Origin: a virus
Lineage: Duplodnaviria > Caudoviricetes
Direction: 5' to 3' (one strand)
IMG/VR virus record: IMGVR_UViG_3300042542_005523
Length of the DNA: 64,000 nt
The position numbers were made by a program, and so were the translations under genes. The notes under the pieces were generated by a model. The model was not told the DNA's origin. It did not search any database and saw only the letters and a list, made by a program, of their open reading frames with translations. This document shows positions 1 through 64,000 of this stretch, piece by piece (positions within the stretch are counted from its first letter, which is position 1; the number at the start of each line of letters is the position of its first letter).

Positions 1-38
1 GTGAACTTGAATCAAAAGGAAATTCCTTTGAAAATGGA

Positions 39-245
39 ATGATTGGAAGAGTTCAAATTTCCATAAATGTACAAGACTATCAGAAATTAAAAGACCAGGC
101 CAAGCAAATGGGGAAGGAGCAGATTGAACGAGCATACGTTCGCGGAGATGTAGATTCGTTTGGTGGAATTCATCACTCTGAATACTACGGAAATAAGTCA
201 GCCGAGCAATACTACAACGAAACATACGGAGGACAAGAAGAGTAA
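39..245 (+). CDS. Small hypothetical phage protein
   Basis: 68-aa ORF with KEQIERAY...AEQYYNETY pattern that resembles small proteins of Bacteroidota phages; ends QEE*. Confidence 0.65.
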   Translation: MIGRVQISINVQDYQKLKDQAKQMGKEQIERAYVRGDVDSFGGIHHSEYYGNKSAEQYYNETYGGQEE

Positions 246-249
246 ACCC

Positions 250-271
250 TCGGGGTCTTCTCGGGACTAGG
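250..271 (+). repeat. 22-nt intergenic direct repeat, copy 1 (TCGGGGTCTTCTCGGGACTAGG)
   Basis: Exact match to 520-541; directly follows the stop codon of 39..245. Confidence 0.95.
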
Positions 272-305
272 AGTTACATTTAGGTCAAATCAAAAACTAA
301 ACATT

Positions 306-506
306 ATGAAAAAAGTTTTAGAAGCTCTCATGAACCTCGTATTAAACCCGTTAGTATACGGTGTTATCCTATTCATCATATTTGCGGTTGACCTTGAGTA
401 TGACCGCGATGTCTTTACCTGGTTCTGGTTATTGTATGCTCAGTTGAATCTAATGATATGGGCTATTAGCGAAATCAAAAGAGTAAAACCCGTGCAGGAA
501 GAATAG
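306..506 (+). CDS. Small two-TM membrane protein
   Basis: 66 aa, two hydrophobic stretches, ends QEE* like the upstream gene. Confidence 0.7.
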   Translation: MKKVLEALMNLVLNPLVYGVILFIIFAVDLEYDRDVFTWFWLLYAQLNLMIWAISEIKRVKPVQEE

Positions 507-519
507 TAAGACAGGACCT

Positions 520-551
520 TCGGGGTCTTCTCGGGACTAGGTCCTATATTT
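520..551 (+). promoter_or_regulatory. 22-nt repeat copy 2 followed by a Bacteroidota-type -7 box (TATATTTG, 544-551)
   Basis: Exact repeat of 250-271; TAnnTTTG is the established Bacteroidota housekeeping-sigma -7 consensus. Confidence 0.6.
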
Positions 552-578
552 GCTTCATAACCAATCCACACAAAGCAC

Positions 579-692
579 ATGAAAAAAGGATTTCCATTCA
601 TCTCAGTTTTAGAGGCAGTATGCTACAGCCTAGCCATCAGCTTCCTCTCACTAGTACTCATAGGCACCATCATCATCAAGATCGTCCAATAA
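579..692 (+). CDS. Small hydrophobic protein (37 aa)
   Basis: Hand-translated MKKGFPFISVLEAVCYSLAISFLSLVLIGTIIIKIVQ, downstream of the -7 box. Confidence 0.5.
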   Translation: MKKGFPFISVLEAVCYSLAISFLSLVLIGTIIIKIVQ

Positions 693-910
693 GGGTCCCC
701 TAGGGGAAAGCCGGAGGGGGGCTAAATTGGGGTCCCTAAAATGGGGGTAAACCCCCCTCACGCGTATAGCCTAAATACAAGGGGGAATCCCCTTAGGGGT
801 CCCCAGAAGGATCCCCTATAATTAGGGGGGTTTTGACGGTAAAAACGGGGGGTTTTTAGGGGACCCTAGAGAGGGGGCCAATACGCGGGGGGTAGAACTC
901 GGCATGGGGT
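693..910. other. Non-coding G/C-tract region (candidate origin, terminus or packaging region)
   Basis: About 12 runs of 4 or more G plus several C runs and local palindromes in an otherwise AT-rich sequence; no credible ORF. Confidence 0.45.
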
Positions 911-944
911 TCGCTAAAGCAATTCCATATAGTAACCTTGGACA

Positions 945-1019
945 GAGTCAAAAGGCAGAGTCAATAAGGATCTATGACTAAGACCGAGTCAAGACTGAGT
1001 CAAAGGCAGAGTCAATAAG
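945..1019 (+). repeat. Five GAGTCAA iteron-like repeats
   Basis: GAGTCAA at 945, 958, 986, 997, 1009; longer unit GAGTCAAA(A)GGCAGAGTCAATAAG occurs twice. Confidence 0.85.
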
Positions 1020-1176
1020 TAGTCTGTTCTGTAGTCAATTGGTCATCTCTGTCACTCTCAGTCGTTAGTGTCTCCTCTCCAGCTAAACCTGGCCGCTTGT
1101 CTCGCACTTGATAGCTAGTGATGTTCCTTCCCCTGCAAGCTAGGTGTATAAACTGAGTGAAATGGATACATAAGAT

Positions 1177-1938
1177 ATGAAAGTAACAAAAGTAAACAAT
1201 TACGAGAACTGGCTGTTGGAAAGAGAAATCCTTTCTCTTCTTATTAAACACCTGCATGAAGGTTGCACTATGCTTCCTATAGCTCATGTCATCAATGAGG
1301 GCACTATGAGCAAGGCTGACTATGAGCTTGATAGATTATTAAAGAGAGCTGAGGCCAAGGGTGAGACACCTCTTGTTAAAGACTTCGTGCCTGAGATCAA
1401 GTCTCTGGTTCAGAAGTTTGCAGACTCTGGGCAGTCTGGTGCCTCTGCTCCCTATACATCCGGTGTCATAGTTAGTGTTATCCAGAAGCTTCTTAATCAG
1501 GAACCCTTGGGTGGCATAGAGGGCACTGAGGATGAGTGGGTTGATATAGGCAAGGAAGCAGGAGAGACTCCTGGCACCATGTTTCAGAACAACCGACTGA
1601 GCTCTGTGTTCAAGGATGCGGATGATAAACCCTACTATCTAGATGCCATTGTGTTCAAGGACGCTGATAAGGACTATAGCTTTACTAGTGGCTCTATTGA
1701 CTTGCCTGGACTAGCTGATGATGCTGGGGGTGGCAAGGTAGGCTCTGCTCAGTACATCAAGACATTTCCTTTTGAACCCAAGACGTTTGTCATTGATGTC
1801 ATTAGCACTGAGTACCATAAGAACGAAGACGGTACTCTAGTGCCTCAGGATGGAGGAGGCTGGTGGGAGAGTGTGGTGAAAGATCCCAAGCAGTTAGAGG
1901 AAGTGTGGCAGCACTACGATAGAAAGACTATGAAGTAA
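1177..1938 (+). CDS. Hypothetical phage protein with capsid-targeting-like N-terminus
   Basis: 253-aa ORF starting MKVTKVNNYENWLLE. Confidence 0.8.
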   Translation: MKVTKVNNYENWLLEREILSLLIKHLHEGCTMLPIAHVINEGTMSKADYELDRLLKRAEAKGETPLVKDFVPEIKSLVQKFADSGQSGASAPYTSGVIVSVIQKLLNQEPLGGIEGTEDEWVDIGKEAGETPGTMFQNNRLSSVFKDADDKPYYLDAIVFKDADKDYSFTSGSIDLPGLADDAGGGKVGSAQYIKTFPFEPKTFVIDVISTEYHKNEDGTLVPQDGGGWWESVVKDPKQLEEVWQHYDRKTMK

Positions 1939-2057
1939 CTTTTATGATGCCGGGCCCCGGCCCTCCAAAATGGCACCTAGAGGGGATCCTAAAGCGCCTT
2001 TTCCCCATTGAGATATATAGAGCAACAAAAGAGAAACAGGGAAGCATCCAATTGAGA

Positions 2058-2861
2058 ATGAGACACATTAAACCATATAATCAACTATTTGAAAGCCAGC
2101 AAAGATTGACACAGGAGCAGAAAGACTGGCTGTATGAATGCACCACAGGAAGCTGGGAGATTAACACACAGACCGGTTTGGTTGATGTTGATGGGGATTT
2201 CTCTTGCACGGGTCAGGGTCTGTCTGATTTTAAGGGAGTGAGATTTGGAAACATTATTGAGGATTTCGATTGTGACAACAACCTCCTAACCTCACTACGG
2301 GGAGCACCACATGTGGTGGGAGGGAGCTTCGATTGCTCCGACAACGAGCTCACCTCCCTGGAGGGAGCACCGCAGAGCGTGGGTGGTGCTTTCTTTTGCT
2401 CCTACAACGAGCTCACCTCCTTGGAGGGAACACCGCAGAAAGTGAGTGGGGATTTCTTTTGCTCCTATAACGAGCTCACCTCCCTGGAGGGAGCACCACT
2501 GGAAATCGAAGAGAATTTTGATTGTGGCAACAATCAGCTCACCTCACTAGAGGGAGCACCCCAGAGCGTGGGTGGTAGTTTCGATTGCAGCAGCAACTTC
2601 CTCGTTTCCTTAGAGGGAGCACCTCAGAGCGTGGGCTATAATTTCCTTTGCCACGACAACCCAATATCCGAAAGAGTCATGAAGGGGGTGATTGAGAGGA
2701 TGAGAGGCAAGAAGATCTCATTAGAGCAGGCTGTTGCCGAGTATTGGAAGCACATCCCTCAGGAGGATAGGGTCTACTTGGCCAAACATCATCCAACTCT
2801 TCCAGAAGAAGAGAAGAGGGAATACGCGGCACTAGAGAGATTAAAGAAAAGAATCATATGA
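2058..2861 (+). CDS. LRR-like 21-aa repeat protein, paralog 1 (6 repeats)
   Basis: LTSLEGAPxxVGGxFxCxxNx repeats with 63-bp period; start moved to M39 (MRHIKPYNQLFE) by paralog alignment and the upstream GATATATA. Confidence 0.88.
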   Translation: MRHIKPYNQLFESQQRLTQEQKDWLYECTTGSWEINTQTGLVDVDGDFSCTGQGLSDFKGVRFGNIIEDFDCDNNLLTSLRGAPHVVGGSFDCSDNELTSLEGAPQSVGGAFFCSYNELTSLEGTPQKVSGDFFCSYNELTSLEGAPLEIEENFDCGNNQLTSLEGAPQSVGGSFDCSSNFLVSLEGAPQSVGYNFLCHDNPISERVMKGVIERMRGKKISLEQAVAEYWKHIPQEDRVYLAKHHPTLPEEEKREYAALERLKKRII

Positions 2862-3616
2862 GACACATTAAGAGATATAATCAGCTATTCGAGAACACCC
2901 AAGAGCTCACACAGGAGCAGAAAGACTGGCTCGATGAGTGCGTAGATGAGGACGTAAGGGGCAGAGGAGCTTGGAGCGTTAATCCGAAAACGGGACTAGT
3001 TGATATCAAGGGACTTTTTCAGTCCACAGATGAACAGCTAACCGATTTCAAGGGAGTGAGGTTTGGCAAAGTTAGCGGTGGCTTCTATTGTAATTACAAT
3101 CAACTCACGTCACTAGAGGGAGCACCACAAGAAGTGGGTGGTGATTTCTACTGTCACCATAATAGGCTCACTTCACTAGAGGGTGGTCCACGGAAAGTAG
3201 GGGGTTTTTACTATTGCAACAACAATTTGCTCACCTCCCTGGAGGGCGCACCAGAGGTAGTGCCAAGAATGTTCGTTTGCTCTCATAATAAGCTCACTTC
3301 TTTAAAGGGATGCCCTAAGAAGATCGGCTCACAATTTTTGGCCAATAACAACGAGCTCACCTCACTAGAGGGAGCACCACAGTATGTGGAAGGTCCGTTC
3401 TATCTAGGTGATAACCCAATATCTACCAGGGCTTCTGAAGGCGTGCTTAGAAGAATGATCAGGGATAGGATCACTTTAGAACAGGCTGTGGCCGATTACT
3501 GGAAGAATATACCCAGAGCAGATAAACCATATCTGGCCAAGCACAATCCCGATCTCTCACCAGAGCAGAAGAGGGGATACGAGGCACTATATAGACTTAA
3601 GACAAGAGTTATATGA
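2858..3616 (+). CDS. LRR-like repeat protein, paralog 2 (5 repeats)
   Basis: Same N-cap, repeats and C-cap; ATGA overlap with paralog 1. Confidence 0.9.
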   Translation: MRHIKRYNQLFENTQELTQEQKDWLDECVDEDVRGRGAWSVNPKTGLVDIKGLFQSTDEQLTDFKGVRFGKVSGGFYCNYNQLTSLEGAPQEVGGDFYCHHNRLTSLEGGPRKVGGFYYCNNNLLTSLEGAPEVVPRMFVCSHNKLTSLKGCPKKIGSQFLANNNELTSLEGAPQYVEGPFYLGDNPISTRASEGVLRRMIRDRITLEQAVADYWKNIPRADKPYLAKHNPDLSPEQKRGYEALYRLKTRVI

Positions 3617-4491
3617 GACACATTAAAGAATACCATCAACTATTCGAGAACACTCAGGAGTTGACGCAGGAGCAGAAGGATTGGCTTGACGAGTGTGTAA
3701 GTGGCACTTGGTGGGTTGATCCAAAAACAGGACTTGTTGATGTGGATGGAGAATTCGAATGCAAAGAGCAGGAGCTGACCGATCTTAAAGGTGTGAGATT
3801 TGGTAAAGTGAAATCGACCTTCAATTGCTCGGACAACTTTATCACTTCCCTAGAGGGAGCACCTCAGACAGTGGGTAGATATTTCAATTGCTCCAATAAC
3901 CAGCTCACCTCCTTAGAGGGAGCACCTCAGACAGTGGGCTCTAGCTTCGATTGCTCCAACAACTCGCTCACATCACTCGAGGGACTTCCCAATGGGTTTG
4001 TCTTGGGCGGGAGTTTTTATTGCTCTGAAAACTCTCTCACTTCACTAGCTGGACTTCCTGATGGATTTAGTGCGGAGGGAAATTTCAATTGCTCCGACAA
4101 CTCGCTCACTTCCCTAAAGGGAGCACCCCAGAATGTTAATGGGACTTTCAATTGCTCTGACAATCAGCTCACGTCTCTAAAGGGAGGACCGCAGAGTGTG
4201 AGAGCGGGCTTCTTTTGTGAAGACAATCAGCTCACCTCGCTCGAGGGAGCACCACAGAGACTTGAGGGTGGTTCCATTTGTTTAGGCAACCCCATTTCTG
4301 AAGGAGTCATTAAGGGAGTTCTTAAAAGGATGAGCGGCAAGAATATTTCTTTAGAACAGGCTGTGATTGCCGAATGGAGGCACGCTTCAGAGGATGATAG
4401 GGTATATCTTGCCAAGCATAATCCAGATCTCCCACCGGAGGAGAGGAAAGAATATGCGGCACTAGAGAGATTAAAGAAAAGAATCATATGA
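3613..4491 (+). CDS. LRR-like repeat protein, paralog 3 (7 repeats)
   Basis: Same architecture, two 23-aa variant units; ATGA overlap. Confidence 0.9.
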   Translation: MRHIKEYHQLFENTQELTQEQKDWLDECVSGTWWVDPKTGLVDVDGEFECKEQELTDLKGVRFGKVKSTFNCSDNFITSLEGAPQTVGRYFNCSNNQLTSLEGAPQTVGSSFDCSNNSLTSLEGLPNGFVLGGSFYCSENSLTSLAGLPDGFSAEGNFNCSDNSLTSLKGAPQNVNGTFNCSDNQLTSLKGGPQSVRAGFFCEDNQLTSLEGAPQRLEGGSICLGNPISEGVIKGVLKRMSGKNISLEQAVIAEWRHASEDDRVYLAKHNPDLPPEERKEYAALERLKKRII

Positions 4492-5288
4492 GACATATTA
4501 AGCCATACAATCAACTATTTGAAAGTCAGCAGAAGTTGACACAGGAGCAAATGGATTGGCTTGACGTCTGTGTAAGTGGCAGATGGCAAATTAATCCACA
4601 GACAGGACTTGTTGACGTAGAAGGAGATTTCGACTACGATGCAGATGCTCCGAATTTTAATGGTGTGAGATTTGGTGATATTGGTGGTGATTTCAAATGC
4701 TCTCGTAGCTCACTCACTTCCCTAGAAGGAGCACCACAGAGCGTGAGTGGCAATTTTTACTGCTCACATAACTTGCTCACATCGCTAAAGGGAGCACCTC
4801 AGTCGGTGGGTGGAAATTTCTCCTGCTCCAATAACTCTATCACCTCTCTAGAGGGTGGCCCACAGAGTGTGGGATACATTTACCAATGTGACCATAACTC
4901 TCTCACCTCACTCGAGGGAGCACCACAGAAGATTGGATGGAGTTTTGATTGTAGCCATAACCAGCTCACTTCTCTAGAGGGAGCACCTCTTAGTATTGGT
5001 GGTGATTTTGATTGCTCTCACAATAGCATCACCTCTCTAGAGGGAGCACCACAGGAAGTTGGCAGGACAACCTATTGTTACACAAATCCTATTGGACATA
5101 AGGTTTTTAAAGGAGTTATTTATAAAATGACCCAACAACAGATTCCGCTGGAGCAGGCAGTGGCAAAGGAATGGAGATACACTCCAGAGGAGGATAGGAT
5201 ATATCTTGCTAAGCATAATCCGAAGCTATCACCAGAGGAGAGGAAAGAATACGAGGCACTTGCCAGGTACAAGGAAAGAGTTATATAG
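4488..5288 (+). CDS. LRR-like repeat protein, paralog 4 (6 repeats)
   Basis: Same architecture; ATGA overlap. Confidence 0.9.
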   Translation: MRHIKPYNQLFESQQKLTQEQMDWLDVCVSGRWQINPQTGLVDVEGDFDYDADAPNFNGVRFGDIGGDFKCSRSSLTSLEGAPQSVSGNFYCSHNLLTSLKGAPQSVGGNFSCSNNSITSLEGGPQSVGYIYQCDHNSLTSLEGAPQKIGWSFDCSHNQLTSLEGAPLSIGGDFDCSHNSITSLEGAPQEVGRTTYCYTNPIGHKVFKGVIYKMTQQQIPLEQAVAKEWRYTPEEDRIYLAKHNPKLSPEERKEYEALARYKERVI

Positions 5289-5309
5289 AACCGCTTAAAG
5301 GATAATACC

Positions 5310-5822
5310 TTAGATCAACTGAGATCCGCTTCCTTTTTTGGTTCCCTTTGGTACATTTCCTGTTAGATCCCCCCATTCAAAAATCACGTCTCCGTCTGTT
5401 GTCATATAGACAGATTTAGACTCGCTAGGCGTGTTGTAGATTTCCATTGTGCACCATTTATCTGGCTCTTGCCTGTAGCTTATAGAAACCCCCGACCCGT
5501 AGTATGGGTTATCAAAAGCTTTAATGGCTTTCTCTGGCAGAATGTAATGAATGGTTTGTAGTATGCCATCCGACCATTTCATGATCTGATATGCTTTACT
5601 GTCACCAGATTTAACCAGATCTAGAGCTTCACTTCTAAGGGCTCTTTCTTCTTCCTGATTTTCCGTTTCCTTCATCTTCAATTCAGTGCCGGTTTTTCCA
5701 ATTAGGCTGGCTAATTGTTTTGCGGCTTCAACCATTCTAGGTGTTTTGTTTCTCATCTTGTTATCCGTTGAGCTATCTGTGTCCATTTCAAATAGCTGCT
5801 TAAAGCTTTTTAGTGTTTTCAT
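5310..5822 (-). CDS. Hypothetical protein with capsid-targeting-like N-terminus
   Basis: MKTLKSFKQLFE; GATATATA on the minus strand at 5828-5835. Confidence 0.8.
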   Translation of the reverse strand: MKTLKSFKQLFEMDTDSSTDNKMRNKTPRMVEAAKQLASLIGKTGTELKMKETENQEEERALRSEALDLVKSGDSKAYQIMKWSDGILQTIHYILPEKAIKAFDNPYYGSGVSISYRQEPDKWCTMEIYNTPSESKSVYMTTDGDVIFEWGDLTGNVPKGTKKGSGSQLI

Positions 5823-5827
5823 GTCTT

Positions 5828-5875
5828 TATATATCAGTTCCGTCCAAAAATTAAGTCACTTGAGCGTGATATATA
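5828..5875. promoter_or_regulatory. Divergent pair of GATATATA motifs (putative phage late promoters)
   Basis: TATATATC at 5828-5835 and GATATATA at 5868-5875 between divergent genes; the motif recurs upstream of many genes in the window. Confidence 0.6.
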
Positions 5876-5880
5876 AAGAT

Positions 5881-6876
5881 ATGAAACATATTAGGATATT
5901 TGAATCCGCTTCAGAGAAACTATACCACGGTAACAGGAAAGGTGATTTCCCGCCGTCTAAGAAGAGATTCGCAGATGCTATATTCCTAACATCTAGTTTG
6001 GATTTTGCAAAGGATTTTGCAGGATTTAACGATGGCGATGAGTTTCCAGATGGTGCAGTGTGGGAGGTTGAATTAAAAGAGCTTCTGAATCTCTGCAATC
6101 CAATGGAAACCAAAACGATGATTGAGCTGAATCTAAAGGAAGTCATCCAAAAGATGATCGACGATAAGTATGTTGATGAAGCAAGCGGGACAAAGTTTAA
6201 TGAGGTCGGAGGATCTGGCTTTAAAGGATACGACCCAGATGAAGACAGAGAGTTTGATTTGAAAGATAAATCAGAGAGTGTCTATTTTTATCTATGGAGA
6301 ATAAAGAACGGGGCTTGGAGAATAATCGAGTGCAACCCGGTTATTGAGAGGATCAAGGAATCTGGATTTGATGGGTTCTATATAGTGGAGAGAGGAGCTA
6401 AAAACGTGGCGATCTTTGACGAGAAGTCTATAAAAAGCTTTGAAAAAATTCTAGATCATAAGGAATTAACACCAGACAAAATTAGCGAATCCCGTTTATA
6501 CGTTGGTAGCAGATCAGGAAGCATGAGACACATTAAGAAATTTGAGTCTTTATTTCGAGGCAGCACAAACGAGAACGAGTCCTGGACAGGTGATCTATAC
6601 GATGGCAATATAACATTCGAATTTAGTTATAAGGAACTAGGCTTGGATAAACTCACAGAGGAGTTTTATAAGAAGAGCGGCATTCCCAGAGAGTACATCT
6701 TGAACGAGCTTATCTATTTTATAGAGATGGATGCGGAGGGGGATGATTTAACGGGCTATATAGCGGACTATCAAAAAGACAGACTGGGTCTAATAAGGTC
6801 CAATTGGGATTCATTGGACAGCGAGGAGCAGAGAGAGTTTACAGTCAAGGATAGATTTAGAAGAAGATTAATATAA
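5881..6876 (+). CDS. ADP-ribosyltransferase-like (ART-PolyVal-type) domain protein fused to a second small domain
   Basis: LYHG...IFLTSSLDFAKDFA...VWEVEL...GFDG...VAIFDEKSIK pattern; start moved to MKHIRIFES; second signal-like MRHIKKFESLF in frame at 6523. Confidence 0.55.
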   Translation: MKHIRIFESASEKLYHGNRKGDFPPSKKRFADAIFLTSSLDFAKDFAGFNDGDEFPDGAVWEVELKELLNLCNPMETKTMIELNLKEVIQKMIDDKYVDEASGTKFNEVGGSGFKGYDPDEDREFDLKDKSESVYFYLWRIKNGAWRIIECNPVIERIKESGFDGFYIVERGAKNVAIFDEKSIKSFEKILDHKELTPDKISESRLYVGSRSGSMRHIKKFESLFRGSTNENESWTGDLYDGNITFEFSYKELGLDKLTEEFYKKSGIPREYILNELIYFIEMDAEGDDLTGYIADYQKDRLGLIRSNWDSLDSEEQREFTVKDRFRRRLI

Positions 6877-6885
6877 TACAATAGA

Positions 6886-8307
6886 ATGGAGTCAGCAAGA
6901 AGAATAAAGGATTATCCAGAATTCATTAAATCAATCAGAATAAACGAGGCACTCAGTGTGGGGTCTGGTGAATTCTCGACTTTCACAGTGATAATGCTAA
7001 ACTGGTGTGGTTTTGAAAAAAATGGTTATGTAGATGCAAAATCTCCATTTGCAGAAACAGGAACATATGACCTGGTTTTTGACGCGAAAAACGCGATGAC
7101 GAACGCGAATGGAAAATATGGTATTTACACTAGTGTCTCCCCTCAAGACGGAGAATGTGTGTTTCAGGTCATAGTGCAAGGTGACTACCTAAAGGGTTTG
7201 ATTACAGGATCACAGAAGAAGATATTTAGAGGACCAAAGGCTAAAATACTGGGCGACATCTTATCGAAATTAAGAGAGAGGAGCGGGGGTAATTACCACG
7301 AAAGCCCTTTGTCGGGTGATAAAAAAGATGGATTTTACAAGTTCATCTATAAGATTAGTATGGAAGACCTGATTGAGATTATTCCGATTTGGTCTGATTT
7401 TATGAGCTATATTGGATATGCTCCGAAGAGTGAGATGAAAGCTAACAAGTCGGAAGAAGGCAGTTATTTCGGTCCAGGTATCATGGAAAATTTCCTTGAG
7501 CAATACAGGATAAATAACCCAAAGCTAAAGAGGCTAGAAGTTATTTTTCCGAAAGACTGGGACGAGTACGCTCTTCTTCAATGGGCTAAAGAAAATGGAC
7601 TAGTCGCCCCGATCTTCACGTCAATAAAAGAGGGGATCGAGTATATGAAATCCCTTGAGGGTTTTAAATTCGATGAGGTTCTGGTGGGATCTCATGGTTA
7701 CGATAGTGCGGCATATTCAGATATGCTAGGAGCAATAGTAGATCCAGGTAATTCAGATGCTGAAGTTCAGGAGGTCACGGGATTTCTAAAGCAACTGGCT
7801 AAAATAACAACGAAAGATAGCATTGTATATTTCACTTCTTGCCATGCCGGGAATAAAAAGGAAAGACTTGTTAGGGTAGCTGAAATTATAGGATGCACAG
7901 TTTATGGGTCAGAGGGGGTTAATTACCTAGGTTTTAATTCAGAGAAAGGTAAATTCTGGATGGCTAAAGCAGATGGCACTTTTGAGCTAACAGGAGATAA
8001 ACCTCCTTTCGTTATGGAATTTGACGAGGGTTCTTTTTTAAGCGGTGTATCAATGGTTGCTCAATCCGTGACATATGAACAGATGAATAAAATCAGAGAT
8101 TTTAGTAAATCCGTATCAAAAGAATGGGAAAAATTCGAAAAGAATCCATGGGGATATGTGGCAGACCCGTGTACTGAATACATAGAAAAAAAGGTGGAAG
8201 CATTCAAAAAAAATGCAGAGGGCTTATACAATCAGACCGGGAAGGCGATATCGGACACGTACAACCAGGCAGGGAAGGCTTTATCTAACATGTGGAACTC
8301 CTGGTGA
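6886..8307 (+). CDS. Hypothetical protein with DUF4347/caspase-like peptidase region
   Basis: VLVGSHG...IVYFTSCHAG His/Cys pattern; N-terminus RRIKDYPEF...INE. Confidence 0.45.
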   Translation: MESARRIKDYPEFIKSIRINEALSVGSGEFSTFTVIMLNWCGFEKNGYVDAKSPFAETGTYDLVFDAKNAMTNANGKYGIYTSVSPQDGECVFQVIVQGDYLKGLITGSQKKIFRGPKAKILGDILSKLRERSGGNYHESPLSGDKKDGFYKFIYKISMEDLIEIIPIWSDFMSYIGYAPKSEMKANKSEEGSYFGPGIMENFLEQYRINNPKLKRLEVIFPKDWDEYALLQWAKENGLVAPIFTSIKEGIEYMKSLEGFKFDEVLVGSHGYDSAAYSDMLGAIVDPGNSDAEVQEVTGFLKQLAKITTKDSIVYFTSCHAGNKKERLVRVAEIIGCTVYGSEGVNYLGFNSEKGKFWMAKADGTFELTGDKPPFVMEFDEGSFLSGVSMVAQSVTYEQMNKIRDFSKSVSKEWEKFEKNPWGYVADPCTEYIEKKVEAFKKNAEGLYNQTGKAISDTYNQAGKALSNMWNSW

Positions 8308-8337
8308 TTGGTACCAATATATAAATAGAAACAATAA

Positions 8338-9759
8338 ATGTTAAATCCAAGAATAAAAGACTTCAGAAGTTGGAAATCCCTAAACGAGGGATATTCCTTT
8401 AATTTCGATCCCAATGCTAGCTACCCAGATCCAGATTTCGGTCTTCAGAGTGGCAGTATAGATAGTGGAAAGGTAAACTATGGGGGTGACGGTAATAACT
8501 GGGGTGGCTCCATGGAAAGAGCCCTAGCATTTGCTAAGATAGCAAATGACTTCTCGGGGAAGAATATAATATCGTCTCAGAAAAGATCCAGGGTTAAAAC
8601 AGCTAAAGGAACTGTCTCAGATCACTACCAGGGTAAGAGTGATGCTTATGCTGTTGACCTAAGCTGTACAGGAACTAAGGGTGATCAATTACTAGCTCAT
8701 CTAATGAGCTGGTTCGGTTATCCAAGCTACACAGGCGGATATTGGCTGAATGTTAACAAGGGCGGATATAGATATCAGTTTGGCTGGAAGGTAAAGGATC
8801 ACTTCGATCACATTCATATAGGTGTTAAAAAGACGAGATCCAAAGACACGCCAACAAACAGTTCGGAGGTTGTTAACCCATATCCCGGCAAATCAACAGA
8901 AATGCAGGACGGAACTGTTGTTTATAAAGAGGAGAGAGGCGATCCATACGAGTATAAATTGATAGATGGCATATGGTGGACTAAAGGTCCAAGAATCCCG
9001 GAGTGGAAATCACTGGAGGACAATAAAGAGGCCAACGATATACTAGATTCTAGGTATGGGGTGAGGACAGAAGAGCAGATCAGAAAGAATAACGAGTTCT
9101 ATAAAAGAGATCCTGAGAAATATGGTATTTTAGGTGGTCTTTTTAATAAGGAAAAAAGAGAAAATTATATTCCAGGAAAGGATTCCACAATAAGTGTTCC
9201 TAAGAATATAAACGGACCAGTTTCAGTCTTGGTTTTTTATCCCGGTATAAAAGTAAACGGGCAAACGGGTAAATCTTATATGCCTCCTCTTATAAAAGAG
9301 GCAGTTCCGGATTGGTATGACAAATATGTTATAGTTATCCCAAATGAACACACAACAAAGTGGAAGGATGTTATTAGCGATGTGTCAGACGCTCTATTGG
9401 ATAACAATATGTTTAGTAAAAGCACATCGATAGGCATATTCTCAGGAAGCGGAAACAACAGGAGTTCTGGTGTTGTTGATGAGCTGATTGATATAAATCC
9501 AGAAAATCTGCTGCTAATGGATCCCACACCAGGGTCTGATTTAACTGAAGCTGTTGAAAGACTAGGCAGCAAGACACAAACTCTAATGATGTACAATCCA
9601 TCTGCTTGGACTGGCTATAAATGGTATCCTAAGTCAATAGAGAAGCTAAAAGACGCAGTTACTGCAGTCGGTGTGTGTGAAAAGACATCCACCCCACATA
9701 TGGAGATACCTGTTGAATTTCTTAAAAAATTCAGGACCCAGATAGAGAAGAACATATGA
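8338..9759 (+). CDS. Multidomain protein: M15-like Zn peptidase, small shared module, alpha/beta-hydrolase-like C-terminus
   Basis: SDHYQG...AYAVDLS...HFDHIHIG (H-x7-D...HxH); C-terminal VLVFYPG/GIFSGSG/LLLMDP. Confidence 0.55.
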   Translation: MLNPRIKDFRSWKSLNEGYSFNFDPNASYPDPDFGLQSGSIDSGKVNYGGDGNNWGGSMERALAFAKIANDFSGKNIISSQKRSRVKTAKGTVSDHYQGKSDAYAVDLSCTGTKGDQLLAHLMSWFGYPSYTGGYWLNVNKGGYRYQFGWKVKDHFDHIHIGVKKTRSKDTPTNSSEVVNPYPGKSTEMQDGTVVYKEERGDPYEYKLIDGIWWTKGPRIPEWKSLEDNKEANDILDSRYGVRTEEQIRKNNEFYKRDPEKYGILGGLFNKEKRENYIPGKDSTISVPKNINGPVSVLVFYPGIKVNGQTGKSYMPPLIKEAVPDWYDKYVIVIPNEHTTKWKDVISDVSDALLDNNMFSKSTSIGIFSGSGNNRSSGVVDELIDINPENLLLMDPTPGSDLTEAVERLGSKTQTLMMYNPSAWTGYKWYPKSIEKLKDAVTAVGVCEKTSTPHMEIPVEFLKKFRTQIEKNI

Positions 9760-10685
9760 TGCACATAAAGGGATTCCACCAACTTTTTGAGGACTCCGGA
9801 AAGCTTACACAGGAGCAGATAACCTGGCTTGATGAGTGCACTCAGGGGAATTGGACCCTTAATGAAGAGACAGGCGAGGTTGATATAAAGGGAGATTTTA
9901 ATTGTCAAGGGCAGGACTTATCTGACTTTAAGGGAGTAATATTCGGCTATGTGACTGGTAGTTTCAACTGTTCCTTTAATGAACTAACATCACTGGAGGG
10001 AGCACCCTATAGAGTAAATTCTTATTTCGACTGTAAGAAAAACCGGCTCACCTCATTGGAAGGTCTTCCCGAGGGGTTTCAAGTTGGTGGTTTTAGTTGC
10101 CGCCATAACTGGATAACCACACTCAAGGGTGCTCCACAGGAGGTGTTCCTGAACTTTGATTGTGCTGGCAATGATCTGAGATCTTTAGAATATGCTCCAC
10201 AGAAGGTTCAATCTTTTAACTGCCACGGAAATGAGCTCACCTCTCTAAAGGGAGCACCACAGAGCATGAGCGGTAATTTCACATGCTTCAGCAATAGGTT
10301 AACCTCTTTAGAGGGTGCACCTAAAAAAGTGGGCGGTGAATTCGATTGCTTCAATAACAAGCTAACCTCATTAAAGGGAGCACCGCAGGAAATTGGCTGG
10401 GATTTCAATTGCTCTGATAATGATATCTCGTCTCTAGAGGGAGCACCACTAAGTATAGGGGGTGATATTGATTCAGGTGGTAACGTGATCTCTGAAGAGA
10501 TCATGGAGTTTGTTCTTTCTAAAATTGGAAAGGAAGGAGCTAGTCTAGGGCAGGCCGTGAGCAAATGCTGGGAATCTATGAGTGAAGAAGATAGAATTTA
10601 TCTAGCTAAAGACAACCCAGATCTGTCACCAGAGGAAAGAAGAGGCTACGAGGCACTGAGCAGGTACAAGACAAGAGTCATATAG
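9756..10685 (+). CDS. LRR-like repeat protein, paralog 5 (8 repeats)
   Basis: Same N-cap, repeats and C-cap as 2058-5288. Confidence 0.9.
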   Translation: MMHIKGFHQLFEDSGKLTQEQITWLDECTQGNWTLNEETGEVDIKGDFNCQGQDLSDFKGVIFGYVTGSFNCSFNELTSLEGAPYRVNSYFDCKKNRLTSLEGLPEGFQVGGFSCRHNWITTLKGAPQEVFLNFDCAGNDLRSLEYAPQKVQSFNCHGNELTSLKGAPQSMSGNFTCFSNRLTSLEGAPKKVGGEFDCFNNKLTSLKGAPQEIGWDFNCSDNDISSLEGAPLSIGGDIDSGGNVISEEIMEFVLSKIGKEGASLGQAVSKCWESMSEEDRIYLAKDNPDLSPEERRGYEALSRYKTRVI

Positions 10686-10721
10686 TGTTTAAGTAAGCAC
10701 AGAAATATAATTGGGTGATAA

Positions 10722-10907
10722 TTAAATAACCCTTCTGTTGTGTCTAGCTTTCACTAGATAAAGATTGACCATATCCTCTATGTCCTCATTTGTTATGACA
10801 TCAGGGTCCATGTGAAAAATTATCCTATAGGGATTTCTTGAAAATCTCCACCCGTCAAGATTATCAGAGAATATCTCGGTGGCTAGATCCGTGTATATGT
10901 TCATCAT
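10722..10907 (-). CDS. Small hypothetical protein
   Basis: 61 aa, tightly packed after 10911..11156; ends HNRRVI like the LRR paralogs. Confidence 0.5.
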   Translation of the reverse strand: MMNIYTDLATEIFSDNLDGWRFSRNPYRIIFHMDPDVITNEDIEDMVNLYLVKARHNRRVI

Positions 10908-10910
10908 AAC

Positions 10911-11156
10911 CTATAATATGTTATTCGGCAAATGACCACCGTAAGAGTCTACCTTATATTCAATCTCAAAATCATCAGGATCTGTAGCTGTTTCTTCAAC
11001 GACCAAGTTATACTTCCGGAATATTGCCTTGATATCCGCTTCTGCTTTTTCTAGAAGATAGCTTACAGCCTCCTCCAGAGCTATGAAGGACTTATTAGGA
11101 TCTATCTTATAGGTCTCTTCTTTCCCTGCTTCGTCTATTCTTCTAATGTACTTCAT
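10911..11156 (-). CDS. Small hypothetical protein with capsid-targeting-like N-terminus
   Basis: MKYIRRIDE. Confidence 0.7.
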   Translation of the reverse strand: MKYIRRIDEAGKEETYKIDPNKSFIALEEAVSYLLEKAEADIKAIFRKYNLVVEETATDPDDFEIEYKVDSYGGHLPNNIL

Positions 11157-11157
11157 A

Positions 11158-12105
11158 TTAAAGTATTCTTGATTTTTGTCTCGTTAGAGCTTTAAATATT
11201 TTGAATGTTTCAGGATCTATATCCACTTCCATAGAATCTATTATCCCCGGAACAATATCAGTTCTATAGAAAATAGACTTATCGTTTCCTCTTTCTAAAA
11301 AAAGTCTGGTATAAGCTTCAGGTATCGATATCGATTCAGCCCTTGCTAACTCTGTCATGGCTTTCTCACCCTCCTGAGAGACTGTTCCTGCAATAGCCAT
11401 GTTGTTCTCCATCCCCCTATATTCATTATAGTAATTAGGCCCCAGTCTTTTAAGCTCATTTAGGAAAGCCTGATATTTGTCCTTATATACGTCTAAGATT
11501 TTTTTGACCCCGTAACCGATCAAATTTCTTATGGAAATCCACCAGAGTCTGGGGTATGAAGAATCTGGCTCTTCCTTGTAAAGATTTGCGAAAACAGAAG
11601 CAAATGCCTCGTTAGTACCTACAATACCAAAATTACTGAAAACTTGATCTTTTGATGATTCTCCCCATTCGTTTTCTTTCCATCTATAATCTACGAATCT
11701 AGCATATTCCCTAATAAATCTTCTGATGTCGTCTGTGCTTTTTATTTCTCTCATCTTGAATGTTATGCCCTTAAAGTCTTCAGAATTAAAAAATGCATCC
11801 TCCCCTTCATTCTCAACTTCTCCTAGACCCATTAGATCTTTAGCAAGATTTTTGTTGATATCTTCTTCAGAAATATAATCCAAAAAACCAGGAAATACTG
11901 ACGAGACGTCTGCATTTGTAAGTCCCCCTCCTATCTCTGAATCTATTAGCTTCAGAGCTTGGTGAAAATTCTTTGCAGCAACAAGATAAGAGTCCATAAA
12001 GTCACCATGTACACTTTCTACGTCCAGATTCACCTCCCATAGTTTATATCCACCCGGAGATGCAGATTCAAATAATTTCCATTCAGTAATATACTTCATG
12101 CCCAT
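11158..12105 (-). CDS. Hypothetical protein with capsid-targeting-like N-terminus
   Basis: (MG)MKYITEWKLFES; ends ALTRQKSRIL. Confidence 0.8.
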   Translation of the reverse strand: MGMKYITEWKLFESASPGGYKLWEVNLDVESVHGDFMDSYLVAAKNFHQALKLIDSEIGGGLTNADVSSVFPGFLDYISEEDINKNLAKDLMGLGEVENEGEDAFFNSEDFKGITFKMREIKSTDDIRRFIREYARFVDYRWKENEWGESSKDQVFSNFGIVGTNEAFASVFANLYKEEPDSSYPRLWWISIRNLIGYGVKKILDVYKDKYQAFLNELKRLGPNYYNEYRGMENNMAIAGTVSQEGEKAMTELARAESISIPEAYTRLFLERGNDKSIFYRTDIVPGIIDSMEVDIDPETFKIFKALTRQKSRIL

Positions 12106-12177
12106 ATATATCCGGAGGGGGATTAAAACAGGGTCTTTTCGGGGGATTAACCCCTATATAAAGATATATAGATTCAT

Positions 12178-13074
12178 ATGGCACTAAATAATATATTAAG
12201 CTTCTCTGATTTAATTTTAGAATCCGATGGCACAAATAAAGGATTGAATCGGATAAGAGAACAAATTCTAAATATGCCATTATTCCTTGTAATACTATCA
12301 AGCAGTAATCGAAAAATACTTCCCAAAATTTCAGGGATAAAAAGGGATGCAAATGGCGATTACTATTTAAGATTCGAGGACATGATGAATCTGATAAACA
12401 GCGACGAATTTAAAGACATAATAGAGGAATTATATGGGCCTATCACAGCAGACAAAGGAAAAAATTTATCTGCTGCGGATTACATCTCCCTTAACTTCGA
12501 CGGACAAACTGTTATACCTGTTTCTGATAACGGGCCATATCTTCTAGTTCAAATATCCGGACAGCTTAACGCAGCAAGCAGATATCCAATGGGACACAAA
12601 ATTAAGGTTCGAATTCAGGTATCACCGGACGGGGAAGACTCAAAGTGGAATAAAATAAAAACTGAGGGATTTCACAAATTACGACAGGGCATTGATGGCC
12701 CAAAGTTTTTAGATCCTGAAGTGATCGTAGATTACATATCGGAGGAGTACTTAAAAAATAGGATAAAAAATATTGTTTTCGAATCTAGCAGATACGAGAG
12801 AGACGTAGTGTTAACTTCGAGACAAGGTAGGGATATTCTAGTTAAGGTGCTGGACGGAAAGATTGCATCAGTCGAAAACAACTCAGGTATTCGATTTCCG
12901 TATAACATAGGACAGCACTGGAATAGAAGTATAGAGACATGGGCTTGCACCAATAAATTTAAAATAGACGGTGAGGATCCTTGCCCGGAAGAAAAGATAT
13001 TTGGAATCAGAAAAAAAGACATTCCTATGGGCCACGAGCTTAGAATGATGTATCCTAGCAAATTCAGAAAATAA
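12178..13074 (+). CDS. Hypothetical protein
   Basis: 298 aa, starts MALNNILSFSDLILES after GATATATA. Confidence 0.8.
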   Translation: MALNNILSFSDLILESDGTNKGLNRIREQILNMPLFLVILSSSNRKILPKISGIKRDANGDYYLRFEDMMNLINSDEFKDIIEELYGPITADKGKNLSAADYISLNFDGQTVIPVSDNGPYLLVQISGQLNAASRYPMGHKIKVRIQVSPDGEDSKWNKIKTEGFHKLRQGIDGPKFLDPEVIVDYISEEYLKNRIKNIVFESSRYERDVVLTSRQGRDILVKVLDGKIASVENNSGIRFPYNIGQHWNRSIETWACTNKFKIDGEDPCPEEKIFGIRKKDIPMGHELRMMYPSKFRK

Positions 13075-13082
13075 AAAAAGGA

Positions 13083-13676
13083 ATGAGAAATAGAATATTA
13101 AAATTTTCGGAATTATTTGAGAATTCCAATACATCCGACATACCCGGTGAAATATCTGTTTATGACTTCTGCTCAAAGATAGGATTCCAGAATGAGGATT
13201 GTGGGATTATCTCTGAATGGTGGAGCAGAATGAGACCTAATATAAGACTTCATTATTTTCCGTTTAGGAGTCCACATCCCATAGCTGGAGTTTTTCTTAG
13301 TGGTGATGATGTTGCTATAAATTCTAAACTAAACATGCCAAAAGAGATGAAATTGTTTCTCTCTCTTCACGAGAGCAAGCATGCAGATCAGCATAAGGAG
13401 GGAGATTTTGATGAGGTGTACTTCAAACCTGTACTAGATGGAGACATGGATTCCTTCGTTAGAGGGTACAACGAGACAGAAAGGGAAGCTAACGATTTTG
13501 CAATTGCATGTATGGTAGATCTTGGGTTTGAAAGATTTATAGAAATGCAGGAGAGGAATCTAAGAGGAAATGAATTAGCTGGGAGACAAGTCTATAAGAT
13601 GATGCAAGACGATATAGCCGAGCATAAATCTGATTCTTTTGTGGATCTAATCAGATCCCAGATCCTACCTGATTAA
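13083..13676 (+). CDS. HExxH zinc metallopeptidase-like protein (ImmA/IrrE-like)
   Basis: LSLHESKHADQH...EREANDFA. Confidence 0.6.
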   Translation: MRNRILKFSELFENSNTSDIPGEISVYDFCSKIGFQNEDCGIISEWWSRMRPNIRLHYFPFRSPHPIAGVFLSGDDVAINSKLNMPKEMKLFLSLHESKHADQHKEGDFDEVYFKPVLDGDMDSFVRGYNETEREANDFAIACMVDLGFERFIEMQERNLRGNELAGRQVYKMMQDDIAEHKSDSFVDLIRSQILPD

Positions 13677-13706
13677 AGGAAACAAAACCGATCACTTTCT
13701 CTATTA

Positions 13707-14033
13707 TTGGTGATGAGTAATCAAATTATCACACTAGAATCTGTAGATTTTCATCCAAGAAAACTAAACAGTAGATTTATCGTAAACGATGACGGAAAGG
13801 TGGAGAATCCTCTTGGTATGGATGTCGATAAGGTTGTAATTTTAGAATCAGCCGAATCTGATATATGCATTAAGGGGTCCTGCTATAAGATAATCAGATG
13901 GGATATAAAAGAAGACGTGAGCATAAAGGGATTCCCTGTATTTGATATCATGGAAGCAGGTGAACTTTATGTTGATCTAACGGAGGAAGAAATGAACGAA
14001 TGGCTAATTAAAAAACAACTTCCTGTTTTCTAG
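13707..14033 (+). CDS. Hypothetical protein
   Basis: 108-aa ORF; its last codons (KKQLPVF*) are duplicated at 15814-15837. Confidence 0.7.
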   Translation: MVMSNQIITLESVDFHPRKLNSRFIVNDDGKVENPLGMDVDKVVILESAESDICIKGSCYKIIRWDIKEDVSIKGFPVFDIMEAGELYVDLTEEEMNEWLIKKQLPVF

Positions 14034-14069
14034 TAAGATCTTAGATATAGTATAAATGTACTTTATAAT
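14009..14069 (+). repeat. About 61-bp direct repeat, left copy
   Basis: TAAAAAACAACTTCCTGTTTTCTAGTAAGATCTTAGATAT--AGTATAAATGTACTTTATAAT vs copy at 15813-15875 (3 substitutions, one 2-nt indel). Confidence 0.9.
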
Positions 14070-14089
14070 AGATTAAAAAGGAATAAAGA

Positions 14090-14713
14090 ATGATTAAAAA
14101 GAAAGTAGTAATATCAAGATTTAGTGAGTCCCCCGATTGGGTAAAAAAAATCGATTGTGATTACATTATATTCAATAAAGGTGATAAAATAGAGGATCCT
14201 GAAATATCACCGGAGAAAATAATAAATGTACCAAATCAAGGAAGGGAAGCTGAGACTTTCCTTAGATACATCTGTGAAAATTATTCGGATCTTTCTGATT
14301 TTACTATATTCGTCCAAGGCAATCCATTTGACCATTGGCCAAGAACTTTAGAGTATATTAACAGTGACTCTTTTTTAGATCCAACCGATATAGTTTCTCT
14401 AGGATACGAAACAACAACAGATCGTACGGGTGGGATTTCTTATCCTGGCTTACCAATCGGAGATTTCCAAAAAATGCTAGTGCCTTCTGGTGAACCAGAC
14501 GAAATCCATTTCACAGCGGGTGCTCAATTTATTGTTCCTAAAAAATTAATCATGAACAAATCACTATCTTACTGGAAATCCCTAAGAAATTCTTTTGAGC
14601 ACTATTGGTATAGCAATATACCTTCAGGATACGGTATACCCCCGGGCCATTTTATAGCTCATGTTTTTGAAAGATTATGGCCAATGATTTATAGGTATTC
14701 AGATGATGTATAA
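14090..14713 (+). CDS. DUF3431 family protein (glycosyltransferase-associated)
   Basis: VVISRFSESPDW...PNQGREAETFLRYICENY...FVQGNPFDH. Confidence 0.75.
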   Translation: MIKKKVVISRFSESPDWVKKIDCDYIIFNKGDKIEDPEISPEKIINVPNQGREAETFLRYICENYSDLSDFTIFVQGNPFDHWPRTLEYINSDSFLDPTDIVSLGYETTTDRTGGISYPGLPIGDFQKMLVPSGEPDEIHFTAGAQFIVPKKLIMNKSLSYWKSLRNSFEHYWYSNIPSGYGIPPGHFIAHVFERLWPMIYRYSDDV

Positions 14714-15815
14714 AAAATACGATTATGTTATAGCTGGCTCCGGTCTCTTTGGTGCTGTTTTTGCTAGAGAGATGACCGACCGCGGAAAGACCTGCCTGAT
14801 TATAGAGAAAAGAAATCACATAGGCGGAAATTGTTATACTGAGAATAGGGATGGCATAAATGTTCACGTATATGGACCGCACATTTTTCACACTAATGAT
14901 AAAGATATATGGGATTGGATATCTAGATTTTGTGACTTCCTACCCTATAAGCACTCGCCCAAAGTGAGATATGGCGATAGGACGTTTTCATTTCCCATAA
15001 ATCTAATGACGCTCCACCAACTATGGGGGGTAAATACACCAGAAGAGGCAAAAGAAAGAATCGAAAGGGAGAAAGTAATTTTTGATAATCCAAAAAATCT
15101 AGAGGAATGGGCTCTTTCCCAAATTGGAACAGATTTATACGAAATATTCATAAAAGGATACACCGAGAAACAATGGGGTAGGGATCCAAAGGATCTACCG
15201 GCTTCTATCATAAAAAGACTACCAATACGGACAAACTTTGATGACAACTATTTTTTTGACAAATACCAAGGTATACCAGAGGGGGGATACACTGGGATTT
15301 TCGACAAGATCCTGGATGGTATAGAGGTGATAACGGGAGTTGATTATTTTGAGGATAGAAACAAATGGGATTCATTGGGATCAAAAATCGTTTACACCGG
15401 TAAGATAGATGAATTTTTTAATTATAAATTTGGTGAGCTTGAATATAGGACTCTGGAATTCAAACATCAGAGAATTGACAAGGTTGATTTTCAGGGATGC
15501 CCAATAGTTAATTATACGTCATCTACTATCGAGTGGACTAGAATAACAGAGCACAAGCACTTCGAAAATTCCAAGAGTGAAAAAACTTGGATCACAATGG
15601 AATTCCCTAAAGAGTATAAAAATGGGGACCTTCCACTTTATCCGATTGGTGACGATCAGAACATGGATAGATTTGGGAAGTATAAAAAGATGACAGCGGA
15701 CATGGGTAAATTTATATTTGGAGGAAGACTTGCTGAATATAGGTATTATGATATGCACCAGATCATAGCATCGGCTTTAACTAAAGCTGCGAAAGAATTA
15801 GCTCTTCAATCTTAA
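14703..15815 (+). CDS. glf: UDP-galactopyranose mutase
   Basis: GSGLFG FAD motif, GGNCY, HVYGPHIFHT, YQGIPEGGYT, GGRLAEYRYYDMHQII. Confidence 0.95.
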   Translation: MMYKKYDYVIAGSGLFGAVFAREMTDRGKTCLIIEKRNHIGGNCYTENRDGINVHVYGPHIFHTNDKDIWDWISRFCDFLPYKHSPKVRYGDRTFSFPINLMTLHQLWGVNTPEEAKERIEREKVIFDNPKNLEEWALSQIGTDLYEIFIKGYTEKQWGRDPKDLPASIIKRLPIRTNFDDNYFFDKYQGIPEGGYTGIFDKILDGIEVITGVDYFEDRNKWDSLGSKIVYTGKIDEFFNYKFGELEYRTLEFKHQRIDKVDFQGCPIVNYTSSTIEWTRITEHKHFENSKSEKTWITMEFPKEYKNGDLPLYPIGDDQNMDRFGKYKKMTADMGKFIFGGRLAEYRYYDMHQIIASALTKAAKELALQS

Positions 15816-15875
15816 AAAGCAACTACCTGTTTTCTAGTAAGATCTTAGATATATAGTATAAATATACTTTATAAT
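15813..15875 (+). repeat. About 63-bp direct repeat, right copy
   Basis: Matches 14009-14069 and keeps an intact GATATATAG. Confidence 0.9.
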
Positions 15876-16212
15876 GAATCAGATCTCAAATTTTTTATCA
15901 AAGCTATTCTCTAATGGCGACGAGGTGTCATCTAAAAGATTCAGTGCTTTTTTCACACTTCTGAATATAATTATTTTAGCCTATATTGCTACCATCATGT
16001 CAGAGGATAAGGCAACCCCTGAATTTATGTTCGATGCTTTAGCACTAATAGCAGGCGGTGGACTTGGCCTAACCGTAATAGAGAAGATATTCACCAAGAA
16101 GGATAAAACTGCAGAGGTTACCACCGATAATGCAGAAAAAGACCAAACTAACCAGCTGTGCGCATGTGGATCTAATCCTGGAGAATGTACAAATTGCGCA
16201 CCAAAAAAATAA
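15874..16212 (+). CDS. Two-TM membrane protein (holin-like size and topology)
   Basis: SSKRFSAFF followed by two hydrophobic helices; Cys-containing tail. Confidence 0.55.
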   Translation: MNQISNFLSKLFSNGDEVSSKRFSAFFTLLNIIILAYIATIMSEDKATPEFMFDALALIAGGGLGLTVIEKIFTKKDKTAEVTTDNAEKDQTNQLCACGSNPGECTNCAPKK

Positions 16213-16221
16213 ATAACATAA

Positions 16222-16557
16222 ATGAAAAACATTAAAGCTTACGATGAATTATCGAGTGGCTCATCCGGAATAAATGAATCAATAGATCTTGATAAGGTAC
16301 AAGAGTGTATAGAACTATTAGAAGATGCAAAATCCCAGATGGACGATGCATTAGCAAATCTAAATTCGGTTTATAGAATGTTGCAGGGAACTGAACTTTC
16401 AACTACAGCTGAAAGGCTCAAGGGGTATATCATAGGACATCTAGAGCCAATGATATCTTCAGATCACGGATGGATGACAAGATCAGTTTCTATAGATGAG
16501 ATCATAAAAGACCTTGAGGAGTCTGGATTTGATAATGACTCACTAGAGGAGGAATAA
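16222..16557 (+). CDS. Hypothetical protein with capsid-targeting-like N-terminus
   Basis: MKNIKAYDEL...INES. Confidence 0.75.
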   Translation: MKNIKAYDELSSGSSGINESIDLDKVQECIELLEDAKSQMDDALANLNSVYRMLQGTELSTTAERLKGYIIGHLEPMISSDHGWMTRSVSIDEIIKDLEESGFDNDSLEEE

Positions 16558-16575
16558 TTAAGCTAAGCTAACTTT

Positions 16576-16600
16576 AAAGAGACCCAATGGGTCTTTTTTT
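16576..16600 (+). terminator. Intrinsic terminator
   Basis: AGACCCA-A-TGGGTCT hairpin followed by a T run. Confidence 0.7.
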
Positions 16601-16639
16601 ATATGAAATATTTTTACGTAGTTTGATATAATCTAAACA

Positions 16640-16855
16640 ATGGCAGGAAAAGAAAAGATAACATTAAAAGAGGGCGAGACCTATCTTATAGAGGGTACGC
16701 CCATGATTTACGAATTCACTGAGGCGTCAAAGCACTATTTCCAAAAGATAGACAAGGACGGTAATCCCAAAGGAAGACTTAGAGTTATTATGGGCGATCC
16801 GGATCAAGTTGCATCCATGCTTATTAAGAGAGCAGCTAGATACATTACCCAATAA
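16640..16855 (+). CDS. Small hypothetical protein
   Basis: 71-aa ORF between two terminators. Confidence 0.65.
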   Translation: MAGKEKITLKEGETYLIEGTPMIYEFTEASKHYFQKIDKDGNPKGRLRVIMGDPDQVASMLIKRAARYITQ

Positions 16856-16880
16856 TTTAAAATTATAACCAAGATACACT

Positions 16881-16904
16881 AGTCCCTTCTTTAAGGGACT
16901 TTTT
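16881..16904 (+). terminator. Intrinsic terminator
   Basis: AGTCCCTT-CTTT-AAGGGACT followed by TTTT. Confidence 0.7.
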
Positions 16905-16951
16905 AATTCCGGCAGTACCGATATATAGAAGTAAATACAATCTTACTTAAG

Positions 16952-17713
16952 ATGAAACACTTATTCGAATACGACAAATATGTCATGCCGTCAGCCCCAG
17001 TAAACGAGGGATTTGTAACCGACATATTCCCGGCATTCCTAAAATGGCTAAGAGAGTGGTTTAGCAAAAAAATGAACGATAGAAGTGCGATCTTCCAGCT
17101 CCCAACTGGATTATTACCCCAAGAGATAGAGGGAGACCACATGCTATATGTACCACATCAGCAAGGTGGTAGAGGTGCAGCAAAACTATTTCTAGCAGCA
17201 AAGGGACAGTATAAGTTGGAGGAGAAGGATATCGACAAACTTAAAGCCAACATGCCAGCGTCAGATCCGAATTATAAAATAGTAGTGGATCCTAAGAAAA
17301 CCTCTAAGGAAAGAGCTTTAGCATATTTTAAATACTGGAAAAAGACATGGGAAAATTACAAGAGAGATGCTAAAGCTAATATAGCTAGCCACCCGGAGGT
17401 GCAGAAAGGTATCGCTAAAGTAGATGGTAATCATCCTAAGTTTTTCTCTAATGATTTTCTAACTACAGTTGCTTGGATTGAATCAAGGTTTGACCCAAAA
17501 GCTGGAAAGACCAGGCCATATAAGGGCTTATTCCAGATAGGAAGCGATGCATTTAGTGATCTAAAGAAAACATACAAGAATAGGATCTATTCCAATAGCT
17601 CAGTTATACCTATGGATACTGTAGAAAATCCACAAATGGGAAACGATTACCTTAAATGGGCATATGACAGATTCCAGAATAATTTAGCTGAGCTAGAAAA
17701 AACCAAAGCTTAA
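16952..17713 (+). CDS. Lytic transglycosylase (SLT-like) domain protein
   Basis: VAWIESRFDPKA...YKGLFQIG...NPQMGNDYL catalytic Glu motif. Confidence 0.7.
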   Translation: MKHLFEYDKYVMPSAPVNEGFVTDIFPAFLKWLREWFSKKMNDRSAIFQLPTGLLPQEIEGDHMLYVPHQQGGRGAAKLFLAAKGQYKLEEKDIDKLKANMPASDPNYKIVVDPKKTSKERALAYFKYWKKTWENYKRDAKANIASHPEVQKGIAKVDGNHPKFFSNDFLTTVAWIESRFDPKAGKTRPYKGLFQIGSDAFSDLKKTYKNRIYSNSSVIPMDTVENPQMGNDYLKWAYDRFQNNLAELEKTKA

Positions 17714-17714
17714 A

Positions 17715-18320
17715 ATGAGACACATAAAGGAATATAATTCAGCATCTAAAGGGATTAGTAATCTAAGTGAAGGAATGGTATATCACGTTGAGCGTAATAT
17801 ACCGCTAATGGAAAGCGTCTATAGAATAGAATCTGAATCCTGGATTTCTCTTGTTAATGAAGCAAGGGAACTATGGGAAAGAAATGTGGTAGATCTGAAC
17901 GAGGACGATCTTTTTTTAATATCCACAGATGCCGGAAAGTATGGGATATACGAGAAAAATCTAGTGCTTCTCGACGTTCCTTTTTGGGAAGGGGAATTTG
18001 ATTACGATTGGGAAGAATATGATGCTTTAGAAGAAGCCGAGTATAGAGGTAGAAATGTTAAATTAAACAAGCCATTTAGAACTCCCGGGGGACCTAGAAA
18101 ATTCTCGGTTTACACAAAGAACGATTCCGGAAATATCGTTAAGGTAAGTTTCGGACAACCTGGAATGAGAGTTAATAATGCAGACCCAAAAAAGGCAAGA
18201 TCATTTAGAAAAAGAATGAGATGCGATCAGCCAGGTCCCAGATGGAAAGCAAAATGGTGGTCGTGTAACGTGGCAAGATATAGAAAATTATTAGGTATTA
18301 AAAGTTCTAACCCGTGGTAA
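17715..18320 (+). CDS. Conserved large-phage protein (basic C-terminal domain, DUF6321-like)
   Basis: EAEYRGRNVKLNKPFRTPGGPRKFSVY...VSFGQPGM...RSFRKRMRC...WWSC. Confidence 0.55.
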   Translation: MRHIKEYNSASKGISNLSEGMVYHVERNIPLMESVYRIESESWISLVNEARELWERNVVDLNEDDLFLISTDAGKYGIYEKNLVLLDVPFWEGEFDYDWEEYDALEEAEYRGRNVKLNKPFRTPGGPRKFSVYTKNDSGNIVKVSFGQPGMRVNNADPKKARSFRKRMRCDQPGPRWKAKWWSCNVARYRKLLGIKSSNPW

Positions 18321-18604
18321 ATCTACCATTCGAAGAGCTCACTGGGTCGGATAAAAGAATAAGAATCTTTAAATCCGATACCGTAAGCGAGGAACTTAAA
18401 TGGCATTGGGACGACGAGGATAGGTACGTCGAGCTTATAGAAGAGAGCGACTGGGAATTCCAATTTGACGACGACCTGCCGGTAAAATTTCCTAAAAGAC
18501 TAATAATACCAAGAATGATGTGGCACAGGGTTATTAAAGGAAAGGGCGATCTTAAGATAGCTATATCCAGAATAGATCTAAACAGATTCAGCTTGAGTCA
18601 GTAA
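18314..18604 (+). CDS. Cupin-like small protein
   Basis: ELKWHWDDEDR...IPRMMWHRVIKG two-His pattern. Confidence 0.6.
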   Translation: MVNLPFEELTGSDKRIRIFKSDTVSEELKWHWDDEDRYVELIEESDWEFQFDDDLPVKFPKRLIIPRMMWHRVIKGKGDLKIAISRIDLNRFSLSQ

Positions 18605-19507
18605 GTCCGTCCAATCTCTATCACTCAGCTCTTTTTTGAGTCTTTCTCTTGGACCTATGTCTATCTTTGAAGTTATATCGAATTGTGTTCTTTTTAGATT
18701 TTTTATTCCCTCTATAGAAGAATAAAGAGCACTGGAAAGTCTTTTGATGAATTTAGGATTCTTCTTAGCGAATCTCTCCATGTAACCGCCGCCACCTACG
18801 AACTCTTCGGTCCATTCTATGTCGCCGCTTCGCATCCTATCCAATATAGATTCTATCACCCTTTCCTTTTCGTCTTCATCTAAATTTAAAATGTACTGCT
18901 CCACACCAAAGCAAAGTTCTGATATCCATGCGTCATATTCCGTTGGCGAAGCTGCATAAAGATCGTCACTTTCAATTTCATTAGCTATAAGATGTTCTAC
19001 AAATTTTTCCAGACCCTCTTTTCTCATCATTCCCTTAAGGGATATGCCCATATTTTTAGCTTTCTGCAGAATTTCCAGAGATAACTCCCCACTTTTTTTG
19101 CCTCCTTGCGGATTTGATTTTGGATCTATAGCGTGAACTAACTCGTGGTACAATATCGACAGTTTAGAAAGCCAGTTACGATTGTCATGAAAATATCTCG
19201 GTGAAAGAACTATTCTATCCTGTCCAGGTAGCATTGAGCCGTTCCATTCGCCAACACTTCCTTTAGAAAGCTTGATCCAAGGTCCAAAGCTCACGTAAAC
19301 TTTCTGTGGCTTCCCTTTATATTTGAATTCCAGATAATATCTGATAGATTTTAGATCCTCTCTTCTATCGGGATATTTCTCTACCATTTTTTTCAGAAAC
19401 TCGTATCTTTCTTCTATGAACATTATTATTTCGTAGAAGTTTGAGAATTCCCCATGGAGATATCTTTTCGATTCTAAAACAAAAGAAGAGAATTTTTTAA
19501 TTATCAT
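18578..19507 (-). CDS. HExxH metallopeptidase-like protein with capsid-targeting-like N-terminus
   Basis: LYHELVHAID...SPTEYDAW; MIIKKFSSFVLES. Confidence 0.6.
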   Translation of the reverse strand: MIIKKFSSFVLESKRYLHGEFSNFYEIIMFIEERYEFLKKMVEKYPDRREDLKSIRYYLEFKYKGKPQKVYVSFGPWIKLSKGSVGEWNGSMLPGQDRIVLSPRYFHDNRNWLSKLSILYHELVHAIDPKSNPQGGKKSGELSLEILQKAKNMGISLKGMMRKEGLEKFVEHLIANEIESDDLYAASPTEYDAWISELCFGVEQYILNLDEDEKERVIESILDRMRSGDIEWTEEFVGGGGYMERFAKKNPKFIKRLSSALYSSIEGIKNLKRTQFDITSKIDIGPRERLKKELSDRDWTDLLTQAESV

Positions 19508-19563
19508 ATCTTTTTTATATATCTTTAGAGGTCAATCCAATATATAAAAAAATAGAATAAGCA

Positions 19564-20295
19564 ATGATTTTAAATTTAGATTTTACTAAAGAGGAACCCA
19601 ATATGAAAACACATTGGAGAAGCGGAAATCCATGGGGTGTTATACATCCAGCATTTCCTTACCAGTACAATGCGGAATATTGTGTGAGACATAAGAAGGG
19701 TATTGGTCTTTCACTTAAGTGCGAAAGTGTGGATTCAGTTGAGGTCATAGGACCGAATGGAGTCATTTATTATCCGGATTGTGCAATGGGATTGGTTAGT
19801 AGTAAGTTCCACTTTAAATACGGAAGGCTGGATGTTGAAGCAATATTACCTAAGGGTAAAGGTCTTTGGCCGGCTATATGGACAACAGCCTATGATTCAT
19901 GGCCACCCGAGATCGATATAGTTGAAGGATATTCGGAGGATAGAGACAACTATGGTAATTTAGTAATTCCTGGGATCAGACTGCAATCGAATGTTCATTA
20001 CAAAGAAGGTGAAAACAATCGCAATATCGGGGGAAGAAACCATTGGATGTGGAAGAATCCAACTAAGCACAAAATAAAATATTCTCTGTTATGGACCCCA
20101 GAAAAAATAGAAATATTCTACAACGATTGCAAAGTTAGAAGCGTAGACGACCCAAAAATACTAGAGGGATTCAATAATTCAGCTGGACAATACATAGTTC
20201 TTAACAATGCAATACAGCCAGAAAAATGGGACGGTGGTACCTCTGAATTTATCGTAAGCAGCTTAACTCTGGAAACTGAAAGACTGATTTGGTGA
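19564..20295 (+). CDS. Glycoside hydrolase family 16 (beta-glucanase-like)
   Basis: FKYGRLDVEAILPKGKGLWPAIW...WPPEIDIVEG (EIDxxE catalytic motif). Confidence 0.88.
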   Translation: MILNLDFTKEEPNMKTHWRSGNPWGVIHPAFPYQYNAEYCVRHKKGIGLSLKCESVDSVEVIGPNGVIYYPDCAMGLVSSKFHFKYGRLDVEAILPKGKGLWPAIWTTAYDSWPPEIDIVEGYSEDRDNYGNLVIPGIRLQSNVHYKEGENNRNIGGRNHWMWKNPTKHKIKYSLLWTPEKIEIFYNDCKVRSVDDPKILEGFNNSAGQYIVLNNAIQPEKWDGGTSEFIVSSLTLETERLIW

Positions 20296-20502
20296 TTAAT
20301 AGTTCGGGTGCCAGGAATCCCAAGAACATACCTGCTCCTCTCTTACTACAGTCTTAACGTGTAGATCCTGATTTTCATAGAGATCATATCCGATTTCTTT
20401 GAAATAATCCAGAGCTTTTTCTACACATGATGCTGTAGTTTCTAAAATCTTTTCATTCTCATCGTATAGAGCATAGATTGTCATTTGTGGATAATTGGAC
20501 AT
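20296..20502 (-). CDS. Small hypothetical protein
   Basis: 68-aa ORF. Confidence 0.5.
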   Translation of the reverse strand: MSNYPQMTIYALYDENEKILETTASCVEKALDYFKEIGYDLYENQDLHVKTVVREEQVCSWDSWHPNY

Positions 20503-20560
20503 GGTAGGGATCTTTTTAGATATATAACTATAACCACAAAAAATTTCACATTTTTAATAA

Positions 20561-21388
20561 ATGATACAAGTAAAATACGGACCCGAAATAGCGGATGTAA
20601 CCAACTTCCTTAATGTTTTATCTAAGCATAAGAAAGTTACATTTGTTACAACCAGCAATAGATCACCCTTTGTTGAAAAGAAATACGGAGAGAGTCCAAA
20701 GTCAACACAGCTAGCCAATCACTTGGCTGAATCCCTAAGAAGAAGGGGGGTTAAAGTTTCTGTTATGGACGGGGCTAAGTTAAAGATCTATAATTCTCTA
20801 GGATGTGTGAGCGAATTGAAAGGAAGTTTTTGTGGAGTTAAAGCTTCCATGGTTAAGGATAAAGAAAAGAATCCGCACGGACATCTTAGATGCTGGGCTA
20901 GTCACGATTTCAAAGATGATGAACTATGGAAGATAGTTAACGAAATGTACGAAAGCCAAGCTATTATATTCTTCGGTTCACAAAGATGGGGCAACGTTAA
21001 TGCTGTCTATCAAAAGATCATAGAAAGACTAGACTGGATAGAAAGTAGATGGGCAACACTAGACGGTGAAAATACCGTAAAAGATATCCAAGCAGGACTA
21101 ATTCTTCTCGGTCAAAATTGGAGAGTTCAAGAAAGCTTAGAAGTTCAGAGGGATGTTCTTAAATTCTATGGATTTAAAATAGAAGATCCACTCTTTATAG
21201 GATGGCAATACACTCGTGACGTTAAAGACGAAACGGAGGAATCATATAAACAAGCCCCAGTCACATTCCAGGATTCTTGGAATATGAAGTTGATGGTTAA
21301 AAAACAGCAGGAAGAGTTTGAGCTATATGAAGACGATGTCAAGGAAGAGGGCTTCCCTACATTTCTACAGTATATTAAGACCTTATAA
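20561..21388 (+). CDS. Flavodoxin-fold NAD(P)H-dependent FMN reductase-like protein
   Basis: TTSNR...STQLA...SQAIIFFGSQRWGNVNAVYQKIIERL. Confidence 0.7.
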   Translation: MIQVKYGPEIADVTNFLNVLSKHKKVTFVTTSNRSPFVEKKYGESPKSTQLANHLAESLRRRGVKVSVMDGAKLKIYNSLGCVSELKGSFCGVKASMVKDKEKNPHGHLRCWASHDFKDDELWKIVNEMYESQAIIFFGSQRWGNVNAVYQKIIERLDWIESRWATLDGENTVKDIQAGLILLGQNWRVQESLEVQRDVLKFYGFKIEDPLFIGWQYTRDVKDETEESYKQAPVTFQDSWNMKLMVKKQQEEFELYEDDVKEEGFPTFLQYIKTL

Positions 21389-21439
21389 CTGATTCACTGC
21401 GGACATTTCTCATATTTTTGTAACTATAAAACAAAGAGA

Positions 21440-22156
21440 ATGAGAAATTTAATTCTAGCATTTACACTTTCCCTGTTAGGTTCAGTAAATTTACTTTCAC
21501 AGATAAATGTAACAGAGAGGGAAATTTTAAAATTGCAACCAACCCAATCCGTTCTAAATTCCGATTGGTGCAACCATCTTGAATACTATCGGGATTCTAC
21601 AGGAATCACATCCACAAGAAGTGGCATTCTAGATACTTATGCTCTTGAGAGAGCGATGTATTTCGCAACTGTTCTAGATCACACAGCAAGCGATAAAAGA
21701 ATGAAAGATTGTATCCATAGAATTCCCGGTGACAACTCTGCACACAATAAGCTATTTGGTAATTCGATATTCTTTAGCGCACCGGATACACTCAAATACG
21801 TCTCAGCTTATCCCTCCTTTAAAGAGGACAGATATTGGATCACACCAGGTGGAGAGATCATGCAGGAATACGTGTACCTGATAAAAGGAAAGGATAAGTT
21901 AAGAAGAGAAGATTTGATATCGAAAATGATAGGGTACCACCACAAAAACAGAGGGCATAAAGGTATTATTAATGCGTATCTTAGATCCTATTCACACAAG
22001 AACATTATAGATACAAAAATAAACGATACCTACGGAAGTTCGATAGTTTATGTTGTTCACTCTTGGTTTGATAAAGAGCAATCACTATGGTACCAGGAAG
22101 TAACGATTTTAAACGTTACAGCATTTGGTAGAAAATCATATAGCTTAAGAAGCTAA
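21440..22156 (+). CDS. Exported hypothetical protein
   Basis: Signal-peptide-like N-terminus MRNLILAFTLSLLGS. Confidence 0.7.
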   Translation: MRNLILAFTLSLLGSVNLLSQINVTEREILKLQPTQSVLNSDWCNHLEYYRDSTGITSTRSGILDTYALERAMYFATVLDHTASDKRMKDCIHRIPGDNSAHNKLFGNSIFFSAPDTLKYVSAYPSFKEDRYWITPGGEIMQEYVYLIKGKDKLRREDLISKMIGYHHKNRGHKGIINAYLRSYSHKNIIDTKINDTYGSSIVYVVHSWFDKEQSLWYQEVTILNVTAFGRKSYSLRS

Positions 22157-22693
22157 TTACTTAAGAGAAAGTAAATATCTGTTCTGGTCTATTAGAGCGA
22201 CGATCTCATCTAGAATATTGATTAGCTCACCGTCTTTTTCTTCCGAGAAGTACGATCTGCAGTCCTTATCATAGCATTCATAGAGATGTGCTAAGAATTC
22301 ATTAAGATCTGCATTCTCCGGGTTCTTGTAGTTGGATATCTTTAAATCACCATCGGTATCGCTTAATGTTGGCTTACCGTATTTACCCATTATGGATTCT
22401 GCTAACTTGTCTGTTACCTCGTTGAATTCATGCTGGAAAGCATCTAAAGCCTTATGTTGACCGTAGAAGTTAGTTTGCCAGTGTAGAAGTTTAATCTGTG
22501 CTGAATTCCTAAGAATCTTAGCGAAGATAGGTGCAAAGCTTTTCTTGTCCTCAGCCTCTGGCTCGTTACCACTTGGAGCTTGAACCATATTACTCCTCAT
22601 TTGATCAAAAGTTATAAATTCATTCCCGCCCTCTTCTTTTTTAGGCTTCTCTATAATATCGCCAAAAGCGCTCAAATTAACTACGTTTTCCAT
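22157..22693 (-). CDS. DUF5856 family ferritin-like helical protein
   Basis: LLHWQT..YGQHKALD...DKLAESIMGKYG...NILDEI...YLLSLK. Confidence 0.7.
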   Translation of the reverse strand: MENVVNLSAFGDIIEKPKKEEGGNEFITFDQMRSNMVQAPSGNEPEAEDKKSFAPIFAKILRNSAQIKLLHWQTNFYGQHKALDAFQHEFNEVTDKLAESIMGKYGKPTLSDTDGDLKISNYKNPENADLNEFLAHLYECYDKDCRSYFSEEKDGELINILDEIVALIDQNRYLLSLK

Positions 22694-22795
22694 CTAGTCT
22701 TTATTTTTGTTTATATATCAAATTAGCCACAGGTTTATCTTTTTTCCTACGGGGGTTTCGTTTACTTTTACTCTATAACAATAAAGGAACAAGAT

Positions 22796-23533
22796 ATGAA
22801 AAAGCTAACAATCTTCTTACTGCTAAGTCTAACCCTAACGAATGCTTTCACCCAAGATCTCGATTCTATCAGAATGGAATTCAACAAATTGATGAAAGAC
22901 TATATCGACAAGAACAACGGAAACACAATCCGTGACATCGTTAGAGCTGAAGATGATGTTTGGGTAAAGAAGGGGTTTTGGATTTTCAGACATAACGAGA
23001 AAGTTCACATTGATGCTATCTACGGTCCCAACCATGGTAAATTAGACGAAGCTAAAGAGGTTCAGCATCTTACAGAATGGTCAGCTGATCAGGCTAGATA
23101 CTTAAAGGAGGTTTCTGTTTATTTGCAAAAGACAAACCCAGGAATGATAGCTTACTTGTCCCACGGACAGAAGGCAGAATTAGATAGCGTACCCGATTCT
23201 GCATTAAGTAAACCGAGAGAGAGCCTATTGAAAATGGAGGTTTTAGTTATGAAGCAGGGTTTCAGAACTGAAGAAGGTATACCGGATGAATCAGCTAAAG
23301 AATTTGCCAAAGAGGCTTTCGATAACCTTTTAAAGTCAAAGCAACACAAGAAAATTATTGATGATGCATCTAGCAAATTCGGGACTGGAATTACACTAAT
23401 ACCAGTAGCTCCCGAACAAATCGTAAGATACAGCGAAACTAGCAACGGTATAAAAAATGAGGGGATACGTATAGAGAAAGCAAGCGACTTTCATAAAAGA
23501 GGTTATACGGTAATAATTGTCTGTAACTTCTAA
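22796..23533 (+). CDS. Exported hypothetical protein (possibly CAP-like)
   Basis: Signal peptide MKKLTIFLLLSLTLTNAF; C-terminal AFDNLLKSKQHKKII...FGTGI. Confidence 0.6.
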   Translation: MKKLTIFLLLSLTLTNAFTQDLDSIRMEFNKLMKDYIDKNNGNTIRDIVRAEDDVWVKKGFWIFRHNEKVHIDAIYGPNHGKLDEAKEVQHLTEWSADQARYLKEVSVYLQKTNPGMIAYLSHGQKAELDSVPDSALSKPRESLLKMEVLVMKQGFRTEEGIPDESAKEFAKEAFDNLLKSKQHKKIIDDASSKFGTGITLIPVAPEQIVRYSETSNGIKNEGIRIEKASDFHKRGYTVIIVCNF

Positions 23534-23548
23534 CAATTAACCAGAAAT

Positions 23549-23574
23549 AAAAAAGAGCCCTTAGGCTCTTTTTT
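23549..23574. terminator. Bidirectional intrinsic terminator
   Basis: AAAAAAGAGCC-CTTA-GGCTCTTTTTT between convergent genes. Confidence 0.85.
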
Positions 23575-23590
23575 ATTATAAGAAATGATT

Positions 23591-25081
23591 CTATGATGTT
23601 TTAAAATAAGAACCCCCGGGACGCCAATCTCTACCTCCACCGCCTTTTCTTTTCTTTAACCACCAAGGCAATCCACTGGGATCTAGGCTAGGACCAAAAT
23701 CAATATTTTTAAATGGTCCCTTTCTGGTGTATTTAGGTCTTGAGAAGTCCCAGCCATCGATGCTAATGAAATCCTCACCGCCGCCTCCGATAGAAAAGCT
23801 AGCACCTAACTCTATTGTTGTATATTTCAGATATGCGCTCAATTGACCGGGTTCTGATTTCACACCTTTTGCTTCAATGTTCATTCTTACCTCTACAAAT
23901 TGACCCGCTGGTTTACCCGTTTTGTTGTCTATATTATACTGGTCCGTCTTTCCCCCTGTATCAGTTACTTTCCATTTTTTAACAAACTCAGCATCTTTAC
24001 CCAGCACTTTTTTCTCTTTGAGAATATTGACTATAGCCTCCTCAAACGAGTCCGCTCTTTTCTTAGCAAGGTCGTCGTTCTTTTCTGTGTTTCCGGTGGT
24101 TGTTCTAGATGGATCATCAAAATCCATTTCTTCGGTTGGCTCTAATGTTTCATTACCCCAAACGTTACTAGCAGAGGAAAGAACTTCAAGCTTCGATATT
24201 TCCATATTGAATTCCGCATCTGGCCCTAGCTTTTTTATAGCTTCTTTTTTGGCATTCTCTATTTTAGACTCAATTTCTTTGGCAACTTCCTCAGCGAATC
24301 CAGATTCTAGTTCAGCAGATTCGGTTTTAAATTTGGAATCTCTTTTAACCGAATCTGTGGTCTCAAATGGTACCTCAGTGCCTGAGGTTCCTGAAGCTTC
24401 AATATATGGTGCTTTAGCTGCTAGTTTAGCACCTGCACCAATTCCATCCACTGGTGGTATTATAATCACCGCAGTCATCGGGTTAGTGGAACCATTCACC
24501 TCTCCTAAAACGAATTTATTCTTGACATTTTTTATTGCATTTATTTGCTTTACCTGAAATTTACCATCCTCGACACCAGCAATTAAATCCTCCGTGTTTT
24601 TCTCCGTTACCTTAATTAGGAATTCAGATGCCTCCATTGCTCCAGCCTCTCCTGGAACATTCACAATTTTAAATTGATCGTTTGGTATGATCTGCTCATC
24701 CTCTGTTAATTTAACATCTGATGTGTACATCTCATCCTTCTTGAGAAATGTTCTTCTATTATCAGATCTAGTTTTAACTGCTAACTTTATCTTAGGCATA
24801 ACCCCGCCTTCTTTTAAATTCTTAAGCTCTGATTTTTCCATAGTGGATAATAGAGTAGCTGCAACGCTATATAGAATAACATCTGCGTAGCCGTCCATCT
24901 CCATTAGTTCATTAATAACTGCACCGTATTTCTTTGGCGTATCCCCGTTACAATAATCATCTATAGCTTTATCAGCTACAAGTAATAGAGCTTCGAGAGA
25001 TGCTTTGAATTTTTTATTGGTCAAGTTTATTTTCAATTCCTCCTTCAGGTATTCTGCGAAGTTTAGTAATCTTTTATTCAT
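23591..25081 (-). CDS. Large putative virion protein with capsid-targeting-like N-terminus
   Basis: MNKRLLNFAEYLKEE; 496 aa. Confidence 0.75.
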   Translation of the reverse strand: MNKRLLNFAEYLKEELKINLTNKKFKASLEALLLVADKAIDDYCNGDTPKKYGAVINELMEMDGYADVILYSVAATLLSTMEKSELKNLKEGGVMPKIKLAVKTRSDNRRTFLKKDEMYTSDVKLTEDEQIIPNDQFKIVNVPGEAGAMEASEFLIKVTEKNTEDLIAGVEDGKFQVKQINAIKNVKNKFVLGEVNGSTNPMTAVIIIPPVDGIGAGAKLAAKAPYIEASGTSGTEVPFETTDSVKRDSKFKTESAELESGFAEEVAKEIESKIENAKKEAIKKLGPDAEFNMEISKLEVLSSASNVWGNETLEPTEEMDFDDPSRTTTGNTEKNDDLAKKRADSFEEAIVNILKEKKVLGKDAEFVKKWKVTDTGGKTDQYNIDNKTGKPAGQFVEVRMNIEAKGVKSEPGQLSAYLKYTTIELGASFSIGGGGEDFISIDGWDFSRPKYTRKGPFKNIDFGPSLDPSGLPWWLKKRKGGGGRDWRPGGSYFKTS

Positions 25082-25100
25082 AATTTTATTGCGATGCTGG

Positions 25101-26180
25101 TTAAGCTAGGTCGGTGATGCCTGCTTTAGGGAATTTCTTGTTTAGTGTGTCCTGTGCTGCTTTATTACCCGTTAGAGAACGCCAATCTGAATCTGACTTC
25201 CATCCTTTTTTAGCAGCAAACCAAACACCATCTCTAATTTTATAATCCCACGATTTATCCCCTGGTAAATTGTAAATTTTATCCGGGATACCTAGTTGGT
25301 CAGACTTTTCTTTAGCTAGATTTTTTTGGTCTCCCGCGATCTCGTTAAAATATTTATCGACTGCACCAGTGTCTCTCTTAATTGATGCTATAAAATCAGG
25401 ATCGTCTATATAGGGAAAGAATTGGCCAAGAGTATATCCTCCCTCTATAATATAATTCCAAGTTTCTTTGATGTTCTTAGAACAATATGCTGAAGAATCG
25501 TTTCTCGATGGCGATAAATCTTTCTCCTTTGCAATTTGAGGAAAGTGATCATTAACGAATTTTCTGAATTTATTAGATGCATCCATCTTACTTTTTTCAG
25601 TCTTGTAATATCTTGTATCCAGGAAAGGATTTGCATCAATCCAATAGCAAGCTGATTTATTCCACCCTGACTCCATTTTGGGGTTGTAGTTAAAAGCAAG
25701 CCCTCCCCCTCCGGTATATTCTTTATTGACTACAAAATCAAGAGTTACTACGCTACCTTTTATTAAGACTTTATACTGACCTGTTTGAATGATATTTTCA
25801 TCGGAAACTGTTAAATTTCTTAATAGATTTGATTTATCATACTGAGCTGCCTCTCCAACTCTTGCCATAGAGAAATTTCCATATGCATCAAAAAGTGTTA
25901 CTGTTGATGCGTCTTGTCCTGTTTCTCCGTTGTATGCCAAATCAAATCTTGCATAGCAAGCGTACGTCCCCTCGTAATTTCCTTTAACACCAAGGGAAGA
26001 CAGTGTTTTAAATTTAATAGCGGAGGATCTATAAGCATCTTCCATATAGAGAAAAACATTTTCAAATTTTTCCATCGGTTTACCTTTCCATAAGTAACTA
26101 ACTCCCGGTTTATAGAGTATAGCTTCATCTATGTGGGACATTCCGACGAAGTCTTTGAATCCTAATAGTCTTTTATTCAT
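25101..26180 (-). CDS. Putative virion protein with C-terminal shared GD-YK-W module
   Basis: MNKRLLGFKDF...IDE; C-terminal GDKSWDYKIRDGVWF...WRSLTGNKAAQDTLNKKF. Confidence 0.75.
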   Translation of the reverse strand: MNKRLLGFKDFVGMSHIDEAILYKPGVSYLWKGKPMEKFENVFLYMEDAYRSSAIKFKTLSSLGVKGNYEGTYACYARFDLAYNGETGQDASTVTLFDAYGNFSMARVGEAAQYDKSNLLRNLTVSDENIIQTGQYKVLIKGSVVTLDFVVNKEYTGGGGLAFNYNPKMESGWNKSACYWIDANPFLDTRYYKTEKSKMDASNKFRKFVNDHFPQIAKEKDLSPSRNDSSAYCSKNIKETWNYIIEGGYTLGQFFPYIDDPDFIASIKRDTGAVDKYFNEIAGDQKNLAKEKSDQLGIPDKIYNLPGDKSWDYKIRDGVWFAAKKGWKSDSDWRSLTGNKAAQDTLNKKFPKAGITDLA

Positions 26181-26213
26181 TATGCTTTATTTTTTGTTTA
26201 TATATCCTATTAA

Positions 26214-26507
26214 TTAATAGTTGTTAGGTAATTGTCCAGACTCGTATCTGGACTTGCCATTCTTTAAAAGAAACTCTAGTTCTAGCCACTGTCTCTTAGT
26301 TAACTCCTTTTTAGTTTTAACCTTGTCCCACATATTAGAGAAAAACTTATTGTTATGATGTCTGACGTTTAGCCAGTTCCATAATTTCTCGTAATATTGT
26401 ACCTCCGCGTCTGTGAACTGTTTCTTTCCTGCGAGATCCCCTGTGTTTCTATTTTGAGCGCCATAATTAGGATGGCTATAGCTCTCAAAAGTTTTGATGT
26501 TTTTCAT
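26214..26507 (-). CDS. Hypothetical protein with capsid-targeting-like N-terminus
   Basis: Start moved to MKNIKTFESY; GATATATA upstream on the minus strand. Confidence 0.7.
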   Translation of the reverse strand: MKNIKTFESYSHPNYGAQNRNTGDLAGKKQFTDAEVQYYEKLWNWLNVRHHNNKFFSNMWDKVKTKKELTKRQWLELEFLLKNGKSRYESGQLPNNY

Positions 26508-26596
26508 TTTACTATATATCAAAATTACATCCACAACTGTCTTTGTGACACTACTGGATCGGAATAATATTCCGGTTCACCAATATAAATAGAAAC

Positions 26597-26724
26597 GGTC
26601 AGGTGGCGGAAAGGGAGATTTATCCTAGGTAAGTCCCCGCGGTAGACGTGCCTCAATACCCTGGGGTGCTCACAGAAGAGGGTTAACAAAGGTGAGCGTA
26701 CAGGTTCAATCCCTGGACTGACTA
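26597..26724 (+). ncRNA. tRNA-like element (orphan copy) with D-loop and central insertions
   Basis: GGTCAGG-TGGCGGAA...GGTAGACG...ACAGGTTCAATCCCTGG-ACTGACT-A, same scaffold as the 32211-33237 copies. Confidence 0.7.
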
Positions 26725-26866
26725 CAAGAGATATTGGAACTTTTTTTAGAACCAATATATAATCATAGTAACTGTTCGCCAGTTCTGTGTCCAGCAATCT
26801 TGAGTTGCTGTTGAGATTTAGAAATGAATCGATGATACAGGAAGAACAAAAAAAGAATAGTAAAAT

Positions 26867-27841
26867 ATGAAAACAAAACAAAAAAGCGGAGCTAGCCTAC
26901 CGGCTGCCTGGATCGTAAATCCAAAAGACAAAGGTAGGAAGTCAATCAAAGGAGATAAGATCTATCTCGATAACGGACAGGAATTTGAAATTGAAATCTT
27001 CAATCCTCTCACTGAATCAGTTCTAGCTGATATCCGTTTAAATGGCAACTCAATTTCTAAAACTGGATTGGTTATAAAACCGGGACAGAGAGTCTATCTG
27101 GATTGCTTCGTAGATGACAGAAAGAAATTCATCTTCCAAACCTATGAGGTTGACGGAAGTCAGGAGTCAATAGAAGCAATTGCTGATAATGGTCTTATGG
27201 AGGTCTTCTTCTATAAGGAGCAAGCAGTGGCACTTCAGGACTGGAGCAATAGATTCCATAAGGTAATCGTTCACGAGTATCGTCCCTATTATTATCCAGT
27301 GTACCCTGCAATTTATCATAGACCATACTACTACGACGGTACTGTTATATGCTCAGGTTTATTGACAACGACATCTAACCTTACCTTCACAAATGGAACG
27401 TATAACACCATAAATGCAACGAATAGCTACCTGGTGAATAATAGCGTTACTACTGGAGCTATTAATACCAACACTTCTAGCTTCCTAGGATCCACATTAT
27501 CGGGGGATGCATCATACTACTCATCTCCTGTTAGTGTGCCTATTGAAACCGGCAGGGTCGAGAAGGGAGAAAAATCAGATCAGCAATTCTCCTCGATCGA
27601 TATGGAATTTGAAAAAAATTACATACACCACTTAGTATTTCAATTGCTACCAAGTTCTAGAAAGCCTAAGTATGTTAAAGAGATGCAGAAGGCTAAGAAG
27701 GCAGAGGATAAGAATAGAGTCTTAGATGGAAATGATGAAATAATAGATCTCATTAAAAAGCTAAGCGATCTGCACTCATCTGGGATTTTAACCGACGAGG
27801 AATTCTCAAATAAGAAGTCAGATCTATTGTCAAAAATTTAA
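26867..27841 (+). CDS. Hypothetical protein with C-terminal SHOCT-like domain
   Basis: LIKKLSDLHSSGILTDEEFSNKKSDLL at the C-terminus. Confidence 0.75.
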   Translation: MKTKQKSGASLPAAWIVNPKDKGRKSIKGDKIYLDNGQEFEIEIFNPLTESVLADIRLNGNSISKTGLVIKPGQRVYLDCFVDDRKKFIFQTYEVDGSQESIEAIADNGLMEVFFYKEQAVALQDWSNRFHKVIVHEYRPYYYPVYPAIYHRPYYYDGTVICSGLLTTTSNLTFTNGTYNTINATNSYLVNNSVTTGAINTNTSSFLGSTLSGDASYYSSPVSVPIETGRVEKGEKSDQQFSSIDMEFEKNYIHHLVFQLLPSSRKPKYVKEMQKAKKAEDKNRVLDGNDEIIDLIKKLSDLHSSGILTDEEFSNKKSDLLSKI

Positions 27842-27863
27842 AAAAATAGCGAACAGTTACACT

Positions 27864-27889
27864 AAAAGGAACCTCGGGTTCCTTTTTTT
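27864..27889 (+). terminator. Intrinsic terminator
   Basis: AAAAGGAACC-TCG-GGTTCCTTTT followed by further T. Confidence 0.8.
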
Positions 27890-27953
27890 ATTTGATCCTC
27901 CGTGTTTCTACGGAATCTTTATTTACTTTTGGCTAAAGAATAAAACATGAAGA

Positions 27954-28472
27954 ATGGCTATAAAAGACATGGTAATATCAAAAGGTAGAAAAAAAGGTAT
28001 AATACACACACGGGATATCACATTGGATGATATACGTGAAGTGTTCTTTCCTAAAGACTTTAATGAAAAATATGGTTACCTGGGATACATTTACACCTCA
28101 GACGATGGCGATGTATGTAAAGTAATACGACCACTCGTACTTGCTATGGACAAGAAAGCCAAACCAAAATGGTGTCCGAGATGGTTTCTACGATTATTAG
28201 ATTTGGTTGGTAACGATAAGTCTATTGTTCGTGTGCGTAACTATAAAGTGAGTAAGCTATTCCAAAGAATAACCAAGGGAATGAGATTCATGGACTGGAA
28301 GACAAAATGGGAATGGTATGACTTACGCATCAGTATTGTAGCAGACCAAGAACTACAAGACATGGCTTCTAGGATTGAGAGAGATTATTACAAGAAGGGC
28401 AAACAAAAAGATGCTCTTATTGAATTAATGAAAGAAGATGAGAGAAATGGATTATATGATGATGTTCTATAA
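27954..28472 (+). CDS. Hypothetical phage protein
   Basis: 172-aa ORF. Confidence 0.75.
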   Translation: MAIKDMVISKGRKKGIIHTRDITLDDIREVFFPKDFNEKYGYLGYIYTSDDGDVCKVIRPLVLAMDKKAKPKWCPRWFLRLLDLVGNDKSIVRVRNYKVSKLFQRITKGMRFMDWKTKWEWYDLRISIVADQELQDMASRIERDYYKKGKQKDALIELMKEDERNGLYDDVL

Positions 28473-28484
28473 AATTAAAAAACT

Positions 28485-29306
28485 ATGAAAAACGTACATT
28501 TGTTACCAACAGACAAACCAAGCAGGTTATATAACAATAATGGTCAATTGCATTTAGATAGTGTTTCAACAACTTCTAATGGACATACGATTAACCAAAA
28601 CATCTACATCACTAATGATGAGGAGATTAAATTTGATGATTATTATTTAGGTGAAGATAATAATCTTTATTGTTTAGTATCTAAAGTTAATTCTAATGGT
28701 AAAAAAATCATTTTAACAACAGACCAAGAATTAATAGATGAGGGTATTCAACCTATAGATGATGAGTTCTTAGAATGGTTTGTTAAGAATCCAAATTGTG
28801 AGGAAGTTTTTCTTACTTATGAGTATGTGCAAGTCAATCAAGGCAATCCAATATTAAGAGGTAGTACTAATGTATCACATAGGTACGAAATCATCATTCC
28901 ACAAGAAGAACCTAAACAAGAAACACTCTCAACTAAATTGCATATAGGTGAAGTAGTTGATGAATCATACCCAGAAGCATTTAGAAAACAAGAAACACTT
29001 GAAGAACCTAAACAAGAAACACTCTCAACTAAATTGCATATAGGTGAAGTAGTTGATGAATCATACCCAGAAGCATTTAGAAAACAAGAAACACTTGAAG
29101 AAGCTGCTATTTTAAACTGCCAAAGTATAACTCATCCTTATTGTGATAGAGAAAAATTAATGTTTATTAAAGGTGCTAAATGGCAAGAGGAGAGAATGTA
29201 TAATGAGGAAGAAGTATTAGAAATCATAAGACAATATGCTCTTGAAGAACATTTAATAACATCAAGTAAACCTGATATATGGTTTGAACAATTTAAAAAG
29301 AAATAG
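28485..29306 (+). CDS. Hypothetical phage protein with KQETL repeats
   Basis: MKNVHLLPTDKPSRL start; internal exact 32-aa duplication. Confidence 0.75.
   Translation: MKNVHLLPTDKPSRLYNNNGQLHLDSVSTTSNGHTINQNIYITNDEEIKFDDYYLGEDNNLYCLVSKVNSNGKKIILTTDQELIDEGIQPIDDEFLEWFVKNPNCEEVFLTYEYVQVNQGNPILRGSTNVSHRYEIIIPQEEPKQETLSTKLHIGEVVDESYPEAFRKQETLEEPKQETLSTKLHIGEVVDESYPEAFRKQETLEEAAILNCQSITHPYCDREKLMFIKGAKWQEERMYNEEEVLEIIRQYALEEHLITSSKPDIWFEQFKKK
28905..29096 (+). repeat. Perfect 96-bp tandem duplication
   Basis: 28905-29000 is identical to 29001-29096. Confidence 0.95.
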
Positions 29307-29309
29307 GTT

Positions 29310-29687
29310 ATGATACAGGACAAAGAAAATCAAACACCACCAATAGCTGCAGCTATCGTAGTAATGGCAATATTAATTGGAATCTCATTTGCTATTTTTA
29401 AAGCGGGGGAACGTGGAGCCTCCGATAAACAACATTATGAGCAACCCGCTATCTCAGACTCGGTAAAACCAGCTCCAGAACAACCCCATGAATCAAAGGA
29501 GGATAGTTTAATAAAACAGCTATATCCTATTTGTGTGGTTGAAGTAAATAAATCTACTCATAAAGAGTATAAGTGGGAAGTGGTAGCAGAGAATGGTTTG
29601 ATGTATTATACCAATAAGAAACCAAAAATTGGTGATCCTGCTTTTTATATCGGCAGTGACAGCGAAACGTTATATTGGACTAAATAA
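29310..29687 (+). CDS. Membrane-anchored hypothetical protein
   Basis: Single N-terminal TM helix. Confidence 0.7.
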   Translation: MIQDKENQTPPIAAAIVVMAILIGISFAIFKAGERGASDKQHYEQPAISDSVKPAPEQPHESKEDSLIKQLYPICVVEVNKSTHKEYKWEVVAENGLMYYTNKKPKIGDPAFYIGSDSETLYWTK

Positions 29688-29708
29688 GTTACGGATAAAG
29701 AAGAAAAA

Positions 29709-29834
29709 ATGGATCGAATAGAAATACACTGGATGACACTTATAGTAAGTACAGTCTTATTAGCGCTACTGTTAGCCCGTCTTATAAAGGAACACATACA
29801 GGAAAAGCGCTGGGAAAATAGAAATCGTAAATAG
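29709..29834 (+). CDS. Small membrane protein (41 aa)
   Basis: Hand-translated MDRIEIHWMTLIVSTVLLALLLARLIKEHIQEKRWENRNRK. Confidence 0.45.
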   Translation: MDRIEIHWMTLIVSTVLLALLLARLIKEHIQEKRWENRNRK

Positions 29835-29862
29835 AAAGTTACGGTACAAAGATAAAACAACT

Positions 29863-30048
29863 ATGGAGAAGTTAATAACGAAATTAAAGACCTTGCAAGA
29901 CAGGCAAAAGGAATTAATGTCTATGATGGCAGAAGAAAAGTATGACAATTTTATTTCCGTTTTAAGGGCTAAAGGATATGCTGATAGCATTATAGAATTA
30001 GAGGCAAAAATAGAAGTTTTAATGGATGCTATATCCATATTAAGATAG
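29863..30048 (+). CDS. Small coiled-coil hypothetical protein
   Basis: 61-aa ORF. Confidence 0.6.
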   Translation: MEKLITKLKTLQDRQKELMSMMAEEKYDNFISVLRAKGYADSIIELEAKIEVLMDAISILR

Positions 30049-30169
30049 CAGTAAAACAATATACATCGGTGTTACTGCGGGAATCACACATATATTTGCA
30101 AAATAAATTAAAAAAGGATCTGAAAAAGACCGAAACAAAAAAGAGAATCTGATATATAAAAACCAAACA

Positions 30170-30319
30170 ATGAGAAACACTCAGAAAAATATGGCAATTA
30201 TTAACCCGGCGAATCCGAAAGGATTTATCGCAGAGGCAGTGAAGCAGCAAGGCTTTTTTGCGTGGGAGAAAGGGATATGCCCAGGTCTGGAGTTTCGATT
30301 TAGTTTACAGGAAAGATAA
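30170..30319 (+). CDS. Candidate leader peptide 1 (49 aa) of tRNA array 1
   Basis: Hand-translated MRNTQKNMAIINPANPKGFIAEAVKQQGFFAWEKGICPGLEFRFSLQER; GATATATA at 30151-30158; overlaps attenuator segment A. Confidence 0.75.
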   Translation: MRNTQKNMAIINPANPKGFIAEAVKQQGFFAWEKGICPGLEFRFSLQER

Positions 30320-30376
30320 GATTTAAACTAAATATCACATTGAAACTCCAGATCGAAAGTCTGGAGTTTTTTTTTT
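30286..30376 (+). promoter_or_regulatory. Attenuator 1: mutually exclusive antiterminator (A:B) and terminator (B:C + T10)
   Basis: A TCTGGAGTTTC 30286-96; inner stem 30298-307/30324-33; B GAAACTCCAGA 30342-52; C TCTGGAGTTT 30360-69; T run 30367-76. Confidence 0.8.
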
Positions 30377-30380
30377 ACAT

Positions 30381-30454
30381 GGGGTTATAGCTTAAATCGG
30401 TGAGAGCGACGGTCTGAAAAACCGTAGATCCGGACTCGAGGCCCGGTATCCCCA
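30381..30454 (+). tRNA. tRNA-Phe(GAA), atypical T-arm
   Basis: Anticodon arm ACGGT-CTGAAAA-ACCGT; T-loop CTCGAGG. Confidence 0.75.
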
Positions 30455-30495
30455 CAAAAGAATCTGATCAACGGATTAGATGCAGAAGATTAAAT

Positions 30496-30569
30496 ACATC
30501 ATTGGTGAAATTGGCTAATCATCTTGGACTCCAAATCCAAGGTTCTGGGTTCGAATCCTAGATGGTGTG
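30496..30569 (+). tRNA. tRNA-Trp(CCA)
   Basis: TTGGA-CTCCAAA-TCCAA; canonical T-arm. Confidence 0.92.
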
Positions 30570-30602
30570 CAGAAATAAGTTCTTTGACATATTGGAAACC
30601 AT

Positions 30603-30675
30603 AATTCCTTAGCTCAGTTGGTAGAGCGCCTCCCTTACATGGAGGAGGCCGCAGGTTCGAGCCCTGCAGGGATTA
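30603..30675 (+). tRNA. tRNA-Val(TAC)
   Basis: CCTCC-CTTACAT-GGAGG; full cloverleaf. Confidence 0.93.
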
Positions 30676-30684
30676 CTTAATTAT

Positions 30685-30757
30685 GCTCGGTTCGTCTAGA
30701 GGCCTAGGACATCCCCCTTTCACGGGGAAAACATGGATTCGAATTCCATACCGAGTA
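30685..30757 (+). tRNA. tRNA-Glu(TTC)
   Basis: TCCCC-CTTTCAC-GGGGA; full cloverleaf. Confidence 0.92.
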
Positions 30758-30830
30758 CAAACATATTAAACAAGAAATTGCCTCGCTAAACTAACCAGGT
30801 TTAGCAAGACAAAAACAGGTTTAGCATAAT

Positions 30831-30918
30831 GACCTCGTGGCGCAATTGGTAGCGCAACTGACTTTTAATCAGTAGGGAAGCTGTATAGCCGTTGTGGGTT
30901 CGAGCCCCACCGGGGTCA
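30831..30918 (+). tRNA. tRNA-Lys(TTT) with 20-nt variable region
   Basis: ACTGA-CTTTTAA-TCAGT; variable region 30874-30893. Confidence 0.85.
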
Positions 30919-30924
30919 CTTTAG

Positions 30925-31033
30925 CGATGGTGGTAACGCGCTTTGAGGAGAAAGTAGCTTTGGACCTGCAAGTCCAGTCAAGCGAAGAGTATCCAATTAG
31001 GAGGATAATTCCACTCGTCACTTGCAGGTGACG
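30925..31033 (+). ncRNA. Candidate structured RNA with complementary hairpin loops
   Basis: Hairpins TGGAC-CTGCAA-GTCCA and CGTCAC-TTGCAG-GTGACG with complementary loops, plus two more stems. Confidence 0.55.
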
Positions 31034-31038
31034 TAAAT

Positions 31039-31112
31039 GGGGTAGTAGCTCAGCTGGTTAGAGCACATGACTGTTAATCATGTGGTCATAGGTTCGAATC
31101 CTATCTACCCCG
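31039..31112 (+). tRNA. tRNA-Asn(GTT)
   Basis: CATGA-CTGTTAA-TCATG. Confidence 0.95.
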
Positions 31113-31119
31113 CTAAAAA

Positions 31120-31192
31120 GCGGAAGTAGCTCAATTGGTAGAGCGCGGCCTTGCCAAGGCCGAGGTTGCCGGATCATTCCCGGTCTTCCGCT
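31120..31192 (+). tRNA. tRNA-Gly(GCC)
   Basis: CGGCC-TTGCCAA-GGCCG; T-loop ATCATTC. Confidence 0.88.
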
Positions 31193-31200
31193 CAAAAAAT

Positions 31201-31273
31201 GCGATAGTAGCTCAATTGGTAGAGCACCGTCCTTCCAAGTCGGGGGTCGCAGGTTCGAGCCCTGTCTATCGCT
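31201..31273 (+). tRNA. tRNA-Gly(TCC)
   Basis: Loop CTTCCAA; acceptor GCGATAG/CTATCGC. Confidence 0.92.
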
Positions 31274-31284
31274 CACCCAAAGAT

Positions 31285-31356
31285 AGCGAGGTAGCTCAGA
31301 GGCAGAGCAACCGACTCATATTCGGTAGGTCAGGATCTCGGAATTCCTCCTCGCTA
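31285..31356 (+). tRNA. tRNA-Met or Ile2 (CAT), atypical T-arm
   Basis: ACCGA-CTCATAT-TCGGT; T-loop CTCGGAA; lacks initiator hallmarks. Confidence 0.72.
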
Positions 31357-31362
31357 CTATAT

Positions 31363-31433
31363 TGTCCCTTCGTCTAAGGGCAGGACAGCTGATTTTGATT
31401 CAGCTAATGGTGGTTCGAATCCATCAGGGACAA
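31363..31433 (+). tRNA. tRNA-Gln(TTG)
   Basis: GCTGA-TTTTGAT-TCAGC. Confidence 0.92.
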
Positions 31434-31444
31434 CAATTTAAAAT

Positions 31445-31519
31445 ACTCAGGTAGCTCAATTGGTTAGAGCACCTCGCTGATACCGAGGAGGCCTGAAGGT
31501 TCGAGTCCTTCTCTGAGTA
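31445..31519 (+). tRNA. tRNA-Ile(GAT)
   Basis: CCTCG-CTGATAC-CGAGG. Confidence 0.92.
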
Positions 31520-31526
31520 CTTAATT

Positions 31527-31601
31527 CGGGATGTAGATCAGTTGGATTAGATCGCCTGGTTTGGGACCAGGAGGCCGCAGGTTCGAGTCCTGCTATCCCG
31601 A
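31527..31601 (+). tRNA. tRNA-Pro(TGG)
   Basis: CCTGG-TTTGGGA-CCAGG. Confidence 0.94.
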
Positions 31602-31608
31602 CTAAAAT

Positions 31609-31681
31609 GGGCCGGTAGCTTAAGAGGCTAAAGCGCTGCACTTGCAATGCAGAATATTGGGTTCGAGTCCCACCGTGTCCA
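31609..31681 (+). tRNA. tRNA-Ala(TGC), irregular acceptor stem
   Basis: CTGCA-CTTGCAA-TGCAG; G3-U70 identity pair present. Confidence 0.82.
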
Positions 31682-31689
31682 CTAAATTT

Positions 31690-31762
31690 GCTCTCATAGC
31701 TCAATGGTCAGAGTCGGACGCTTATATCGTCAAGGTTGCAGGTTCGAGTCCTGTTGGGAGTA
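31690..31762 (+). tRNA. tRNA-Ile(TAT)
   Basis: GACG-CTTATAT-CGTC; canonical T-arm and acceptor. Confidence 0.85.
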
Positions 31763-31889
31763 CAAGTTTCCAATATAAAATTAAAAGTTCATCTGGTTTT
31801 CTGCGGAATCCTGTTCTATATTTGTAAAGTAATTAAAAACTTAGGCATGAAGGAAGGAAAGGAGTTTAAACTAAAAAAGGGTAACTAGA

Positions 31890-31988
31890 ATGGATCAAAT
31901 CGGACACGTCGTTCTCTTTACAATAATAGGATTGCTAATAGCAATGTTAGTATATCTAGCGGCATGGCAACCTAAAAAATGGAAATAA
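31890..31988 (+). CDS. Small membrane peptide (32 aa)
   Basis: Hand-translated MDQIGHVVLFTIIGLLIAMLVYLAAWQPKKWK. Confidence 0.45.
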   Translation: MDQIGHVVLFTIIGLLIAMLVYLAAWQPKKWK

Positions 31989-32210
31989 TGGGATACTGGC
32001 TCTGGGCAGATTGAAAACACACAGGTTAAAATCCTGTACTGATTACAAAAATAAAACCTCAACAAATAAAGTTGTGAGTTGTATTGAAATAGCCAATTAT
32101 AAGCCAACATAAAGCTGTTGGGTGCAGATGGAGTAATTAACCAGGAGCGCAGGCACTGATTGTGACGGTACAACAAATACCCCTCTGAGTTTGGGTTTTA
32201 TTTTAAATAT

Positions 32211-32308
32211 AGTTAGGTGGCGGAATGGTAGACGCACAAGACGGGCGATGCATTTAAAACAGAAATAAGCCTGGTCGGTTTTTACAGGTTCGAATCCTGT
32301 CCTGACTG
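32211..32308 (+). ncRNA. tRNA-like element 1 (48-nt central insert, no anticodon loop)
   Basis: AGTTAGG-TGGCGGAATGGTAGACGC-[insert]-ACAGGTTCGAATCCTGT-CCTGACT-G. Confidence 0.78.
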
Positions 32309-32321
32309 CTAAAAGAAAGTT

Positions 32322-32564
32322 ATGAATAAAATAGAGAATTACAATTTTGACAAAAATGATTGGGCACATTTCCATGATGTTATTTTAGATGTGACTTGGA
32401 ATGATGGTAAAGTGAATCTAAATCAAAAAGAAATGGAACAATTATTTTGGGAGTTACCAGAAGATATGAGAATTGATGCTCAAAAATATGGTATGAATGA
32501 TACACCTTGGAGAGATAGTCTGCGGGTATGGTATGAACGAAATAAAATGGGTAAGACTGTTTAA
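32322..32564 (+). CDS. Hypothetical protein
   Basis: 80-aa ORF between tRNA-like elements. Confidence 0.7.
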   Translation: MNKIENYNFDKNDWAHFHDVILDVTWNDGKVNLNQKEMEQLFWELPEDMRIDAQKYGMNDTPWRDSLRVWYERNKMGKTV

Positions 32565-32579
32565 TTGGTTATAAAACAT

Positions 32580-32698
32580 AGTCAGGTGGCGGAATTGGTA
32601 GACGCTGCTGTGGGGCGACACCACTCTTTTAAAAACAGCATAAGCTCTTGCAATGATGTACACATTGCAAGGTACAGGTTCAAGTCCTGTCCTGACTA
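32580..32698 (+). ncRNA. tRNA-like element 2 (68-nt central insert)
   Basis: Same scaffold; TGCTG/CAGCA stem with expanded loop and 9-bp CTTGCAATG/CATTGCAAG arm. Confidence 0.78.
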
Positions 32699-32700
32699 CT

Positions 32701-32779
32701 CTGGGCTCAGTAAAGCCTCTTATCGTAAGATAACGTAACTGAAGTGGATAACCTAGAAATAGGTGACGCTCCACTATGG
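32701..32779 (+). ncRNA. Candidate structured RNA with two GNRA hairpins
   Basis: TTATC-GTAA-GATAA inside TCAGT/ACTGA; ACCTA-GAAA-TAGGT inside AGTGGA/TCCACT. Confidence 0.55.
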
Positions 32780-32859
32780 AGTCAGGTGGCGCAATTGGAA
32801 AACGCAACTCGCGGTGTACACAGAGGAGTGAATTACAGGTTCGAGTCCTGTCCTGACTA
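32780..32859 (+). ncRNA. tRNA-like element 3 (29-nt central insert)
   Basis: Same scaffold; ACTC/GAGT stem with 15-nt loop. Confidence 0.75.
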
Positions 32860-32861
32860 CA

Positions 32862-33070
32862 CGTTCCGACTAATCATCGGATAGTATGCCTCATACGATG
32901 AGAAGTGGTGTGATAGCCACAGAGGAGAGTTGAAGGTTCGTATATACAAACCTTCCAGTTGACTACTGACGTCGGTAAAACCCTTCACGAGGGGAGCAAG
33001 ACAGTCTATTCCTAACTCAGCAATGAGGACAGCCATATCACCTGTAAGTTGGATAAATTAGGGTGTTTTT
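32862..33070 (+). ncRNA. Candidate multi-hairpin structured RNA (about 205 nt)
   Basis: At least six hand-found hairpins and long-range CCGAC/GTCGG and TAGT/ACTA pairings; no ORF. Confidence 0.55.
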
Positions 33071-33074
33071 ATAT

Positions 33075-33237
33075 AGTCAGGTGGCGGAATTGGTAGACGC
33101 TATCGTACTCAAGTAAGGCAAAGCAATGTAGATGAAACGTCGTCGCATGGTGAGTTAACACCTAAAAGTCTTTGGACTTGAAATCCAAAAAACCTTGAGT
33201 ATGTTCTACGATACAGGTTCGAATCCTGTCCTGACTA
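33075..33237 (+). ncRNA. tRNA-like element 4 (112-nt central insert)
   Basis: Same scaffold; insert closed by TACTCAAG/CTTGAGTA; contains TTTGGA-CTTGAAA-TCCAAA. Confidence 0.78.
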
Positions 33238-33262
33238 CAAAAATTAAAATCTAAGGTAATAA

Positions 33263-33544
33263 ATGAAATGCTACGAATGTAAACACAGAGGAAATGTAAT
33301 AGGCTCAGCTCATAGCAGCTGTGGTGTTATCAGAAGCACAGGTAGTGAGAAGGGACAGGAGTTAGAATTCATGCTGGCGATGGGGCAGGTCGAAATGAAA
33401 GATCAAGATGGTAACCCTATTGTTGATATAGACCCTCATGGTATTCAAAACGGATGGGCTGCTTGGCCTATAGATTTCGATCCAGTTTGGATAAGATCCT
33501 GTAAATTCTATACAGAAAAAGAGAAAACAGGTGAATTGAAATAA
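33263..33544 (+). CDS. Cys-containing hypothetical phage protein
   Basis: CYECKHR...SAHSSC...GWAAWPIDFDPVWIRSC. Confidence 0.75.
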   Translation: MKCYECKHRGNVIGSAHSSCGVIRSTGSEKGQELEFMLAMGQVEMKDQDGNPIVDIDPHGIQNGWAAWPIDFDPVWIRSCKFYTEKEKTGELK

Positions 33545-33553
33545 ATAACATAT

Positions 33554-33627
33554 GCTACCGTGGTGTAACTGAATAACACGTCTAACTACGGATTAGAAGA
33601 GCGAGGGTTTGAATCCTTCCGGTAGTA
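33554..33627 (+). tRNA. tRNA-Arg(ACG)
   Basis: TCTAA-CTACGGA-TTAGA. Confidence 0.9.
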
Positions 33628-33685
33628 CAAAAAATAATCGAAATTAGAAGAAACAAAAAGATGTTCTGATATATAATAACATAAT

Positions 33686-33778
33686 ATGAAAAACTTGATC
33701 CATACATCCTTACATTTATCCACCACGAGTACCACTTGTGATTCGGATTTATTGTGGAGGAGGCTAATGGATCAATAA
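33686..33778 (+). CDS. Candidate leader peptide 2 (30 aa) of tRNA array 2
   Basis: Hand-translated MKNLIHTSLHLSTTSTTCDSDLLWRRLMDQ; GATATATA at 33668-33675. Confidence 0.78.
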   Translation: MKNLIHTSLHLSTTSTTCDSDLLWRRLMDQ

Positions 33779-33830
33779 TAATATTGAATTTTGATTCTGA
33801 AAAAGCCTCCCCTAAAAAGGAGGCTTTTTT
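33755..33830 (+). promoter_or_regulatory. Attenuator 2: antiterminator (A:B) versus terminator (B:C + T run)
   Basis: A GGAGGCT 33759-65; inner TCAATA-ATAA-TATTGA; B AAAAAGCCTCC 33800-10; C GGAGGCTTTTTT 33819-30. Confidence 0.8.
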
Positions 33831-33860
33831 ATTGGCTCTTTGATTTATTAGATTTAACAC

Positions 33861-33944
33861 GGAAGAGGAATCACAGCGGCCTGTGAGCTAGTCTTGAAAA
33901 CTATGCGTACCTCCGGGTATTGGGATCGACACCTACCTCTTCCG
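33861..33944 (+). tRNA. tRNA-Ser(TGA), 8/4 acceptor/T-stem type
   Basis: GGAAGAGG/CCTCTTCC 8 bp; T-stem TGGG/CCTA 4 bp; loop CTTGAAA; 6-bp D-stem; variable arm. Confidence 0.8.
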
Positions 33945-33952
33945 CTTTTTCC

Positions 33953-34028
33953 GGGGCCTGTGGTGTAATGGCTTGCATAACACACTGTCACTGTGTAGGT
34001 CGGGGTTCGAATCCCCCAGGTCCCGCCA
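33953..34028 (+). tRNA. tRNA-Asp(GTC), 8/4 type, encoded CCA
   Basis: GGGGCCTG/CAGGTCCC 8 bp; GGGG/CCCC T-stem; ACACA-CTGTCAC-TGTGT; G73 then CCA. Confidence 0.85.
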
Positions 34029-34030
34029 AT

Positions 34031-34118
34031 GGAAGATGATCCTAAACGGAGATAGGATCCGCCTGCTAAGCGAGATGTTCGGGTAAAACCGGATGAGGTT
34101 CGATCCCTCCGTCTTCCG
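34031..34118 (+). tRNA. tRNA-Ser(GCT), 8/4 type
   Basis: GGAAGATG/CGTCTTCC 8 bp; GAGG/CCTC T-stem; loop CTGCTAA; variable arm. Confidence 0.8.
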
Positions 34119-34123
34119 CAAAC

Positions 34124-34196
34124 TCCAGAGTAGCTCAATTGGTAGAGCCCTTGTTTTGTAAACAAGTGGTTGTCGGTTCGATTCCGTCCTCTGGAT
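34124..34196 (+). tRNA. tRNA-Thr(TGT)
   Basis: CTTGT-TTTGTAA-ACAAG. Confidence 0.92.
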
Positions 34197-34201
34197 CTAA
34201 T

Positions 34202-34274
34202 GACACCGTGTCTGAATGGTTTAGGTCCAGGTCTGCAAAACCTTGGTACGTGGGTTCGAATCCCTCCGGTGTCT
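34202..34274 (+). tRNA. tRNA-Cys(GCA)
   Basis: Loop CTGCAAA; acceptor GACACCG/CGGTGTC. Confidence 0.9.
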
Positions 34275-34280
34275 CTATAT

Positions 34281-34355
34281 GGTGTCTATAGTGTCAGCGG
34301 TATAGCACGACGGGTTGTGGTTCCGTTAGCACCAGTTCGAATCTGGTTAGACACA
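34281..34355 (+). tRNA. tRNA-His(GTG)
   Basis: ACGGG-TTGTGGT-TCCGT; G-1 encoded, discriminator A rather than the usual bacterial C. Confidence 0.88.
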
Positions 34356-34362
34356 CTAATAA

Positions 34363-34447
34363 GCCCCGGTGGCGAAACAGGCTATACGCACCAGACTTAA
34401 GATCTGGCGATCAGTGAATCGTGTGGGTTCGAATCCCACCCGGGGTA
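34363..34447 (+). tRNA. tRNA-Leu(TAA)
   Basis: CCAGA-CTTAAGA-TCTGG; variable arm. Confidence 0.93.
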
Positions 34448-34479
34448 CATAATTTTTTGTACTTTGATATATAGGTATT

Positions 34480-35079
34480 ATGATTGAAGGATACAAAAAA
34501 TACCAAAACGGATTTGTCAAAGACCCAGCTTCTTACTTGTTAAAAGAAGAAGAAAACGTTACTGCCAGCACAAGCCTGGTAACACCGAAAACTCTTAATG
34601 ATTTTTCGGAATCAATATCATCCTCCCTGAATGAGAGAATCGGTGACGAGTATGCTGCTCACTATTTCTATAGAAATGCTGCCAATTGGTGTAAAAATGT
34701 CAATTATAAAAATGCCACAGCATATTTTGAAGCTGAGGCTGCCAGCGAATTAGATCACGCTAAGGGATTACAAGACTACCTGACACAGTGGAACCTAATG
34801 CCTGCTATTCCTGCTGCTCCAACGCAGCATTCTTTTGAAAATCTAGCAGATATTATCAATAAGGCTTACGAGATAGAGTATGAGTTAATGCTTAAATACT
34901 CCGACAATCAAAAAGAGTTCTTAAATGATCACCCAGCAACTTTCAATTTTATTCAGAAATATGTTGATATACAGAATGAAGCTGTTGCTGAATACTCGGA
35001 TCTTTTAAATGCTCTTAATCTAGTGGACATCAACAATAGATTGGATGTCCTTTACTTCGAGAACAATTACTTCGGATAG
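34480..35079 (+). CDS. ftnA: Non-heme ferritin
   Basis: ERIGDEYAAHYFY...EAASELDHA...EIE...QNEA ferroxidase-centre pattern. Confidence 0.8.
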   Translation: MIEGYKKYQNGFVKDPASYLLKEEENVTASTSLVTPKTLNDFSESISSSLNERIGDEYAAHYFYRNAANWCKNVNYKNATAYFEAEAASELDHAKGLQDYLTQWNLMPAIPAAPTQHSFENLADIINKAYEIEYELMLKYSDNQKEFLNDHPATFNFIQKYVDIQNEAVAEYSDLLNALNLVDINNRLDVLYFENNYFG

Positions 35080-35093
35080 TAATTAGTTACCCG

Positions 35094-35513
35094 TTACAAT
35101 TCTTTAGAAAAGGTTAGACCCGCATATCCTCTCGAGAAATCGAAAGAGAAGTTCGTGTTTGGTATGTAAACTGATGCTCCTAAATATTTACTATTTCCAG
35201 TTTCATCCTGCCAATCGTCTACGTATATCTCAATTCCCTTGTTTGCCAATAAGTCTGAAGCTTTGGATATGAAATCTGGATCATCTGGCTTAAACTTTAT
35301 GATCTGCGATTTTATTGACGAGTCCATTGATATCTTAGGTACGTTCAGCAGAGATTTTTTAAAATCAGAATTCATCTTTAGATAGTCGACTTTACCAAAT
35401 TTTGGAGCCTCTATCTTAAAATTAGTTAGAGACATTTTTGGATCTGGTTTAACTGTGGTAGACTGCCCACCCTCATTTATAAAATCTTCGAAAAGTTTTA
35501 TGTTTTTCATCAC
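35094..35513 (-). CDS. Hypothetical protein with capsid-targeting-like N-terminus
   Basis: MKNIKLFEDFINE. Confidence 0.78.
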   Translation of the reverse strand: MMKNIKLFEDFINEGGQSTTVKPDPKMSLTNFKIEAPKFGKVDYLKMNSDFKKSLLNVPKISMDSSIKSQIIKFKPDDPDFISKASDLLANKGIEIYVDDWQDETGNSKYLGASVYIPNTNFSFDFSRGYAGLTFSKEL

Positions 35514-35612
35514 TGATTTTTTATTTTATATATCGAGAGAATCCCTTTGTAAATGAATAAATAAAGGAGGACCCGGATTTTTAAGGGTTCTTTTCAGTAT
35601 AATAAAAGAACT

Positions 35613-36122
35613 ATGGAAAATCGACTTGACGGTAACTGGAGAAGACTAACAGATTCACAAGAAATTGAATTGCTGTCTTATATTAAATCCTGGATGGACG
35701 AAAATCCAGGACACAAGATCTATATTGGATGTGACTCCCAAAACAAGGGCAGATCTACAACTTATGCAACTGTCATAGTTCTACACTATCCTAGCGGTGG
35801 TGGACACGTCTTGTACAAAAAAGAGAAAATCGAAAAGGTGTCATCCAGTTTCGAGAGGCTCTGGAAAGAAGTAGAGCTTAGTGTGGAAATTGCTAATCTT
35901 TTAATAGATTCAGGTCTAGGTAAACCCGATTGCATAGACGTCGATCTAAATCCAGATCCGAGATACAACTCAAATCAATTACTAAGAGCAGCTGTTGGTC
36001 TTATAGAATCCATGGGGATTCAGGCTAGATATAAATCGAAATCGCCATGGGCTATTAGTATAGCTGACACTATGTGTAAAAGTAAGACGGGTAAGAAACC
36101 AAGAAAAAAACCAGTTAGATAA
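35613..36122 (+). CDS. Ribonuclease H-like YkuK family protein
   Basis: IYIGCDSQ...TYATVIVLH...RLWKEVELS...IDVDLN...ADTMC. Confidence 0.85.
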   Translation: MENRLDGNWRRLTDSQEIELLSYIKSWMDENPGHKIYIGCDSQNKGRSTTYATVIVLHYPSGGGHVLYKKEKIEKVSSSFERLWKEVELSVEIANLLIDSGLGKPDCIDVDLNPDPRYNSNQLLRAAVGLIESMGIQARYKSKSPWAISIADTMCKSKTGKKPRKKPVR

Positions 36123-36415
36123 TGCCTTGCAAAGTAGTACATTTTAAAAAGGATCCATATGATGTTTATGTAGGAAGAGGATCTAAATGGGGAAATCCAT
36201 TTTCTCATAAGGACGGGACAACGGCCCAATTTAAAGTTTCAAGTAGACAGGAAGCTATAGAAAGCTACAGAACATGGATAAAAACTCAGCCACGTCTGAT
36301 GGAAAGCTTACATGAGCTAAAGGACAAAACACTGGGTTGCTGGTGTAAGCCACAGGGCTGTCACGGTGATGTTCTAAAAGAATTAGCCGACTCGTTGGGT
36401 CGTAATTTATTCTAG
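36122..36415 (+). CDS. DUF4326 family protein
   Basis: YDVYVGRGSKWGNPF...LGCWCKPQGCHGDVL. Confidence 0.88.
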   Translation: MPCKVVHFKKDPYDVYVGRGSKWGNPFSHKDGTTAQFKVSSRQEAIESYRTWIKTQPRLMESLHELKDKTLGCWCKPQGCHGDVLKELADSLGRNLF

Positions 36416-36465
36416 TTACGAAATGATAATTTCTAGCGATATATAGATAAAATCACTAGATTATA

Positions 36466-37224
36466 ATGGCATATAGAATTCTTTTTCGTAGAGACACAGC
36501 AGCTAACTGGGCGACTAATAACCCTGTTTTATCTGCAGGTGAACCTGGATTTACAACAGACACAAACATATTTAAAATAGGAGATGGCGTTACCGCTTGG
36601 TCTTCCCTTCAGGATATAAATCCTGCAGGAGTAACCGGTCCAACTGGTGATGTTAATTTCGATAATATAGCATCCGACGTTATTGCTTCTGCCGATGCTA
36701 CTTATAATCTAGGAACTCAAACCTATCAATGGAATAACCTTTACGTTGCGGGCAGCATGTATCTTGGGGATTCCACTGTTACAGTATCTGGTTCTGGAAC
36801 TAATTTTATATTAGCAGGTGGAACAGGAAATCAGATAACTGGAAATCTTGAAATATCTGGTAATCTTACCGTAAACGGGACTACTAATATTAGACCGTAT
36901 AAGGTATATTCCGCTCTGGTTTCTCAGACGTCCTCTCTAGATCCAACAGATTTAGTTTTAGAAAGCACTTTCAATAGCACATTAACTTGGAACAGAGATT
37001 ACACGGGTAGATACACAGTTTCTTCTTCTACGGAGTTTACGATGGATAAGGTATTTGTGATGTTCTCACAGAATGCTGCTCTAGCCACTTCAACGACACC
37101 TTGTCATTATAATTGGCAGTGGTACGATTCAAGCACGCTGTATGTTGAATCTTTAAATGTTACGGGGGCTACAGCGGATAACCTTTTCTCTGCTACTTCG
37201 GTTGAGATTCGAGTTTATAATTAA
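36466..37224 (+). CDS. Tail fibre/collar-type structural protein (Mtd/hyaluronidase N-terminal-like domain)
   Basis: RRDTAANWATNNPVLSAGEPGFTTDTNIFKIGDGVTAWSSL. Confidence 0.75.
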   Translation: MAYRILFRRDTAANWATNNPVLSAGEPGFTTDTNIFKIGDGVTAWSSLQDINPAGVTGPTGDVNFDNIASDVIASADATYNLGTQTYQWNNLYVAGSMYLGDSTVTVSGSGTNFILAGGTGNQITGNLEISGNLTVNGTTNIRPYKVYSALVSQTSSLDPTDLVLESTFNSTLTWNRDYTGRYTVSSSTEFTMDKVFVMFSQNAALATSTTPCHYNWQWYDSSTLYVESLNVTGATADNLFSATSVEIRVYN

Positions 37225-37260
37225 TTTCTCCGAAATTAACTTATTTGCTACGGAATTTTT

Positions 37261-39411
37261 ATGTATTATTGCGATAAGATTTTAATGGAGAAAGAATATA
37301 TGGAAAATTACGAGGAAGACTATGATCTAAACCTTTCGCCCTCTAACAAATACGGGGACGACGAAGACGATGACACACCAACAGGTGGTTTCAAATCATC
37401 GCAGAATAAATCATCAAAAACACCTGCACTAGACACCTATTCGAGGGATCTGACAGCTATGGCTGCTAGGGGTGAACTCGATCCTATTATAGGAAGAGAT
37501 CACGAGATCGAAAGGGTGTCCCAGATTCTATGTAGAAGAAAAAAGAACAATCCGGTTCTAATAGGAGAACCCGGTGTTGGTAAATCAGCAATTGCAGAAG
37601 GTATCGCCATCCGAATAGTTCAGAGAAAGGTTTCGAGGAATCTTCTTAATAAAAGGATCATTAGTCTGGACATTGCCTCGATTGTGGCCGGTACTAAATA
37701 CAGGGGTCAGTTTGAGGAAAGAATGAAGGCTATCATCGAGGAGCTAAGAGACGATCCTAGTGTGATCATCTTCATTGATGAAATCCACACTATGGTTGGA
37801 GCAGGTGGAGCATCCGGATCCCTTGACGCTTCGAATATGTTTAAGCCTCCTCTTGCTAGGGGTGAACTCCAATGCATAGGTGCCACAACCCTAAACGAAT
37901 ATAGACAGCATATTGAGAAGGATGGAGCTTTGGAAAGAAGATTCCAGAAAATCATCGTGGAAGCTCCAGATGCTGATACGACAATCAAGATCCTCAATAA
38001 CATCAAGTCTAAATACGAGGACCACCACAACGTTACTTACACAGAGGATGCTATTCTAAATTGTGTTAAGCTAACAGAGAGATACATCACCGATAGAAAT
38101 TTTCCAGATAAGGCACTAGATGCTTTAGACGAGGCAGGATCAAGAACACAGCTAACAGAAGTTAAAGTTCCTGATGCAATCAAGAACCTAGAGAAGAATC
38201 TTGATAATATTCACATTGATAAAAAAGACGCAGTCACTAAACAAGACTACGAAGCTGCTGCTAAATTCAGGGACTTAGAAAGAAAGATCAGAGTTAATTT
38301 GGAGCTGGAACAGAAAAACTGGGAGAGTAAACTTAAGGAAGATCGAAAAGTGGTTGATGGAGATAAGGTAGCCGAGGTAGTTTCGATGATGAGTGGGGTT
38401 CCTTTGAAAAAAGTAACACAGGAGGAGAATGAAAAACTTGCTAATCTTGGTCCGGATCTTAAATCTAAAGTGATAGGGCAGGATCCAGCTATCGAGAAAA
38501 TAGCAAAGGCTATTCTTCGTAATAGAATGGGACTAAAAGATCCTAATAAACCAATTGGCTCCTTTATATTCCTAGGTCCTACAGGGGTTGGAAAGACTCA
38601 ACTTGCCAAAGAATTGGCAAAACAATTATTCGGGGATGCCGATGCTTTAATTAGAGTCGATATGAGTGAGTATATGGAGAAGTTTAACTCAACTAAACTC
38701 ATTGGCGCACCTCCGGGCTATGTTGGTCACGAAGAAGGTGGGCAACTGACAGAAAAGGTTAGAAGAAAGCCATACTCGATAGTTCTTTTCGATGAGATTG
38801 AAAAAGCACACCCGGATATCTTTAATTCTTTGCTTCAAATTCTGGACGAAGGTTTAATAACCGACGGTCTCGGCAGAAAGATTAACTTCAAGAACACCTT
38901 GATTATTCTGACATCCAACGTGGGGCAGAGAAAACTAAATGAGTTTGGATCTAGCATTGGATTCTCTAAGGACAAGGCGGAGAAGGCAAAAATAGAAGGC
39001 GAGATCCTACTTAAGAAAGAGCTGGAAAAAACATTTTCTCCGGAGTTCTTAAACAGACTTGACGAGATCATCTACTTTGATCCGCTGGCTAAGGAAAACA
39101 TTATTAAGATCCTTGATGTCGAATTGGATATAATGAAACCTAGGTTTGAATCAATTGGTATTAAAATCAAGATAACTGACACATTAAAAGAGAAGATAGC
39201 TGAGGTTGGCTACGATCCTAAATTCGGTGCTAGACCACTAAAAAGAGTTCTTCAGAAATACGTAGAAGACACTGTTGCTGAAACAATGATCAATAATAAG
39301 ATCAATCCAGGCGATACCTTTACCCTTGACTTTGATCCTAAGAAGGAGGGAACGACTTCTACTCCGGTAAAAGTTAAAATAACCGCCAAAAAACAGAAAC
39401 CAACTGAGTAA
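37261..39411 (+). CDS. clpC: ClpC-like AAA+ chaperone lacking the Clp N-domain
   Basis: Two Walker A motifs (GEPGVGKS, GPTGVGKT), UVR-like middle domain, IGFS loop; acidic N-terminal extension; true start may be M9 or M14. Confidence 0.88.
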   Translation: MYYCDKILMEKEYMENYEEDYDLNLSPSNKYGDDEDDDTPTGGFKSSQNKSSKTPALDTYSRDLTAMAARGELDPIIGRDHEIERVSQILCRRKKNNPVLIGEPGVGKSAIAEGIAIRIVQRKVSRNLLNKRIISLDIASIVAGTKYRGQFEERMKAIIEELRDDPSVIIFIDEIHTMVGAGGASGSLDASNMFKPPLARGELQCIGATTLNEYRQHIEKDGALERRFQKIIVEAPDADTTIKILNNIKSKYEDHHNVTYTEDAILNCVKLTERYITDRNFPDKALDALDEAGSRTQLTEVKVPDAIKNLEKNLDNIHIDKKDAVTKQDYEAAAKFRDLERKIRVNLELEQKNWESKLKEDRKVVDGDKVAEVVSMMSGVPLKKVTQEENEKLANLGPDLKSKVIGQDPAIEKIAKAILRNRMGLKDPNKPIGSFIFLGPTGVGKTQLAKELAKQLFGDADALIRVDMSEYMEKFNSTKLIGAPPGYVGHEEGGQLTEKVRRKPYSIVLFDEIEKAHPDIFNSLLQILDEGLITDGLGRKINFKNTLIILTSNVGQRKLNEFGSSIGFSKDKAEKAKIEGEILLKKELEKTFSPEFLNRLDEIIYFDPLAKENIIKILDVELDIMKPRFESIGIKIKITDTLKEKIAEVGYDPKFGARPLKRVLQKYVEDTVAETMINNKINPGDTFTLDFDPKKEGTTSTPVKVKITAKKQKPTE

Positions 39412-39420
39412 ATATAGATT

Positions 39421-39618
39421 ATGATCAATATTAAACTAGAAGGTAAAATGTCAATAGAGCAAGCTCTAAAGAAGTACAAGATGAAATTCTCTAAGCACAA
39501 GGTAATTGAAGAACTAAGAGAAAGAACGCATTACGTAAAAGATAGTGTGAAGAGGAGGGATGAATTAAAAAGAGCCGAATATCGGGAAACAAAGAGAAGA
39601 GAAGAAAACGGAGAATAA
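39421..39618 (+). CDS. rpsU: Ribosomal protein bS21
   Basis: SIEQALKKYKMKF...VIEELRERTHYVKDSVKRR matches the bS21 pattern. Confidence 0.82.
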   Translation: MINIKLEGKMSIEQALKKYKMKFSKHKVIEELRERTHYVKDSVKRRDELKRAEYRETKRREENGE

Positions 39619-39620
39619 CG

Positions 39621-39647
39621 AAAAAGCCTGCTTAAGCAGGCTTTTTC
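39621..39647. terminator. Bidirectional intrinsic terminator
   Basis: AAAAAGCCTGC-TTAA-GCAGGCTTTTT between convergent genes. Confidence 0.88.
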
Positions 39648-39662
39648 TTTGGTGTAGTATTT

Positions 39663-40178
39663 TTATTCAGGGAGTACCTTCGACATAACTACCTTTAAGG
39701 TATATGGAGGATTGTTACCGTCGGTACCGGTTAATTTTCTTTTTCCCGTTTCATAAGGATATTTATCAGCAATAGCTTTGTTTTTGATCTTCTTCTTAAT
39801 TATTTCCCTATCATTTCCTGTTTCAGCATAAAGTTTTTCATTAGGTCCATCTGCTTGAGGGTCATCGGCTATAACAACTTCAGCTTCACCTATATTTCTA
39901 ACAGCTTTTAAAGCTTTATCTACAACACTATTCTTACCATCAGATGGCCAGTTAGCAGCAAAGGCAAGCATAGATGCAGCTTTTTTCTTAACGTCTTTCC
40001 TTGGAACAATCTTAGATCTTTCCAGTGCACTAACAAGATCATCCGCTAATTTTTTACCGCTTGAATATTTAGATGATATCTTGTCCTCATCCGGAACATT
40101 TAACAATTTGTGCATTAAACCCTTTTCTGCCTCGTCTATATTTTGGACAAAGTTTTCAAAAACCATTAAATTTTTCAT
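39663..40178 (-). CDS. Hypothetical protein with capsid-targeting-like N-terminus
   Basis: MKNLMVFENFVQNIDE. Confidence 0.78.
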   Translation of the reverse strand: MKNLMVFENFVQNIDEAEKGLMHKLLNVPDEDKISSKYSSGKKLADDLVSALERSKIVPRKDVKKKAASMLAFAANWPSDGKNSVVDKALKAVRNIGEAEVVIADDPQADGPNEKLYAETGNDREIIKKKIKNKAIADKYPYETGKRKLTGTDGNNPPYTLKVVMSKVLPE

Positions 40179-40218
40179 CTATAACCTTTTTAGTTATATA
40201 TTCTATAACAATAATAAA

Positions 40219-40410
40219 ATGGAAGCACTGAAAGAGAAAAGCCTAGAAAAAGAAATTGCTCACCTAAAAGCAGCTCTTGCTTTAGCAGTAGGTTCTTTAG
40301 AATCTATGAAATGGCTTGTAAACTCAAAAGAGGATAGTGAAGAAAAGATGGACCACATCAATTCTATTCTTGAAAGAGTTCTGACTGATATAGAAAAACT
40401 GGTAGATTAA
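40219..40410 (+). CDS. Small coiled-coil protein
   Basis: Start moved to MEALKEKSLEKE; 63 aa. Confidence 0.55.
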   Translation: MEALKEKSLEKEIAHLKAALALAVGSLESMKWLVNSKEDSEEKMDHINSILERVLTDIEKLVD

Positions 40411-41078
40411 AGTTTGACTGTTATCTTCCTGGTAATGTCACCGAGCTTAGATTCGCCGGTTTTCTCGTAGACAAGTGTAGAAAGACCGTCCTTTAATATC
40501 CTCTCAGGAGAGGACTTTATTAGAAATAGGTTAAGTTTGTCTAGATTTTTTTCGTATAATGGGGTTTCTATTAATCTCTCGTGTGGTAAAGAACGGTATC
40601 TCCCTGGTTTTCTGAAAGTCTCTATTTCCATAATATTGCAACGGGTTAATATATCATCATCCTCTGCTCCCCATCCCCAATATCCGTTAGCATATCCATT
40701 TATTTTTTCAAAAGATTCTTTATCGAACATTGTAACACCGCCGAAGTATCCCACGTATGGTAGCTTCCATCCGAATTGTTCGGCTTCTGTCGCCATATGA
40801 GTCGGTGCTTTGACCGATGAGTAATCCGAATTAACTGGAAGCATGTCGACATCATGGAAGCAGAAATAGTCGCAATCTTTAGATTCATTAAACCCAACAT
40901 TTAAAAGTTTACCTCTATTGAATGGCTTATCGTCTTCCTGCTCAACGATCAATATCCGGGTCTCGAATTCATTTTCATCTTTAGGAAGACTCTTCAGATA
41001 TTCTTCCATGAACGGTACAAATTGAGCTAGATGTTGTTCCCTGTTTCTATAAGGTACGACTATTGATAACTTCTTCAT
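40407..41078 (-). CDS. GT7 family beta-1,4-galactosyltransferase-like
   Basis: FNRGKLLNVGF, FCFHDVDMLP, YFGGV, NGYWGWGAEDDD. Confidence 0.9.
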   Translation of the reverse strand: MKKLSIVVPYRNREQHLAQFVPFMEEYLKSLPKDENEFETRILIVEQEDDKPFNRGKLLNVGFNESKDCDYFCFHDVDMLPVNSDYSSVKAPTHMATEAEQFGWKLPYVGYFGGVTMFDKESFEKINGYANGYWGWGAEDDDILTRCNIMEIETFRKPGRYRSLPHERLIETPLYEKNLDKLNLFLIKSSPERILKDGLSTLVYEKTGESKLGDITRKITVKL

Positions 41079-41145
41079 ATCTATAAATACTATCTAATGG
41101 CTCTTTTGTTTCGAAACACCAGTAAAAATTACAGTATAATGTATC

Positions 41146-41931
41146 ATGAAAGACAGCGATATAATTTTTATTACGCCGACCCTACATACTAAGTGGCTTG
41201 GCTATCAAAGTGAGATAATAAAAAATTTTTTCCCAGGAAGCACCCACATTATAGTGGACGGAAGACAAAATTGGCCGTATGCTTGGTTCTATTGGATGGA
41301 CGAGATAAAAAACATTCCCGGAAAATGGTTCGTACATATAGACGAGGATTGCTTTTTAGAAAGCAAGGAACAATTACTAAGACTAATTCAAAAAATGGAG
41401 GATGAAGACTATTCTTTATCCGCGGTTTCTGATGGATTTCACCACTACAGGGGCGCAAACGGGACGGCGATAAATTCATTTTTTATGGTGGGGAAAAAAG
41501 ATGATTTTTTAGAATCTGATTTTAATCATAGCGATATGGAATTTAACTTTGACGGTAGGGGCTGGAGGAATAATAAAAATATCAGTTTTGACCCAGCAAA
41601 GCATTTACACAGCTTCCCATATCCTCATGAAAAAATGGAAAATGGTGAAGACACAAGTTACGAACAGGAGCCATATTATTCATTACTTTGGAAATTGAGA
41701 GAGGAGGGTAAAAAATTCTATTACCTGTATCCCCAATTTGACGAAAGGTTCAAGTCAACAAACCCAAGGATAGATTCTAATTCCGGAGACATTGCTATAC
41801 ACATGTGGTATGCAAGGACTTGGGAAAGTCCGATGGACGTACACGGTATGCCTAATGTGGAAAGATACAGGAGGCTGGAAGAGTATCTCTTAAAAAATAA
41901 ATCAGTCAGTTCAAAAAATACTAATGACTAA
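41146..41931 (+). CDS. Putative GT-A glycosyltransferase
   Basis: FVHIDEDCF DxD-like motif; cluster context. Confidence 0.5.
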   Translation: MKDSDIIFITPTLHTKWLGYQSEIIKNFFPGSTHIIVDGRQNWPYAWFYWMDEIKNIPGKWFVHIDEDCFLESKEQLLRLIQKMEDEDYSLSAVSDGFHHYRGANGTAINSFFMVGKKDDFLESDFNHSDMEFNFDGRGWRNNKNISFDPAKHLHSFPYPHEKMENGEDTSYEQEPYYSLLWKLREEGKKFYYLYPQFDERFKSTNPRIDSNSGDIAIHMWYARTWESPMDVHGMPNVERYRRLEEYLLKNKSVSSKNTND

Positions 41932-42691
41932 TATGAAAAAAGAAATAACGTATTTAACCTCTTCCAATTACGGATATATTAGGTTTTGCATTTCATCTGT
42001 TAAGAATTTTCATAACATATTTGGAAAACAAAATAAGCTAATTGTCCAGTGCTTAGATGAAAAAACTTTTGATACTGTAGAGGAATTATTAAAAAGTTTG
42101 GGATCTAGTAATATATTCCTAGAGAAGGAATACGGAGGTCCCGCAGAATTTCAAAGTTTTTATAGTAATGGATTCATTCAGACCGTATATAAGAAATTTA
42201 TACTAGTGTATAACAAGCTAAAAGAAAATGAATTTGTTTATTTTTTTGATTCCGATGTGCATTTCTTCAGCGATCCAACTGACTACGTTTTAGGGATGTT
42301 AGAAAAAAACGATCTCGTATTTCAACAGGATGCGCCCTTAACGGACAACCACGAAATAGGGGAGACGTATGTGTGCTCTGGGAACTTCGCAGCAAAGTGT
42401 TCCCCTGAATCCTTGAAGTTTATGGAGACAGTTATATCAAAATTTGACGGTCTAAAAAACGATCAGGAGGTCGCTTATGAATATCTATATAGCTCCTGTC
42501 CTAATAACGATGTTAGAAATTATCCAAACGCAAAAATGGACATAATGGATCCTTATAAATATCAAAATGGATTCGATGCATTTAGATCCGGCTGGTATAA
42601 AAAACCTGATGTGGTGTGTGTTCATGCAAATCACATGGTTGGTATAGAAAATAAAATAAATGCTTTTAAGACATTGGGGGTTGATCTATGA
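41924..42691 (+). CDS. Nucleotide-diphospho-sugar transferase (GT77-like)
   Basis: YFFDSDVHFFSDP, NDQ, VHANHMVGIENK. Confidence 0.75.
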   Translation: MTNMKKEITYLTSSNYGYIRFCISSVKNFHNIFGKQNKLIVQCLDEKTFDTVEELLKSLGSSNIFLEKEYGGPAEFQSFYSNGFIQTVYKKFILVYNKLKENEFVYFFDSDVHFFSDPTDYVLGMLEKNDLVFQQDAPLTDNHEIGETYVCSGNFAAKCSPESLKFMETVISKFDGLKNDQEVAYEYLYSSCPNNDVRNYPNAKMDIMDPYKYQNGFDAFRSGWYKKPDVVCVHANHMVGIENKINAFKTLGVDL

Positions 42692-43482
42692 TAACGTGTT
42701 CTTCAATAGGGTACATGGGTAGATTAGCAAACCAAATGTTCCAATTTGCATCCACTGTTGGGATAGCTAGAAAACTTGGATATGATGTGAAATTTCCTGG
42801 TGAAAATTTCATATCAGGAAATCCTCACGATTATAACGGAGGAAAACTGAGAGAGTGTTTTAATATAGACGATAAGTATTTTGCTCCCTCCCATTTAATA
42901 TCGAAAGAAATTTTGTACTCTTATAAAGAATCTTCATTTAATTTCAATCCGGATACTTTAGGGCTTCCTGATAGAACAGATCTTCATGGGTATTTTCAAA
43001 ACGAGAGGTATTTCTCTCATTGCTCAGAAGAGGTCCTAGAATGCTTTACCTTTAAAAAGAATACGATAGAAAACACACCGCACGTGGAGCCAAATTCAGT
43101 CTCTGTTCATGTCAGAAGAGGCGACTATTTGAATTCACCTGGTCACCACCCGACTCAAACTCCTGAGTATTATAATAAAGCAATCGAAATATCCGGAAAG
43201 AAAAACATTTACATTTTTTCGGAAGATCTCAATTGGTGCAGGGATAATATAAATAAAAATGACAATAATTTATTTTTTGTTAATGAAAATGATCCCTTTG
43301 TATCTATGAGAATGATGAGTTTATGCGAGGATAATATAATATCAAATAGCTCATACGGCTGGTGGGGGGCTTGGCTTAATCTTAATCCCCATAAAAAAGT
43401 AATCGGACCGATTTCATGGTTTGGCCCGCTGCTACCTAATGACACAAGCGATGTTCTACCTCCCAACTGGATAAAAATATAA
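42688..43482 (+). CDS. GT11 alpha-1,2-fucosyltransferase
   Basis: GRLANQMFQFA, SVHVRRGDY, SNSSYGWWGAWL. Confidence 0.92.
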   Translation: MITCSSIGYMGRLANQMFQFASTVGIARKLGYDVKFPGENFISGNPHDYNGGKLRECFNIDDKYFAPSHLISKEILYSYKESSFNFNPDTLGLPDRTDLHGYFQNERYFSHCSEEVLECFTFKKNTIENTPHVEPNSVSVHVRRGDYLNSPGHHPTQTPEYYNKAIEISGKKNIYIFSEDLNWCRDNINKNDNNLFFVNENDPFVSMRMMSLCEDNIISNSSYGWWGAWLNLNPHKKVIGPISWFGPLLPNDTSDVLPPNWIKI

Positions 43483-43484
43483 GT

Positions 43485-44180
43485 ATGAATATTAACATAG
43501 ATGTGCTACTCCCCGTTTATAACGATGAAAAATATATAGGATTTTGTTTGGATAGCATAAAGGGCCAGACATATCGCAATTTCAGATGTCTCATAGGATT
43601 TAATGGAACCTATGATAAAAGCAAAGATATAGCTAGAGAAAAAATAGGGAACGATCCAAGGTTTATTATTTTTGATTACGGTCACGTTAGTGGGAAATCT
43701 ATAACGCTAAATAAACTTTTGAAAGAAGCTGAATCTGAATATATCTGTCTAATCGACGGGGATGACTGCTGGGCTCCGAATAAATTAGAAAGACAGATTC
43801 CTCATATTAATAAATATGATGTAATAGGATCATTATGTAATTACGTGGACGAACACAATAACATAACATCGACCATAAGGCTACCTGAATTTGACATGGG
43901 TATAAAGATTTGGATAGAATCAATAAAAAACCCAATAGTGAATCAGTCTTGCCTGTTTAAAAAGAATGACATAATTGAAGCAGGCGGGTGGAGATCTGAT
44001 AAAGAAACTATAGAAGATTTTGATATGTGGATAAGGCTATCGAGAAGCGGAAAAACCTTCTATAATATACAGGAACCCTTAGTTTATCATAGGATACATA
44101 ATAATAGTAATTTTAATGCAAATCCAGAGCAAGGAACTATACTAAAGGAAGCTATAATAAGAACACACTTTAAAAATTAA
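43485..44180 (+). CDS. GT2 family glycosyltransferase
   Basis: VLLPVYN, LIDGDD, EDFDMWIRL. Confidence 0.9.
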   Translation: MNINIDVLLPVYNDEKYIGFCLDSIKGQTYRNFRCLIGFNGTYDKSKDIAREKIGNDPRFIIFDYGHVSGKSITLNKLLKEAESEYICLIDGDDCWAPNKLERQIPHINKYDVIGSLCNYVDEHNNITSTIRLPEFDMGIKIWIESIKNPIVNQSCLFKKNDIIEAGGWRSDKETIEDFDMWIRLSRSGKTFYNIQEPLVYHRIHNNSNFNANPEQGTILKEAIIRTHFKN

Positions 44181-44193
44181 ATATAATAAAAAT

Positions 44194-44829
44194 ATGTTAA
44201 TAAAATTTGAAAATCTAGTAAAAAAATACGGAACACCAAGAGGTATAATACACTTAGGCGCTCATTTAGCTGAAGAACTGGGGGATTATATTCAGCACAA
44301 CCAAAGAAATGTAGTATGGATAGAGGCAAATCCAGATTTATTCGAGGATCTTGATAAAATAGCGAAAGATGCAGGACACCTAGCTTTTTGCGAACTTCTA
44401 TCGGACGAAGATGGTACTGAGATGAAATTCAATATAGCCAAGAATAATTATAACGGAAATTACCAGTCTTCTTCTGTTTTAGATTTCGGAACACACGCTA
44501 TCCACCACCCGAATGTAGTAATGGAGAGGAGTATAAATCTTAGATCTAAAAGAATAAGCACTATCTTCAATGAAAACGATCTTAATTTCGACGACTATAA
44601 TTTCGTAAATATAGATTTACAGGGATACGAGCTCCCGGCTATAAAAGGTTTTGGGAATTCCATATCCAAAATGGATTACATATACACGGAGGTGAACACT
44701 GGTGAGGTTTATAAGGGATGTACAAAAATAGATGAACTTGATGCTTATCTAGGTGAGTATGGTTTTACAAGAGTGGAAATTGAAATGACCGATGCTGAAT
44801 GGGGTGATGCTTTTTATATAAAAAAGTAA
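44194..44829 (+). CDS. FkbM family methyltransferase
   Basis: IIHLGAHLAEE, NIDLQGYEL, IYTEVN. Confidence 0.88.
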   Translation: MLIKFENLVKKYGTPRGIIHLGAHLAEELGDYIQHNQRNVVWIEANPDLFEDLDKIAKDAGHLAFCELLSDEDGTEMKFNIAKNNYNGNYQSSSVLDFGTHAIHHPNVVMERSINLRSKRISTIFNENDLNFDDYNFVNIDLQGYELPAIKGFGNSISKMDYIYTEVNTGEVYKGCTKIDELDAYLGEYGFTRVEIEMTDAEWGDAFYIKK

Positions 44830-44840
44830 ATGCTAAACAT

Positions 44841-45674
44841 ATGAAGTTTTTTTTTGAGGGTCCATGTCACCATAAAAATACGATAGGATTAAACCTTATG
44901 ATAAACGAGGGAATGGATGTAGACCTATCCTATTCGGCAAGTAAAGAATATGACTGGATAGTTAATTTTAGCGAATTTAAAACTTACAGCGGACATAAGG
45001 GAGGAGTCATTTACGGTCCTCAAATTATGTTTCCCACTATACCAGCATCATCCATACCTAACGTTCACGGTAAAACGTACTGTAACCTTCTTTCTGATTG
45101 GCTAGTAAATCTAAATTCTGACATAAATCCAGATATAAAATCCATAGCTTTACCCTTTGCAGTTGAGGTAAACAAATTCGTACCCTCTGAGAAAAAGGGA
45201 AACCCCGTGATATATTTTAAACACGTAAAAGAGGATAGACTTCAATCAGTGATAAGTAAATTGGGTAACGAATTTATAGTAATTAGGTACGGGAGCTATT
45301 CCGAGGATCACTATTTAAAATCGATAGCTGAAGCACCATATGTCATATGGATCGGATGCCACGAAAGCCAGGGATTTGCATTCCAGGAGGCATTAAGTTG
45401 TAACACGCCTATATTTGTTATAAACGTAAGATCTCTGAGAGATGAAATTGGCTCAGGTTGGCTTAATTTTATGCCCGATCGTGAATTAAGAGCTACGTCT
45501 GCTTCTTATTTTGACGAAAGATGCGGTCTCATATCTTACTTTGAAACATGGGAGAATGACATCGATAATTTTTTATCCAATATTCATAACTATTCGCCAA
45601 GGAAATTCATTATGGAAACCCTTTCCCCCCGTGCATGCCTCGATACATGGGTTAATAAATTAAGTAAGCTGTAA
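44841..45674 (+). CDS. Putative glycosyltransferase
   Basis: ESQGFAFQEALSCNTPIFV resembles the GT-B C-terminal motif. Confidence 0.6.
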   Translation: MKFFFEGPCHHKNTIGLNLMINEGMDVDLSYSASKEYDWIVNFSEFKTYSGHKGGVIYGPQIMFPTIPASSIPNVHGKTYCNLLSDWLVNLNSDINPDIKSIALPFAVEVNKFVPSEKKGNPVIYFKHVKEDRLQSVISKLGNEFIVIRYGSYSEDHYLKSIAEAPYVIWIGCHESQGFAFQEALSCNTPIFVINVRSLRDEIGSGWLNFMPDRELRATSASYFDERCGLISYFETWENDIDNFLSNIHNYSPRKFIMETLSPRACLDTWVNKLSKL

Positions 45675-45688
45675 AAATAAAACATAAA

Positions 45689-45967
45689 ATGAAAACTCTA
45701 GACGAAATAGGACTTAATTATTATACGGATAAAGCTTCGTATCATCATAAATATCTGGATTATTACGACACTAATCTTTCCGCCAAAAGGAACAATGAAA
45801 ATAACATACTAGAAATAGGTATACTTTTTGGACAATCTACCAAAATGTTCAAGGAATATTTCACCAATAGCAAGATTTATTCTTTCGATATCGAGGATAA
45901 AAGAAATCTCGCGGAAGATAGAATAGAAATTTTATACTCGAAACACTATCTCCTAGAGCTTGTATAA
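45689..45967 (+). pseudogene. Truncated class I SAM methyltransferase
   Basis: TDKASYHHKYLDYY...ILEIGI...IYSFDIE then stops at 92 aa, before the rest of the Rossmann fold. Confidence 0.55.
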
Positions 45968-45971
45968 ATAA

Positions 45972-46649
45972 ATGGATAAAAACATTAGAATGATTTTGGT
46001 AGAACTTAGATCCTCTATATTTCCTCCTGAATCTGTTGATTTCCCTATAAATTCACACGGGGATAGAATAGATCAGATTGAATCTGGAATAATTAATTTT
46101 GTTGAAAAATTAGGGGAAATATCTAAAAAAGATAATATAGATCTATATTTTTCGGATAATACGATAATTGATGATTTTCATATACCGGAAAAAATATCAA
46201 AATTGCTAAAGCTAAATTTTATAAACACTTCGTGTAAAATAAAAAATGATTTTGGGCCAAAAAATAAAGGGGCAGGATTAATTGAAATGTGGTTATCCAA
46301 TATAGAAATAATAGAAAAATATAAATGGATAATCTATTTTGAGCCTAGAACTTTATTGAAGGATAAATTCTTTATAGAAGAATGTTTAGAATTTCCGGAT
46401 AATCGTTTTAAAGTTTTAAATGAAAATGGAAATCTTCATTTTTACACTGGATTATTTATGATAGAATCTAAAATACTAATAGAATTCTGTAGATCAGTAG
46501 ATATCAATGATATGATAAATAAAAAAATTTGCATAGAAAACTCTCTTAAAGATTTTATGGATACTAGATATCCTAACTATTCAAAATACGAAAATAAATT
46601 AAATATAATTTGGCATGACGTTACACAAAATAGATTTATCGAATTTTGA
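45972..46649 (+). CDS. Hypothetical protein (glycan cluster)
   Basis: 225-aa ORF. Confidence 0.65.
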   Translation: MDKNIRMILVELRSSIFPPESVDFPINSHGDRIDQIESGIINFVEKLGEISKKDNIDLYFSDNTIIDDFHIPEKISKLLKLNFINTSCKIKNDFGPKNKGAGLIEMWLSNIEIIEKYKWIIYFEPRTLLKDKFFIEECLEFPDNRFKVLNENGNLHFYTGLFMIESKILIEFCRSVDINDMINKKICIENSLKDFMDTRYPNYSKYENKLNIIWHDVTQNRFIEF

Positions 46650-47202
46650 TAATAATTTTAAAGGAAGAAGCTCCTATATAAATGAAAAATTTTCTAAAGT
46701 ACTACGAACAATATGTCTGATGAAGAGGCCAAAAAAAATAGTAGAGTTTGGTATACTCGATGGGTACTCACTGGATTGTTTTCTAGAATCCACGGATGAC
46801 GATTGCGAAATACTGGCATATGACCTCTTTGAGGAATTTCCTTATAATTCTGCAAAGTTTGATTCAATGGAAAAAAAGTATGACCAAACAAGAGCTTCGA
46901 TAAGGAGAGGCAATCTATTCGAAGCACATAATATATTTGAGAGCGAATCGGTAGATATAATACATATAGATATAGCTAATGATGGAGATGTTTATGATTA
47001 TTGTATCAATAATCTAATGTCCAAAATTAGCGATTCAGGCGTTATGATACTAGAGGGAGGAAGTAAGGAGAGAGATGATATAGAATGGATGATAAAATAT
47101 AATAAACCCAAAATTAGGGAAGTTTTATATAGATACGAAACTGAATATAGAATAAATGTTTTTACCGAATTTCCATCATTAACAATAATCACTAAAAAAT
47201 AA
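46615..47202 (+). CDS. Class I SAM-dependent methyltransferase
   Basis: IVEFGILDGYS, YDLFE, DIIHIDI. Confidence 0.75.
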   Translation: MTLHKIDLSNFDNNFKGRSSYINEKFSKVLRTICLMKRPKKIVEFGILDGYSLDCFLESTDDDCEILAYDLFEEFPYNSAKFDSMEKKYDQTRASIRRGNLFEAHNIFESESVDIIHIDIANDGDVYDYCINNLMSKISDSGVMILEGGSKERDDIEWMIKYNKPKIREVLYRYETEYRINVFTEFPSLTIITKK

Positions 47203-47205
47203 AAT

Positions 47206-48402
47206 ATGGAAAAACCAAACAATATGATACCACTATTTAAGGTATTTATGGACAACAAAGCGGGAGAAGAGGTTAATAAAATTTTAAATTCCGGATTTAT
47301 CGGCCAAGGTAAAAAGGTAGAAGAATTTGAGGCTTTACTTAAAAATTATTTCAGAAACTATCTAGTACTAACAACTAATGCTGCGACCTCAGCAGAGCAT
47401 TTAGCTCTACATATGCTAAGAAATCCATCAACTAATAACGTTTCGGTTGATGGTGTTGCACATTATCAATCAAGCTGGCCAGGAATAAACCCAGGAGATG
47501 AGATATTAACTACCCCCTTGACATGCACAGCAACCAATTGGCCAATCCTTGCTAATGGATTTAAGATAAAATGGGTGGATGTAGATCCTAATACATGTAA
47601 CATGGATTTAGATGACTTAGCAAGAAAGATAACACCAAAGACTAAAGCTATAATGGTAGTTCACTGGGGAGGATATCCGGTAGATCTTGATAAATTGAAA
47701 GATATACAAAATAAAGCTAGCAAAATAATAGGGTTTAAACCGGCTATAATAGAGGACTGTGCACACGCATTTGGAAGCTCGTATAAGGGTAAAAAAATAG
47801 GTAACCATGGTAACATATGTACATTCAGTTTTCAAGCAATTAAACATCTTACAACAGGAGACGGCGGAGCTTTAGTGGTTCCCCATAAAGACCTGTATGA
47901 CAGAGGAAAACTACTAAGATGGTATGGAATTGACAGGGAAACCAATAGTAAAGATTTCAGATGTGAGGATGACATTAAGGAATGGGGCTATAAATTTCAT
48001 ATGAATGATATAAATGCAACCATAGGGATTAATAATTTCAACAAGGTGACGGAGGAGCTGATAAACATAAATATAGAAAATGCTAATTTCTATAATGATA
48101 AACTATCGGGCTTAAAAGACGTCGAACTTATGGAGGTATCGGAGGATAAAAAATCATCGTATTGGATATACACGATCAAAGTAAAAAATAGGGACAGATT
48201 CATGGACCATATGAGGGATTGCAACATAATGGTCAGCAGAGTTCATGAGAGAAATGACAAGCATACGTGCGTGGCAGAATATAAATCAATTCTTCCGAAT
48301 TTAGAAAAACTAACCGAAGAAATGATCTGCATTCCCTGCGGATGGTGGGTATCTAAGGAGGACAGAGAATATATCGTAGAATGCATAAAAAAAGGATGGT
48401 AA
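47206..48402 (+). CDS. DegT/DnrJ/EryC1/StrS PLP aminotransferase
   Basis: IIEDCAHAFG, TFSFQAIKHLTTGDGG, GYKFHM. Confidence 0.93.
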   Translation: MEKPNNMIPLFKVFMDNKAGEEVNKILNSGFIGQGKKVEEFEALLKNYFRNYLVLTTNAATSAEHLALHMLRNPSTNNVSVDGVAHYQSSWPGINPGDEILTTPLTCTATNWPILANGFKIKWVDVDPNTCNMDLDDLARKITPKTKAIMVVHWGGYPVDLDKLKDIQNKASKIIGFKPAIIEDCAHAFGSSYKGKKIGNHGNICTFSFQAIKHLTTGDGGALVVPHKDLYDRGKLLRWYGIDRETNSKDFRCEDDIKEWGYKFHMNDINATIGINNFNKVTEELININIENANFYNDKLSGLKDVELMEVSEDKKSSYWIYTIKVKNRDRFMDHMRDCNIMVSRVHERNDKHTCVAEYKSILPNLEKLTEEMICIPCGWWVSKEDREYIVECIKKGW

Positions 48403-49163
48403 TGGAAAGAAACTGTAAAGTTATAGCTACATACTTTGGTCCAAGAAGATATTTCCCTAGGGATGCCAAAGATACGATCAATCTAATCAGAGAGGTTGTA
48501 GATACAGAGATCAATGTAGATCCGGGTGTTGATCTGGACGTAATTCTAGTTAATCATGATTTCGGAAATAGCGAGGTTACTAATTTTTTAGATTCACTAA
48601 ACGGGACTAAATTAAATAGGGGTAACCTAATTATAATAAACAGGCCATGGGAGAATGGCACAGGAATGAGCTATTCATCTTATAATTATGCATTTGAAAA
48701 ATACAGAAACGAGTATGATTATTGGTTTTTTACTGAGGATGATGTGATAACAATCCTACCCGATTATTATAAAATAGCAAAAGATCAGTTATTATCGGAT
48801 GCGATGAATGCTTTTATAGGATGTCATCGATGCATATCGGAGGATTCAGTACCCGTGCATGCTCATTCGGGATGTGGTTTAACTAGCAAGGAGTTCATAG
48901 AAAAGGCTATAATAAATAACAATGGTACCCTTCCATATTCTAAGCTACCTATGCCATCTGAGGTTTCAGATCTTGTTGTAAATATGGATAGGGATAGATT
49001 TTTAGCATCAATAGCTCTAAAAGAATGGTATAGATCGGCAGAAATTGAAGGTGAAGTTGCATTCACAAACATCTATAATAGAATGGGATTCAATATAAAA
49101 AATATAGAAACAGATAACCCAGTGGTAAAGGTTTATCAACAAGACAATCCATATTATTTATAA
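48381..49163 (+). CDS. Hypothetical glycosyltransferase-like protein
   Basis: YWFFTEDDV motif; cluster context. Confidence 0.5.
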   Translation: MHKKRMVMERNCKVIATYFGPRRYFPRDAKDTINLIREVVDTEINVDPGVDLDVILVNHDFGNSEVTNFLDSLNGTKLNRGNLIIINRPWENGTGMSYSSYNYAFEKYRNEYDYWFFTEDDVITILPDYYKIAKDQLLSDAMNAFIGCHRCISEDSVPVHAHSGCGLTSKEFIEKAIINNNGTLPYSKLPMPSEVSDLVVNMDRDRFLASIALKEWYRSAEIEGEVAFTNIYNRMGFNIKNIETDNPVVKVYQQDNPYYL

Positions 49164-49783
49164 TGGGAACTGCCAAATATAATTCAGGATTAAAAAAATA
49201 TAAAGATCTCCATAGAGGTTCCGAATTTGTATTAATCGCTACTGGTCCAACTTTAAATAAATTTCATAAATTCGATGAATATGAAAAAACAATAAAAGTT
49301 GGTGTTAATAAGATTTATGACAATCCAATAATAAATGATCTTGATTACTATTTCTTCGGTAGCGACTATTATCTTAATAGTGAGCATCGAGAAAAAATAG
49401 AAAAATTAAGTCCCGATATTAACAAGTTTTCATCAGTCTACAGAGACGGCAGTGAAACCGGTCTTGGAAATATAAATAGAAGCGATTCGGATAGATTAAA
49501 TTGTACACCCTTTGAATGCTGCTTGGATAGATTTCCCGACGATCAGGCAGATGACAAATTACTAGGTCATAGCATAATATTCCCAGCTATTCAAATTATT
49601 CTATATATGGGAGCATCCAAAGTATACCTAGTTGGATGTGATCTAAACGAGCATGCATCAGAATTACCACATTGGTGGAATGAATTCAAAAAATGGAAAG
49701 ATTATAAATATCCGCATGTGGGGATATCAGTAATAAACGCTATTGGATTAAGCGGAATATTTGATGGGTATACAGAAATATAA
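49163..49783 (+). CDS. DUF115/Maf-like (nonulosonate transferase-related) protein
   Basis: LIATGPTL, VGVN, AIQIILYMGASKVYLVGCD. Confidence 0.6.
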   Translation: MGTAKYNSGLKKYKDLHRGSEFVLIATGPTLNKFHKFDEYEKTIKVGVNKIYDNPIINDLDYYFFGSDYYLNSEHREKIEKLSPDINKFSSVYRDGSETGLGNINRSDSDRLNCTPFECCLDRFPDDQADDKLLGHSIIFPAIQIILYMGASKVYLVGCDLNEHASELPHWWNEFKKWKDYKYPHVGISVINAIGLSGIFDGYTEI

Positions 49784-51032
49784 AAAAATACTATCCGATC
49801 TTTTTTTAATGGATAGAAATATAGTTTCCGATGGGAATTTAGAAGCTCTCAACTATATTAAGAATTATTATAAAGATCTAGAAATATATAAATTCAAATC
49901 AGGATCTGAATTCTATGATTGGAAGGTTCCTAAATCATGGAAACTAAATAGTGCCTCTATAAAAAATTCCAACGGGCAAACCATACTAACTCATAACACA
50001 TCGCCAATGTCGGTGGTCTTTTGTTCGTCACCAATAAAGTCTACTATAAGCGGAATAGATCTTATTGAAAGTCTGCATACAAACGAATTCATTCCCGAAG
50101 CTGTACCATATAGACAAAGCACATATGATAATAAATGGGGATTTTGTGTAGATCACGAATTTAAAAAATCCATATTGCCAGACGAAATATATTCGGTTGA
50201 AATAGACTCAGAATTTTCAGACGGAGAGCTACTTGCTGGCGAGTTAAAAATAAAGGGTGAATCCGATAGAGAAATAATACTAACATCCTATATGTGTCAT
50301 CCCAGACAAGCACACGATGGACTTTCTGGAGTAGTTATGTTATTAAGATTATACGATTTTCTAAATACAAGAAATAATAAATTCACTTACAGATTCCTGA
50401 TGTTTCCTGAAACGATAGGAAGCATATGCCTTCTTGGCAGCAAAAAAATAATACCAGATAATATTGAATATACCCTGGTATCCACCTGCTTAGGTAAGAT
50501 TTCAAATCGACCAGTATATAAAAGTACATTCTTAAATAACCATTCCATAGATAATCTAATCAATCATTTATTCGGAAATTCTGTTGACATAAGAAAATAT
50601 TATCCCTTCGGAAGCGACGAAAGACAATTAAGCAGTCCGGGGATAGAAATACCATCCGCTATTATAATGGGTAATCCTTTTGGTGAATTTAATGAATATC
50701 ACACAGATAAGGATAATCTTGAATTTATGGATTGGGATGATTTTGAAGTCCTCTTTAATATCTATGCGTCCACTATAACAGAATATGAAAAATACAAAAA
50801 GCCAATATATCTATTAAACGGGTGCGAGCCAATGTTGGGTAAAAGAAATCTATATTCAGTAATAGGTAACTCTAAGCACACTAGCGAATCGATAATAAGG
50901 AATTGGATATTACATCTAGCAAACGGTAAGAATAATACAATGGACATCTCGATAAAATCCGGATTTGAAATAGATCTAATAGATCAATATTGTGACGAAT
51001 TGGTTGAACATGGAATAATAAAGCTCATATAG
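49761..51032 (+). CDS. DUF4910 aminopeptidase-like polysaccharide biosynthesis protein with C-terminal HTH
   Basis: DWKVPKSW, SYMCHP, FPETIGSI, GSDERQ, EYHTDKDN. Confidence 0.85.
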   Translation: MMGIQKYKKILSDLFLMDRNIVSDGNLEALNYIKNYYKDLEIYKFKSGSEFYDWKVPKSWKLNSASIKNSNGQTILTHNTSPMSVVFCSSPIKSTISGIDLIESLHTNEFIPEAVPYRQSTYDNKWGFCVDHEFKKSILPDEIYSVEIDSEFSDGELLAGELKIKGESDREIILTSYMCHPRQAHDGLSGVVMLLRLYDFLNTRNNKFTYRFLMFPETIGSICLLGSKKIIPDNIEYTLVSTCLGKISNRPVYKSTFLNNHSIDNLINHLFGNSVDIRKYYPFGSDERQLSSPGIEIPSAIIMGNPFGEFNEYHTDKDNLEFMDWDDFEVLFNIYASTITEYEKYKKPIYLLNGCEPMLGKRNLYSVIGNSKHTSESIIRNWILHLANGKNNTMDISIKSGFEIDLIDQYCDELVEHGIIKLI

Positions 51033-51782
51033 ATGAAACTGGGAATAATAATACAGGCAAGACTTGGATCTACAAGATTGCCAGATAAAATAATATTGGA
51101 TTTCGATAAAGGTGAATCCGTAATGGATATAATAATAGGAAAAATAAAGTCCAGATTTTCACAATATCCCATAATATTAGCAACGGGAGATTCTCCGAAA
51201 AATTCCAAGTTAATCGAATTTTCATCCAAGCATAATATACATTTTTTCATGGGGAGTGAGAATAATGTACTGTCCAGATTTATAGAAGCAGCTGAGCTTT
51301 ATGATTTAACTCATGTGATTAGAATATGTTCAGATAACCCATTTATAGACATGGATCTATTGGATGAACTATTATCAATTCCGGATAAATTTTCATATGA
51401 TTATATAAGTTTCAAAAATGATGACGGGGTACCAGTAATAAAATCACACTTCGGATTATTTGCTGAATTTGTATCAGTATCGGGACTAAGGAAAGCGATG
51501 TCTACGGAAGGAAATAATTCACATTACATAGAACACGTTACGAATTATCTATACGAGAACCCTGCCGAATTCGGATTAAAACTAATCGATCTACCTAAAG
51601 TAATTTCGGGTAGACATGACATTAGATTGACCCTCGATACACAGCGAGATTTTAATATATTATCGGATCTTTACACGAAAACTAAAAATATGAATCTAGA
51701 TTACATTATTGGTTTTATCGACGAAAATAATGATCAATATATAGATGAGATGCTTATTAACATTAAAAATAATAGCAAATGA
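51033..51782 (+). CDS. SpsF/KdsB-type cytidylyltransferase
   Basis: IIQARLGSTRLPDK, GSENNVLSRF, RICSDNPF, RLTLDT. Confidence 0.88.
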   Translation: MKLGIIIQARLGSTRLPDKIILDFDKGESVMDIIIGKIKSRFSQYPIILATGDSPKNSKLIEFSSKHNIHFFMGSENNVLSRFIEAAELYDLTHVIRICSDNPFIDMDLLDELLSIPDKFSYDYISFKNDDGVPVIKSHFGLFAEFVSVSGLRKAMSTEGNNSHYIEHVTNYLYENPAEFGLKLIDLPKVISGRHDIRLTLDTQRDFNILSDLYTKTKNMNLDYIIGFIDENNDQYIDEMLINIKNNSK

Positions 51783-52819
51783 CATACATCATAGGAGAAA
51801 TTGGACAGAACCACAATGGATCAGTGGATATTGCAAAATTGATAGTTGATGCAGCAATAAGACCGGTAAAGGAGATAGATTTTAATTTAGATCTAAAACC
51901 ATTTAATGCTATAAAATTAACAAAGAGGGATCTTGATTTTGAATTATCCAAGGATCAGATGGAGCTACCATATATTGGAGTAAATTCTTTCGGTAGAACC
52001 TACAGAGAACATCGGGAATTTCTGGAGCTAAATGACGAGGAGCATTTTGAGATTTATAAATATGCAAAAGAGAAAGGACTTGATTTTATAGAAACCTTAT
52101 GCTCACCAACTTGTCTATCCCTATTAAATCTCTTCATCCCAGATAAACTTAAGGTTGCAAGCAGGGATCTGACAAATATACCTTTGCTCGAGAGATTAGC
52201 AGAAACTAAAATACCCATCATATTATCCACGGGTATGGCTGGACAATCTGAGCTTGATTCCGCATTGGATGTAATATCGAAGCATCATGAAAATGTGTCA
52301 ATACTACATTGTGTTTCTCAATACCCTACGCATCCGGATAATGCCAATCTGAATACTATAAGATATTTGATTAAAAAATATCCACAATTCGATATTGGGT
52401 ATTCCGATCATACCATAGGTATTTCTGCACCGGTAATTGCTGTTGGTATGGGTGCTAAAATAATAGAAAAACATATCACCCTAGATAGAAGCATGAAGGG
52501 TACTGATCAAGCGGGATCCCTTGGGATAGATGGTATGAATAGAATGGTTAGAGATATAAGAATAGCGGAAAAATTTCTTGGCAAAGAAAGCATATTCGTG
52601 GACGATTCGACACAATCCGCTAAAATAAAACTGGAAAGATCCATAGCAGCAAAACATGACATAAAAGCTGGTAATATTATATTTGAATCAGATATAATTA
52701 TGTTAAGTCCAGGTGATGGACTTAAATGGAAGGACCGGGATCTTATTGTAGGTAAAATTGCTAAATCTGATATAGATGAACATCAAATAATATATTCTAA
52801 TCTATTGGAAAATGCTTAA
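51779..52819 (+). CDS. NeuB/SpsE family nonulosonic acid synthase with SAF domain
   Basis: IIGEIGQNHNG, LHCVSQYP, GYSDHT, IIEKHITLD. Confidence 0.92.
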   Translation: MTYIIGEIGQNHNGSVDIAKLIVDAAIRPVKEIDFNLDLKPFNAIKLTKRDLDFELSKDQMELPYIGVNSFGRTYREHREFLELNDEEHFEIYKYAKEKGLDFIETLCSPTCLSLLNLFIPDKLKVASRDLTNIPLLERLAETKIPIILSTGMAGQSELDSALDVISKHHENVSILHCVSQYPTHPDNANLNTIRYLIKKYPQFDIGYSDHTIGISAPVIAVGMGAKIIEKHITLDRSMKGTDQAGSLGIDGMNRMVRDIRIAEKFLGKESIFVDDSTQSAKIKLERSIAAKHDIKAGNIIFESDIIMLSPGDGLKWKDRDLIVGKIAKSDIDEHQIIYSNLLENA

Positions 52820-52876
52820 TATAAAAATTAGTAATTACAGATATAGACGGAGTATGGACGGACGGCGGAATGTATT

Positions 52877-53767
52877 ATGATAATACAGGAAATGAATCCA
52901 ATTAAATCGGCGGAAAAAATTAAAGTGATCTTTAACTGCTCAATATTCGAATTCCATAAGGACTACTGTTATAACATAGCAAAAGAATTAACTAACAGAG
53001 GACATATAGCAATCATAGAGGAGGATAGAAATGCATTTCATGCTGATGCAGACTTTACAATACAACCCGATGAAGCATGCTTAAGAATGGGTGGTAAGGG
53101 TATCTGGATAAATCACGCATTTCCTTTCGTGCCGCAGAATGAATTTTATTCATCAACAGAATTTATGGATGAGCTAAATAGAAACTCTGATTACATATTT
53201 ACTTTTTCCGACGAATGGGTCGAAAATCAAAAACATTACGGACTTCCGATATTTAATGTGGGAATGCCAAAATTGGACAATTTCTCCAGGATTCAAACCG
53301 ATGTGTTTAATATTCTGTATGTTCCTACGTGGAACGAAGAGCTTACAAGTTCAAGAGTAATAGATATCGAAATGCTAAAGACCAAAGGTAACCTCATTTA
53401 TAGGGGTCACCCAGCATTTAACACCAGTGAAATTCCACTAATGGAAGCTTTATCAATAGCTGATGTTGTGATAACAGATTATTCTTCGGTTGGATTAGAA
53501 TCGATAGTGCTGGATATACCAACAATATTTTACACTAATGAAAGATATGGTTCAGTTGGTGATCATATATCAAATAAAGCGATGGAAGCTGGTATCTGCG
53601 TTAGTGACGATGTTGCATTGGAAGTAGCAATAGAAACATACCGAAACAATCCATCATTTTTATCTATAGAAAGAGAGAAGTATTCAAAAATACTAGCATC
53701 AAATTTGGGGGAATCATCAATATGCTTTGTCAATACCCTAGAAAAAATAAAATCAGAATGCATATGA
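52877..53767 (+). CDS. CDP-glycerol glycerophosphotransferase (TagF-like) family protein
   Basis: [24 protein letters not shown]. Confidence 0.78.
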
Positions 53768-55053
53768 AAAAAGTCTATATAGCAATGAGTGCCGATTTAG
53801 TCCACCATGGTCACTTAAACATAATCGAGGAAGGTAGAAAATTAGGCGATGTTATTGTCGGAGTATTAACAGATAAAGCTATAGCATCATATAAGAGACT
53901 TCCGTATTTAGATTTTGAAGCAAGAAGTAGAATAATAGAAAATATAAAAGGTGTAAATCTAGTTGTTCCCCAGGAGACCCTTGATTATGTAGAAAATCTT
54001 AGAAAATACAAACCTGATTACGTTATACATGGTGACGATTGGCAAACGGGAAGACAAAAACAAGTAAGAGAAAGAGTTATAGAAACCATAGGCGAATGGG
54101 GAGGTGAATTGGTAGAGATTCCGTACACCGAAGGAATATCTTCAACACAGTTGAACTATATACAAAAAAGTATAGGTACTTCTCCCGCTATCAGACAATC
54201 TAAGTTAAGAAGGCTACTTGATTCCAAAGAAATAGTTAGAGGCATGGAAGCACATACTGGATTGAGCGGAATAATAGTAGAAAAAGCTTTTGTTGTTAAA
54301 GATGATAAAACCGAAGAATTTGATTGCATATGGATGTCAAGTTTAACAGATTCTACATCAAAAGGGAAACCCGATATTGAGTTGGTTGATAGACTTGATA
54401 CATTAAATCAGGTGCTAGAGGTAACAACTAAGCCTATTATAGTAGATGGTGATACTGGAGGTGTAGAAGAACATTTCTGTTATACAGTAAGGACTTTGGA
54501 AAGACTAGGGGTTTCGGCTATAATTATAGAGGATAAAATCGGTCTTAAGAAAAATTCACTATTCGGAACTGACGTCGACCAAGAGCAAGACACGGTCGAT
54601 AACTTTTGCTCCAAGATAGCAGCAGGTAAAAAATCTCAGGTATCAAATGAATTCATGATCATTGCCAGAATAGAGAGCCTTATATTAGGTAATGGTCTTG
54701 ATGATGCTATATTAAGAGCTGAAAAATATATAGCCGCTGGTGCTGATGGTATTATGATACATAGCAAAAAAACAGATCCGAATGAAATATTCGAATTCTG
54801 TAAAATGTATCAGAAGCTAAATAATAAAGCACCTCTTTTTGCTGTTCCTTCAACGTATGATTCAGTAACAGAGAAAGAACTAATAGACAATAATATAGAT
54901 TTAGTAATCTATGCAAATCATCTAATAAGAAGCGCATACCCCGCAATGCTTAAAACCGCTGAAAGCATACTGCTTCACGAGAGGGGCAAGGAGGCATCGG
55001 AAAATTGTTTAAGCATAAAGGAAATATTAGATCTAATACCAGGGACAAGATAA
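53764..55053 (+). CDS. pepM: Phosphoenolpyruvate mutase with N-terminal cytidylyltransferase domain
   Basis: ADLVHHGH (HxGH) N-domain; [13 protein letters not shown]-mutase motif; start moved to MKKVYIAMS. Confidence 0.93.
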
Positions 55054-55631
55054 TGACAAGAATCTCAAGTATAAAGAATTTATATATTGGGTATCATAAT
55101 TTCTACAGGAAATACTATGGCATGGATAGAGAAATTTTCTCCTTTAGAGATCCAGTAGAACAAATAATAAAAACGGAGAAAAATATAGGATCCAAGGAAG
55201 CTTTCATATTGGAATATGGATGCGGAACAGGATTTAATCTGGAATATCTTTATAATATTGGTTATACAAATCTATTTGGCATAGAACAGAATACGGAGGT
55301 ATACTCAGGTATTGATACGAATAAAAAAATAAAAATTATAAACGGTAATCTATCAGAAGATATTCAATTAACCGGAAATAATAAATTTGATTTTATATTC
55401 ACAAGATCTGTTCTTCAACAAAGGATAGGCATAGGAAAAATACAAGGTGATTTTAATACTGACGATGATATTGTTAAAATACTTTCAGTATTTTCAAGAA
55501 TATTAAATACCGATGGTGTAGTTTTTCTTAATGAAGGCACACAGACAAGAGATTGGGGAGAGATAATAATAAAAAGCGGATTCAAGTTAATAGACAGCGG
55601 TAATAATTTTTTCAAATTAAAAATAAAATAA
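55053..55631 (+). CDS. Class I SAM methyltransferase
   Basis: ILEYGCGTGFN; start moved to MTRISS. Confidence 0.75.
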   Translation: MTRISSIKNLYIGYHNFYRKYYGMDREIFSFRDPVEQIIKTEKNIGSKEAFILEYGCGTGFNLEYLYNIGYTNLFGIEQNTEVYSGIDTNKKIKIINGNLSEDIQLTGNNKFDFIFTRSVLQQRIGIGKIQGDFNTDDDIVKILSVFSRILNTDGVVFLNEGTQTRDWGEIIIKSGFKLIDSGNNFFKLKIK

Positions 55632-55635
55632 AAAT

Positions 55636-56025
55636 ATGATAACTTTAGAAGAACTTAAAAATCAAGGTTATTCCTTTTTCACAGGCGTTCCTGATAGCTT
55701 GTTATCTCCGCTAATAAGAGAAATAGAAAAATCAACAGAAACACATATCATAGCACCCAACGAAGGGTTAGCATTAGGATTAGCTGTTGGCGCAGAACTT
55801 GCGGGAAAGAAAAGCTGTGTATATTTACAAAATTCAGGTCTTGGTAATTTAATAAATCCTCTAACAAGTCTATGCATTCCCTTTGATATTCACCCTCTCC
55901 TCATAATAGGTCATAGGCATACTCTGGAGCAACATAAAGTGATGGGGAATACCGATAGAGAGATATTAGAATTATTGGGATATGAGAACTTCATAATAGT
56001 GGAGGGATCGAATAACGAATCATAA
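55636..56025 (+). CDS. Phosphonopyruvate decarboxylase-like, alpha subunit (TPP N-terminal)
   Basis: FFTGVPDSLL, NEGLALGLAVG, YLQNSGLGNLINP, QHKVMG. Confidence 0.88.
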   Translation: MITLEELKNQGYSFFTGVPDSLLSPLIREIEKSTETHIIAPNEGLALGLAVGAELAGKKSCVYLQNSGLGNLINPLTSLCIPFDIHPLLIIGHRHTLEQHKVMGNTDREILELLGYENFIIVEGSNNES

Positions 56026-56026
56026 T

Positions 56027-56491
56027 ATGACAAGCAGAAAACAAGCGATATTGGAAATATTTAAGAATCATCCTGATTCTTTTTTTATAGCTAGCACGGG
56101 ATACATTTCGAGGGCTGTATTTGAATTATTTCCTGATAATAAAAATATATTCTATATGCAAGGAAGCATGGGTATGGCTCCTGCTATAGGTTTAGGTTTA
56201 GCATCACAAACAGACAAGAACGTAGTGGTAATATCCGGTGATGGTTCATTGCTTATGCATCTGGGGATTACCCACACGATAAGAGATCTGAATCTTCCAA
56301 ATTTATTCAATTATGTTCTAGATAATGGTACGCACGAGTCAGTGGGTGCATATCCTGTAAGCGATCTTGAAATGGAATATCCGGGAATAGATAGGATATT
56401 TAAAATTACAAATGATGGTAAGCCACCTAGAGTGGGTATGGATTTTAAAACCAATAAGGAATGCTTCATAAAAGAATTAAAAGGACTATAG
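56027..56491 (+). CDS. Phosphonopyruvate decarboxylase-like, beta subunit (TPP-binding)
   Basis: STGYISR, YMQGSMG, GDGSLLMH, DNGTHESVG. Confidence 0.88.
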   Translation: MTSRKQAILEIFKNHPDSFFIASTGYISRAVFELFPDNKNIFYMQGSMGMAPAIGLGLASQTDKNVVVISGDGSLLMHLGITHTIRDLNLPNLFNYVLDNGTHESVGAYPVSDLEMEYPGIDRIFKITNDGKPPRVGMDFKTNKECFIKELKGL

Positions 56492-57249
56492 TTTGTTCAC
56501 AGTCAACAAAAAAATTCATAGAGGGTAATGCAGGTGACGAATATATCATAGTAACAGGACCTCCTGATGAAAAAATATTAGACCTTGTCGATAGTATAGA
56601 AAATGTAATATGTATCGGCGGAGGCGCGGTTATAGATTATGCTAAGATAATTTCTAAGGGTCCAATAGAAATATGCTATCCAACTACCGCATCAGGATCA
56701 TCAGAAACTTCACATGCAGTTTATTGGATCGGTAACAATAAAATGGGGATTAAAAGATTTATTCCGAAAGAGGTTAGAATAATCGAAGAATCACTAGTTG
56801 GTCTTTCCGATGATATGATTCTATGGACCAAATGCGATATGATAGCTCATTGCTTAGATGTTAAATGGTCATCCGGAGCAACAATAGATAGCATAGGATT
56901 AGCAGATGGAGCATTAGATTTAATAGGATCATCAGACTCCAATCTATCACTGGTGAATGCTGGTATAATTGCTGGGAGAGCAATAGAAATTACCCCGACG
57001 ACGATACTGCATTCCTTATCATATCCACTTACAGGTTTTTATAATATATCTCACGGAAAAGCTCTGTCATATCTTATACCAAAATTAGCAAACCATCTGA
57101 ATCAAAAAATACCTAATATCAAATATGTTGAGTATATTGGAGAAATAGATTGGGATTTGGTTGTAGATAAGGCTTATGAGTATGATAAAATTTCTAATGT
57201 AAACTTCAATATCAATAAAGAAGATTTGATAAAAATATTAAGCCGATGA
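56461..57249 (+). CDS. Iron-containing alcohol dehydrogenase (phosphonoacetaldehyde reductase-like)
   Basis: IGGGAVIDYAK, PTTASGSSE, LHSLSYP, HG. Confidence 0.8.
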   Translation: MLHKRIKRTIVCSQSTKKFIEGNAGDEYIIVTGPPDEKILDLVDSIENVICIGGGAVIDYAKIISKGPIEICYPTTASGSSETSHAVYWIGNNKMGIKRFIPKEVRIIEESLVGLSDDMILWTKCDMIAHCLDVKWSSGATIDSIGLADGALDLIGSSDSNLSLVNAGIIAGRAIEITPTTILHSLSYPLTGFYNISHGKALSYLIPKLANHLNQKIPNIKYVEYIGEIDWDLVVDKAYEYDKISNVNFNINKEDLIKILSR

Positions 57250-57328
57250 AAATAGCAATTTATTGGAATAATTTAGGATCAACGTAGTACAAGTACTAAC
57301 GGAAAGTTACTAATTTTTTAAATGACGT

Positions 57329-58015
57329 ATGAATATTTGCATAAATTTAATAGCTACAGGTAAATACGTAGATTTTTTAGACGGGATAATAGAAAGCTCC
57401 GAGAAAAATTTTTTTCCTAATGATTCAGTTTATTATATTATCCACACAGATTGCACGGACCGGGTATTTCCAAAAAATTCAATAATTAATAGAATAGATT
57501 TTGAGGAGTGGCCAAATCCAACTCTTAAAAGATTCCATTATTTTTTAATGGCTGAGGATGATATATTGAAGTCCGATTTTTCTTTTTATGTTGATGTAGA
57601 TAGTTTATTTGTTAACCTTATAGATTTTGAATTAGAACCAATAAAGGGTATAATATCAACTTTGCATCCTGGATTTTACGGTACCTCCGGAACTCCGGAA
57701 AGAAATCCTAATTCTAAATCATATTTACCAATTGGTTCCCAAAATTTATATTTCTGCGGTGGATTTTTTGGAGGTGATTCTGTATCCTTTGTCAAGATGT
57801 CAAGGAGGATAAAAGAAAATATAGATGATGATCTAAAGAATGGTATTATAGCAATATGGCACGACGAATCCCATCTAAATCACTACCTTTTCTACAATCC
57901 TCCTGCAAATATATTAGGGAACTATTTCGCTATATCGCAAAATCAAATTAACCAGCACCCTGATTCTAGGATAGTTTTTCTAGATAAGAACCACAAACAT
58001 TTAAGAAAAAAATAA
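57329..58015 (+). CDS. GT6 family alpha-1,3-Gal/GalNAc transferase (ABO-like)
   Basis: IATGKY, WPNPTLKRF, YVDVD, HPGFY, YFCGGFFGG, WHDESHLN. Confidence 0.92.
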   Translation: MNICINLIATGKYVDFLDGIIESSEKNFFPNDSVYYIIHTDCTDRVFPKNSIINRIDFEEWPNPTLKRFHYFLMAEDDILKSDFSFYVDVDSLFVNLIDFELEPIKGIISTLHPGFYGTSGTPERNPNSKSYLPIGSQNLYFCGGFFGGDSVSFVKMSRRIKENIDDDLKNGIIAIWHDESHLNHYLFYNPPANILGNYFAISQNQINQHPDSRIVFLDKNHKHLRKK

Positions 58016-58022
58016 AATAAAA

Positions 58023-58862
58023 ATGATAGATTTAAGAAAATGCACGTTCATAATTCCTATAAAGGTAGAACACGAGGATAGACTTAAAAATCTAAGGACA
58101 ACATTAGGTTATCTTAACCATCACTTTATAACAAATGTAATACTCTACGAAATAGAGGATCCCGTTTCTCTGGAAATAAAAAATAAAAATATAGACCTCT
58201 ATAATCTTAGTTTATTACCCAATCTAAATCTACATCACATTTTAAAAAAATTAGAATCTATTGATTTTTTTCATAGGACAATGTATCTAAACGAAATGCT
58301 AGAAATGGTTGAAACGGAGGTAGTTTGTAACTATGATATAGATGTCGTTCTACCGGTTGAATCCTACGTTGAAGCAGTAGATAAAATATCTGGCGGTGAA
58401 TTGGACGTGGTCTATCCATTTTCATTCGGGGCTAGTCAATTTCAAGTTTTTCAAAATCTAGACCGAGACGGATTTGAAAAAAATTGGGATCTTTCTGAAA
58501 TAATATCGCAGGATGAGAAGATAAATCGGTATTATTCTGAATATGGTCACTGTATATTTTTTAATACTGGTGTTTATAGAGAGCTAGGTGGTGAAAATGA
58601 AAATTTTAAATCATACGGTCCCGAAGATAAAGAAAGAGGAACTAGGTTCATAAAATTAGATAAAAAAGTAGAATGGCTAAAGGGTGACGTTTTCCATTTT
58701 GAGCATTACCGCAGCAACGATAGCTCACCATCAAATCCCAATATAGATTTCAACAACTATCTATTTTCGAAATTATCAAATAAAACAAAAGAGGAGCTTT
58801 TTGACTATTACGCTAATGTGGAATATAGAAAGAAATATAGCAAGATGTCCAGTCACAATTAA
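58023..58862 (+). CDS. GT2/GT7-C-like glycosyltransferase
   Basis: NYDIDV, GGENENFKSYGPED, FHFEH. Confidence 0.72.
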   Translation: MIDLRKCTFIIPIKVEHEDRLKNLRTTLGYLNHHFITNVILYEIEDPVSLEIKNKNIDLYNLSLLPNLNLHHILKKLESIDFFHRTMYLNEMLEMVETEVVCNYDIDVVLPVESYVEAVDKISGGELDVVYPFSFGASQFQVFQNLDRDGFEKNWDLSEIISQDEKINRYYSEYGHCIFFNTGVYRELGGENENFKSYGPEDKERGTRFIKLDKKVEWLKGDVFHFEHYRSNDSSPSNPNIDFNNYLFSKLSNKTKEELFDYYANVEYRKKYSKMSSHN

Positions 58863-58874
58863 CTAGATCAAATA

Positions 58875-59609
58875 ATGAAGACAGGCGTTATTTTCTATCA
58901 TAAAAACTCCAGTATCTTATATGAAAAAAGATGGATTGATAAATGCATAGATACTATATTGAATCAATCCTATCCTGATTTTAATATCTATGAACTGAAT
59001 TATGGCGGAGATGATTTTTCTATATTTTCCGGAATTAATCACAATAGGGATTTAAATTTTTACAGCAAAAAATTTGAAAATCATGCGGAGGCAATGAACT
59101 TTATAATAGATACTGCCTTTTGTGAAGGATGTGATGTAGTTTTTAATACTAATGTGGATGACTTCTATTCATTGGATAGGTTTAAGGAGCAATTAGAAAT
59201 ACTATCAAAGGGGTATGATCTAGTTTCCTCTGATTTTTACTATGTAAAAGATTTTAACGAGAAAGAGTTGGACGTCGTAACTAATGGTCTTTGTGTTTCT
59301 AATGAAGGCTCAATAGAAGATGCATTGGAAAAAAACAATAACGTGATAGCTCATCCGTGTGTTGCTTTTAGCAAAAAATTCTGGGGTAGCAATAGATACA
59401 ATCCTGAAGAAATACCGGAGGAGGATCTTCTGCTCTGGAAAAGAGGAATTGAATCCGGTATGAAATTTTACATAATACCGGAAAAGCTACTTTTTTATAG
59501 AATACACCAAAATCAGATATCATCTTCCCCTGTTCTATTGGAGGAAAAGAAAGTAGATAATTCAAGTAAAAGCGGGGGAAGTGTGTGGTTTAATGATTAT
59601 AATATTTAA
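58875..59609 (+). CDS. GT2-like glycosyltransferase
   Basis: NVDD, IAHPCV, EDLLLW, LFYRIHQNQIS. Confidence 0.7.
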   Translation: MKTGVIFYHKNSSILYEKRWIDKCIDTILNQSYPDFNIYELNYGGDDFSIFSGINHNRDLNFYSKKFENHAEAMNFIIDTAFCEGCDVVFNTNVDDFYSLDRFKEQLEILSKGYDLVSSDFYYVKDFNEKELDVVTNGLCVSNEGSIEDALEKNNNVIAHPCVAFSKKFWGSNRYNPEEIPEEDLLLWKRGIESGMKFYIIPEKLLFYRIHQNQISSSPVLLEEKKVDNSSKSGGSVWFNDYNI

Positions 59610-59614
59610 AAACA

Positions 59615-60598
59615 ATGAATAAAAGAGCTCTTATAACGGGTATTAACGGACAGGATGGATCTTATCTTGCAGAATTTCTAATCGACAAGGGGTATGATGT
59701 ATTTGGTACAGTTAAAAGAAATTCAGTAGCAGAGAACCAAACTGCCAGGCTTGATTCAGTTTATGATAAGATCGGAAAGAATCTAATTTATGCAGATCTT
59801 ACTGATATGTCTTCCCTGCTGAATGCTTTGAGAATCTCTAACCCGGATGAGGTTTATAATCTAGCTGCACAGTCTCACGTTAGAATATCTTTTGACCAGC
59901 CAATCTATACAGCTAATGCTACAGGTTTAGGAACTCTTAATCTTCTAGAAGCAGTTAGATCTTTCAATCCAAAGATAAAGATCTACCAAGCATCATCTTC
60001 TGAGATGTTTGGTAACTCCATAGACTCCGATGGATTCCAAAGAGAATCCACGCCTTTGAATCCAGTTTCACCCTATGGCTGTGCAAAAGTTTTCTCCTAT
60101 AATATCTGCAGAAACTACAGAAACTCGTACGGGATGTATATTTCAAACGGTATTCTATTCAATCACGAGTCACCCAGAAGAGGAACTAATTTTGTAACCA
60201 ATAAGGTATGCAAAGAAGCGGTAAAGATCAAATTAGGTCTATCTAACAAACTAGCTCTTGGAAATCTAGATGCTACAAGAGACTGGGGACACGCTAAAGA
60301 CTACGTGGAGGCGATGTGGCTCATACTTCAGCAGGAATCTCCGGAGGACTATGTTTGCTCTACCGGTGTATCGCATTCTGTGGAGGATCTAGTTGAGTAT
60401 GTGTTTAGTAAACTGGGTCTTGATTGGAAAGGCTATGTGGTACAGGATGAAAAATTCCTTCGTCCAGAGGAGCTTGATGATTTAAAAGGAGACAGCAGAA
60501 AGCTTCGGTCTTTAACGGGATGGTCCCCTAAATACACATTCGAAACTATGCTCGACGAGATGATAGAGCATTGGCTAAGTTACTACTCCGGTAAATAG
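59615..60598 (+). CDS. gmd: GDP-mannose 4,6-dehydratase
   Basis: ITGINGQDGSYL, YNLAAQSHV, YQASSSE, SPYGCAK, FNHESPRRG, RDWGHAKDY. Confidence 0.96.
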   Translation: MNKRALITGINGQDGSYLAEFLIDKGYDVFGTVKRNSVAENQTARLDSVYDKIGKNLIYADLTDMSSLLNALRISNPDEVYNLAAQSHVRISFDQPIYTANATGLGTLNLLEAVRSFNPKIKIYQASSSEMFGNSIDSDGFQRESTPLNPVSPYGCAKVFSYNICRNYRNSYGMYISNGILFNHESPRRGTNFVTNKVCKEAVKIKLGLSNKLALGNLDATRDWGHAKDYVEAMWLILQQESPEDYVCSTGVSHSVEDLVEYVFSKLGLDWKGYVVQDEKFLRPEELDDLKGDSRKLRSLTGWSPKYTFETMLDEMIEHWLSYYSGK

Positions 60599-60653
60599 AG
60601 ACAAAGAGGATTGAAAATGGTTGGATATATAATATTGCAAAAAAATCCAATCA

Positions 60654-62981
60654 ATGAGAAAAATAGTCTCCTTTTCACTTTTTAATAAAATATTAGAAGG
60701 CGAGCAAACATACGAGGAACTCGTTCCGGAGTTCTCTGAGTACAACTCCATACTATCCACATTTCTTAATACCACAACTTCCATTCTTACGAGAACTAAG
60801 GGTATTGACAGGGAAGAGTTAGCAAATCTAGTTGATGATATAAAAACAGTTCCTTTAGCAGGCAAGGCTAATGCACTAACGAAAGTCTTTGACGGCGTCA
60901 TAAAATACGAAAATCCAGATTTAGATCCCGCTGTAAAGAGTAAGTTAAATGAGATTCAAGCGGAGATTAAAAAGATAGAGCCTCTCCTATCTGAACTCAT
61001 TGCACAGGAGGAAGATGTAGAGGTTAAGGAAAAATTACTAGACTTTATATCTAAATGGTGCGATAAGAGCAGGGATGTGATTCTAAAACCAGAAGACGTA
61101 AAGGAGTCTTTAAGAATTTTCGAATCGATTAAGCTCGATCCTAGAAACATGTTCAATGTTTTCAGCTCAGATGTTTCTAATCTTTTAACACAGGCCAATG
61201 CAGTAAAAACTGACATTGATGCACTCTACAATAATCCAACCAGTGCTAGATTAAAGAGAAGTATAGATCCCTATAAAAGAAAAATAGATTTGTTAGTAGA
61301 CGAGCTTCAAACCGGAAATGGGCAGGGCGTAAATTGGTCTATACTCAATAGACCGCAGGCAAAAGAAAGAATATCTTTTATTCAAAATGCAATAAGGGAT
61401 ATAGTTAACGACTACACGGAGATAAGCTTCAAGGAAACTGCTTATGATGGTAGGATTAAACCTATAATGGCTAAATTAAGCTCCGTAACAGACAGAATAA
61501 ACGTTCTGTTTTCAGATCTATTAAAAATAGAAAAGGAGATAGAGGAAGAAAAAGCTATATCTGCATCAACGAAGGAGGCTAATCTTGACTGGAGCATGAA
61601 AACCGACTTTAATGAAATAATTGGGCAGAGAAAGGGGAAATGGTACGTGCCAGGTTCTATAGGAGGGAATTTTACATTACAAGAATCATCAATAAGCTTT
61701 GGTCCAGATGATCTTTTAAAAGGGGACACATCCTCTTACAAATTAGAAAATAGCAAATGGTATACAGTCAAAGGCGAACTCGTAGATTTCGATTCAAAAG
61801 AATGGACTGAAATAACAGACCCTGAGTCTATTAAGATTTTAAATAATGCATACGCATACCATCTAATAAAAGTGGTGGAATGGTGTTTAGATAACAAAAA
61901 ATCATTTTACGACGAGAATGGAAATACCGTAATGACGGATGAGGAATATAGAAAATGCATACCTGCTTTAGAGGTGGCTAAAAACTTTGATCCTATAGCA
62001 GCTTCTAAGAGGGTTAAAGGTAAAGCGGGATATGATGCATTTAATTACCAGGACGGAGCGGGATCAGACACACAGGAAACTAATGACGGTGTGTCTGGAT
62101 CAGACAGATCAGATGGATCCTCTAACAATACCAATCCAGTAAAAAAGGAGGAGAAGACAGCTACATGGGAAACAATTTCAAAAGAACTACCAGGCTTAAC
62201 TTTTAGAGTAGGTGATAGCGTAGTTACCAATGATAATGCGGAAAGAAAATGGCAGAAGGCAGGAAAGGATCTCACCACAACATGGTTTACACCAGGTACT
62301 TTCACTACACCGGATAACATAAAGTCAGAAGGATTTGAGATGAGCGGCTATTGGATAAGACTAGCATCAGGTTATTGGGAGATGTACAAGGGAACGAATA
62401 AACCTTCCAACGAAGATAGTAAAATATTAAAAATGAAGATTTTTCAGAACAAGGATAAAAAAGCTTCCGAGCTTTTTAAAAATATAATTACAAGTTTAAA
62501 CGGTCAACTAGAAAGAAACCTTAATGATTTAAGGGATTTATCTAGATACTGGGGTGTTGGTTCCGGTAAAACTAATATCGTTGATAATGCTTGGGGATCT
62601 GAAAAGGAAGCAAGAGCTATTATTAAAGGAGGAGGAACAAAGGACGAAAGAATAGAGGTTGAGATCTGGCCTGATAAATTAGGCGGAAGTTCCGTATCCG
62701 ACGACGTCATTCTAAAGGTTTATAAAAACGGAGGGCTGGGAATACAGGACGATGATTATTCCGATAATATCTGGGGTAGCTGGAAGGTTGATGACGACGG
62801 CGATAACTTTATAGTAAAATGGGAAATGTATAGTGGCTCCTCCAATAAAGGATGGAAACCAATTAGCGATTATTCAAGCGGAAGAATAGGCGCAATTACT
62901 AAATTTACTGGACCCGTTAGCGGAGGGCTAAAACCAATTTTAGATGACGCAATGAGAAGATTCATACAGGTTTTCTATTAA
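60654..62981 (+). CDS. Large putative virion protein with capsid-targeting-like N-terminus and shared GD-YK-W module
   Basis: MRKIVSFSLFNKILE; internal GDTSSYKLENSKW...WTEITDPESIKILNNAY. Confidence 0.75.
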   Translation: MRKIVSFSLFNKILEGEQTYEELVPEFSEYNSILSTFLNTTTSILTRTKGIDREELANLVDDIKTVPLAGKANALTKVFDGVIKYENPDLDPAVKSKLNEIQAEIKKIEPLLSELIAQEEDVEVKEKLLDFISKWCDKSRDVILKPEDVKESLRIFESIKLDPRNMFNVFSSDVSNLLTQANAVKTDIDALYNNPTSARLKRSIDPYKRKIDLLVDELQTGNGQGVNWSILNRPQAKERISFIQNAIRDIVNDYTEISFKETAYDGRIKPIMAKLSSVTDRINVLFSDLLKIEKEIEEEKAISASTKEANLDWSMKTDFNEIIGQRKGKWYVPGSIGGNFTLQESSISFGPDDLLKGDTSSYKLENSKWYTVKGELVDFDSKEWTEITDPESIKILNNAYAYHLIKVVEWCLDNKKSFYDENGNTVMTDEEYRKCIPALEVAKNFDPIAASKRVKGKAGYDAFNYQDGAGSDTQETNDGVSGSDRSDGSSNNTNPVKKEEKTATWETISKELPGLTFRVGDSVVTNDNAERKWQKAGKDLTTTWFTPGTFTTPDNIKSEGFEMSGYWIRLASGYWEMYKGTNKPSNEDSKILKMKIFQNKDKKASELFKNIITSLNGQLERNLNDLRDLSRYWGVGSGKTNIVDNAWGSEKEARAIIKGGGTKDERIEVEIWPDKLGGSSVSDDVILKVYKNGGLGIQDDDYSDNIWGSWKVDDDGDNFIVKWEMYSGSSNKGWKPISDYSSGRIGAITKFTGPVSGGLKPILDDAMRRFIQVFY

Positions 62982-63026
62982 ATGAAATAGAAAAAAGATA
63001 TATAAGAAAATAAAAAAAACACAACA

Positions 63027-64000
63027 ATGAAACCAATTTTAGATTTTAAAACGTTCCAGAGGATATTCGAAGCTGACGAGCCTGCAAAAGAGGGGGTTTC
63101 AGCTATTGCTCCTTTGGTGTTAAGCTTATATTTTCAGGCTTACGGAGAACTAGCTTCCAAAGTGGAGGGATATAAGGATGTAGTTAAGGATCTTCAAGCC
63201 ATAATGAAAGCAGAGGTTGATAAAAAACCGGAAGTAATAGAAGCTATAGCTAAGAAGATAGCAGGACTAGTTAAAGATGCGGAGATAAAGAAAGAATTAG
63301 AGGCTTCTATAGTACCAGCTGTTACAGTTTTAGGTGAAGCTTATAAAGAGCTCTTAAAGACAGCTAGCGACGAAGATAAGAAGAAAATGCAAGAGGCATT
63401 CTCTGATGGTGTTTTGGACTACCAAAACAGTCTTATTCAAGCTGTTAAATCAGTTAACGAAAACTATTTTATAGAGGGAGATCCTATCGTTGAAAAGAAT
63501 ACCTTCAAGGACGATAGATCTGATTTAATCAGAGACCTCAACACTCTAGAAAGCGGAATTAACATGGTTCTTTTAAATCCTCCAACAGAGAGAATAAAAG
63601 GAGCAATGTCAGGCCTAGCAGCACAGGTTAAAGAACTTAAAAAAGAACTTTCCGATGATGCTAAATGGGAAGGAATGAAGAGAAAGGATAGAAAGGACAG
63701 AGTGCAAGAAATCCCTCAGTTGATTGCTAAAATAAAAGAGGATCAGAATAAAGCTATTTCTGATGAGGTTGTTAAATCCGGGATAGAGAAAACAGTATTA
63801 ACCAAAATACAGGATGCACAAGCTAAATTAAAAACAGGAACTGAAAAGATAGGTGGTATAGTTCAGAAGAATATAGAAACCGCAAAAGCAGAGGGGGATA
63901 AAAAAACAGCTGATGAAAAAGCTAAGGAAGCGAAAGAATTAGAGGATTTCAAGAAAGCTAGTCTTAAATTAGACGATTACAAAGAGATCGTAACTGGCAA
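63027..64000 (+). CDS. Large helical protein with capsid-targeting-like N-terminus (runs off the window)
   Basis: Hand-translated MKPILDFKTFQRIFEADE...; no stop seen before 64000; GATATATA upstream. Confidence 0.75.
   Translation, partial: MKPILDFKTFQRIFEADEPAKEGVSAIAPLVLSLYFQAYGELASKVEGYKDVVKDLQAIMKAEVDKKPEVIEAIAKKIAGLVKDAEIKKELEASIVPAVTVLGEAYKELLKTASDEDKKKMQEAFSDGVLDYQNSLIQAVKSVNENYFIEGDPIVEKNTFKDDRSDLIRDLNTLESGINMVLLNPPTERIKGAMSGLAAQVKELKKELSDDAKWEGMKRKDRKDRVQEIPQLIAKIKEDQNKAISDEVVKSGIEKTVLTKIQDAQAKLKTGTEKIGGIVQKNIETAKAEGDKKTADEKAKEAKELEDFKKASLKLDDYKEIVTG

What the first reader, a model, noticed from the sequence alone, without database searches (positions are those of the whole stretch)
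30170..34447. Candidate new system: codon-matched leader-peptide attenuators that sense the tRNA pool and gate two phage tRNA arrays
Seen: both arrays have the same architecture, GATATATA then a short ORF, then segment A inside the ORF 3' end, then B, then C with a T run, then tRNAs. Array 1 supplies F,W,V,E,K,N,G,G,M,Q,I,P,A,I, and leader-1 residues 5-36 use only and all of those 12 amino acids. Array 2 supplies S,D,S,T,C,H,L, and leader-2 residues 6-23 use only and all of those 6. The two sets are disjoint, and Tyr is absent from both leaders and both arrays. Rough odds under uniform usage are 0.6^32 (about 1e-7) and 0.3^18 (about 4e-10), with windows chosen post hoc. Established: in trp/his-type attenuation a ribosome stalled upstream frees the antiterminator. 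Inference: if any host tRNA in a set is depleted, for example by anti-phage anticodon nucleases or phage translational demand, the ribosome stalls before A, A:B forms, and the phage transcribes the replacement set. Classical attenuators sense one or a few amino acids for biosynthetic operons. I know of no description of multi-codon leaders controlling tRNA arrays, but could not search the literature.
Basis: partly seen in the sequence, partly recalled or inferred. Interest (0 to 1): 0.96.

Follow-up and report, generated by a model that had tools for sequence, protein, structure and literature searches.

The report
Leader-peptide attenuators gating phage tRNA arrays
In this lake-water giant phage each block of tRNA genes sits behind a tiny translated test gene, spelled in exactly the amino acids those tRNAs carry and wired to a terminator/antiterminator switch, so the phage probably makes a tRNA set only when ribosomes read those codons slowly, a control I could not find described for tRNA genes.

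Summary
Leader 1 (30170-30319) uses, in codons 5-36, exactly the 12 amino acids of the 14 tRNAs behind it. Leader 2 (33686-33778) uses, in codons 6-23, exactly the 6 amino acids of its 7 tRNAs. Of 588 tests (294 small ORFs against both sets) across the whole window, the two leaders rank first and second (p<=8e-6 and <=2.6e-5). Each ORF ends 22-23 nt before an intrinsic terminator. A copy of the terminator's 3' arm lies in the last codons of each ORF, forming an antiterminator.

In nine leader/array pairs from related IMG/VR phages with differently partitioned arrays, leader composition follows array content (Fisher p=4e-13, the window excluded). Phages whose arrays cover all amino acids have leaders containing all 20. 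Codon boxes of Leu, Ser and Arg also follow the anticodons supplied (19 of 23), which points to tRNA sensing rather than amino-acid sensing. One relative (L112) breaks the rule.

My own test also found the design in cultured Caulobacter phages phiCbK and CcrColossus. It was absent from two other phages.

Eight literature searches found no description. This scan has noted the same class on other DNA (113 notes, at least 88 genomes). Translation and read-through remain untested.

The parts
30150..30158 (+). TGATATATA motif 11 nt before the leader-1 start codon. It may be a phage promoter or initiation element. A Bacteroidota-type -7 box-like TATATTTG lies further upstream at 30091-30098.
   Evidence: 7 copies against 2.1 expected; upstream regions. 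The function is not tested.
30170..30319 (+). Leader-1 ORF, 49 codons
30182..30277 (+). Sensing core of leader 1, codons 5-36. It contains 32 codons, all and only the 12 amino acids of array 1. All 32 codons are decodable by the array's anticodons under strict wobble.
30285..30308 (+). Segment A of leader 1, the antiterminator 5' strand, inside codons 39-47. Its 11-nt core at 30285-30295 is a copy of the terminator 3' arm.
   Evidence: dG A:B -19.7 kcal/mol, p=0.002
30325..30353 (+). Segment B of leader 1. Its right part, 30342-30353, is the terminator 5' arm. It pairs either with A or with C.
30342..30376 (+). Intrinsic terminator 1: a 12-bp stem, a 5-nt loop and a T run. It starts 22 nt after the leader's stop codon.
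30381..31763 (+). tRNA array 1: Phe Trp Val Glu Lys Asn Gly Gly Met Gln Ile Pro Ala Ile
33667..33675 (+). TGATATATA motif 10 nt before the leader-2 start codon
33686..33778 (+). Leader-2 ORF, 30 codons
33701..33754 (+). Sensing core of leader 2, codons 6-23. It contains 18 codons, all and only His Thr Ser Leu Cys Asp. All four Leu codons are TTR, matching Leu(UAA). Both Ser boxes are used, matching Ser(UGA) and Ser(GCU).
33695..33714 (+). Segment 1 of leader 2. In the ribosome-free fold it pairs with the A region, so the terminator forms. This is a trp-like 1:2 pairing.
33759..33775 (+). Segment A of leader 2, codons 25-30. GGAGGCU at 33759-33765 is a copy of the terminator 3' arm. GGAUCAA pairs with 33791-33797.
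   Evidence: dG -13.2 kcal/mol, p=0.006
33800..33834 (+). Intrinsic terminator 2, with its 5' arm (B) at 33802-33810, its 3' arm (C) at 33819-33827, and a T run. The stem starts 23 nt after the stop codon.
33861..34448 (+). tRNA array 2: Ser(UGA, atypical) Asp Ser(GCU) Thr Cys His Leu(UAA)

Best explanation
Both elements are ribosome-dependent (trp-type) transcription attenuators that control phage tRNA operons. Transcription starts just upstream of a short leader ORF, and a ribosome follows the polymerase.

If every codon of the sensing core is decoded quickly, the ribosome reaches the end of the ORF and covers segment A. Segment B then pairs with C, the terminator forms, and the tRNA array is not transcribed. 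If any codon of the core is decoded slowly, or the summed transit time is too long, the ribosome lags upstream of A. A then pairs with B, the terminator cannot form, and the array is transcribed.

The core is spelled in exactly the amino acids, and largely the codon boxes, served by the tRNAs behind it. Each array is therefore switched on by a shortage of its own kind of tRNA and switched off again by its own products. This makes each unit a negative-feedback regulator of decoding capacity, one per tRNA subset.

Shown here: the ORFs, the terminators, the competing pairings, the composition match and its covariation across relatives. Inferred: translation of the leaders, the direction of the switch, and tRNA supply rather than amino-acid supply as the sensed quantity. 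The cause of shortage is unknown; candidates are host tRNA decay during infection, codon demand of the phage, and tRNA-cleaving defence.
For: (1) Composition match in the window: p<=7.9e-6 and <=2.6e-5. The two leaders rank 1 and 2 of 588 ORF-by-set tests. Swapping the sets within the phage drops the in-set runs from 32 and 18 to 2 and 2.

(2) Covariation. Nine leaders from related IMG/VR contigs gave p-values that combine to 4e-13 by Fisher's method. The leaders were found by a rule: an ORF ending before a terminator that precedes a tRNA; where frames overlapped I chose one. Examples:
- L019 core LEVVKTKMEGADSL matches the 10 tRNA identities that follow.
- L104 has three leaders. The core of the second, INMIVDNGIGANEK, matches 9 of 9; the core of the third, LSLYSSSSYLLL, precedes Leu Leu Ser Ser Tyr.
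- L108 has one leader of 47 in-set residues lacking Ala and Gly, with Glu only at its end; Ala, Gly and Glu sit behind the other leader.
- In the closest relative, L095, Thr and Asp tRNAs sit in the first array and its leader has T and D. Its Glu and Met tRNAs lie elsewhere, no Ala tRNA was detected in the stretch fetched, and the core lacks E, M and A.

(3) Phages whose array covers all amino acids (L022/L106, L103, L096) have 44-48-aa leaders with all 20 amino acids. The chance of this is 0.6-1.3% for each.

(4) Codon level: 269 of 304 core codons are readable by the unit's anticodons under strict wobble, and 298 of 304 if U34 reads four ways. Where only one codon box of Leu, Ser or Arg is supplied, 19 of 23 leader codons lie in that box.

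(5) Structure. In 15 of 18 leaders the nascent-RNA fold pairs the terminator 5' arm with a segment in the last codons of the ORF, although the sequences differ in every lineage. Duplex energy against shuffles gives p<=0.054 in 15 of 16 cases (Fisher p 3e-15). The spacing from stop codon to terminator stem is 19-33 nt throughout.

(6) A window-wide scan finds this cassette only at the two array heads.

(7) The same design occurs in cultured Caulobacter phages phiCbK and CcrColossus, at p<=1.3e-5 and <=2.6e-5.

(8) The pipeline finds nothing at the tRNA arrays of Vibrio phage D479 and Pseudomonas phage PA5oct.
Against: There is no expression evidence. Metatranscriptome contigs cover parts of the arrays but not the leaders, and contigs cannot show 3' ends.

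Each amino acid occurs only 1-5 times and is dispersed, unlike the codon runs of his or phe leaders, so sensitivity to a single tRNA may be low.

Codons 2-4 (K/R, N, T) and the residues inside A are often outside the set.

In leader 2, five Ser and Thr codons (TCC, ACC, ACT) need four-way wobble by U34.

There is one exception to tracking. L112 leader b keeps Glu and Asp codons although the Asp and Glu tRNAs lie in another cluster. L109 has C and W in its leader although the Cys and Trp tRNAs lie more than 4 kb downstream.

In leader 1 the ribosome-free fold is the antiterminator, so a failure to initiate translation would also give read-through.

Some tRNA identities rest on relaxed ARAGORN calls.
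Confidence: 0.8

Rival explanations
1. The attenuators are real but sense amino-acid starvation (uncharged tRNA), as classical attenuators do, rather than the size of the tRNA pool. The phage would raise tRNA synthesis as part of a general starvation response.
For: The mechanism reads aminoacyl-tRNA availability, which falls in either case. The amino-acid-level match is exact, whereas the codon-level match is incomplete in leader 2.
Against: Making more tRNA does not relieve a lack of amino acid. Leaders follow the codon box of the supplied isoacceptor for Leu, Ser and Arg in 19 of 23 cases. Leader 1 uses only R-ending codons for Val, Pro and Ala, matching the U34 anticodons. A pure amino-acid sensor has no need for either feature.
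Confidence: 0.1
2. The cassettes are general sensors of translation capacity or infection timing. They would open whenever ribosomes are scarce or slow for any reason, and the composition match would be secondary.
For: In leader 1 the ribosome-free fold is the antiterminator, so any loss of translation opens it. The dispersed codons integrate overall speed.
Against: A general sensor needs no set-specific composition. Disjoint sets within one phage, their covariation with array content and the all-20 leaders are unexplained by this reading.
Confidence: 0.06
3. The short ORFs are chance frames or encode small proteins with their own function. The hairpins would be ordinary terminators of upstream genes, and the composition match a coincidence.
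For: The ORFs are short and unannotated. phiCbK gp083 is annotated only as a hypothetical protein.
Against: The combined p over relatives is 4e-13 and the window calibration supports the test. A:B complementarity is conserved while the sequences diverge. The peptide sequence is not conserved between relatives but the composition rule is.
Confidence: 0.02

Closest known systems
Multivalent leader-peptide transcription attenuators of enterobacterial amino-acid operons (ilvGMEDA leader sensing Ile/Leu/Val, thr leader sensing Thr/Ile; also trpL, hisL, leuL, pheL). Named from textbook knowledge.
   Same: A short translated leader, regulatory codons upstream of an antiterminator strand, a stop codon placed so that a terminating ribosome blocks the antiterminator, and an intrinsic terminator before the regulated genes. 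Leader 2 even has a trp-like protector pairing.
   Different: The regulated genes are tRNAs, not biosynthetic enzymes. The leader lists 2 to 20 different amino acids, each one to a few times, instead of runs of one to three. The output feeds back directly on the sensed quantity. The elements are phage-encoded. They do not reach the score of any Rfam leader family; the best is Phe_leader at 27.7 bits against a cut-off of 55.
pheST (phenylalanyl-tRNA synthetase) attenuation by the pheM leader in E. coli. Named from my own knowledge; not checked in a paper here.
   Same: Leader-peptide attenuation applied to a gene of the translation apparatus, giving feedback on aminoacyl-tRNA supply.
   Different: It uses a single amino acid and controls a protein-coding target in a bacterial chromosome. 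It does not control tRNA genes.
T-box riboswitches of Firmicutes
   Same: They couple tRNA status to transcription read-through by a terminator/antiterminator choice.
   Different: A T-box binds uncharged tRNA directly, needs no translation, and senses one tRNA per element. No T-box match was found here.
The same class noted by this scan on other DNA, including Caulobacter phage phiCbK gp083 plus terminator, which I tested here
   Same: A leader spelled in the amino acids of the downstream tRNAs, followed by a terminator.
   Different: The phage lineages and hosts are unrelated (Alphaproteobacteria against a probable Bacteroidota host), and there is no sequence similarity. These are unchecked AI notes except for phiCbK and CcrColossus.

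Membership tests
Ribosome-dependent (leader-peptide) transcription attenuator | Short ORF with a start codon at the 5' end of the transcription unit | tested here: met
   The ATG ORFs have 49 and 30 codons. The upstream regions are A-rich, and several relatives have TAnnTTTG-like boxes 4-70 nt upstream. Promoter activity is not tested.
Ribosome-dependent (leader-peptide) transcription attenuator | Intrinsic terminator between the leader and the regulated genes | tested here: met
   Hairpins with T runs lie at 30342-30376 and 33800-33834. All 18 leaders of relatives have one too, though there the terminator was a criterion of the search.
Ribosome-dependent (leader-peptide) transcription attenuator | Alternative antiterminator whose 5' strand overlaps the 3' end of the leader ORF | tested here: met
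   MFE of the nascent RNA; exact copies of the 3' arm in the ORF; duplex energy against shuffles, Fisher p 3e-15 over 16 leaders.
Ribosome-dependent (leader-peptide) transcription attenuator | Regulatory codons upstream of the antiterminator strand that relate to the regulated genes | tested here: met
   The cores end 7 nt (leader 1) and 4 nt (leader 2) before A. Their composition equals the array's tRNA set.
Ribosome-dependent (leader-peptide) transcription attenuator | Leader is translated, and read-through rises when the cognate aminoacyl-tRNA is limiting | not testable with these tools
   Only contigs of metatranscriptomes were available, and they were uninformative.
Curated Rfam leader families (Trp_leader, His_leader, Leu_leader, Thr_leader, Phe_leader) | Score at or above the family's gathering threshold | tested here: not met
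   The only hit is Phe_leader at 27.7 bits against 55, E=0.2, at 33770-33833.
T-box riboswitch | Match to the T-box covariance model (specifier loop and T-box sequence) | tested here: not met
   No T-box hit at E<=1 in 29000-36000.

The most novel reading that the evidence does not exclude
Codon-matched leader attenuators are a widespread and probably convergently evolved class of phage tRNA-supply regulators. They occur in freshwater phages of probable Bacteroidota hosts and in Caulobacter phiCbK-like phages. They read decoding capacity at isoacceptor resolution. They also serve as the trigger that deploys replacement tRNAs when host tRNAs are destroyed, either by the phage's own host shut-off or by tRNA-cleaving defence systems.
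Probability: 0.35. Interest if true: 0.95.

Novelty: new variant of a known kind. Interest (0 to 1): 0.88.

Why it matters
Why phages carry tRNAs has been debated for decades, with codon compensation, host tRNA decay and escape from anticodon nucleases all proposed. How those tRNAs are regulated is largely unknown.

A leader that lists the array's own amino acids implies that the phage measures decoding capacity and supplies tRNAs on demand, subset by subset. That turns the question of what phage tRNAs are for into a testable one: find which condition opens each attenuator.

The finding extends leader-peptide attenuation from one to three amino acids to as many as twenty, and from enzymes to tRNA genes. 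It gives a sequence rule for assigning tRNA genes to transcription units and for spotting atypical tRNAs; for example, the leader predicted the odd Tyr tRNA in L104. It also offers compact natural sensors of tRNA supply for synthetic biology. phiCbK and Caulobacter provide a cultured system for the experiments.

Tried and rejected
- DNA search of isolated phages with the whole region found only generic tRNA similarity and no relative. Protein search with the neighbouring gene found nothing among isolated phages. The ClpB-like gene hit only uncultured huge phages at 62% identity or less.
- No whole genome is held for the window.
- Relatives fetched through the ferritin-like gene (L001-L014) had no tRNA arrays nearby. 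Arrays were instead reached by searching whole contigs with the Rfam tRNA model.
- Laying reads from two metatranscriptomes and two metagenomes gave contigs over the tRNAs but none over the leaders, and no usable variant list for the leaders.
- The exact-copy test of A against C is significant in only about half of the leaders, because of G-U pairs. It was replaced by a duplex-energy test.
- Very relaxed ARAGORN calls were judged too weak to count: Ile(UAU) in L108 and Trp in L104 unit a.
- The strict definition of a unit (gaps of 400 nt or less) fails where homing-endonuclease ORFs or tRNA-like elements split an array. Units were therefore taken up to the next leader or a 3-kb gap.
- Rejected readings: chance ORFs, a generic bias of phage composition (excluded by disjoint sets within one phage), and T-box or known Rfam leader families.


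Full report
**What is there.** The window comes from a large phage. It encodes tail-fibre-like, ClpB-like, ferritin-like and RNase H-like proteins. Near-identical DNA occurs in lake-water metagenomes of 16 studies. There is no close cultured relative.

Between 30.1 and 34.5 kb lie two tRNA arrays on the + strand.
- Array 1 (30381-31763) holds Phe, Trp, Val, Glu, Lys, Asn, Gly(GCC), Gly(UCC), Gln, Ile(GAU), Pro, Ala and Ile(UAU) by ARAGORN. It also holds a Met(CAU) tRNA at 31285-31356 that only Rfam detects, at 50 bits.
- Array 2 (33861-34448) holds Asp, Ser(GCU), Thr, Cys, His and Leu(UAA). It also holds an atypical Ser(UGA) with an 8-bp acceptor stem, found only at a relaxed ARAGORN threshold.
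- Each array is preceded by TGATATATA, a short ATG ORF (30170-30319, 49 codons; 33686-33778, 30 codons) and an intrinsic terminator.

**Check of the observation.** Residues 5-36 of leader 1 use all and only the 12 amino acids of array 1. Residues 6-23 of leader 2 use all and only the 6 of array 2. The two sets are disjoint.

The windows were chosen after the fact, so I used a null that allows any run position and draws random amino-acid sets of the same size.
- The union bounds are 7.9e-6 and 2.6e-5.
- As a calibration I tested every ATG ORF of 20-60 codons in the window, on both strands, against both sets (588 tests). The two leaders rank first and second, each with its own array. The next best is 2.6e-3, and only 0.5% of tests fall below 0.01.
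- Swapping the sets between the two leaders drops the in-set runs from 32 and 18 to 2 and 2.

**Structure.**
- Leader 1: the 10-mer TCTGGAGTTT occurs at 30286 (A, inside codons 39-42) and at 30360 (C, the terminator 3' arm). Its complement is at 30343 (B). The fold of the full region pairs A with B in a long helix.
- Leader 2: GGAGGCT occurs at 33759 (A, codons 25-27) and at 33819 (C), with its complement at 33804 (B). Without a ribosome, A is held by an upstream segment (33695-33714) and the terminator forms, as in the trp leader.
- The stop codons lie 22 and 23 nt before the terminator stems. A ribosome at the stop would therefore cover A and leave B free to pair with C.
- A window-wide scan looked for a small ORF whose stop lies 13-40 nt before a terminator. 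It returns four places, and only the two leaders show significant A:B complementarity.

**Relatives.** Relatives were found through a neighbouring protein in IMG/VR. Their tRNA regions were located with the Rfam tRNA model on whole contigs and fetched.

An automatic rule picked candidate leaders: an ATG ORF of 12-90 codons ending up to 120 nt before a terminator hairpin that lies up to 250 nt before a tRNA. It found leaders in every contig that had an array.
- L019 has two leaders. One has the core NNIHINFSQWCQPYS and precedes Ile Asn Tyr Trp Phe Pro Gln His Ser Ile Arg Cys. The other has the core LEVVKTKMEGADSL and precedes Ser Asp Val Glu Thr Lys Met Ala Gly Leu, matching 10 of 10.
- L104 has three leaders.
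  - The first has core THTTCPQ and precedes Pro Thr Phe Gln His Cys.
  - The second has core INMIVDNGIGANEK and precedes Lys Val Asn Met Gly Glu Asp Met Ile Ala, matching 9 of 9.
  - The third has core LSLYSSSSYLLL and precedes Leu(UAG) Leu(UAA) Ser(UGA) Ser(GCU). After these comes an odd tRNA-like gene with anticodon loop CUGUAAA, that is Tyr, at L104 3964-4057. I recognised it only after the leader predicted it.
- L108 has one leader rich in A, E, G, L and R before Met Glu Met Arg Gly Ala Leu. Its second leader has 47 in-set residues lacking Ala and Gly, with Glu only at the end. It precedes a 17-amino-acid array that lacks exactly Ala, Glu and Gly.
- L095 is the closest relative (87% identity in the neighbouring protein). 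It has a single leader whose 27-residue core lacks A, E, M, R and Y. Its Met, Glu and Tyr tRNAs lie elsewhere on the contig. Thr and Asp are behind this leader in L095, whereas in the window they belong to array 2 and leader 2.
- Combining the nine leaders from relatives, without the window, gives Fisher p=4e-13. With the window it is 9e-20. Where frames overlapped I chose one. A penalty of three per locus would still leave about 1e-8.
- Four lineages whose arrays cover all amino acids have leaders of 44-48 residues. L022, L106, L103 and L096 contain all 20 amino acids and L102 contains 19. Only 0.6-1.3% of equally long segments of the phages' own proteins do so.

**Structure in relatives.** The terminator sequences differ in every lineage. 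Even so, in 15 of 18 leaders the fold of the nascent RNA pairs the terminator 5' arm with a segment in the last codons of the ORF. The duplex energy between that arm and the last 20 codons beats shuffles at p<=0.054 in 15 of 16 leaders (Fisher p=3e-15). The complementarity is thus maintained by compensating change, which is the strongest sequence-level evidence for a functional antiterminator.

**Codon level.**
- Of 304 core codons, 269 can be read by the unit's anticodons under strict wobble, and 298 if U34 reads all four codons of a box.
- In leader 1 all 32 codons fit strictly. All eight Val, Pro and Ala codons end in A or G, as the U34 anticodons require, although the phage's genes use such codons only about half the time.
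- For Leu, Ser and Arg, where a unit supplies only one of the two codon boxes, 19 of 23 leader codons fall in that box. Where it supplies both, both are used.
- This argues that the leaders are matched to tRNAs and not merely to amino acids. In leader 2, five Ser and Thr codons need four-way wobble.

**Exceptions and limits.**
- L112, a relative of L019, keeps Glu and Asp codons in leader b although its Asp and Glu tRNAs lie in another cluster.
- The L109 leader has Cys and Trp although those tRNAs lie more than 4 kb downstream.
- Codons 2-4 and the residues encoded by A are often out of set.
- Several tRNA identities rest on relaxed ARAGORN calls, and I did not count the weakest.
- RNA evidence is lacking. 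Contigs of two wetland metatranscriptomes cover parts of the arrays, not the leaders, and contigs cannot show 3' ends.

**Controls and breadth.** The same pipeline finds no matching ORF at the tRNA arrays of Vibrio phage D479 and Pseudomonas phage PA5oct; all p values exceed 0.1.

A note of this scan pointed to a Caulobacter phage, and I tested this myself.
- In phiCbK, the annotated hypothetical protein gp083 (49540-49677) is followed by an annotated terminator and then Pro Pro Thr Lys Lys Leu Leu Leu His Ala Ser Ser Ser. It has a 35-residue run in exactly A, H, K, L, P, S and T (p<=1.3e-5).
- In CcrColossus, a leader with core YRNNVRQIRVRQFN precedes Tyr Phe Val Ile Ile Val Gln Gln Asn Arg Arg Arg (p<=2.6e-5).
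- The design therefore occurs in unrelated phages of different host phyla, and a cultured system exists.
- The upstream regions of the freshwater leaders often carry TAnnTTTG-like boxes, which suggests a Bacteroidota host. That is an inference.

**Mechanism.** The best reading is a trp-type attenuator. Fast decoding of the core brings the ribosome onto A, the terminator forms, and the array stays off. Slow decoding leaves A free to pair with B, and the array is transcribed. Because the products are the tRNAs that decode the core, the loop is self-limiting.

With dispersed codons the leader probably integrates transit time over the whole set rather than responding to one codon. What causes shortage is open: host tRNA decay, phage codon demand or tRNA-cleaving defence.

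The main rival, amino-acid sensing, is disfavoured by the codon-box matching. A generic sensor of translation capacity does not explain the set-specific composition. Chance is excluded.

**Comparison with what is known.** The elements work like the multivalent leader-peptide attenuators of amino-acid operons, but they control tRNA genes and list up to 20 amino acids. They do not reach the score of any Rfam leader family or of the T-box model.

Eight full-text searches found no description of leader-peptide control of tRNA genes in phages or bacteria. The phiCbK genome paper (PMC3556154) does not mention attenuation and reports no RNA elements other than tRNAs. The searchable library lacks most subscription journals, so prior description cannot be excluded.

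This scan has noted the same class before on other DNA: 113 notes in at least 88 genomes, with several follow-ups that reached the same reading. Those notes are not independent evidence, except where I repeated the test.

**Verdict.** It is a new variant of a known mechanism, of high interest, and awaits experiment.

Noticed in passing
32211-32308, 32580-32698, 32780-32859, 33075-33237: Four tRNA-Leu-like elements share the same acceptor, D and T arms but carry unrelated inserts of 20-100 nt where the anticodon arm should be (Rfam tRNA 25-43 bits). The same kind of element lies in the arrays of relatives (L019 about 20100-20300, L095 about 5700-6000, L114, L116).
   Followed up: no
33861-33945; 31285-31356; 30831-30919: Three atypical tRNAs. 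Ser(UGA) has an 8-bp acceptor stem and a 4-bp T stem, and is missed by Rfam and by default ARAGORN. Met(CAU) has an unusual T loop and is missed by ARAGORN. Lys(UUU) is 89 nt long with a long variable region.
   Followed up: partly
5828, 5867, 22712, 26513, 30150, 33667, 34465: TGATATATA occurs 7 times against 2.1 expected. Three copies lie 6-11 nt before start codons: both leaders and the ferritin-like gene at 34480. It may be a phage promoter or an initiation signal.
   Followed up: partly
L104 3964-4057: A tRNA-Tyr(GUA)-like gene with normal acceptor, anticodon and T arms but no regular D arm. It scores 34.6 bits in Rfam on the contig search. Its presence was predicted by the Tyr codons of the leader in front of the unit.
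   Followed up: partly
L019 3100-3690; L022 about 930-1600; L096 (reverse strand) several: HNH-type and other homing-endonuclease-like ORFs interrupt the tRNA arrays of relatives without a new leader. One attenuator therefore seems to govern tRNAs on both sides of the insertion.
   Followed up: no
JX100813 (phiCbK) 49540-49677, locus L119 2541-2678: The annotated hypothetical protein gp083 of Caulobacter phage phiCbK is a leader of this kind. Rho-independent terminators are annotated directly before three of its tRNA groups.
   Followed up: yes
30920-31038: A 119-nt spacer lies between tRNA-Lys and tRNA-Asn inside array 1. Very relaxed ARAGORN sees a tRNA-like fold with a 4-nt anticodon. Its nature is unknown.
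   Followed up: no
33554-33628: tRNA-Arg(ACG) stands alone between the arrays, just upstream of leader 2 and after a 93-codon ORF. It has no leader of its own. Arg codons occur in both leaders only outside the cores.
   Followed up: no

Follow-up and report, generated by a model that had tools for sequence, protein, structure and literature searches.

The stretch of DNA analysed here, which we refer to as the window, comprises 64,000 nucleotides of a virus of the Caudoviricetes (IMG/VR record IMGVR_UViG_3300042542_005523), and all features described below lie on its plus strand. Array 1 (30381-31763) contains 14 tRNAs, identified by ARAGORN and Rfam, in the order Phe, Trp, Val, Glu, Lys, Asn, Gly GCC, Gly UCC, a Met-type tRNA with the anticodon CAU, Gln, Ile GAU, Pro, Ala and Ile UAU. 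Thirteen of these were obtained with ARAGORN, while the CAU tRNA (31285-31356) came from Rfam, with 50.3 bits. Upstream of the array is a short open reading frame, leader ORF 1 (30170-30319), with an ATG start, 49 codons and a TAA stop. No Shine-Dalgarno sequence precedes it and the DNA in front of the ATG is rich in A, as is the case for the other genes of the window. Between the leader ORF and tRNA-Phe there is an intrinsic terminator, made up of a 12-bp hairpin (30342-30370) and a T10 run (30367-30376), and tRNA-Phe begins 4 nt further on. Two metatranscriptome assemblies hold RNA contigs identical to leader 1 (30165-30327 and 30176-30303); such libraries can carry DNA and the contigs show no transcript ends, and the support from the RNA libraries is weak because the sequences are contigs.

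After opening with Met-Arg-Asn-Thr, leader ORF 1 continues into 32 codons (residues 5-36, 30182-30277), here called the sensor run. An earlier note, made from the letters of the window, had described 32 consecutive codons decoded by the 14 downstream tRNAs, and this is what we found: with standard wobble the tRNAs of array 1 read 32 out of 32 codons of the run, and all 14 tRNAs are represented in it, by one to four codons each. The run is composed of F, W, V, E, K, N, G, Q, I, P, A and M, all twelve of which are used, while S, T, L, H, C, D, Y and R are absent, again as had been claimed. The six codons singled out in the same claim, i.e. ATT, ATC and ATA for Ile and GGA, GGC and GGG for Gly, all occur. 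Across the six frames of the 64-kb window this is the longest run of its amino acid set, the next being 19 codons; in 60 shuffles of the window the longest run averaged 16 and reached at most 21. When 1354 short ORFs, taken from the window and from related loci, were scored against array 1, none but leader 1 itself came up to its score.

The 3' part of the leader and the terminator share three pairing segments. Segment A, the 5' strand of the putative antiterminator, occupies 30284-30300 (leader codons 39-44) and has the core TCTGGAGTTT at 30286-30295. Segment B (GAAACTCCAGA, 30342-30352, or to 30353 as a feature) is the 5' arm of the terminator and common to the A:B and B:C pairings, and segment C (30360-30369), the 3' arm, is a 10-mer identical to the A core. 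The positions given earlier for A and C were borne out, whereas B starts at 30342 and not at 30341; the sensor run ends, as located before, at 30277, leaving a gap of 7-9 nt to A. A holds an 11-nt exact copy of C, which was equalled in none of 500 shuffles. The A:B duplex was computed at -21.4 kcal/mol, compared to -15.1 kcal/mol for the terminator hairpin, and was equalled in none of 300 shuffles. It is extended by a perfect inner stem of 10 bp (30298-30307 with 30324-30333), in the loop of which sits the stop codon of leader 1 (30317-30319). When the leader RNA (30150-30378) was folded it gave -58.8 kcal/mol (z = -4.1), and the minimum-energy structure contains A:B. The competition of A with the identical C for B and the inner stem around the stop codon were both confirmed. 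So was the presence of a small AATCC-GAAA-GGATT hairpin (30212-30225), which lies inside the sensor run, is partly included in the minimum-energy fold and may act as a pause site for RNA polymerase. It was also the only hairpin found in unit 1 when a protector hairpin (segments 1:2) was sought, and the free fold is that of the antiterminator.

A sister unit (attenuator 2, 33665-33830), with a 12-mer, leader, A, B, C and T run, precedes array 2 (33861-34448), in which the tRNAs Ser UGA, Asp, Ser GCU, Thr, Cys, His and Leu UAA are found. The amino acids of the two arrays are complementary. Leader ORF 2 (33686-33778) contains a run of 18 codons (33701-33754) consisting only of H, T, S, L, C and D, which is the longest of that set in the window (next 13), and is followed by segments A (33756-33765), B (33800-33810) and C with the T run (33819-33830). 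In the free fold of leader 2, A is paired with the 5' part of the run. Tyr is absent from both leaders, as is a Tyr tRNA from both arrays. The Ser UGA tRNA (33861-33945) was found at a relaxed ARAGORN threshold only; the same threshold was used for some of the tRNA calls reported here, and array boundaries were partly set by hand.

Several elements upstream of the leaders and within the array are candidates for initiation signals. TATATTTG, at 30091-30098, fits the Bacteroidota-type -7 box TAnnTTTG and is a candidate promoter. Boxes like TAnnTTTG precede most of the related leaders, and no enrichment of the box was found upstream of long ORFs in the window. The 12-mer TCTGATATATAA, a candidate promoter or initiation element, is located at 30148-30159, 10 nt before the ATG of leader 1, and recurs at 33665-33676, 9 nt before the ATG of leader 2, with no further exact copies in the window; one RNA-library contig begins near 30162. 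The 12-mer is related to a 17-mer found before tRNAs. A conserved copy of the latter, GTTCTTTGACATATTGG, is found at 30579-30595, inside array 1 and 8 nt before tRNA-Val, and the motif occurs 7-13 nt before a tRNA in 10 related loci (about nine phages), barring two looser matches. In relatives it is also found just 3' of the terminator. This 17-mer could serve as a promoter within the array or in processing, and if it is a promoter, the part of array 1 from Val to Ile (UAU) could bypass the attenuator.

The same design of leader, terminator and array appears in related uncultured phages, in which the tRNAs are split differently and each leader tracks its own array. The layout was found in 15 further units. 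Locus L118 has three arrays and three leaders, with THTTCPQWFTPT before Pro, Thr, Phe, Gln, His, Trp and Cys, INMIVDNGIGANEK before Lys, Val, Asn, Met, Gly, Glu, Asp, Met, Ile and Ala, and an L/S/Y run before two Leu and two Ser tRNAs and a Tyr-like element. L037 and L129 have two arrays each, split in another way than those of the window, and their leaders match. In L120, the first leader uses L, R, A, E and G and precedes Glu, Met, Arg, Gly, Ala, Leu and Met, while the second goes 47 residues lacking A, E and G; it is made up of exactly the remaining 17 amino acids, and the tRNAs for these lie downstream. The own array gave the best score for nine out of 10 leaders, and the observed total was reached in none of 100000 permutations (p<=1e-5). 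Automatic unit calling introduced three spurious ORFs overlapping tRNAs and shortened some arrays, which left several units with weak scores; outcomes with and without curation are both given here.

The match extends to isoacceptors. With runs defined by amino acid only, 20 of the 21 Leu, Ser and Arg codons fell in the codon box of the isoacceptor present in the array (9.1 expected, P=4e-8). In L120, for example, CTT/CTG and AGA are paired with Leu UAG and Arg UCU, and TTA and CGC with Leu UAA and Arg ACG. Leader codons also pointed to tRNAs that default ARAGORN had missed and that were then found, namely the Ser UGA tRNA of the window and Thr, His and Trp in L118, and leader composition led to the Tyr-like element in the latter. 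Since four tRNA genes and a tRNA-Tyr-like element were predicted from leaders, these can help in annotating phage tRNAs that are divergent and in placing operon boundaries. There are exceptions to the match: a leader of L129 (L129-b) retains Glu and Asp codons, the tRNAs for which are situated about 7 kb off, and an Ala-to-Thr change interrupts the run of unit L122-1.

The RNA segments recur together with the codon match. The terminator 5' arm finds its best partner within the last 3-12 codons of the leader in each of the 13 units examined, and in eight of these at most two out of 300 shuffles pair with the arm as well. A, B and C covary between homologues, with CCGAG/CTCGG/CGAG in one and CCGGG/CCCGG/CGGG in another.

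Searches beyond these relatives were negative. The design was absent from the three unrelated tRNA-rich phages checked, i.e. a T5-like Vibrio phage, a mycobacteriophage and PA5oct. Relatives of the ferritin-like gene adjoining array 2 were found at 14 loci, none with tRNAs nearby, and the closest relative of the 125-aa upstream gene lacks an array at that place. IMG/VR searches with the leader peptide and with the 93-aa ORF between the arrays gave no relatives. Among GenBank phages, DNA matches were at the tRNA level only and the 273-aa neighbor had no protein relative; therefore, no cultured relative was found.

Taken together, 30148-30376 is likely to be a ribosome-mediated transcription attenuator that senses the decoding capacity for the tRNAs of its own array, and this lake-water phage probably makes the array tRNAs only when the matched codons are read slowly. 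The proposal rests on sequence and comparison, i.e. on the codon match, the terminator, the competition for B with its covariation, and the recurrence with other tRNA partitions. The earlier reading as a leader-peptide attenuator switching between A:B and B:C thereby gains computational support from the second unit, from leaders that follow their arrays, from the isoacceptor match and from the covariation. We infer translation of the leader, coupling of transcription and translation, the polarity (stalling leads to read-through) and the physiological trigger, for which host tRNA loss, anticodon nucleases and a high tRNA demand late in infection would be candidates. In the proposed sequence of events, a promoter just upstream would give a transcript beginning with the 49-codon leader, the 32 codons of which would sample each tRNA of the array. 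When a charged tRNA is scarce or destroyed, its codon would be slow and the lead ribosome would stall upstream of A. A would then pair with B once B has been transcribed, B:C would be blocked, and the polymerase would enter tRNA-Phe and the rest of the array. With fast decoding, the ribosome would cover A (codons 37-47) as B and C emerge, B:C would form and transcription would stop at T10. The net effect would be negative feedback on tRNA supply, acting as an OR gate over 14 tRNAs, with array 2 under a separate sensor. Sensitivity to mild shortage may be low, as each codon is present one to four times and not in tandem as in hisL and pheL, and the promoter-like 17-mer may provide an entry to the arrays that bypasses the attenuator.

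The effect of ribosome position was analysed by folding with a masked ribosome footprint of 27 nt. For unit 1, the equilibrium fold is the antiterminator with A-site codons 2-36 and the terminator with codons 37-47, the reading of which masks segment A; past these, at codons 48-50, segment A is uncovered once more. When the A site holds the stop codon, only the inner stem is covered and both A and B are unmasked, which contradicts the earlier suggestion that a ribosome reaching the stop would melt A:B. Since a ribosome parked there leaves A and B free, termination in unit 1 would need close timing between ribosome and polymerase. For complete leaders including C, the terminator is favored at equilibrium in every unit but unit 1, and the switch must therefore be kinetic, as in trpL. 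Folding of the complete leader at equilibrium does not test a kinetic switch, and transcripts cut before C were hence folded as a kinetic proxy. In these, a ribosome on early or middle codons leaves B held by upstream sequence, while one on the last 8-10 codons frees B in most units. The footprint-masked equilibrium folds of unit 1 change with ribosome position as expected up to codon 47, and the kinetic proxy, which is not real co-transcriptional kinetics, agrees in most units.

These same folds bear on the question of whether the codon match, though real and selected, goes with another polarity or regulated step, such that efficient translation promotes expression of the array, for instance through protection or processing of the precursor, or the leader governs precursor stability or RNase processing. 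A terminating ribosome could in principle still allow antitermination, given that A and B are free when it stands at the stop of unit 1, and the equilibrium folds of most units favor the terminator regardless of where the ribosome is. The promoter-like motif after the terminator in relatives suggests further control as well. Against this, the distance from the stop codon to B is steady at 21-27 nt across units, over which a ribosome could not melt the terminator, and every unit has A within the final codons of the ORF, so that an advancing ribosome would remove the antiterminator and not the terminator. Moreover, in all units 2-9 nt separate the end of the matched run from A, a position at which a stalled ribosome does not cover A. 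We therefore regard a different polarity or step as improbable.

Less probable still is that the ORFs encode small functional peptides followed by ordinary terminators, their likeness in composition to the tRNAs having another cause. ORF positions are indeed conserved, 10 of the 15 leaders start with Met-Lys as many real genes do, and the leader is covered by RNA-library contigs. Between close homologues, however, the peptide drifts while the composition class is kept, with five out of five and 10 out of 10 in-run substitutions remaining within the set of the array. A peptide function would not predict complementary partitions that track the tRNA split down to codon boxes, as in the window, L118 and L120, nor would it predict ORF 3' ends that pair and covary with the terminator arm. 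Finally, that chance placed an unremarkable short ORF in front of a terminator and a tRNA array is hardly credible, for although AT-rich DNA has many short ORFs and the 12-amino-acid set makes up about 60% of residues, the run of 32 codons exceeds both the next in the six frames (19) and the best of 60 shuffles (21), the window contains a second such unit, permutation gave p<=1e-5 and the isoacceptor test P=4e-8, and the pattern is missing from three unrelated tRNA-rich phages.

The role of tRNA genes in phages has been debated for decades; codon compensation, substitution for host tRNAs that have been degraded, and evasion of tRNA-cleaving defences, anticodon nucleases included, are among the suggestions (PMC10264068, PMC11555353). 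If the attenuator reading is true, the phage gauges how well codons can be decoded and produces tRNAs when they are needed, and the question of when phages need their tRNAs becomes directly testable. Leader-peptide attenuation would also be extended in scope, in that it would act on genes for non-coding RNAs, provide direct feedback of the product, tRNA, on its own supply, and work as an OR gate with many inputs. A more tentative suggestion, conceivable if somewhat doubtful, is that the units form a counter-defence circuit, in which test translation of the leader would signal that any one of the host tRNAs of its set has been lost catastrophically. Such loss would be due to anticodon nucleases, other tRNA-cleaving defences or host tRNA decay during infection, and the phage would respond by switching on exactly the replacements it needs. 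Were this so, separately sensed arrays would permit independent responses to different attacks, and single codons would suit the detection of near-total loss better than that of mild shortage.

Among known systems, the leader-peptide attenuators of enterobacterial amino acid operons include multivalent ones (ilvGMEDA, ilvBN and thr) and ones responding to a single amino acid (trpL, hisL, pheL and leuL). Their mechanism is reviewed in PMC1183508. Unit 1 is like these in having a short ORF, whose translation is putative here, with regulatory codons 5' of the antiterminator strand and a terminator 5' arm that takes part in both folds. The position of the ribosome decides the fold, as is proposed here, and sensing is not confined to one amino acid in the ilv and thr leaders either. 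What sets unit 1 apart from classical attenuators is that the downstream genes are 14 tRNAs, neither biosynthetic enzymes nor aminoacyl-tRNA synthetases. Its codons stand for 12 amino acids and 14 tRNAs, with one to four codons each, compared to tandem repeats of one to three amino acids in enterobacteria, and the match is at the level of isoacceptor codon boxes, by which the tRNA and not the amino acid would be sensed. Furthermore, unit 1 has no clear protector hairpin (segment 1), and its default in the untranslated state should be read-through. There is no sequence similarity, and none of the curated Rfam leader families (Phe_leader, His_leader, Trp_leader and others) matched 30150-30380. 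The sole leader match in an Rfam scan of 28000-36000 was Phe_leader at 33770-33833, which was rejected (27.7 bits against a gathering threshold of 55, E=0.23).

A T-box binds uncharged tRNA directly via a specifier codon and the T-box sequence, with neither ribosome nor ORF. Control of genes of the translation apparatus and a choice between terminator and antiterminator by tRNA state would be common to both systems, whereas the present one has an ORF, putatively translated, and would read many tRNAs. A T-box riboswitch was rejected as an explanation, as the Rfam scan of 28000-36000 gave no T-box match at E<=1. In leaders of the erm/cat type, a drug-bound ribosome on a specific peptide mostly controls translation initiation of a resistance gene. 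Such leaders are mentioned in PMC2965389. A ribosome stalled on a short ORF remodels the downstream RNA in these as it is proposed to do here, and unit 1, lacking a protector hairpin, should therefore also respond to a global slowdown of translation. In contrast to erm/cat leaders, the codon content in unit 1 matches the downstream tRNA set and the output would be termination of transcription.

No description of leader-peptide control of tRNA genes was found in a full-text literature search, the coverage of which excludes most subscription journals. Control of the decoding apparatus by leader peptides has precedents, as E. coli pheST is preceded by the leader pheM. Likewise, His leader peptides are found before hisS paralogues in bacilli (PMC2965389). 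In these, as is proposed for unit 1, a gene of the decoding apparatus is under leader-peptide attenuation with cognate codons as the read-out. While the pheM and hisS leaders each respond to a single amino acid and regulate a gene for a protein, the leader in the window would sense many species, and the molecule sensed would be the product itself, i.e. a direct feedback.

By employing ARAGORN, we found 13 tRNAs at 30381-31763 and seven at 33554-34448 on the plus strand of the window, making up two arrays. Rfam identified an additional CAU tRNA (31285-31356), and a Ser UGA tRNA (33861-33945) was found by ARAGORN with a relaxed threshold. Array 1 comprises 14 tRNAs serving 12 amino acids (F, W, V, E, K, N, G, M, Q, I, P and A), and array 2 consists of Ser UGA, Asp, Ser GCU, Thr, Cys, His and Leu UAA. 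Neither array includes a tRNA for Tyr, and no Tyr residue occurs in either of the two leader ORFs associated with them. At 89 nt, the tRNA-Lys UUU (30831-30919) has extra bases compared to a standard tRNA, and it is separated from tRNA-Asn by a spacer of 119 nt (30920-31038). Four tRNA-like elements (32211-32308, 32580-32698, 32780-32859 and 33149-33237) reached tRNA scores of 25-44 bits in Rfam; all have constant acceptor, D and T parts in common and variable inserts. Related phages have the element as well, and there the translation of its T arm reads RFESCPDY.

Directly upstream of array 1 lies leader 1, a 49-codon ORF (30170-30319), whose codons 5-36 (30182-30277) encode all 12 amino acids of the array and no others. 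The earlier note had claimed that these 32 consecutive codons are decoded by the 14 downstream tRNAs, and this was confirmed: under standard wobble the array reads 32 out of 32 run codons, and all 14 tRNAs have a codon in the run, e.g. ATA for Ile UAU, GGA and GGG for Gly UCC, and GGC for Gly GCC. No run of the array 1 amino-acid set in any of the window's six frames is longer, the second longest comprising 19 residues, and none exceeded 21 residues when the window was shuffled (n=60). When 1354 short ORFs from the window and from related loci were pooled, none but leader 1 itself attained its score against array 1. The sister unit has a 30-codon leader (leader 2, 33686-33778), in which an 18-codon run (33701-33754) contains only H, T, S, L, C and D, the amino acids for which array 2 has tRNAs. 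This is again the window's longest run of its set (18 versus 13 for the next). All four Leu codons are TTR, fitting Leu UAA, while the Ser codons are TCN and AGT, fitting Ser UGA and Ser GCU.

DNA of the uncultured window phage was detected in no fewer than 14 metagenome runs from lakes or freshwater, and no close relative was found among GenBank phages. Related IMG/VR phages were reached via a neighboring protein of 273 aa, after which their tRNA arrays were located. The tRNAs are partitioned differently among the arrays of these phages, and every leader tracks its own array, apart from the counter-examples treated below. Locus L118 has three units: leader THTTCPQWFTPT with tRNAs for Pro, Thr, Phe, Gln, His, Trp and Cys; leader INMIVDNGIGANEK with Lys, Val, Asn, Met, Gly, Glu, Asp, Met, Ile and Ala; and an L/S/Y run using both Leu and Ser codon boxes with Leu UAG, Leu UAA, Ser UGA, Ser GCU and a Tyr GUA-like element. 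In L037, leader NNIHINFSQWCQPYS (unit a) goes with Ile, Asn, Tyr, Trp, Phe, Pro, Gln, His, Ser, Ile, Arg and Cys, and leader LEVVKTKMEGADSL (unit b) with Ser, Asp, Val, Glu, Thr, Lys, Met, Ala, Gly and Leu; L129 has leaders homologous to both and similar arrays, with Asp and Glu elsewhere. The first leader of L120 uses L, R, A, E and G ahead of Glu, Met, Arg, Gly, Ala, Leu and Met tRNAs, and the second has 47 residues without A, E or G, containing exactly the other 17 amino acids, for which its array carries the tRNAs. A 23-residue run in L123 covers 14 amino acids, with tRNAs for those 14, while L116 and L119, each with a single leader and one long array, display all 20 amino acids inside 44-46 residues.

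For nine out of ten leaders in curated units the own array gave the best score, and the observed leader-array total of these units was reached by none of 100000 permutations. With fully automatic rules for units and boundaries the best units were still unique top scorers; several others scored weakly, owing to spurious ORFs and to gap rules that shortened the arrays. The match is found at the level of tRNAs, not of amino acids. When the runs were defined solely by amino acid, the codon box was that of the array's isoacceptor for 20 out of 21 Leu, Ser and Arg codons (expected: 9.1; P=4e-8), and for 25 out of 32 when whole leaders were considered (P=5e-5). In L120, leader 1 uses CTT/CTG and AGA and its array carries Leu UAG and Arg UCU, while leader 2 uses TTA and CGC and is followed by Leu UAA and Arg ACG. 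Leader codon content also foretold divergent tRNAs that default ARAGORN had missed and that were recovered by a relaxed threshold or inspection, i.e. Thr (925-998), His (1233-1306), Trp (1308-1385) and the Tyr GUA-like element (3765-3856) in L118, as well as the Ser UGA of the window, foretold by leader 2.

Homologous leaders have drifted apart in peptide sequence, while in-run substitutions were kept within the array set in 5/5 and 10/10 cases. Such drift with held composition fits a codon sampler rather than a functional peptide. As for the two counter-examples, the L129-b leader (2608-2706) still has Glu and Asp codons, with the corresponding tRNAs about 7 kb downstream in a third cluster (10484-10640); in the homologous L037 unit they lie inside the array, and it seems that the leader has not yet caught up with a rearrangement. 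The other, the L122-1 run, is broken by one substitution. The leader-array design was absent from three other tRNA-rich phage lineages, namely a T5-like Vibrio phage, a Bixzunavirus and PA5oct.

Protein-coding ORFs were found within the arrays of relatives (L037 1140-1679, L120 4299-5927 and L118 1880-2209), recalling the endonuclease genes of the T4 tRNA region; one in-array ORF is Cys/His-rich and HNH homing endonuclease-like. A freshwater-1 RNA (Rfam, 86 bits) is situated between two tRNAs on the minus strand of L120 (7824-7885), and a tmRNA gene (68.6 bits) within the tRNA region on the minus strand of L115 (7110-7604).

Downstream of the leader 1 run lies a candidate RNA switch, in which the antiterminator 5' strand A (30286-30295) and the terminator 3' arm C (30360-30369), the same 10-mer, compete for the terminator 5' arm B (30342-30352). 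The stop codon (30317-30319) is situated in the loop of a 10-bp inner stem (30298-30307 with 30324-30333), and tRNA-Phe begins 4 nt downstream of a T10 run (30367-30376). The positions of A, B, C, inner stem and stop codon had been proposed earlier and were accurate to within one base, and A:B was competitive with B:C in folding: the minimum-energy structure of leader 1 contains A:B and lacks the terminator, and the fold switches when the ribosome is modeled by masking a 27-nt footprint. The folding energy is well below that of shuffled controls (z = -4.1). With the A site on codons 2-36 masked folding gave the antiterminator and on codons 37-47 the terminator, while at the last three positions A was free again. 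The earlier idea that a ribosome at the stop codon melts A:B was thereby upheld for the inner stem, which is covered, but not for A, which is left free.

The best partner of the terminator 5' arm lay in the last 3-12 leader codons in all 13 units tested, with A ending 3-23 nt upstream of the stop. The A pairing was equalled by at most two of 300 shuffles in eight of the 13, and A:B matched or surpassed the terminator hairpin in stability in five, both window units included. For leader 2, a pairing is possible between A (33756-33765) and the 5' arm of the terminator at 33800-33830. The gap from the end of the matched run to A is 2-9 nt and that from the stop to B 21-27 nt, and a ribosome finishing the leader ORF would cover A but be unable to reach the terminator. 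A, B and C also change jointly, from CCGAG/CTCGG/CGAG in L114 to CCGGG/CCCGG/CGGG in L116, and like changes distinguish L113 and L119 from L120 and L122. In all units but leader 1, the equilibrium fold of the complete transcript always preferred the terminator; the choice must consequently be kinetic, as it is in trpL. When transcripts truncated before C were folded as a proxy for kinetics, the upstream sequence held B with the ribosome on early or middle codons, and B was freed in most units with the ribosome on the last 8-10 codons.

Strong comparative evidence supports interpreting these units as attenuators, and we infer the following mechanism. Slow decoding of any run codon would leave A free to pair with B, and polymerase would continue into the tRNAs; under fast decoding, the ribosome would sit on A while B and C emerge, the terminator would form and the transcript would end at the T run. 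The logic would be negative feedback on tRNA supply, an OR over 14 tRNAs. No translation at all should also give read-through, since leader 1 is without a clear protector hairpin. Set against an analysis of codon number in attenuators (PMC1183508), single codons in place of tandem repeats suggest that what is detected is severe loss and not mild shortage. Contigs identical to leader 1 only (30165-30327 and 30176-30303) were found in two metatranscriptome runs, whose tRNA-covering contigs come from other organisms. These fit short attenuated transcripts without proving them, as such contigs cannot show transcript ends and RNA libraries can contain DNA.

The 12-mer TCTGATATATAA is found 9-10 nt upstream of the ATG of both leaders, with no other exact copy in the window. 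Shine-Dalgarno motifs precede two of 61 long window ORFs, i.e. chance level, the 15 nt before start codons contain 52% A, and a TATATTTG box is situated at 30091; together these suggest a Bacteroidota-like host. Similar to the 12-mer is a conserved 17-mer, GTTCTTTGACATATTGG, at 30579-30595 (before tRNA-Val) and 34459-34475 in the window, and, among other loci, at 947 and 2964 in L037, 847 in L117, and 1034 and 3172 in L120. Across the window and 10 related loci (about 9 phages) it lies 7-13 nt upstream of a tRNA 5' end, two looser matches excepted, either right behind the attenuator terminator, as is often the case, or between two tRNAs. It may constitute a class of phage promoters or serve as a signal for processing; if a promoter, part of each array would have an entry bypassing the attenuator. 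A variant is found upstream of the gene for a ferritin-like protein (34480-35076). Other window genes encode a ClpB-like two-domain AAA ATPase (37261-39408), a DegT-family aminotransferase (47206-48399) and a cytidylyltransferase-PEP mutase fusion for phosphonate synthesis (53722-55050).

A T-box was ruled out by Rfam, none of whose leader families matched the phage element, and no description of such control of tRNA genes was found in the full-text literature searched, from which most subscription journals are absent. The proposed mode of working is that of the multivalent leader-peptide attenuators of ilvGMEDA and thr, and of pheST and the hisS paralogues (for the latter, PMC2965389), which are synthetase genes under leader control. 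In contrast to these, the phage element would control tRNA genes, sense tRNA species at the codon-box level, and have a breadth of 12 amino acids.

Follow-up and report, generated by a model that had tools for sequence, protein, structure and literature searches.

In the tRNA array of an uncultured phage, a 119-nt spacer between the genes for tRNA-Lys and tRNA-Asn carries two hairpins whose loops are perfectly complementary, and it is kept as one constant module while the tRNA genes on both sides are exchanged among relatives. We tentatively prefer the reading that it gives rise to a lineage-specific structured spacer RNA, which would be excised by tRNA processing, act in cis in folding or processing and possibly be stable. 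A neutral spacer that hitch-hikes with its neighbours is nearly as likely.

The window, by which we mean the whole stretch of 64,000 nucleotides analysed, is part of an uncultured jumbo phage from lake water. Its neighbouring genes match phage families, and at least 14 metagenome runs from lakes and freshwater contain DNA of this phage. ARAGORN and Rfam located 14 tRNA genes on one strand between 30381 and 31763. The gaps between these genes are mostly 6–10 nt; longer ones measure 32, 40 and 72 nt, besides the gap of 119 nt between tRNA-Lys and tRNA-Asn. The upstream neighbour of the spacer, tRNA-Lys(UUU), is a type A allele with a class-II-sized variable region at 30831–30919 on the plus strand (30831–30918/9 in ARAGORN; 64.8 bits with Rfam RF00005), and the downstream neighbour, tRNA-Asn(GUU), lies at 31039–31113 on the same strand (ARAGORN; Rfam, 77.5 bits). 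The original prediction had placed the element between these two genes at 30925–31033, and ARAGORN and Rfam agreed with this placement; the true spacer, as read from the sequence and the ARAGORN tRNA borders, is slightly wider, at 30920–31038 on the plus strand. CCA is not encoded in the tRNA genes here, tRNA-Lys included. A scan for promoters and terminators gave no promoter-like or terminator-like site within 30920–31038, and UAAAU follows hairpin 2. The location in a same-strand tRNA array and the lack of such sites within the spacer argue for an RNA that would be excised from a longer transcript.

Hairpin 1 (TGGAC/CTGCAA/GTCCA; 30961–30976, plus strand), which forms the core of P3 in the fold described below, has a 5-bp stem, a 6-nt loop, CUGCAA, at 30966–30971, and a predicted energy of −5.1 kcal/mol alone. 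Hairpin 2, or P5 (CGTCAC/TTGCAG/GTGACG; 31016–31033, plus strand), has a stem of 6–7 bp, the loop UUGCAG at 31022–31027, and an energy of −8.0 kcal/mol alone; it can alternatively be drawn as a UGCA tetraloop closed by U-G, and its 3ʹ end is 5 nt short of tRNA-Asn. Both hairpins, the exact reverse complementarity of their 6-nt loops and the extension of this complementarity to 10 bp had been proposed from the letters alone, and all were confirmed. The repeat search returned a perfect 10-nt inverted repeat (100% complementary), with the 5ʹ arm ACCTGCAAGT at 30964–30973 and the 3ʹ arm ACTTGCAGGT at 31020–31029, both on the plus strand, and the two arms pair with each other in the alternative fold. 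The spacer thus contains two stable hairpins with Watson–Crick complementary loops, the arrangement expected of a kissing-loop candidate.

To gauge chance, pairs of hairpins (stem of at least 5, loop of 4–8) were searched for in the window and in shuffled 64-kb sequences. The window contains a single pair of neighbouring hairpins in which 6 or more loop bases are complementary, trivial tRNA T-loops aside, compared with a mean of 0.175 in the shuffled sequences, 6 out of 40 of which had one or more. The pair is therefore unusual for a spacer of 119 nt and only marginal after a scan of the whole window. The near-palindromic motif ACYTGCARGT has two sites in the 64 kb, both of them here, against 0.22 expected, and two sites were reached in 2 of 100 shuffles; across 166 loci checked, the motif was present in spacer homologs only. 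The window has 32 perfect inverted repeats of 10 bp within 100 nt, compared with 9.6 in shuffles, so that repeats of this kind are common here.

The minimum free energy (MFE) of the whole spacer is −29.8 kcal/mol, no more stable than that of shuffled sequences (z = −0.73). Both the RNAalifold consensus and the MFE structure predict a four-way junction of helices P1–P4 (30929–31015, plus strand) followed by hairpin P5. Pair probabilities in the junction are about 0.2 for P1 (30929–33/31011–15), about 0.6 for P2 (30938–44/30951–58), and about 0.7 for both P3 (30960–65/30972–77) and P4 (30990–94/31003–07). In ViennaRNA, the two-hairpin fold has an energy of −29.8 kcal/mol and a share of about 70% of the ensemble; for the fold that contains the long-range helix of 10 bp, the values are −29.3 kcal/mol and about 27%. 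As the two are nearly isoenergetic and both populated, the spacer RNA is predicted to be bistable, and the 10-bp long-range helix is just as good a candidate in these models as a kissing complex. The latter could be accommodated only with steric difficulty alongside the predicted P1 helix, which directly adjoins hairpin 2 with no linker in between. Additional stems had also been proposed. Their complementarity does exist, and the inner ATCC/GGAT stem reaches a probability of 0.74, but CGCT(T)TGA/TCAAGCG (about 0.05) and the outer GAGT/ACTC (0.05) are minor in the ensemble. An alternative hairpin pairing 31001 with 31011, where the haplotype L121 has a double change from G-C to A-U, was also considered and set aside: it has only 4 bp and a probability of 0.05, and the same two changes are explained by a loop change and a G-U pair in P1.

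Close relatives were traced by variants of the leader peptide upstream of the array, and also by an 18-mer scan of metagenome contigs, with haplotypes taken from NCBI, JGI, ENA and Logan assemblies. We obtained seven full-length haplotypes and a partial eighth (a contig from an RNA library), which stem from several studies and belong to very close relatives only. Their spacers are 118–120 nt long, 91%–99% identical among each other and 95%–99% identical to the window, and the largest pairwise difference is 11/120. A spacer was found in every relative with a Lys–Asn junction. The complementarity of the loops, on whose preservation in homologs the original prediction was staked, is retained, as both 6-nt loops are letter-for-letter unchanged in all seven full-length haplotypes. 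The metagenome scan with an invariant 18-mer gave 4 true homologs and 11 chance matches. When the array was compared by BLAST with 50,697 phage records (INPHARED), there were tRNA matches only and no spacer homolog, and megablast with 24 kb returned nothing. Exact-pattern scans of IMG/VR with two spacer 20–23-mers gave 0 matches; 94 related IMG/VR loci, reached via two neighbouring proteins, held no spacer homolog by blastn or by the covariance model R1 over 1.6 Mb; and the scan of GTDB genomes gave 12 chance matches and no bacterial homolog. Outside the narrow clade, the phage-record, IMG/VR, metagenome and GTDB scans thus found no homolog. The 3ʹ end of tRNA-Lys was tried as a search anchor as well and was abandoned, having retrieved 4 unrelated arrays, and the array was absent from the loci reached through proteins P0041 and P0042.

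Some relatives do without the spacer. The entire Lys–spacer–Asn–Gly block is missing from L131 and L132, and from L135 and L136 the entire tRNA island, indicating that the spacer is dispensable. In L131 (6068–6302) and L132 (2005–2239), the missing part runs from inside tRNA-Lys to tRNA-Gly(UCC); similar D-arm sequence lies at the junction, pointing to a deletion by recombination between tRNA genes. L135 (5328–6006) and L136 are about 92% identical and lack the island at full extent (window ~30050–35040), with a single tRNA-Cys present in its place; the tRNA island is therefore accessory.

To describe the substitutions, we numbered spacer positions as the window coordinate minus 30919. There were 10 substitutions, all of them transitions, against about 70% transitions in the neighbourhood (roughly p = 0.03). 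Six are located in consensus stems, where five keep the pair as G-U or A-U (positions 10, 45, 92, 97, and 101) and one breaks it (position 87); the remaining four are unpaired in the consensus, and position 64 would stay G-U in the MFE fold. The P1 pairs 10–96 and 14–92 are kept despite one-sided changes, and the P4 pair 72–87 is broken in two of the seven sequences. In hairpin 1, the recurrent change A30964G leaves its pair as G-U, and so do C31016U and A31020G in hairpin 2. At 30964 and 31020, recurrent A>G changes leave the RNA paired and disrupt the DNA palindrome, which favours an RNA-level reading over a DNA-level one. The probability of at most one disruption among 10 random transitions was estimated from the RNAalifold structure at about 0.24, which is not significant. 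There are no compensatory pairs, and all six loop–loop pairs are invariant in seven sequences that are only 1%–9% diverged; because both loops are invariant, covariation at this depth neither supports nor refutes the predicted fold or the putative kissing interaction.

The rate of change was also compared with that of the surroundings. L125 and L121 have identical flanking tRNAs (0/78 and 0/73 changes) and differ at 7/119 spacer positions; the spacer is therefore less constrained than the tRNAs and could be neutral. All four allele combinations were seen at sites 45, 64, and 101, indicating recurrent mutation or recombination inside the spacer. On the other hand, the divergence of the Phe–Trp and Trp–Val spacers reaches 22%–24%, compared with the maximum of 11/120 for the Lys–Asn spacer, and in L109 and L128, whose spacer is 98%–99% identical, an upstream protein gene has only 81% identity. 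This lower divergence is among the grounds for the excised-RNA reading.

Comparison of window positions 30381–31113 with L109, L123, L125, L121, and L152 revealed that the array is a mosaic, with two to four discrete alleles per tRNA slot (Trp, Val, Glu, Lys, and Asn) that are freely combined. The Lys–Asn spacer is a single allele throughout this mosaic, and the allele breakpoints recur at spacer borders. The tRNA-Lys alleles are of type A, long-armed and 88–89 nt, or of type B, 78 nt with an enlarged D-loop; the two have the acceptor stem alone in common and show 33–36 differences over about 92 aligned positions. An example of a type B tRNA-Lys(UUU) is found at L121:708–785, and a 91-nt tRNA-Lys(UUU) is also present in other uncultured phages (L097:3933–4023; L062:4624). 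For tRNA-Asn, at least four alleles occur in relatives, with 8–19 differences over about 75 positions, mainly in the D-loop and anticodon stem. Meanwhile, tRNA-Phe and the leader/attenuator are nearly invariant across the mosaic arrays.

Endonuclease genes come and go upstream of the spacer in relatives, and the window itself has none at those array sites. Between tRNA-Glu and tRNA-Lys, L109 has a gene for a GIY-YIG Seg-like endonuclease (5163–5792; phrog_314, E 2e-41) and L110 has another endonuclease gene (4295–5032). Further down the array, L132, which has no tRNA-Lys, carries a free-standing HNH/DUF559-like endonuclease gene (2545–3387). The genes between tRNA-Glu and tRNA-Lys recall segB of the T4 tRNA cluster, whose product, a GIY-YIG homing endonuclease, cleaves tRNA genes and causes co-conversion (PMC2330249). 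The recognition sequence of SegB-type enzymes is that of the tRNA T-loop, not a palindrome (PMC2330249). In L109 and L128, the two endonuclease-bearing haplotypes that were compared, the T-loops of tRNA-Asn (GGTTCGAAACC) and tRNA-Lys (GGTTCGAGTCC) are altered, in a way reminiscent of SegB-site immunity. Co-conversion driven by such endonucleases, rather than selection, could account for much of the sameness of the spacer.

Under the preferred reading of a structured, excised RNA, the spacer would be transcribed together with the first tRNA array as part of one polycistronic precursor. The 3ʹ end of the spacer RNA would arise when RNase P matures the 5ʹ end of tRNA-Asn (31038/31039), and its 5ʹ end through processing by an RNase Z-type enzyme, or by RNase E plus an exonuclease, after the discriminator A30918 of the CCA-less tRNA-Lys. 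By the established rules of tRNA maturation, the product should be about 120 nt long and bear a 5ʹ phosphate. It is predicted to fold mainly into local hairpins, with hairpins 1 and 2 each about 70% populated, and the hairpin loops might then either kiss (6 bp) or refold into the long-range helix of 10 bp. Its likeliest role would be that of a module for folding and processing, one that separates the adjacent pre-tRNAs and presents them correctly, and it may persist as a small stable RNA in the manner of the T4-type RNA species I and II. A 206-nt contig from the RNA-library run X15 covers 30831–31022, that is, tRNA-Lys and spacer, and carries A30964G and C30983U, both of which preserve pairing. 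A contig cannot show transcription, strand, ends or abundance, and the library may contain DNA; we set this one aside as proof of transcription. It spans tRNA-Lys and spacer, and this, together with the precedent of T4 species I and II (PMC2330249), is consistent with the excised-RNA reading.

The same reading draws further on the length, 118–120 nt being kept although flanking alleles diverge and endonuclease genes come and go, on the invariant loops, on the exclusive occurrence of transitions and on the five of six stem changes that keep pairing. It is weakened by the unremarkable z-score, the low probability of P1, the lack of compensatory changes and a substitution pattern short of significance, and also by a spacer that changes faster than flanking tRNAs of the same allele, by possible co-conversion, by the loss of the block in relatives and by the lack of a distant homolog in our scans. 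Most of these weaknesses speak for the spacer as neutral, leftover DNA in a recombination-prone tRNA array, which would look conserved through recent kinship or through homing-endonuclease co-conversion with its neighbours, and whose hairpins and complementary loops would be two chance copies of a near-palindrome. Such an account is quite conceivable and competes closely with the preferred one. A fold no better than shuffles and without covariation would be expected of it, as would a hairpin pair that is marginal window-wide, and it fits with dispensability in L131 and L132, with GIY-YIG and other endonuclease genes adjoining in relatives, with the documented SegB-type homing and co-conversion in tRNA clusters (PMC2330249), and with the failure of the metagenome, 94-locus and GTDB scans to find distant homologs. 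It sits less well with the array as a whole: the other spacers are mostly 6–10 nt, yet the full length here is kept in all haplotypes, the other long spacers have either diverged much further or been replaced, the 10 of 10 transitions exceed the local share, and allele breakpoints fall repeatedly at the spacer borders.

The remaining explanations are less probable. A kissing-loop or bistable RNA acting in trans as a regulator, sponge or decoy, through loop–loop pairing or a switch of fold, seems unlikely to us. It would make sense of loops that are perfectly complementary and invariant in all haplotypes, of two folds within 0.5 kcal/mol and of stems that differ in sequence while both remain self-complementary, and loop–loop complexes with six fully paired bases are sterically possible, as in TAR/TAR* and ColE1 RNA I/II. 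However, loop invariance is uninformative at such low divergence, and an intramolecular kiss would probably compete with the junction fold, given that hairpin 2 abuts P1 without a linker. We consider it a little more doubtful still that a bistable or kissing-loop RNA of about 120 nt from the tRNA precursor acts in trans during infection and is kept constant while the surrounding tRNAs are swapped in an arms race; an RNA of this kind could be a sponge or decoy that ties up a host factor which binds RNA or targets tRNAs. Alternatively, the spacer might act as DNA, with two near-palindromic 10-bp sites 56 bp apart (ACYTGCARGT) to which a dimeric protein would bind, for instance a regulator or an enzyme of homing or recombination that acts on the array. 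The restriction of the motif to this place in 64 kb and to spacer homologs among the loci checked, and the endonuclease genes inserted nearby in relatives, would suit a binding site, but we regard one as improbable: the recurrent A>G at the first base of either copy breaks the palindrome and keeps RNA G-U pairs, the outer flanks of the two copies are unlike and each self-complementary, as expected of hairpins rather than of a shared protein site, and SegB-type enzymes read T-loop sequence (PMC2330249). Least probable by our estimate, and already largely refuted, is a decayed tRNA or tRNA-scaffold gene, in which the four-way junction would be what is left of a tRNA that once stood between Lys and Asn. 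RNAalifold and MFE do give a junction of about tRNA size (30929–31015), and tRNA-shaped scaffold RNAs lie 1.2 kb downstream in the same phage; yet the tRNA model RF00005 has no match at E up to 10 and ARAGORN none, T-loop and D-loop motifs are lacking, stem and linker lengths are wrong, P1 is weak, and the spacer bears no resemblance to the scaffold consensus.

The element could not be assigned to a known family when it was proposed, and the covariance search with Rfam release 15, which included self-cleaving ribozymes and tRNA-like elements, likewise placed no family on the hairpin region even at E = 1. The spacer matches were at chance level: REN-SRE with 13.2 bits (threshold 41; E 1.5) and YrlA with 15.6 bits (threshold 69; E 1.9), the latter lying mostly over tRNA-Lys. 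The Rfam 15 covariance models for hammerhead, twister, hairpin, and HDV-like ribozymes found none in the spacer. Several further candidates were rejected. An intrinsic terminator or attenuator would need a GC-rich hairpin with a U run, which is absent from 30920–31038. A small protein gene was dismissed on the grounds that the open reading frames at 30894–31031 (plus) and 30869–31021 (minus) start inside tRNA-Lys, that L125 has a 1-nt deletion, and that variable sites have no period of three. The Shine–Dalgarno-like AGGAGG at 30999–31004 lacks a suitably spaced start codon, and L121 has lost it (G31001A). The likeness of the loops to the anticodon loops of tRNA-Cys(GCA) and tRNA-Ala(UGC) would arise with any UGCA-containing loop, and the loops here have 6 rather than 7 nucleotides.

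Phage tRNA clusters are now viewed as tool kits for counter-defence and translation. To our knowledge, the non-tRNA RNAs within them are almost unstudied, and species I and II of T4 have stood unexplained for 50 years. T4-type tRNA regions carry genes for these two RNA species (PMC2330249), rnaC and rnaD, which specify small non-tRNA RNAs. Their genes are interspersed with phage tRNA genes of like orientation, and the RNAs mature from precursors shared with the tRNAs. The spacer shares their position between same-strand phage tRNA genes, and just as the T4-type cluster hosts the GIY-YIG homing endonuclease gene segB (PMC2330249), arrays of its relatives carry a GIY-YIG Seg-like gene. It differs in having no sequence similarity to rnaC or rnaD (BLAST, 50,697 phage records) and in being shorter than species I. 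A bacterial parallel comes from the external (3ʹ) and internal transcribed spacers of E. coli tRNA operons, among them 3ʹETS-leuZ, which Lalaouna et al. reportedly described in 2015 as a sponge for sRNAs. It too would be a by-product of tRNA precursor processing that functions by base pairing; in contrast to the phage spacer, it is bacterial and Hfq-dependent, pairs with known sRNAs and is not built on two complementary hairpin loops. ColE1 RNA I/RNA II, HIV-1 DIS, and TAR/TAR* resemble the spacer in their two hairpins with fully complementary 6-nt loops and a possible extended duplex, but there the pairing is between two RNAs and its function is demonstrated, whereas here both loops lie in one RNA of 119 nt and constitute pairing potential only. 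Judged by its sequence, the spacer appears to be clade-restricted and not homologous to a known family, and to be like T4 species I and II and E. coli tRNA-operon spacers in kind. It offers a compact and clearly bounded case, in which one constant RNA-like module stands amid exchanged tRNA-Lys and tRNA-Asn alleles beside homing endonuclease genes. If it is a stable RNA, it would be a simple and testable model for phage small RNAs that derive from precursors and have a loop–loop switch built in; if not, it would exemplify how endonuclease-driven mosaicism can mimic conservation.

Two further observations concern other parts of the island. The Glu–Lys spacer (window 30759–30830, 72 nt) contains a tandem 14-nt repeat, AACCAGGTTTAGCA / AAACAGGTTTAGCA, plus a 14-bp hairpin, and relatives have endonuclease genes or merely 9 nt at exactly this position. 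Within it, TCGCTAAA is complementary to TTTAGCGA at the start of the Lys–Asn spacer; a conserved pairing of these 8-bp complements around tRNA-Lys (30783–90 with 30920–27) was rejected, as the upstream partner is missing in most relatives. Motifs of 30–40 nt from the tRNA-scaffold RNAs at window 32205–33250 recur many times in the arrays of related phages (L005, L019, L070, L080, and others).

Follow-up and report, generated by a model that had tools for sequence, protein, structure and literature searches.

In E. coli, attenuation at pheST through the pheM leader controls an aminoacyl-tRNA synthetase in a cellular setting and responds to a single amino acid. tRNA genes are usually regarded as promoter-controlled. 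Among the amino acid operons of enterobacteria, leader-peptide attenuators include trpL, hisL, leuL, and pheL, together with the multivalent thrL and ilvL (theory in PMC1183508). The locus described here lies on a 64,000-nucleotide stretch of DNA (the window), a fragment of a freshwater phage from a lake metagenome. We consider it likely to be a ribosome-mediated leader-peptide transcription attenuator of the trp type, which governs a phage tRNA operon and feeds back on tRNA supply.

Common to the locus and to the known leader-peptide attenuators are a short translated ORF with regulatory codons (translation at the locus being inferred), alternative 1:2, 2:3, and 3:4 helices, and an intrinsic terminator. 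The predicted logic is also that of the classical systems, in which a stalled ribosome leads to read-through and full translation to termination, with the terminator as the thermodynamically stronger structure. Classical attenuators control biosynthesis or synthetase genes, sense one to three amino acids, reside in cellular operons, and are covered by the Rfam leader families, whereas the locus has tRNA genes as its target, would sense six amino acids (12 in the sister leader described below), resides in a phage, has a near-leaderless start without a Shine-Dalgarno sequence, and has no sequence or model similarity to those families. The pheST attenuator resembles the locus in acting on a component of the translation apparatus rather than on a biosynthetic pathway. 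The classical scope, in which the regulated genes encode amino acid biosynthesis enzymes or synthetases, does not apply here, and the locus would be a variant of the known attenuator mechanism with tRNA genes as the regulated target. We found no description of leader-peptide attenuation of tRNA genes in full-text literature searches, whose coverage was incomplete, leaving absence unproven.

T-boxes resemble the locus in that they read the status of a tRNA for a specific codon/anticodon and switch between a terminator and an antiterminator. Unlike it, they bind uncharged tRNA directly without a ribosome, carry conserved Stem I and T-box motifs that are absent at the locus, and control synthetase and amino acid genes. 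An Rfam scan revealed no known leader, T-box, or sRNA family above threshold. The best of the leader families (Trp, His, Leu, Thr, Phe) was Phe_leader, with 27.7 bits against a cut-off of 55 (E 0.16), and the T-box model RF00230, with its Stem I specifier loop and T-box antiterminator, had no match at E ≤ 1 within 29500–35000. In mycobacteria, leaderless polycysteine short ORFs are reported to act as Cys-responsive attenuators (bioRxiv 10.1101/834739). Like the locus, they have little or no 5' UTR and make downstream expression depend on the codons of a small ORF, and they differ in responding to one amino acid, in belonging to cellular cysteine-metabolism operons, and in using another downstream mechanism.

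The leader ORF (33686–33778, plus strand) starts with an ATG at 33686 and stops with a TAA at 33776–33778. Its 30 codons encode MKNLI, an 18-residue core, and WRRLMDQ before the stop; like all other leaders found, the ORF begins with A-rich codons and lacks a Shine-Dalgarno sequence. The core (codons 6–23, 33701–33754) reads CAT ACA TCC TTA CAT TTA TCC ACC ACG AGT ACC ACT TGT GAT TCG GAT TTA TTG, containing only His, Thr, Ser, Leu, Cys, and Asp, the six amino acids served by the tRNA genes downstream of the leader. All four of its Leu codons are TTR, and the sole CTA sits outside the core. A first-pass annotation had claimed 18 consecutive array-matched codons with exclusively TTR codons for Leu; we recovered codons 6–23 exactly as listed there, and the Leu claim proved correct as well. 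Located directly 5' of the matching array, this 18-codon run has no equal among set-matched runs in the six reading frames of the window, where the runner-up has 10 codons. The expected number of runs of at least 18 codons in the window is 1.4e-4, and 30 shuffles reached a maximum of 13. Five of the 18 core codons (TCC twice, ACC twice, and ACT) need four-way U34 wobble. The locus thus has two of the features that place a sequence among leader-peptide attenuators, namely a short ORF that begins with a start codon 5' of the regulated genes, in what would be the transcribed leader, and clustered regulatory codons that correspond to the products of the operon (18 in-set codons, with a codon-level match across loci).

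Downstream of the leader up to 34448, the genes are tRNAs only. Six canonical tRNA genes at 33953–34448 on the plus strand were identified with ARAGORN and Rfam as Asp(GUC), Ser(GCU), Thr(UGU), Cys(GCA), His(GUG), and Leu(UAA). They are preceded by a divergent tRNA-Ser(UGA)-like gene of 82 nt (33862–33943, plus strand), located between the terminator and tRNA-Asp, which folds as a long-arm cloverleaf with the anticodon loop CUUGAAA. The D arm consists of a 6-bp hairpin whose loop has 4 nt, and the T-loop sequence is AUCGACA. ARAGORN made no call for this element, and even at E ≤ 10 no Rfam tRNA model matched; the element aligns with Ser(UGA) homologues in the contigs L214, L215, and L019, and its homologues in the megaphage records scored 46 bits on the tRNA-Sec model. 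In the megaphage records L214 (3001–3267) and L215 (3001–3180), a divergent Ser(UGA)-like gene, a canonical Ser(UGA) gene, and a Ser(GCU) gene stand in tandem behind a Ser/Arg-only leader, revealing that the divergent gene is conserved beside a normal copy. The seven tRNAs counted in the first-pass annotation are, in our hands, six canonical genes and a seventh that is a divergent tRNA-like element unrecognized by any tRNA model. The only RNA-labeled sequencing runs contain 6–12% of the words of the stretch, and these are probably conserved parts of tRNAs.

A tRNA-Arg(ACG) gene at 33554–33628 lies just 5' of the leader at 33686–33778, the second in the window, and outside both attenuators; the two Arg codons in the leader's tail are both AGG and unreadable by this tRNA. 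The 93-amino-acid ORF upstream of the leader had no relatives in IMG/VR, a synteny search with the ferritin gene returned 14 loci, none with tRNAs, and in a blastn search, what the region shared with GenBank phages was limited to single tRNAs and the Ser-like element. Elsewhere in the window, four elements at 32211–33237 have tRNA-Leu-like acceptor, D, and T arms, with unrelated inserts of ~30–110 nt replacing the anticodon arm; they scored 25–43 bits as tRNA in Rfam without an ARAGORN call, and L223, the closest relative, has a comparable 3' block at about 8270–8950. The tRNA-Lys(UUU) genes at 30831–30919 of the window and at 953–1221 of L214 measure 81–89 nt, too long for class I, with an unexplained extra arm or insert. 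At 36466–37221 and 37261–39411, a gene whose product has the N-terminal domain Mtd_N (major tropism determinant), suggesting a possible target of a diversity-generating retroelement, adjoins a full-length gene for a ClpB-like double AAA+ chaperone, an unusual phage cargo.

Between the leader ORF and the tRNA genes lies a strong intrinsic terminator (33800–33830, plus strand), composed of a B arm (33800–33810), a loop (33811–33818), a C arm (33819–33829), and a T run ending at 33830. The B core is AGCCTCC (33804–33810), the C core is GGAGGCT (33819–33825) followed by T6, and the full stem comprises 11–13 bp. An intrinsic terminator in this position is a further feature expected of the class, and the stem and T run meet it. 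Segment A (GGAGGCT, 33759–33765), the 5' strand of the antiterminator, sits inside the leader ORF, 5 nt past the end of the run. Because A is an exact copy of C, the 3' arm of the terminator, it competes for B; the competition between A and C for B past the run end at 33754 had been proposed in the first-pass annotation and is supported here by sequence and folding. The A:B duplex has a predicted energy of −14 kcal/mol, equaled by 0.5% of shuffles of the region (P = 0.005).

Folding of the untranslated RNA paired region 1 (33707–33714), a segment of the run, with 33753–33761 in both the minimum free energy and the centroid structures. This 1:2 helix sequesters A, and the terminator forms with a probability of 0.97. 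Inside the run, folding also predicts the hairpin reported earlier, with 7 bp between CACGAGU and ACUUGUG (33724–33740), which possibly serves as an RNA polymerase pause hairpin. With a ribosome stalled in the run, an inner helix of the antiterminator (33769–33797) forms between GGAUCAA (33769–33775) and UUGAUUC (33791–33797) and encloses the stop codon. The stop codon had earlier been placed in a TCAATA/TATTGA hairpin, which remains one possible inner helix, but folding prefers the GGAUCAA/UUGAUUC pairing around it.

We then folded only the RNA 3' of the ribosome, masking the rest. With the A site of the ribosome at positions from 33695 to 33743, the probability of the antiterminator was 0.83–0.98; with the A site from 33746 to the stop codon, the probability of the terminator was 0.96–0.97. 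These results were stable at footprint edges of +12, +14, and +16 nt. The predicted window for a productive stall coincides with the matched run except for the last 3–4 run codons, which fall beyond it, and all six amino acids are present within it. An antiterminator that excludes the terminator and is masked once the ribosome passes the regulatory codons, another hallmark of the class, is thus present, on computational evidence only. The sequence-level predictions of a ribosome-mediated attenuator that can be computed were all met.

These data suggest a mechanism in which coupling between the ribosome and RNA polymerase and the direction of the response in vivo are inferred. Transcription would begin just 5' of the ATG at 33686, and a ribosome would load at once. 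If the whole run were decoded fast, the ribosome would cross A and reach the stop codon; with A covered, B would pair with C, and RNA polymerase would terminate at the T run (33825–33830). If any of the six amino acid or isoacceptor classes were scarce, the ribosome would stall within 33695–33743, leaving A free to pair with B as it emerges. No terminator would then form, and the polymerase would enter the Ser-like, Asp, Ser, Thr, Cys, His, and Leu genes. Since a stall at any scarce class would free A, the device would combine the tRNAs of its own array in an OR gate and provide negative feedback on decoding capacity. The tRNAs of the array are probably transcribed only when ribosomes read the codons of the run slowly, although no expression data are available.

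Natural variation gave a consistent picture in a small sample. Contigs from other lake samples showed five kinds of difference in the leader region. A change of A to G at 33718 converts TTA to TTG, which remains TTR, and a change of C to G at 33723 converts ACC to AGC, substituting Ser for Thr within the set, in a codon read by Ser(GCU). A 1-nt deletion at 33789 falls in the inner loop of the antiterminator, a change of T to A at 33798 lies immediately 5' of the terminator stem, and two further variants lie 5' of the promoter-like motif. None of the variants breaks a helix or an in-set position, and all apart from the two codon changes are located in spacers.

The window carries two tRNA arrays, and the other is preceded by a putative sister attenuator (30170–30376, plus strand). 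Its leader ORF spans 30170–30319, and its 32-codon core contains every one of the 12 amino acids of array 1 (30381–31763) and no others. The match becomes complete once a Met(CAU) gene at 31285–31356 (Met or Ile2) is counted, which was missed by ARAGORN and scored 50 bits in Rfam. This 32-codon run is the longest of its kind in the window, followed by one of 19, with an expected number of 2.4e-5. When each core was matched to the set of the other array, 0 of 18 and 0 of 32 residues fitted.

A comparison with other phages was made on contigs with tRNA arrays, gathered via a neighboring protein, via a 15-nt pattern of the Ser(UGA) anticodon arm, and from two megaphage GenBank records. The regions upstream of the arrays, 352 of them distinct and 313 scorable, were scored by the longest stretch, inside an ORF beginning with ATG, of amino acids that the following array serves. 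Array-matched leaders at E < 1e-2 were found in 15 of the 313 scored regions, compared with a mean of 0.71 and a maximum of 4 in 200 permutations of the sets and 0 in the reverse complement. In L152, the core TQFTQFTQP precedes tRNAs for Pro, Phe, Thr, and Gln; in L160, TSTYCTSTWQET precedes Tyr, Trp, Cys, Ser, Thr, Glu, and Gln; in L163, QQQQ precedes two Gln genes. Cores of the SSSRSSS type stand before Arg and Ser genes (L102, L214, L215), CLLSFSSLL before two Leu genes, Phe, Cys, and Ser (L172), and SQPSQASQLPSGS before Val, Pro, Leu, Ser, Gly, Gln, and Ala (L116). L126 and L156 also show a match between leader and array, and L224 is a weaker case.

Within the protein-sharing group of the window, L019 carries two arrays of different composition, each preceded by a leader whose core matches it. 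One leader precedes Ile, Asn, and further genes through Cys, and the other has a 14-codon core with all ten of Ser, Asp, Val, Glu, Thr, Lys, Met, Ala, Gly, and Leu. In the closest relative (G001/L223), the array is partitioned differently, and the leader, which cannot be aligned with that of the window, holds all ten amino acids of its array with two exceptions in 15 codons. Some arrays, such as array B of L223, have no leader. The comparison with phages whose arrays differ had been put forward in the first-pass annotation, and independent contigs do carry leaders that match their own sets. Together, a core of array amino acids before a terminator, a segment A after that core, and covariation among phages are all present. 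ORFs of ~180–200 codons are inserted between array tRNA genes in L019 (1140–1679) and L224 (about 2520–1930, minus strand); they are Cys/His-rich, resemble homing endonucleases, and separate the leader from part of the array.

The match extends to the level of codons. Leu codons fit the Leu anticodons of the array in 18 of 19 cases within runs and in 5 of 35 outside them: arrays with only Leu(UAA) are preceded by TTR, arrays with only Leu(UAG) by CTN, and arrays with both anticodons by both codon types. For Arg, the codons fit the array anticodons in 6 of 6 cases in cores and in 3 of 21 outside. The AGY Ser codons of the megaphage leaders are also matched, because a Ser(GCU) gene missed by ARAGORN is present at L214:3181–3267; His and Trp genes were likewise recovered.

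Every leader that has a terminator also contains, 12–25 nt past the core and before the stop codon, a segment complementary to the terminator's 5' arm. In the other loci, equilibrium folding with the complete terminator was uninformative, favoring termination at every ribosome position, and for this reason the model, like that of trp, rests on co-transcriptional kinetics. We used transcripts truncated before C as a proxy for folding during transcription. By this proxy, the last codon that leaves A free falls within a mean absolute offset of 2 codons from the run end in 18 leaders, a fit reached by random placement in 0 of 10,000 trials (P < 1e-4). The three large outliers have cores that are cut short, that of L214 by tRNA genes missed by ARAGORN. 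This modeled agreement between run end and switch point is predicted by a ribosome-based sensor and by none of the other models. Overall, the earlier reading of the locus as an attenuator is supported by its ORF, in-set run, terminator, exclusive antiterminator, covariation, and run-end geometry.

The start of the transcript is inferred from a promoter-like motif, TGATATATAAT (33667–33677, plus strand), which lies 9 nt before the ATG. Its core, TGATATATA, occurs in 7 copies in the window versus 2.1 expected, each 5–20 nt 5' of an ATG, including those of both leaders and of the ferritin gene after the array. The broader motif TTTGAYATATWG, with the core TGATATATA or TGACATATTG, occurs on both strands, always 5–25 nt from the ATG or tRNA 5' end that follows it. 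Its sites in the window are 5828, 5867, 22712, 26513, 30150, 33667, and 34465, along with 30582; those in relatives are L019 950 and 2967, L223 6150, and L224 2766. The motif is a candidate phage promoter or processing signal. Judged by its letters alone, TGATATATA reads like an extended −10 element with near-leaderless transcripts, and its placement at 33667–33677 implies a very short 5' UTR or a leaderless transcript, a reading that fits because the first codons are A-rich and no Shine-Dalgarno sequence is present. A sigma-70 promoter scan revealed nothing exceeding shuffle expectation. Relatives show Bacteroidota-type TTG...TAnnTTTG boxes, and the tRNA-Thr resembles that of Cellulophaga phages; from these two observations, a Bacteroidota host appears likely.

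The same motif is relevant to an alternative that we regard as unlikely, in which the attenuator is real but senses host amino acid starvation through uncharged tRNA or merely modulates an array driven mainly by internal promoters of the TTTGAYATATWG type. In addition to its position before seven ATGs, the related form CTTTGACATATTG occurs inside array 1 at 30582 and also just before tRNAs in relatives, and a degenerate copy of TTTGAYATATWG, CTTTGATTTATTA (33838–33850, plus strand), was spotted by eye in the gap that separates the terminator from the first gene; it has too many mismatches for the scan, which allowed 2. These two copies may allow part of the array to be expressed independently, and if the motif is a promoter, the attenuator modulates rather than gates. 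However, the copy at 33838–33850 has a T in place of the A of the −10-like core, and in most other leaders the first tRNA lies only ~5–25 nt from the T run, leaving no room for a promoter. As for starvation, leader-peptide attenuators do sense charged tRNA, and sequence cannot distinguish tRNA abundance from charging; the physiological trigger is an inference. The tracking of TTR versus CTN Leu codons with the anticodons present nevertheless points to tRNA species rather than amino acids, and the isoacceptor-level match favors tRNA species as the input.

Three further readings would dispense with a translating ribosome as the sensor or with regulation altogether, and all three were rejected on the evidence. 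That the ORF is untranslated and the hairpin a mere terminator of the upstream unit (ORF 33263–33544 and tRNA-Arg), with a coincidental or compositional codon match, seems very improbable to us. There is indeed no direct evidence of translation and no Shine-Dalgarno sequence, and the terminator has an A tract that could let it act in both directions, but the run is unique in the window, it recurs elsewhere with covarying content and no counterpart in the reverse complement, and the frame, start, stop, and A-segment geometry are kept in 18 leaders. Very little likelihood also attaches to an RNA-only, T-box-like sensor that binds tRNAs directly and treats the codons of the run as successive specifiers. 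In its favor, these codons are complementary to the anticodons of the downstream tRNAs, but the matches are confined to one frame between the ATG and the stop, the run end and A are a ribosome footprint apart, riboswitch models including the T-box gave no match, and there is no conserved bulge for binding the tRNA acceptor. Small phage proteins are common, and the peptide could in principle be the product, with the terminator simply ending its gene. We find this scarcely credible, as leaders of related phages are unconserved in sequence except for matching their own arrays and as a Thr-to-Ser change, within the set, is tolerated.

The ribosome-mediated attenuator, if it holds, would explain how phages time and dose their tRNA arrays and would connect phage tRNAs directly, and in a testable way, with the depletion of tRNAs in infected cells. 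It would extend multivalent attenuation from 1–3 to 6–12 amino acids. It also yields an annotation rule that works from sequence alone, in which the leader core predicts the tRNAs of the transcription unit, including divergent ones that programs miss; the rule correctly predicted the Met(CAU) gene in array 1 and the Ser(GCU) gene in a megaphage record.

Infected cells lose tRNAs through host shut-off or through anticodon-nuclease defenses. We tentatively raise the possibility, which we hold to be less than even, that several phage lineages carry isoacceptor-resolved sensors of the decoding pool, as the sensing arm of a counter-defense that replaces exactly the tRNAs under attack. If this were true, each block of tRNA genes would be turned on only when one of its own codons is read slowly, and the functional cargo of an array could be read from its sequence, including non-canonical tRNA-like genes such as that at 33862–33943.
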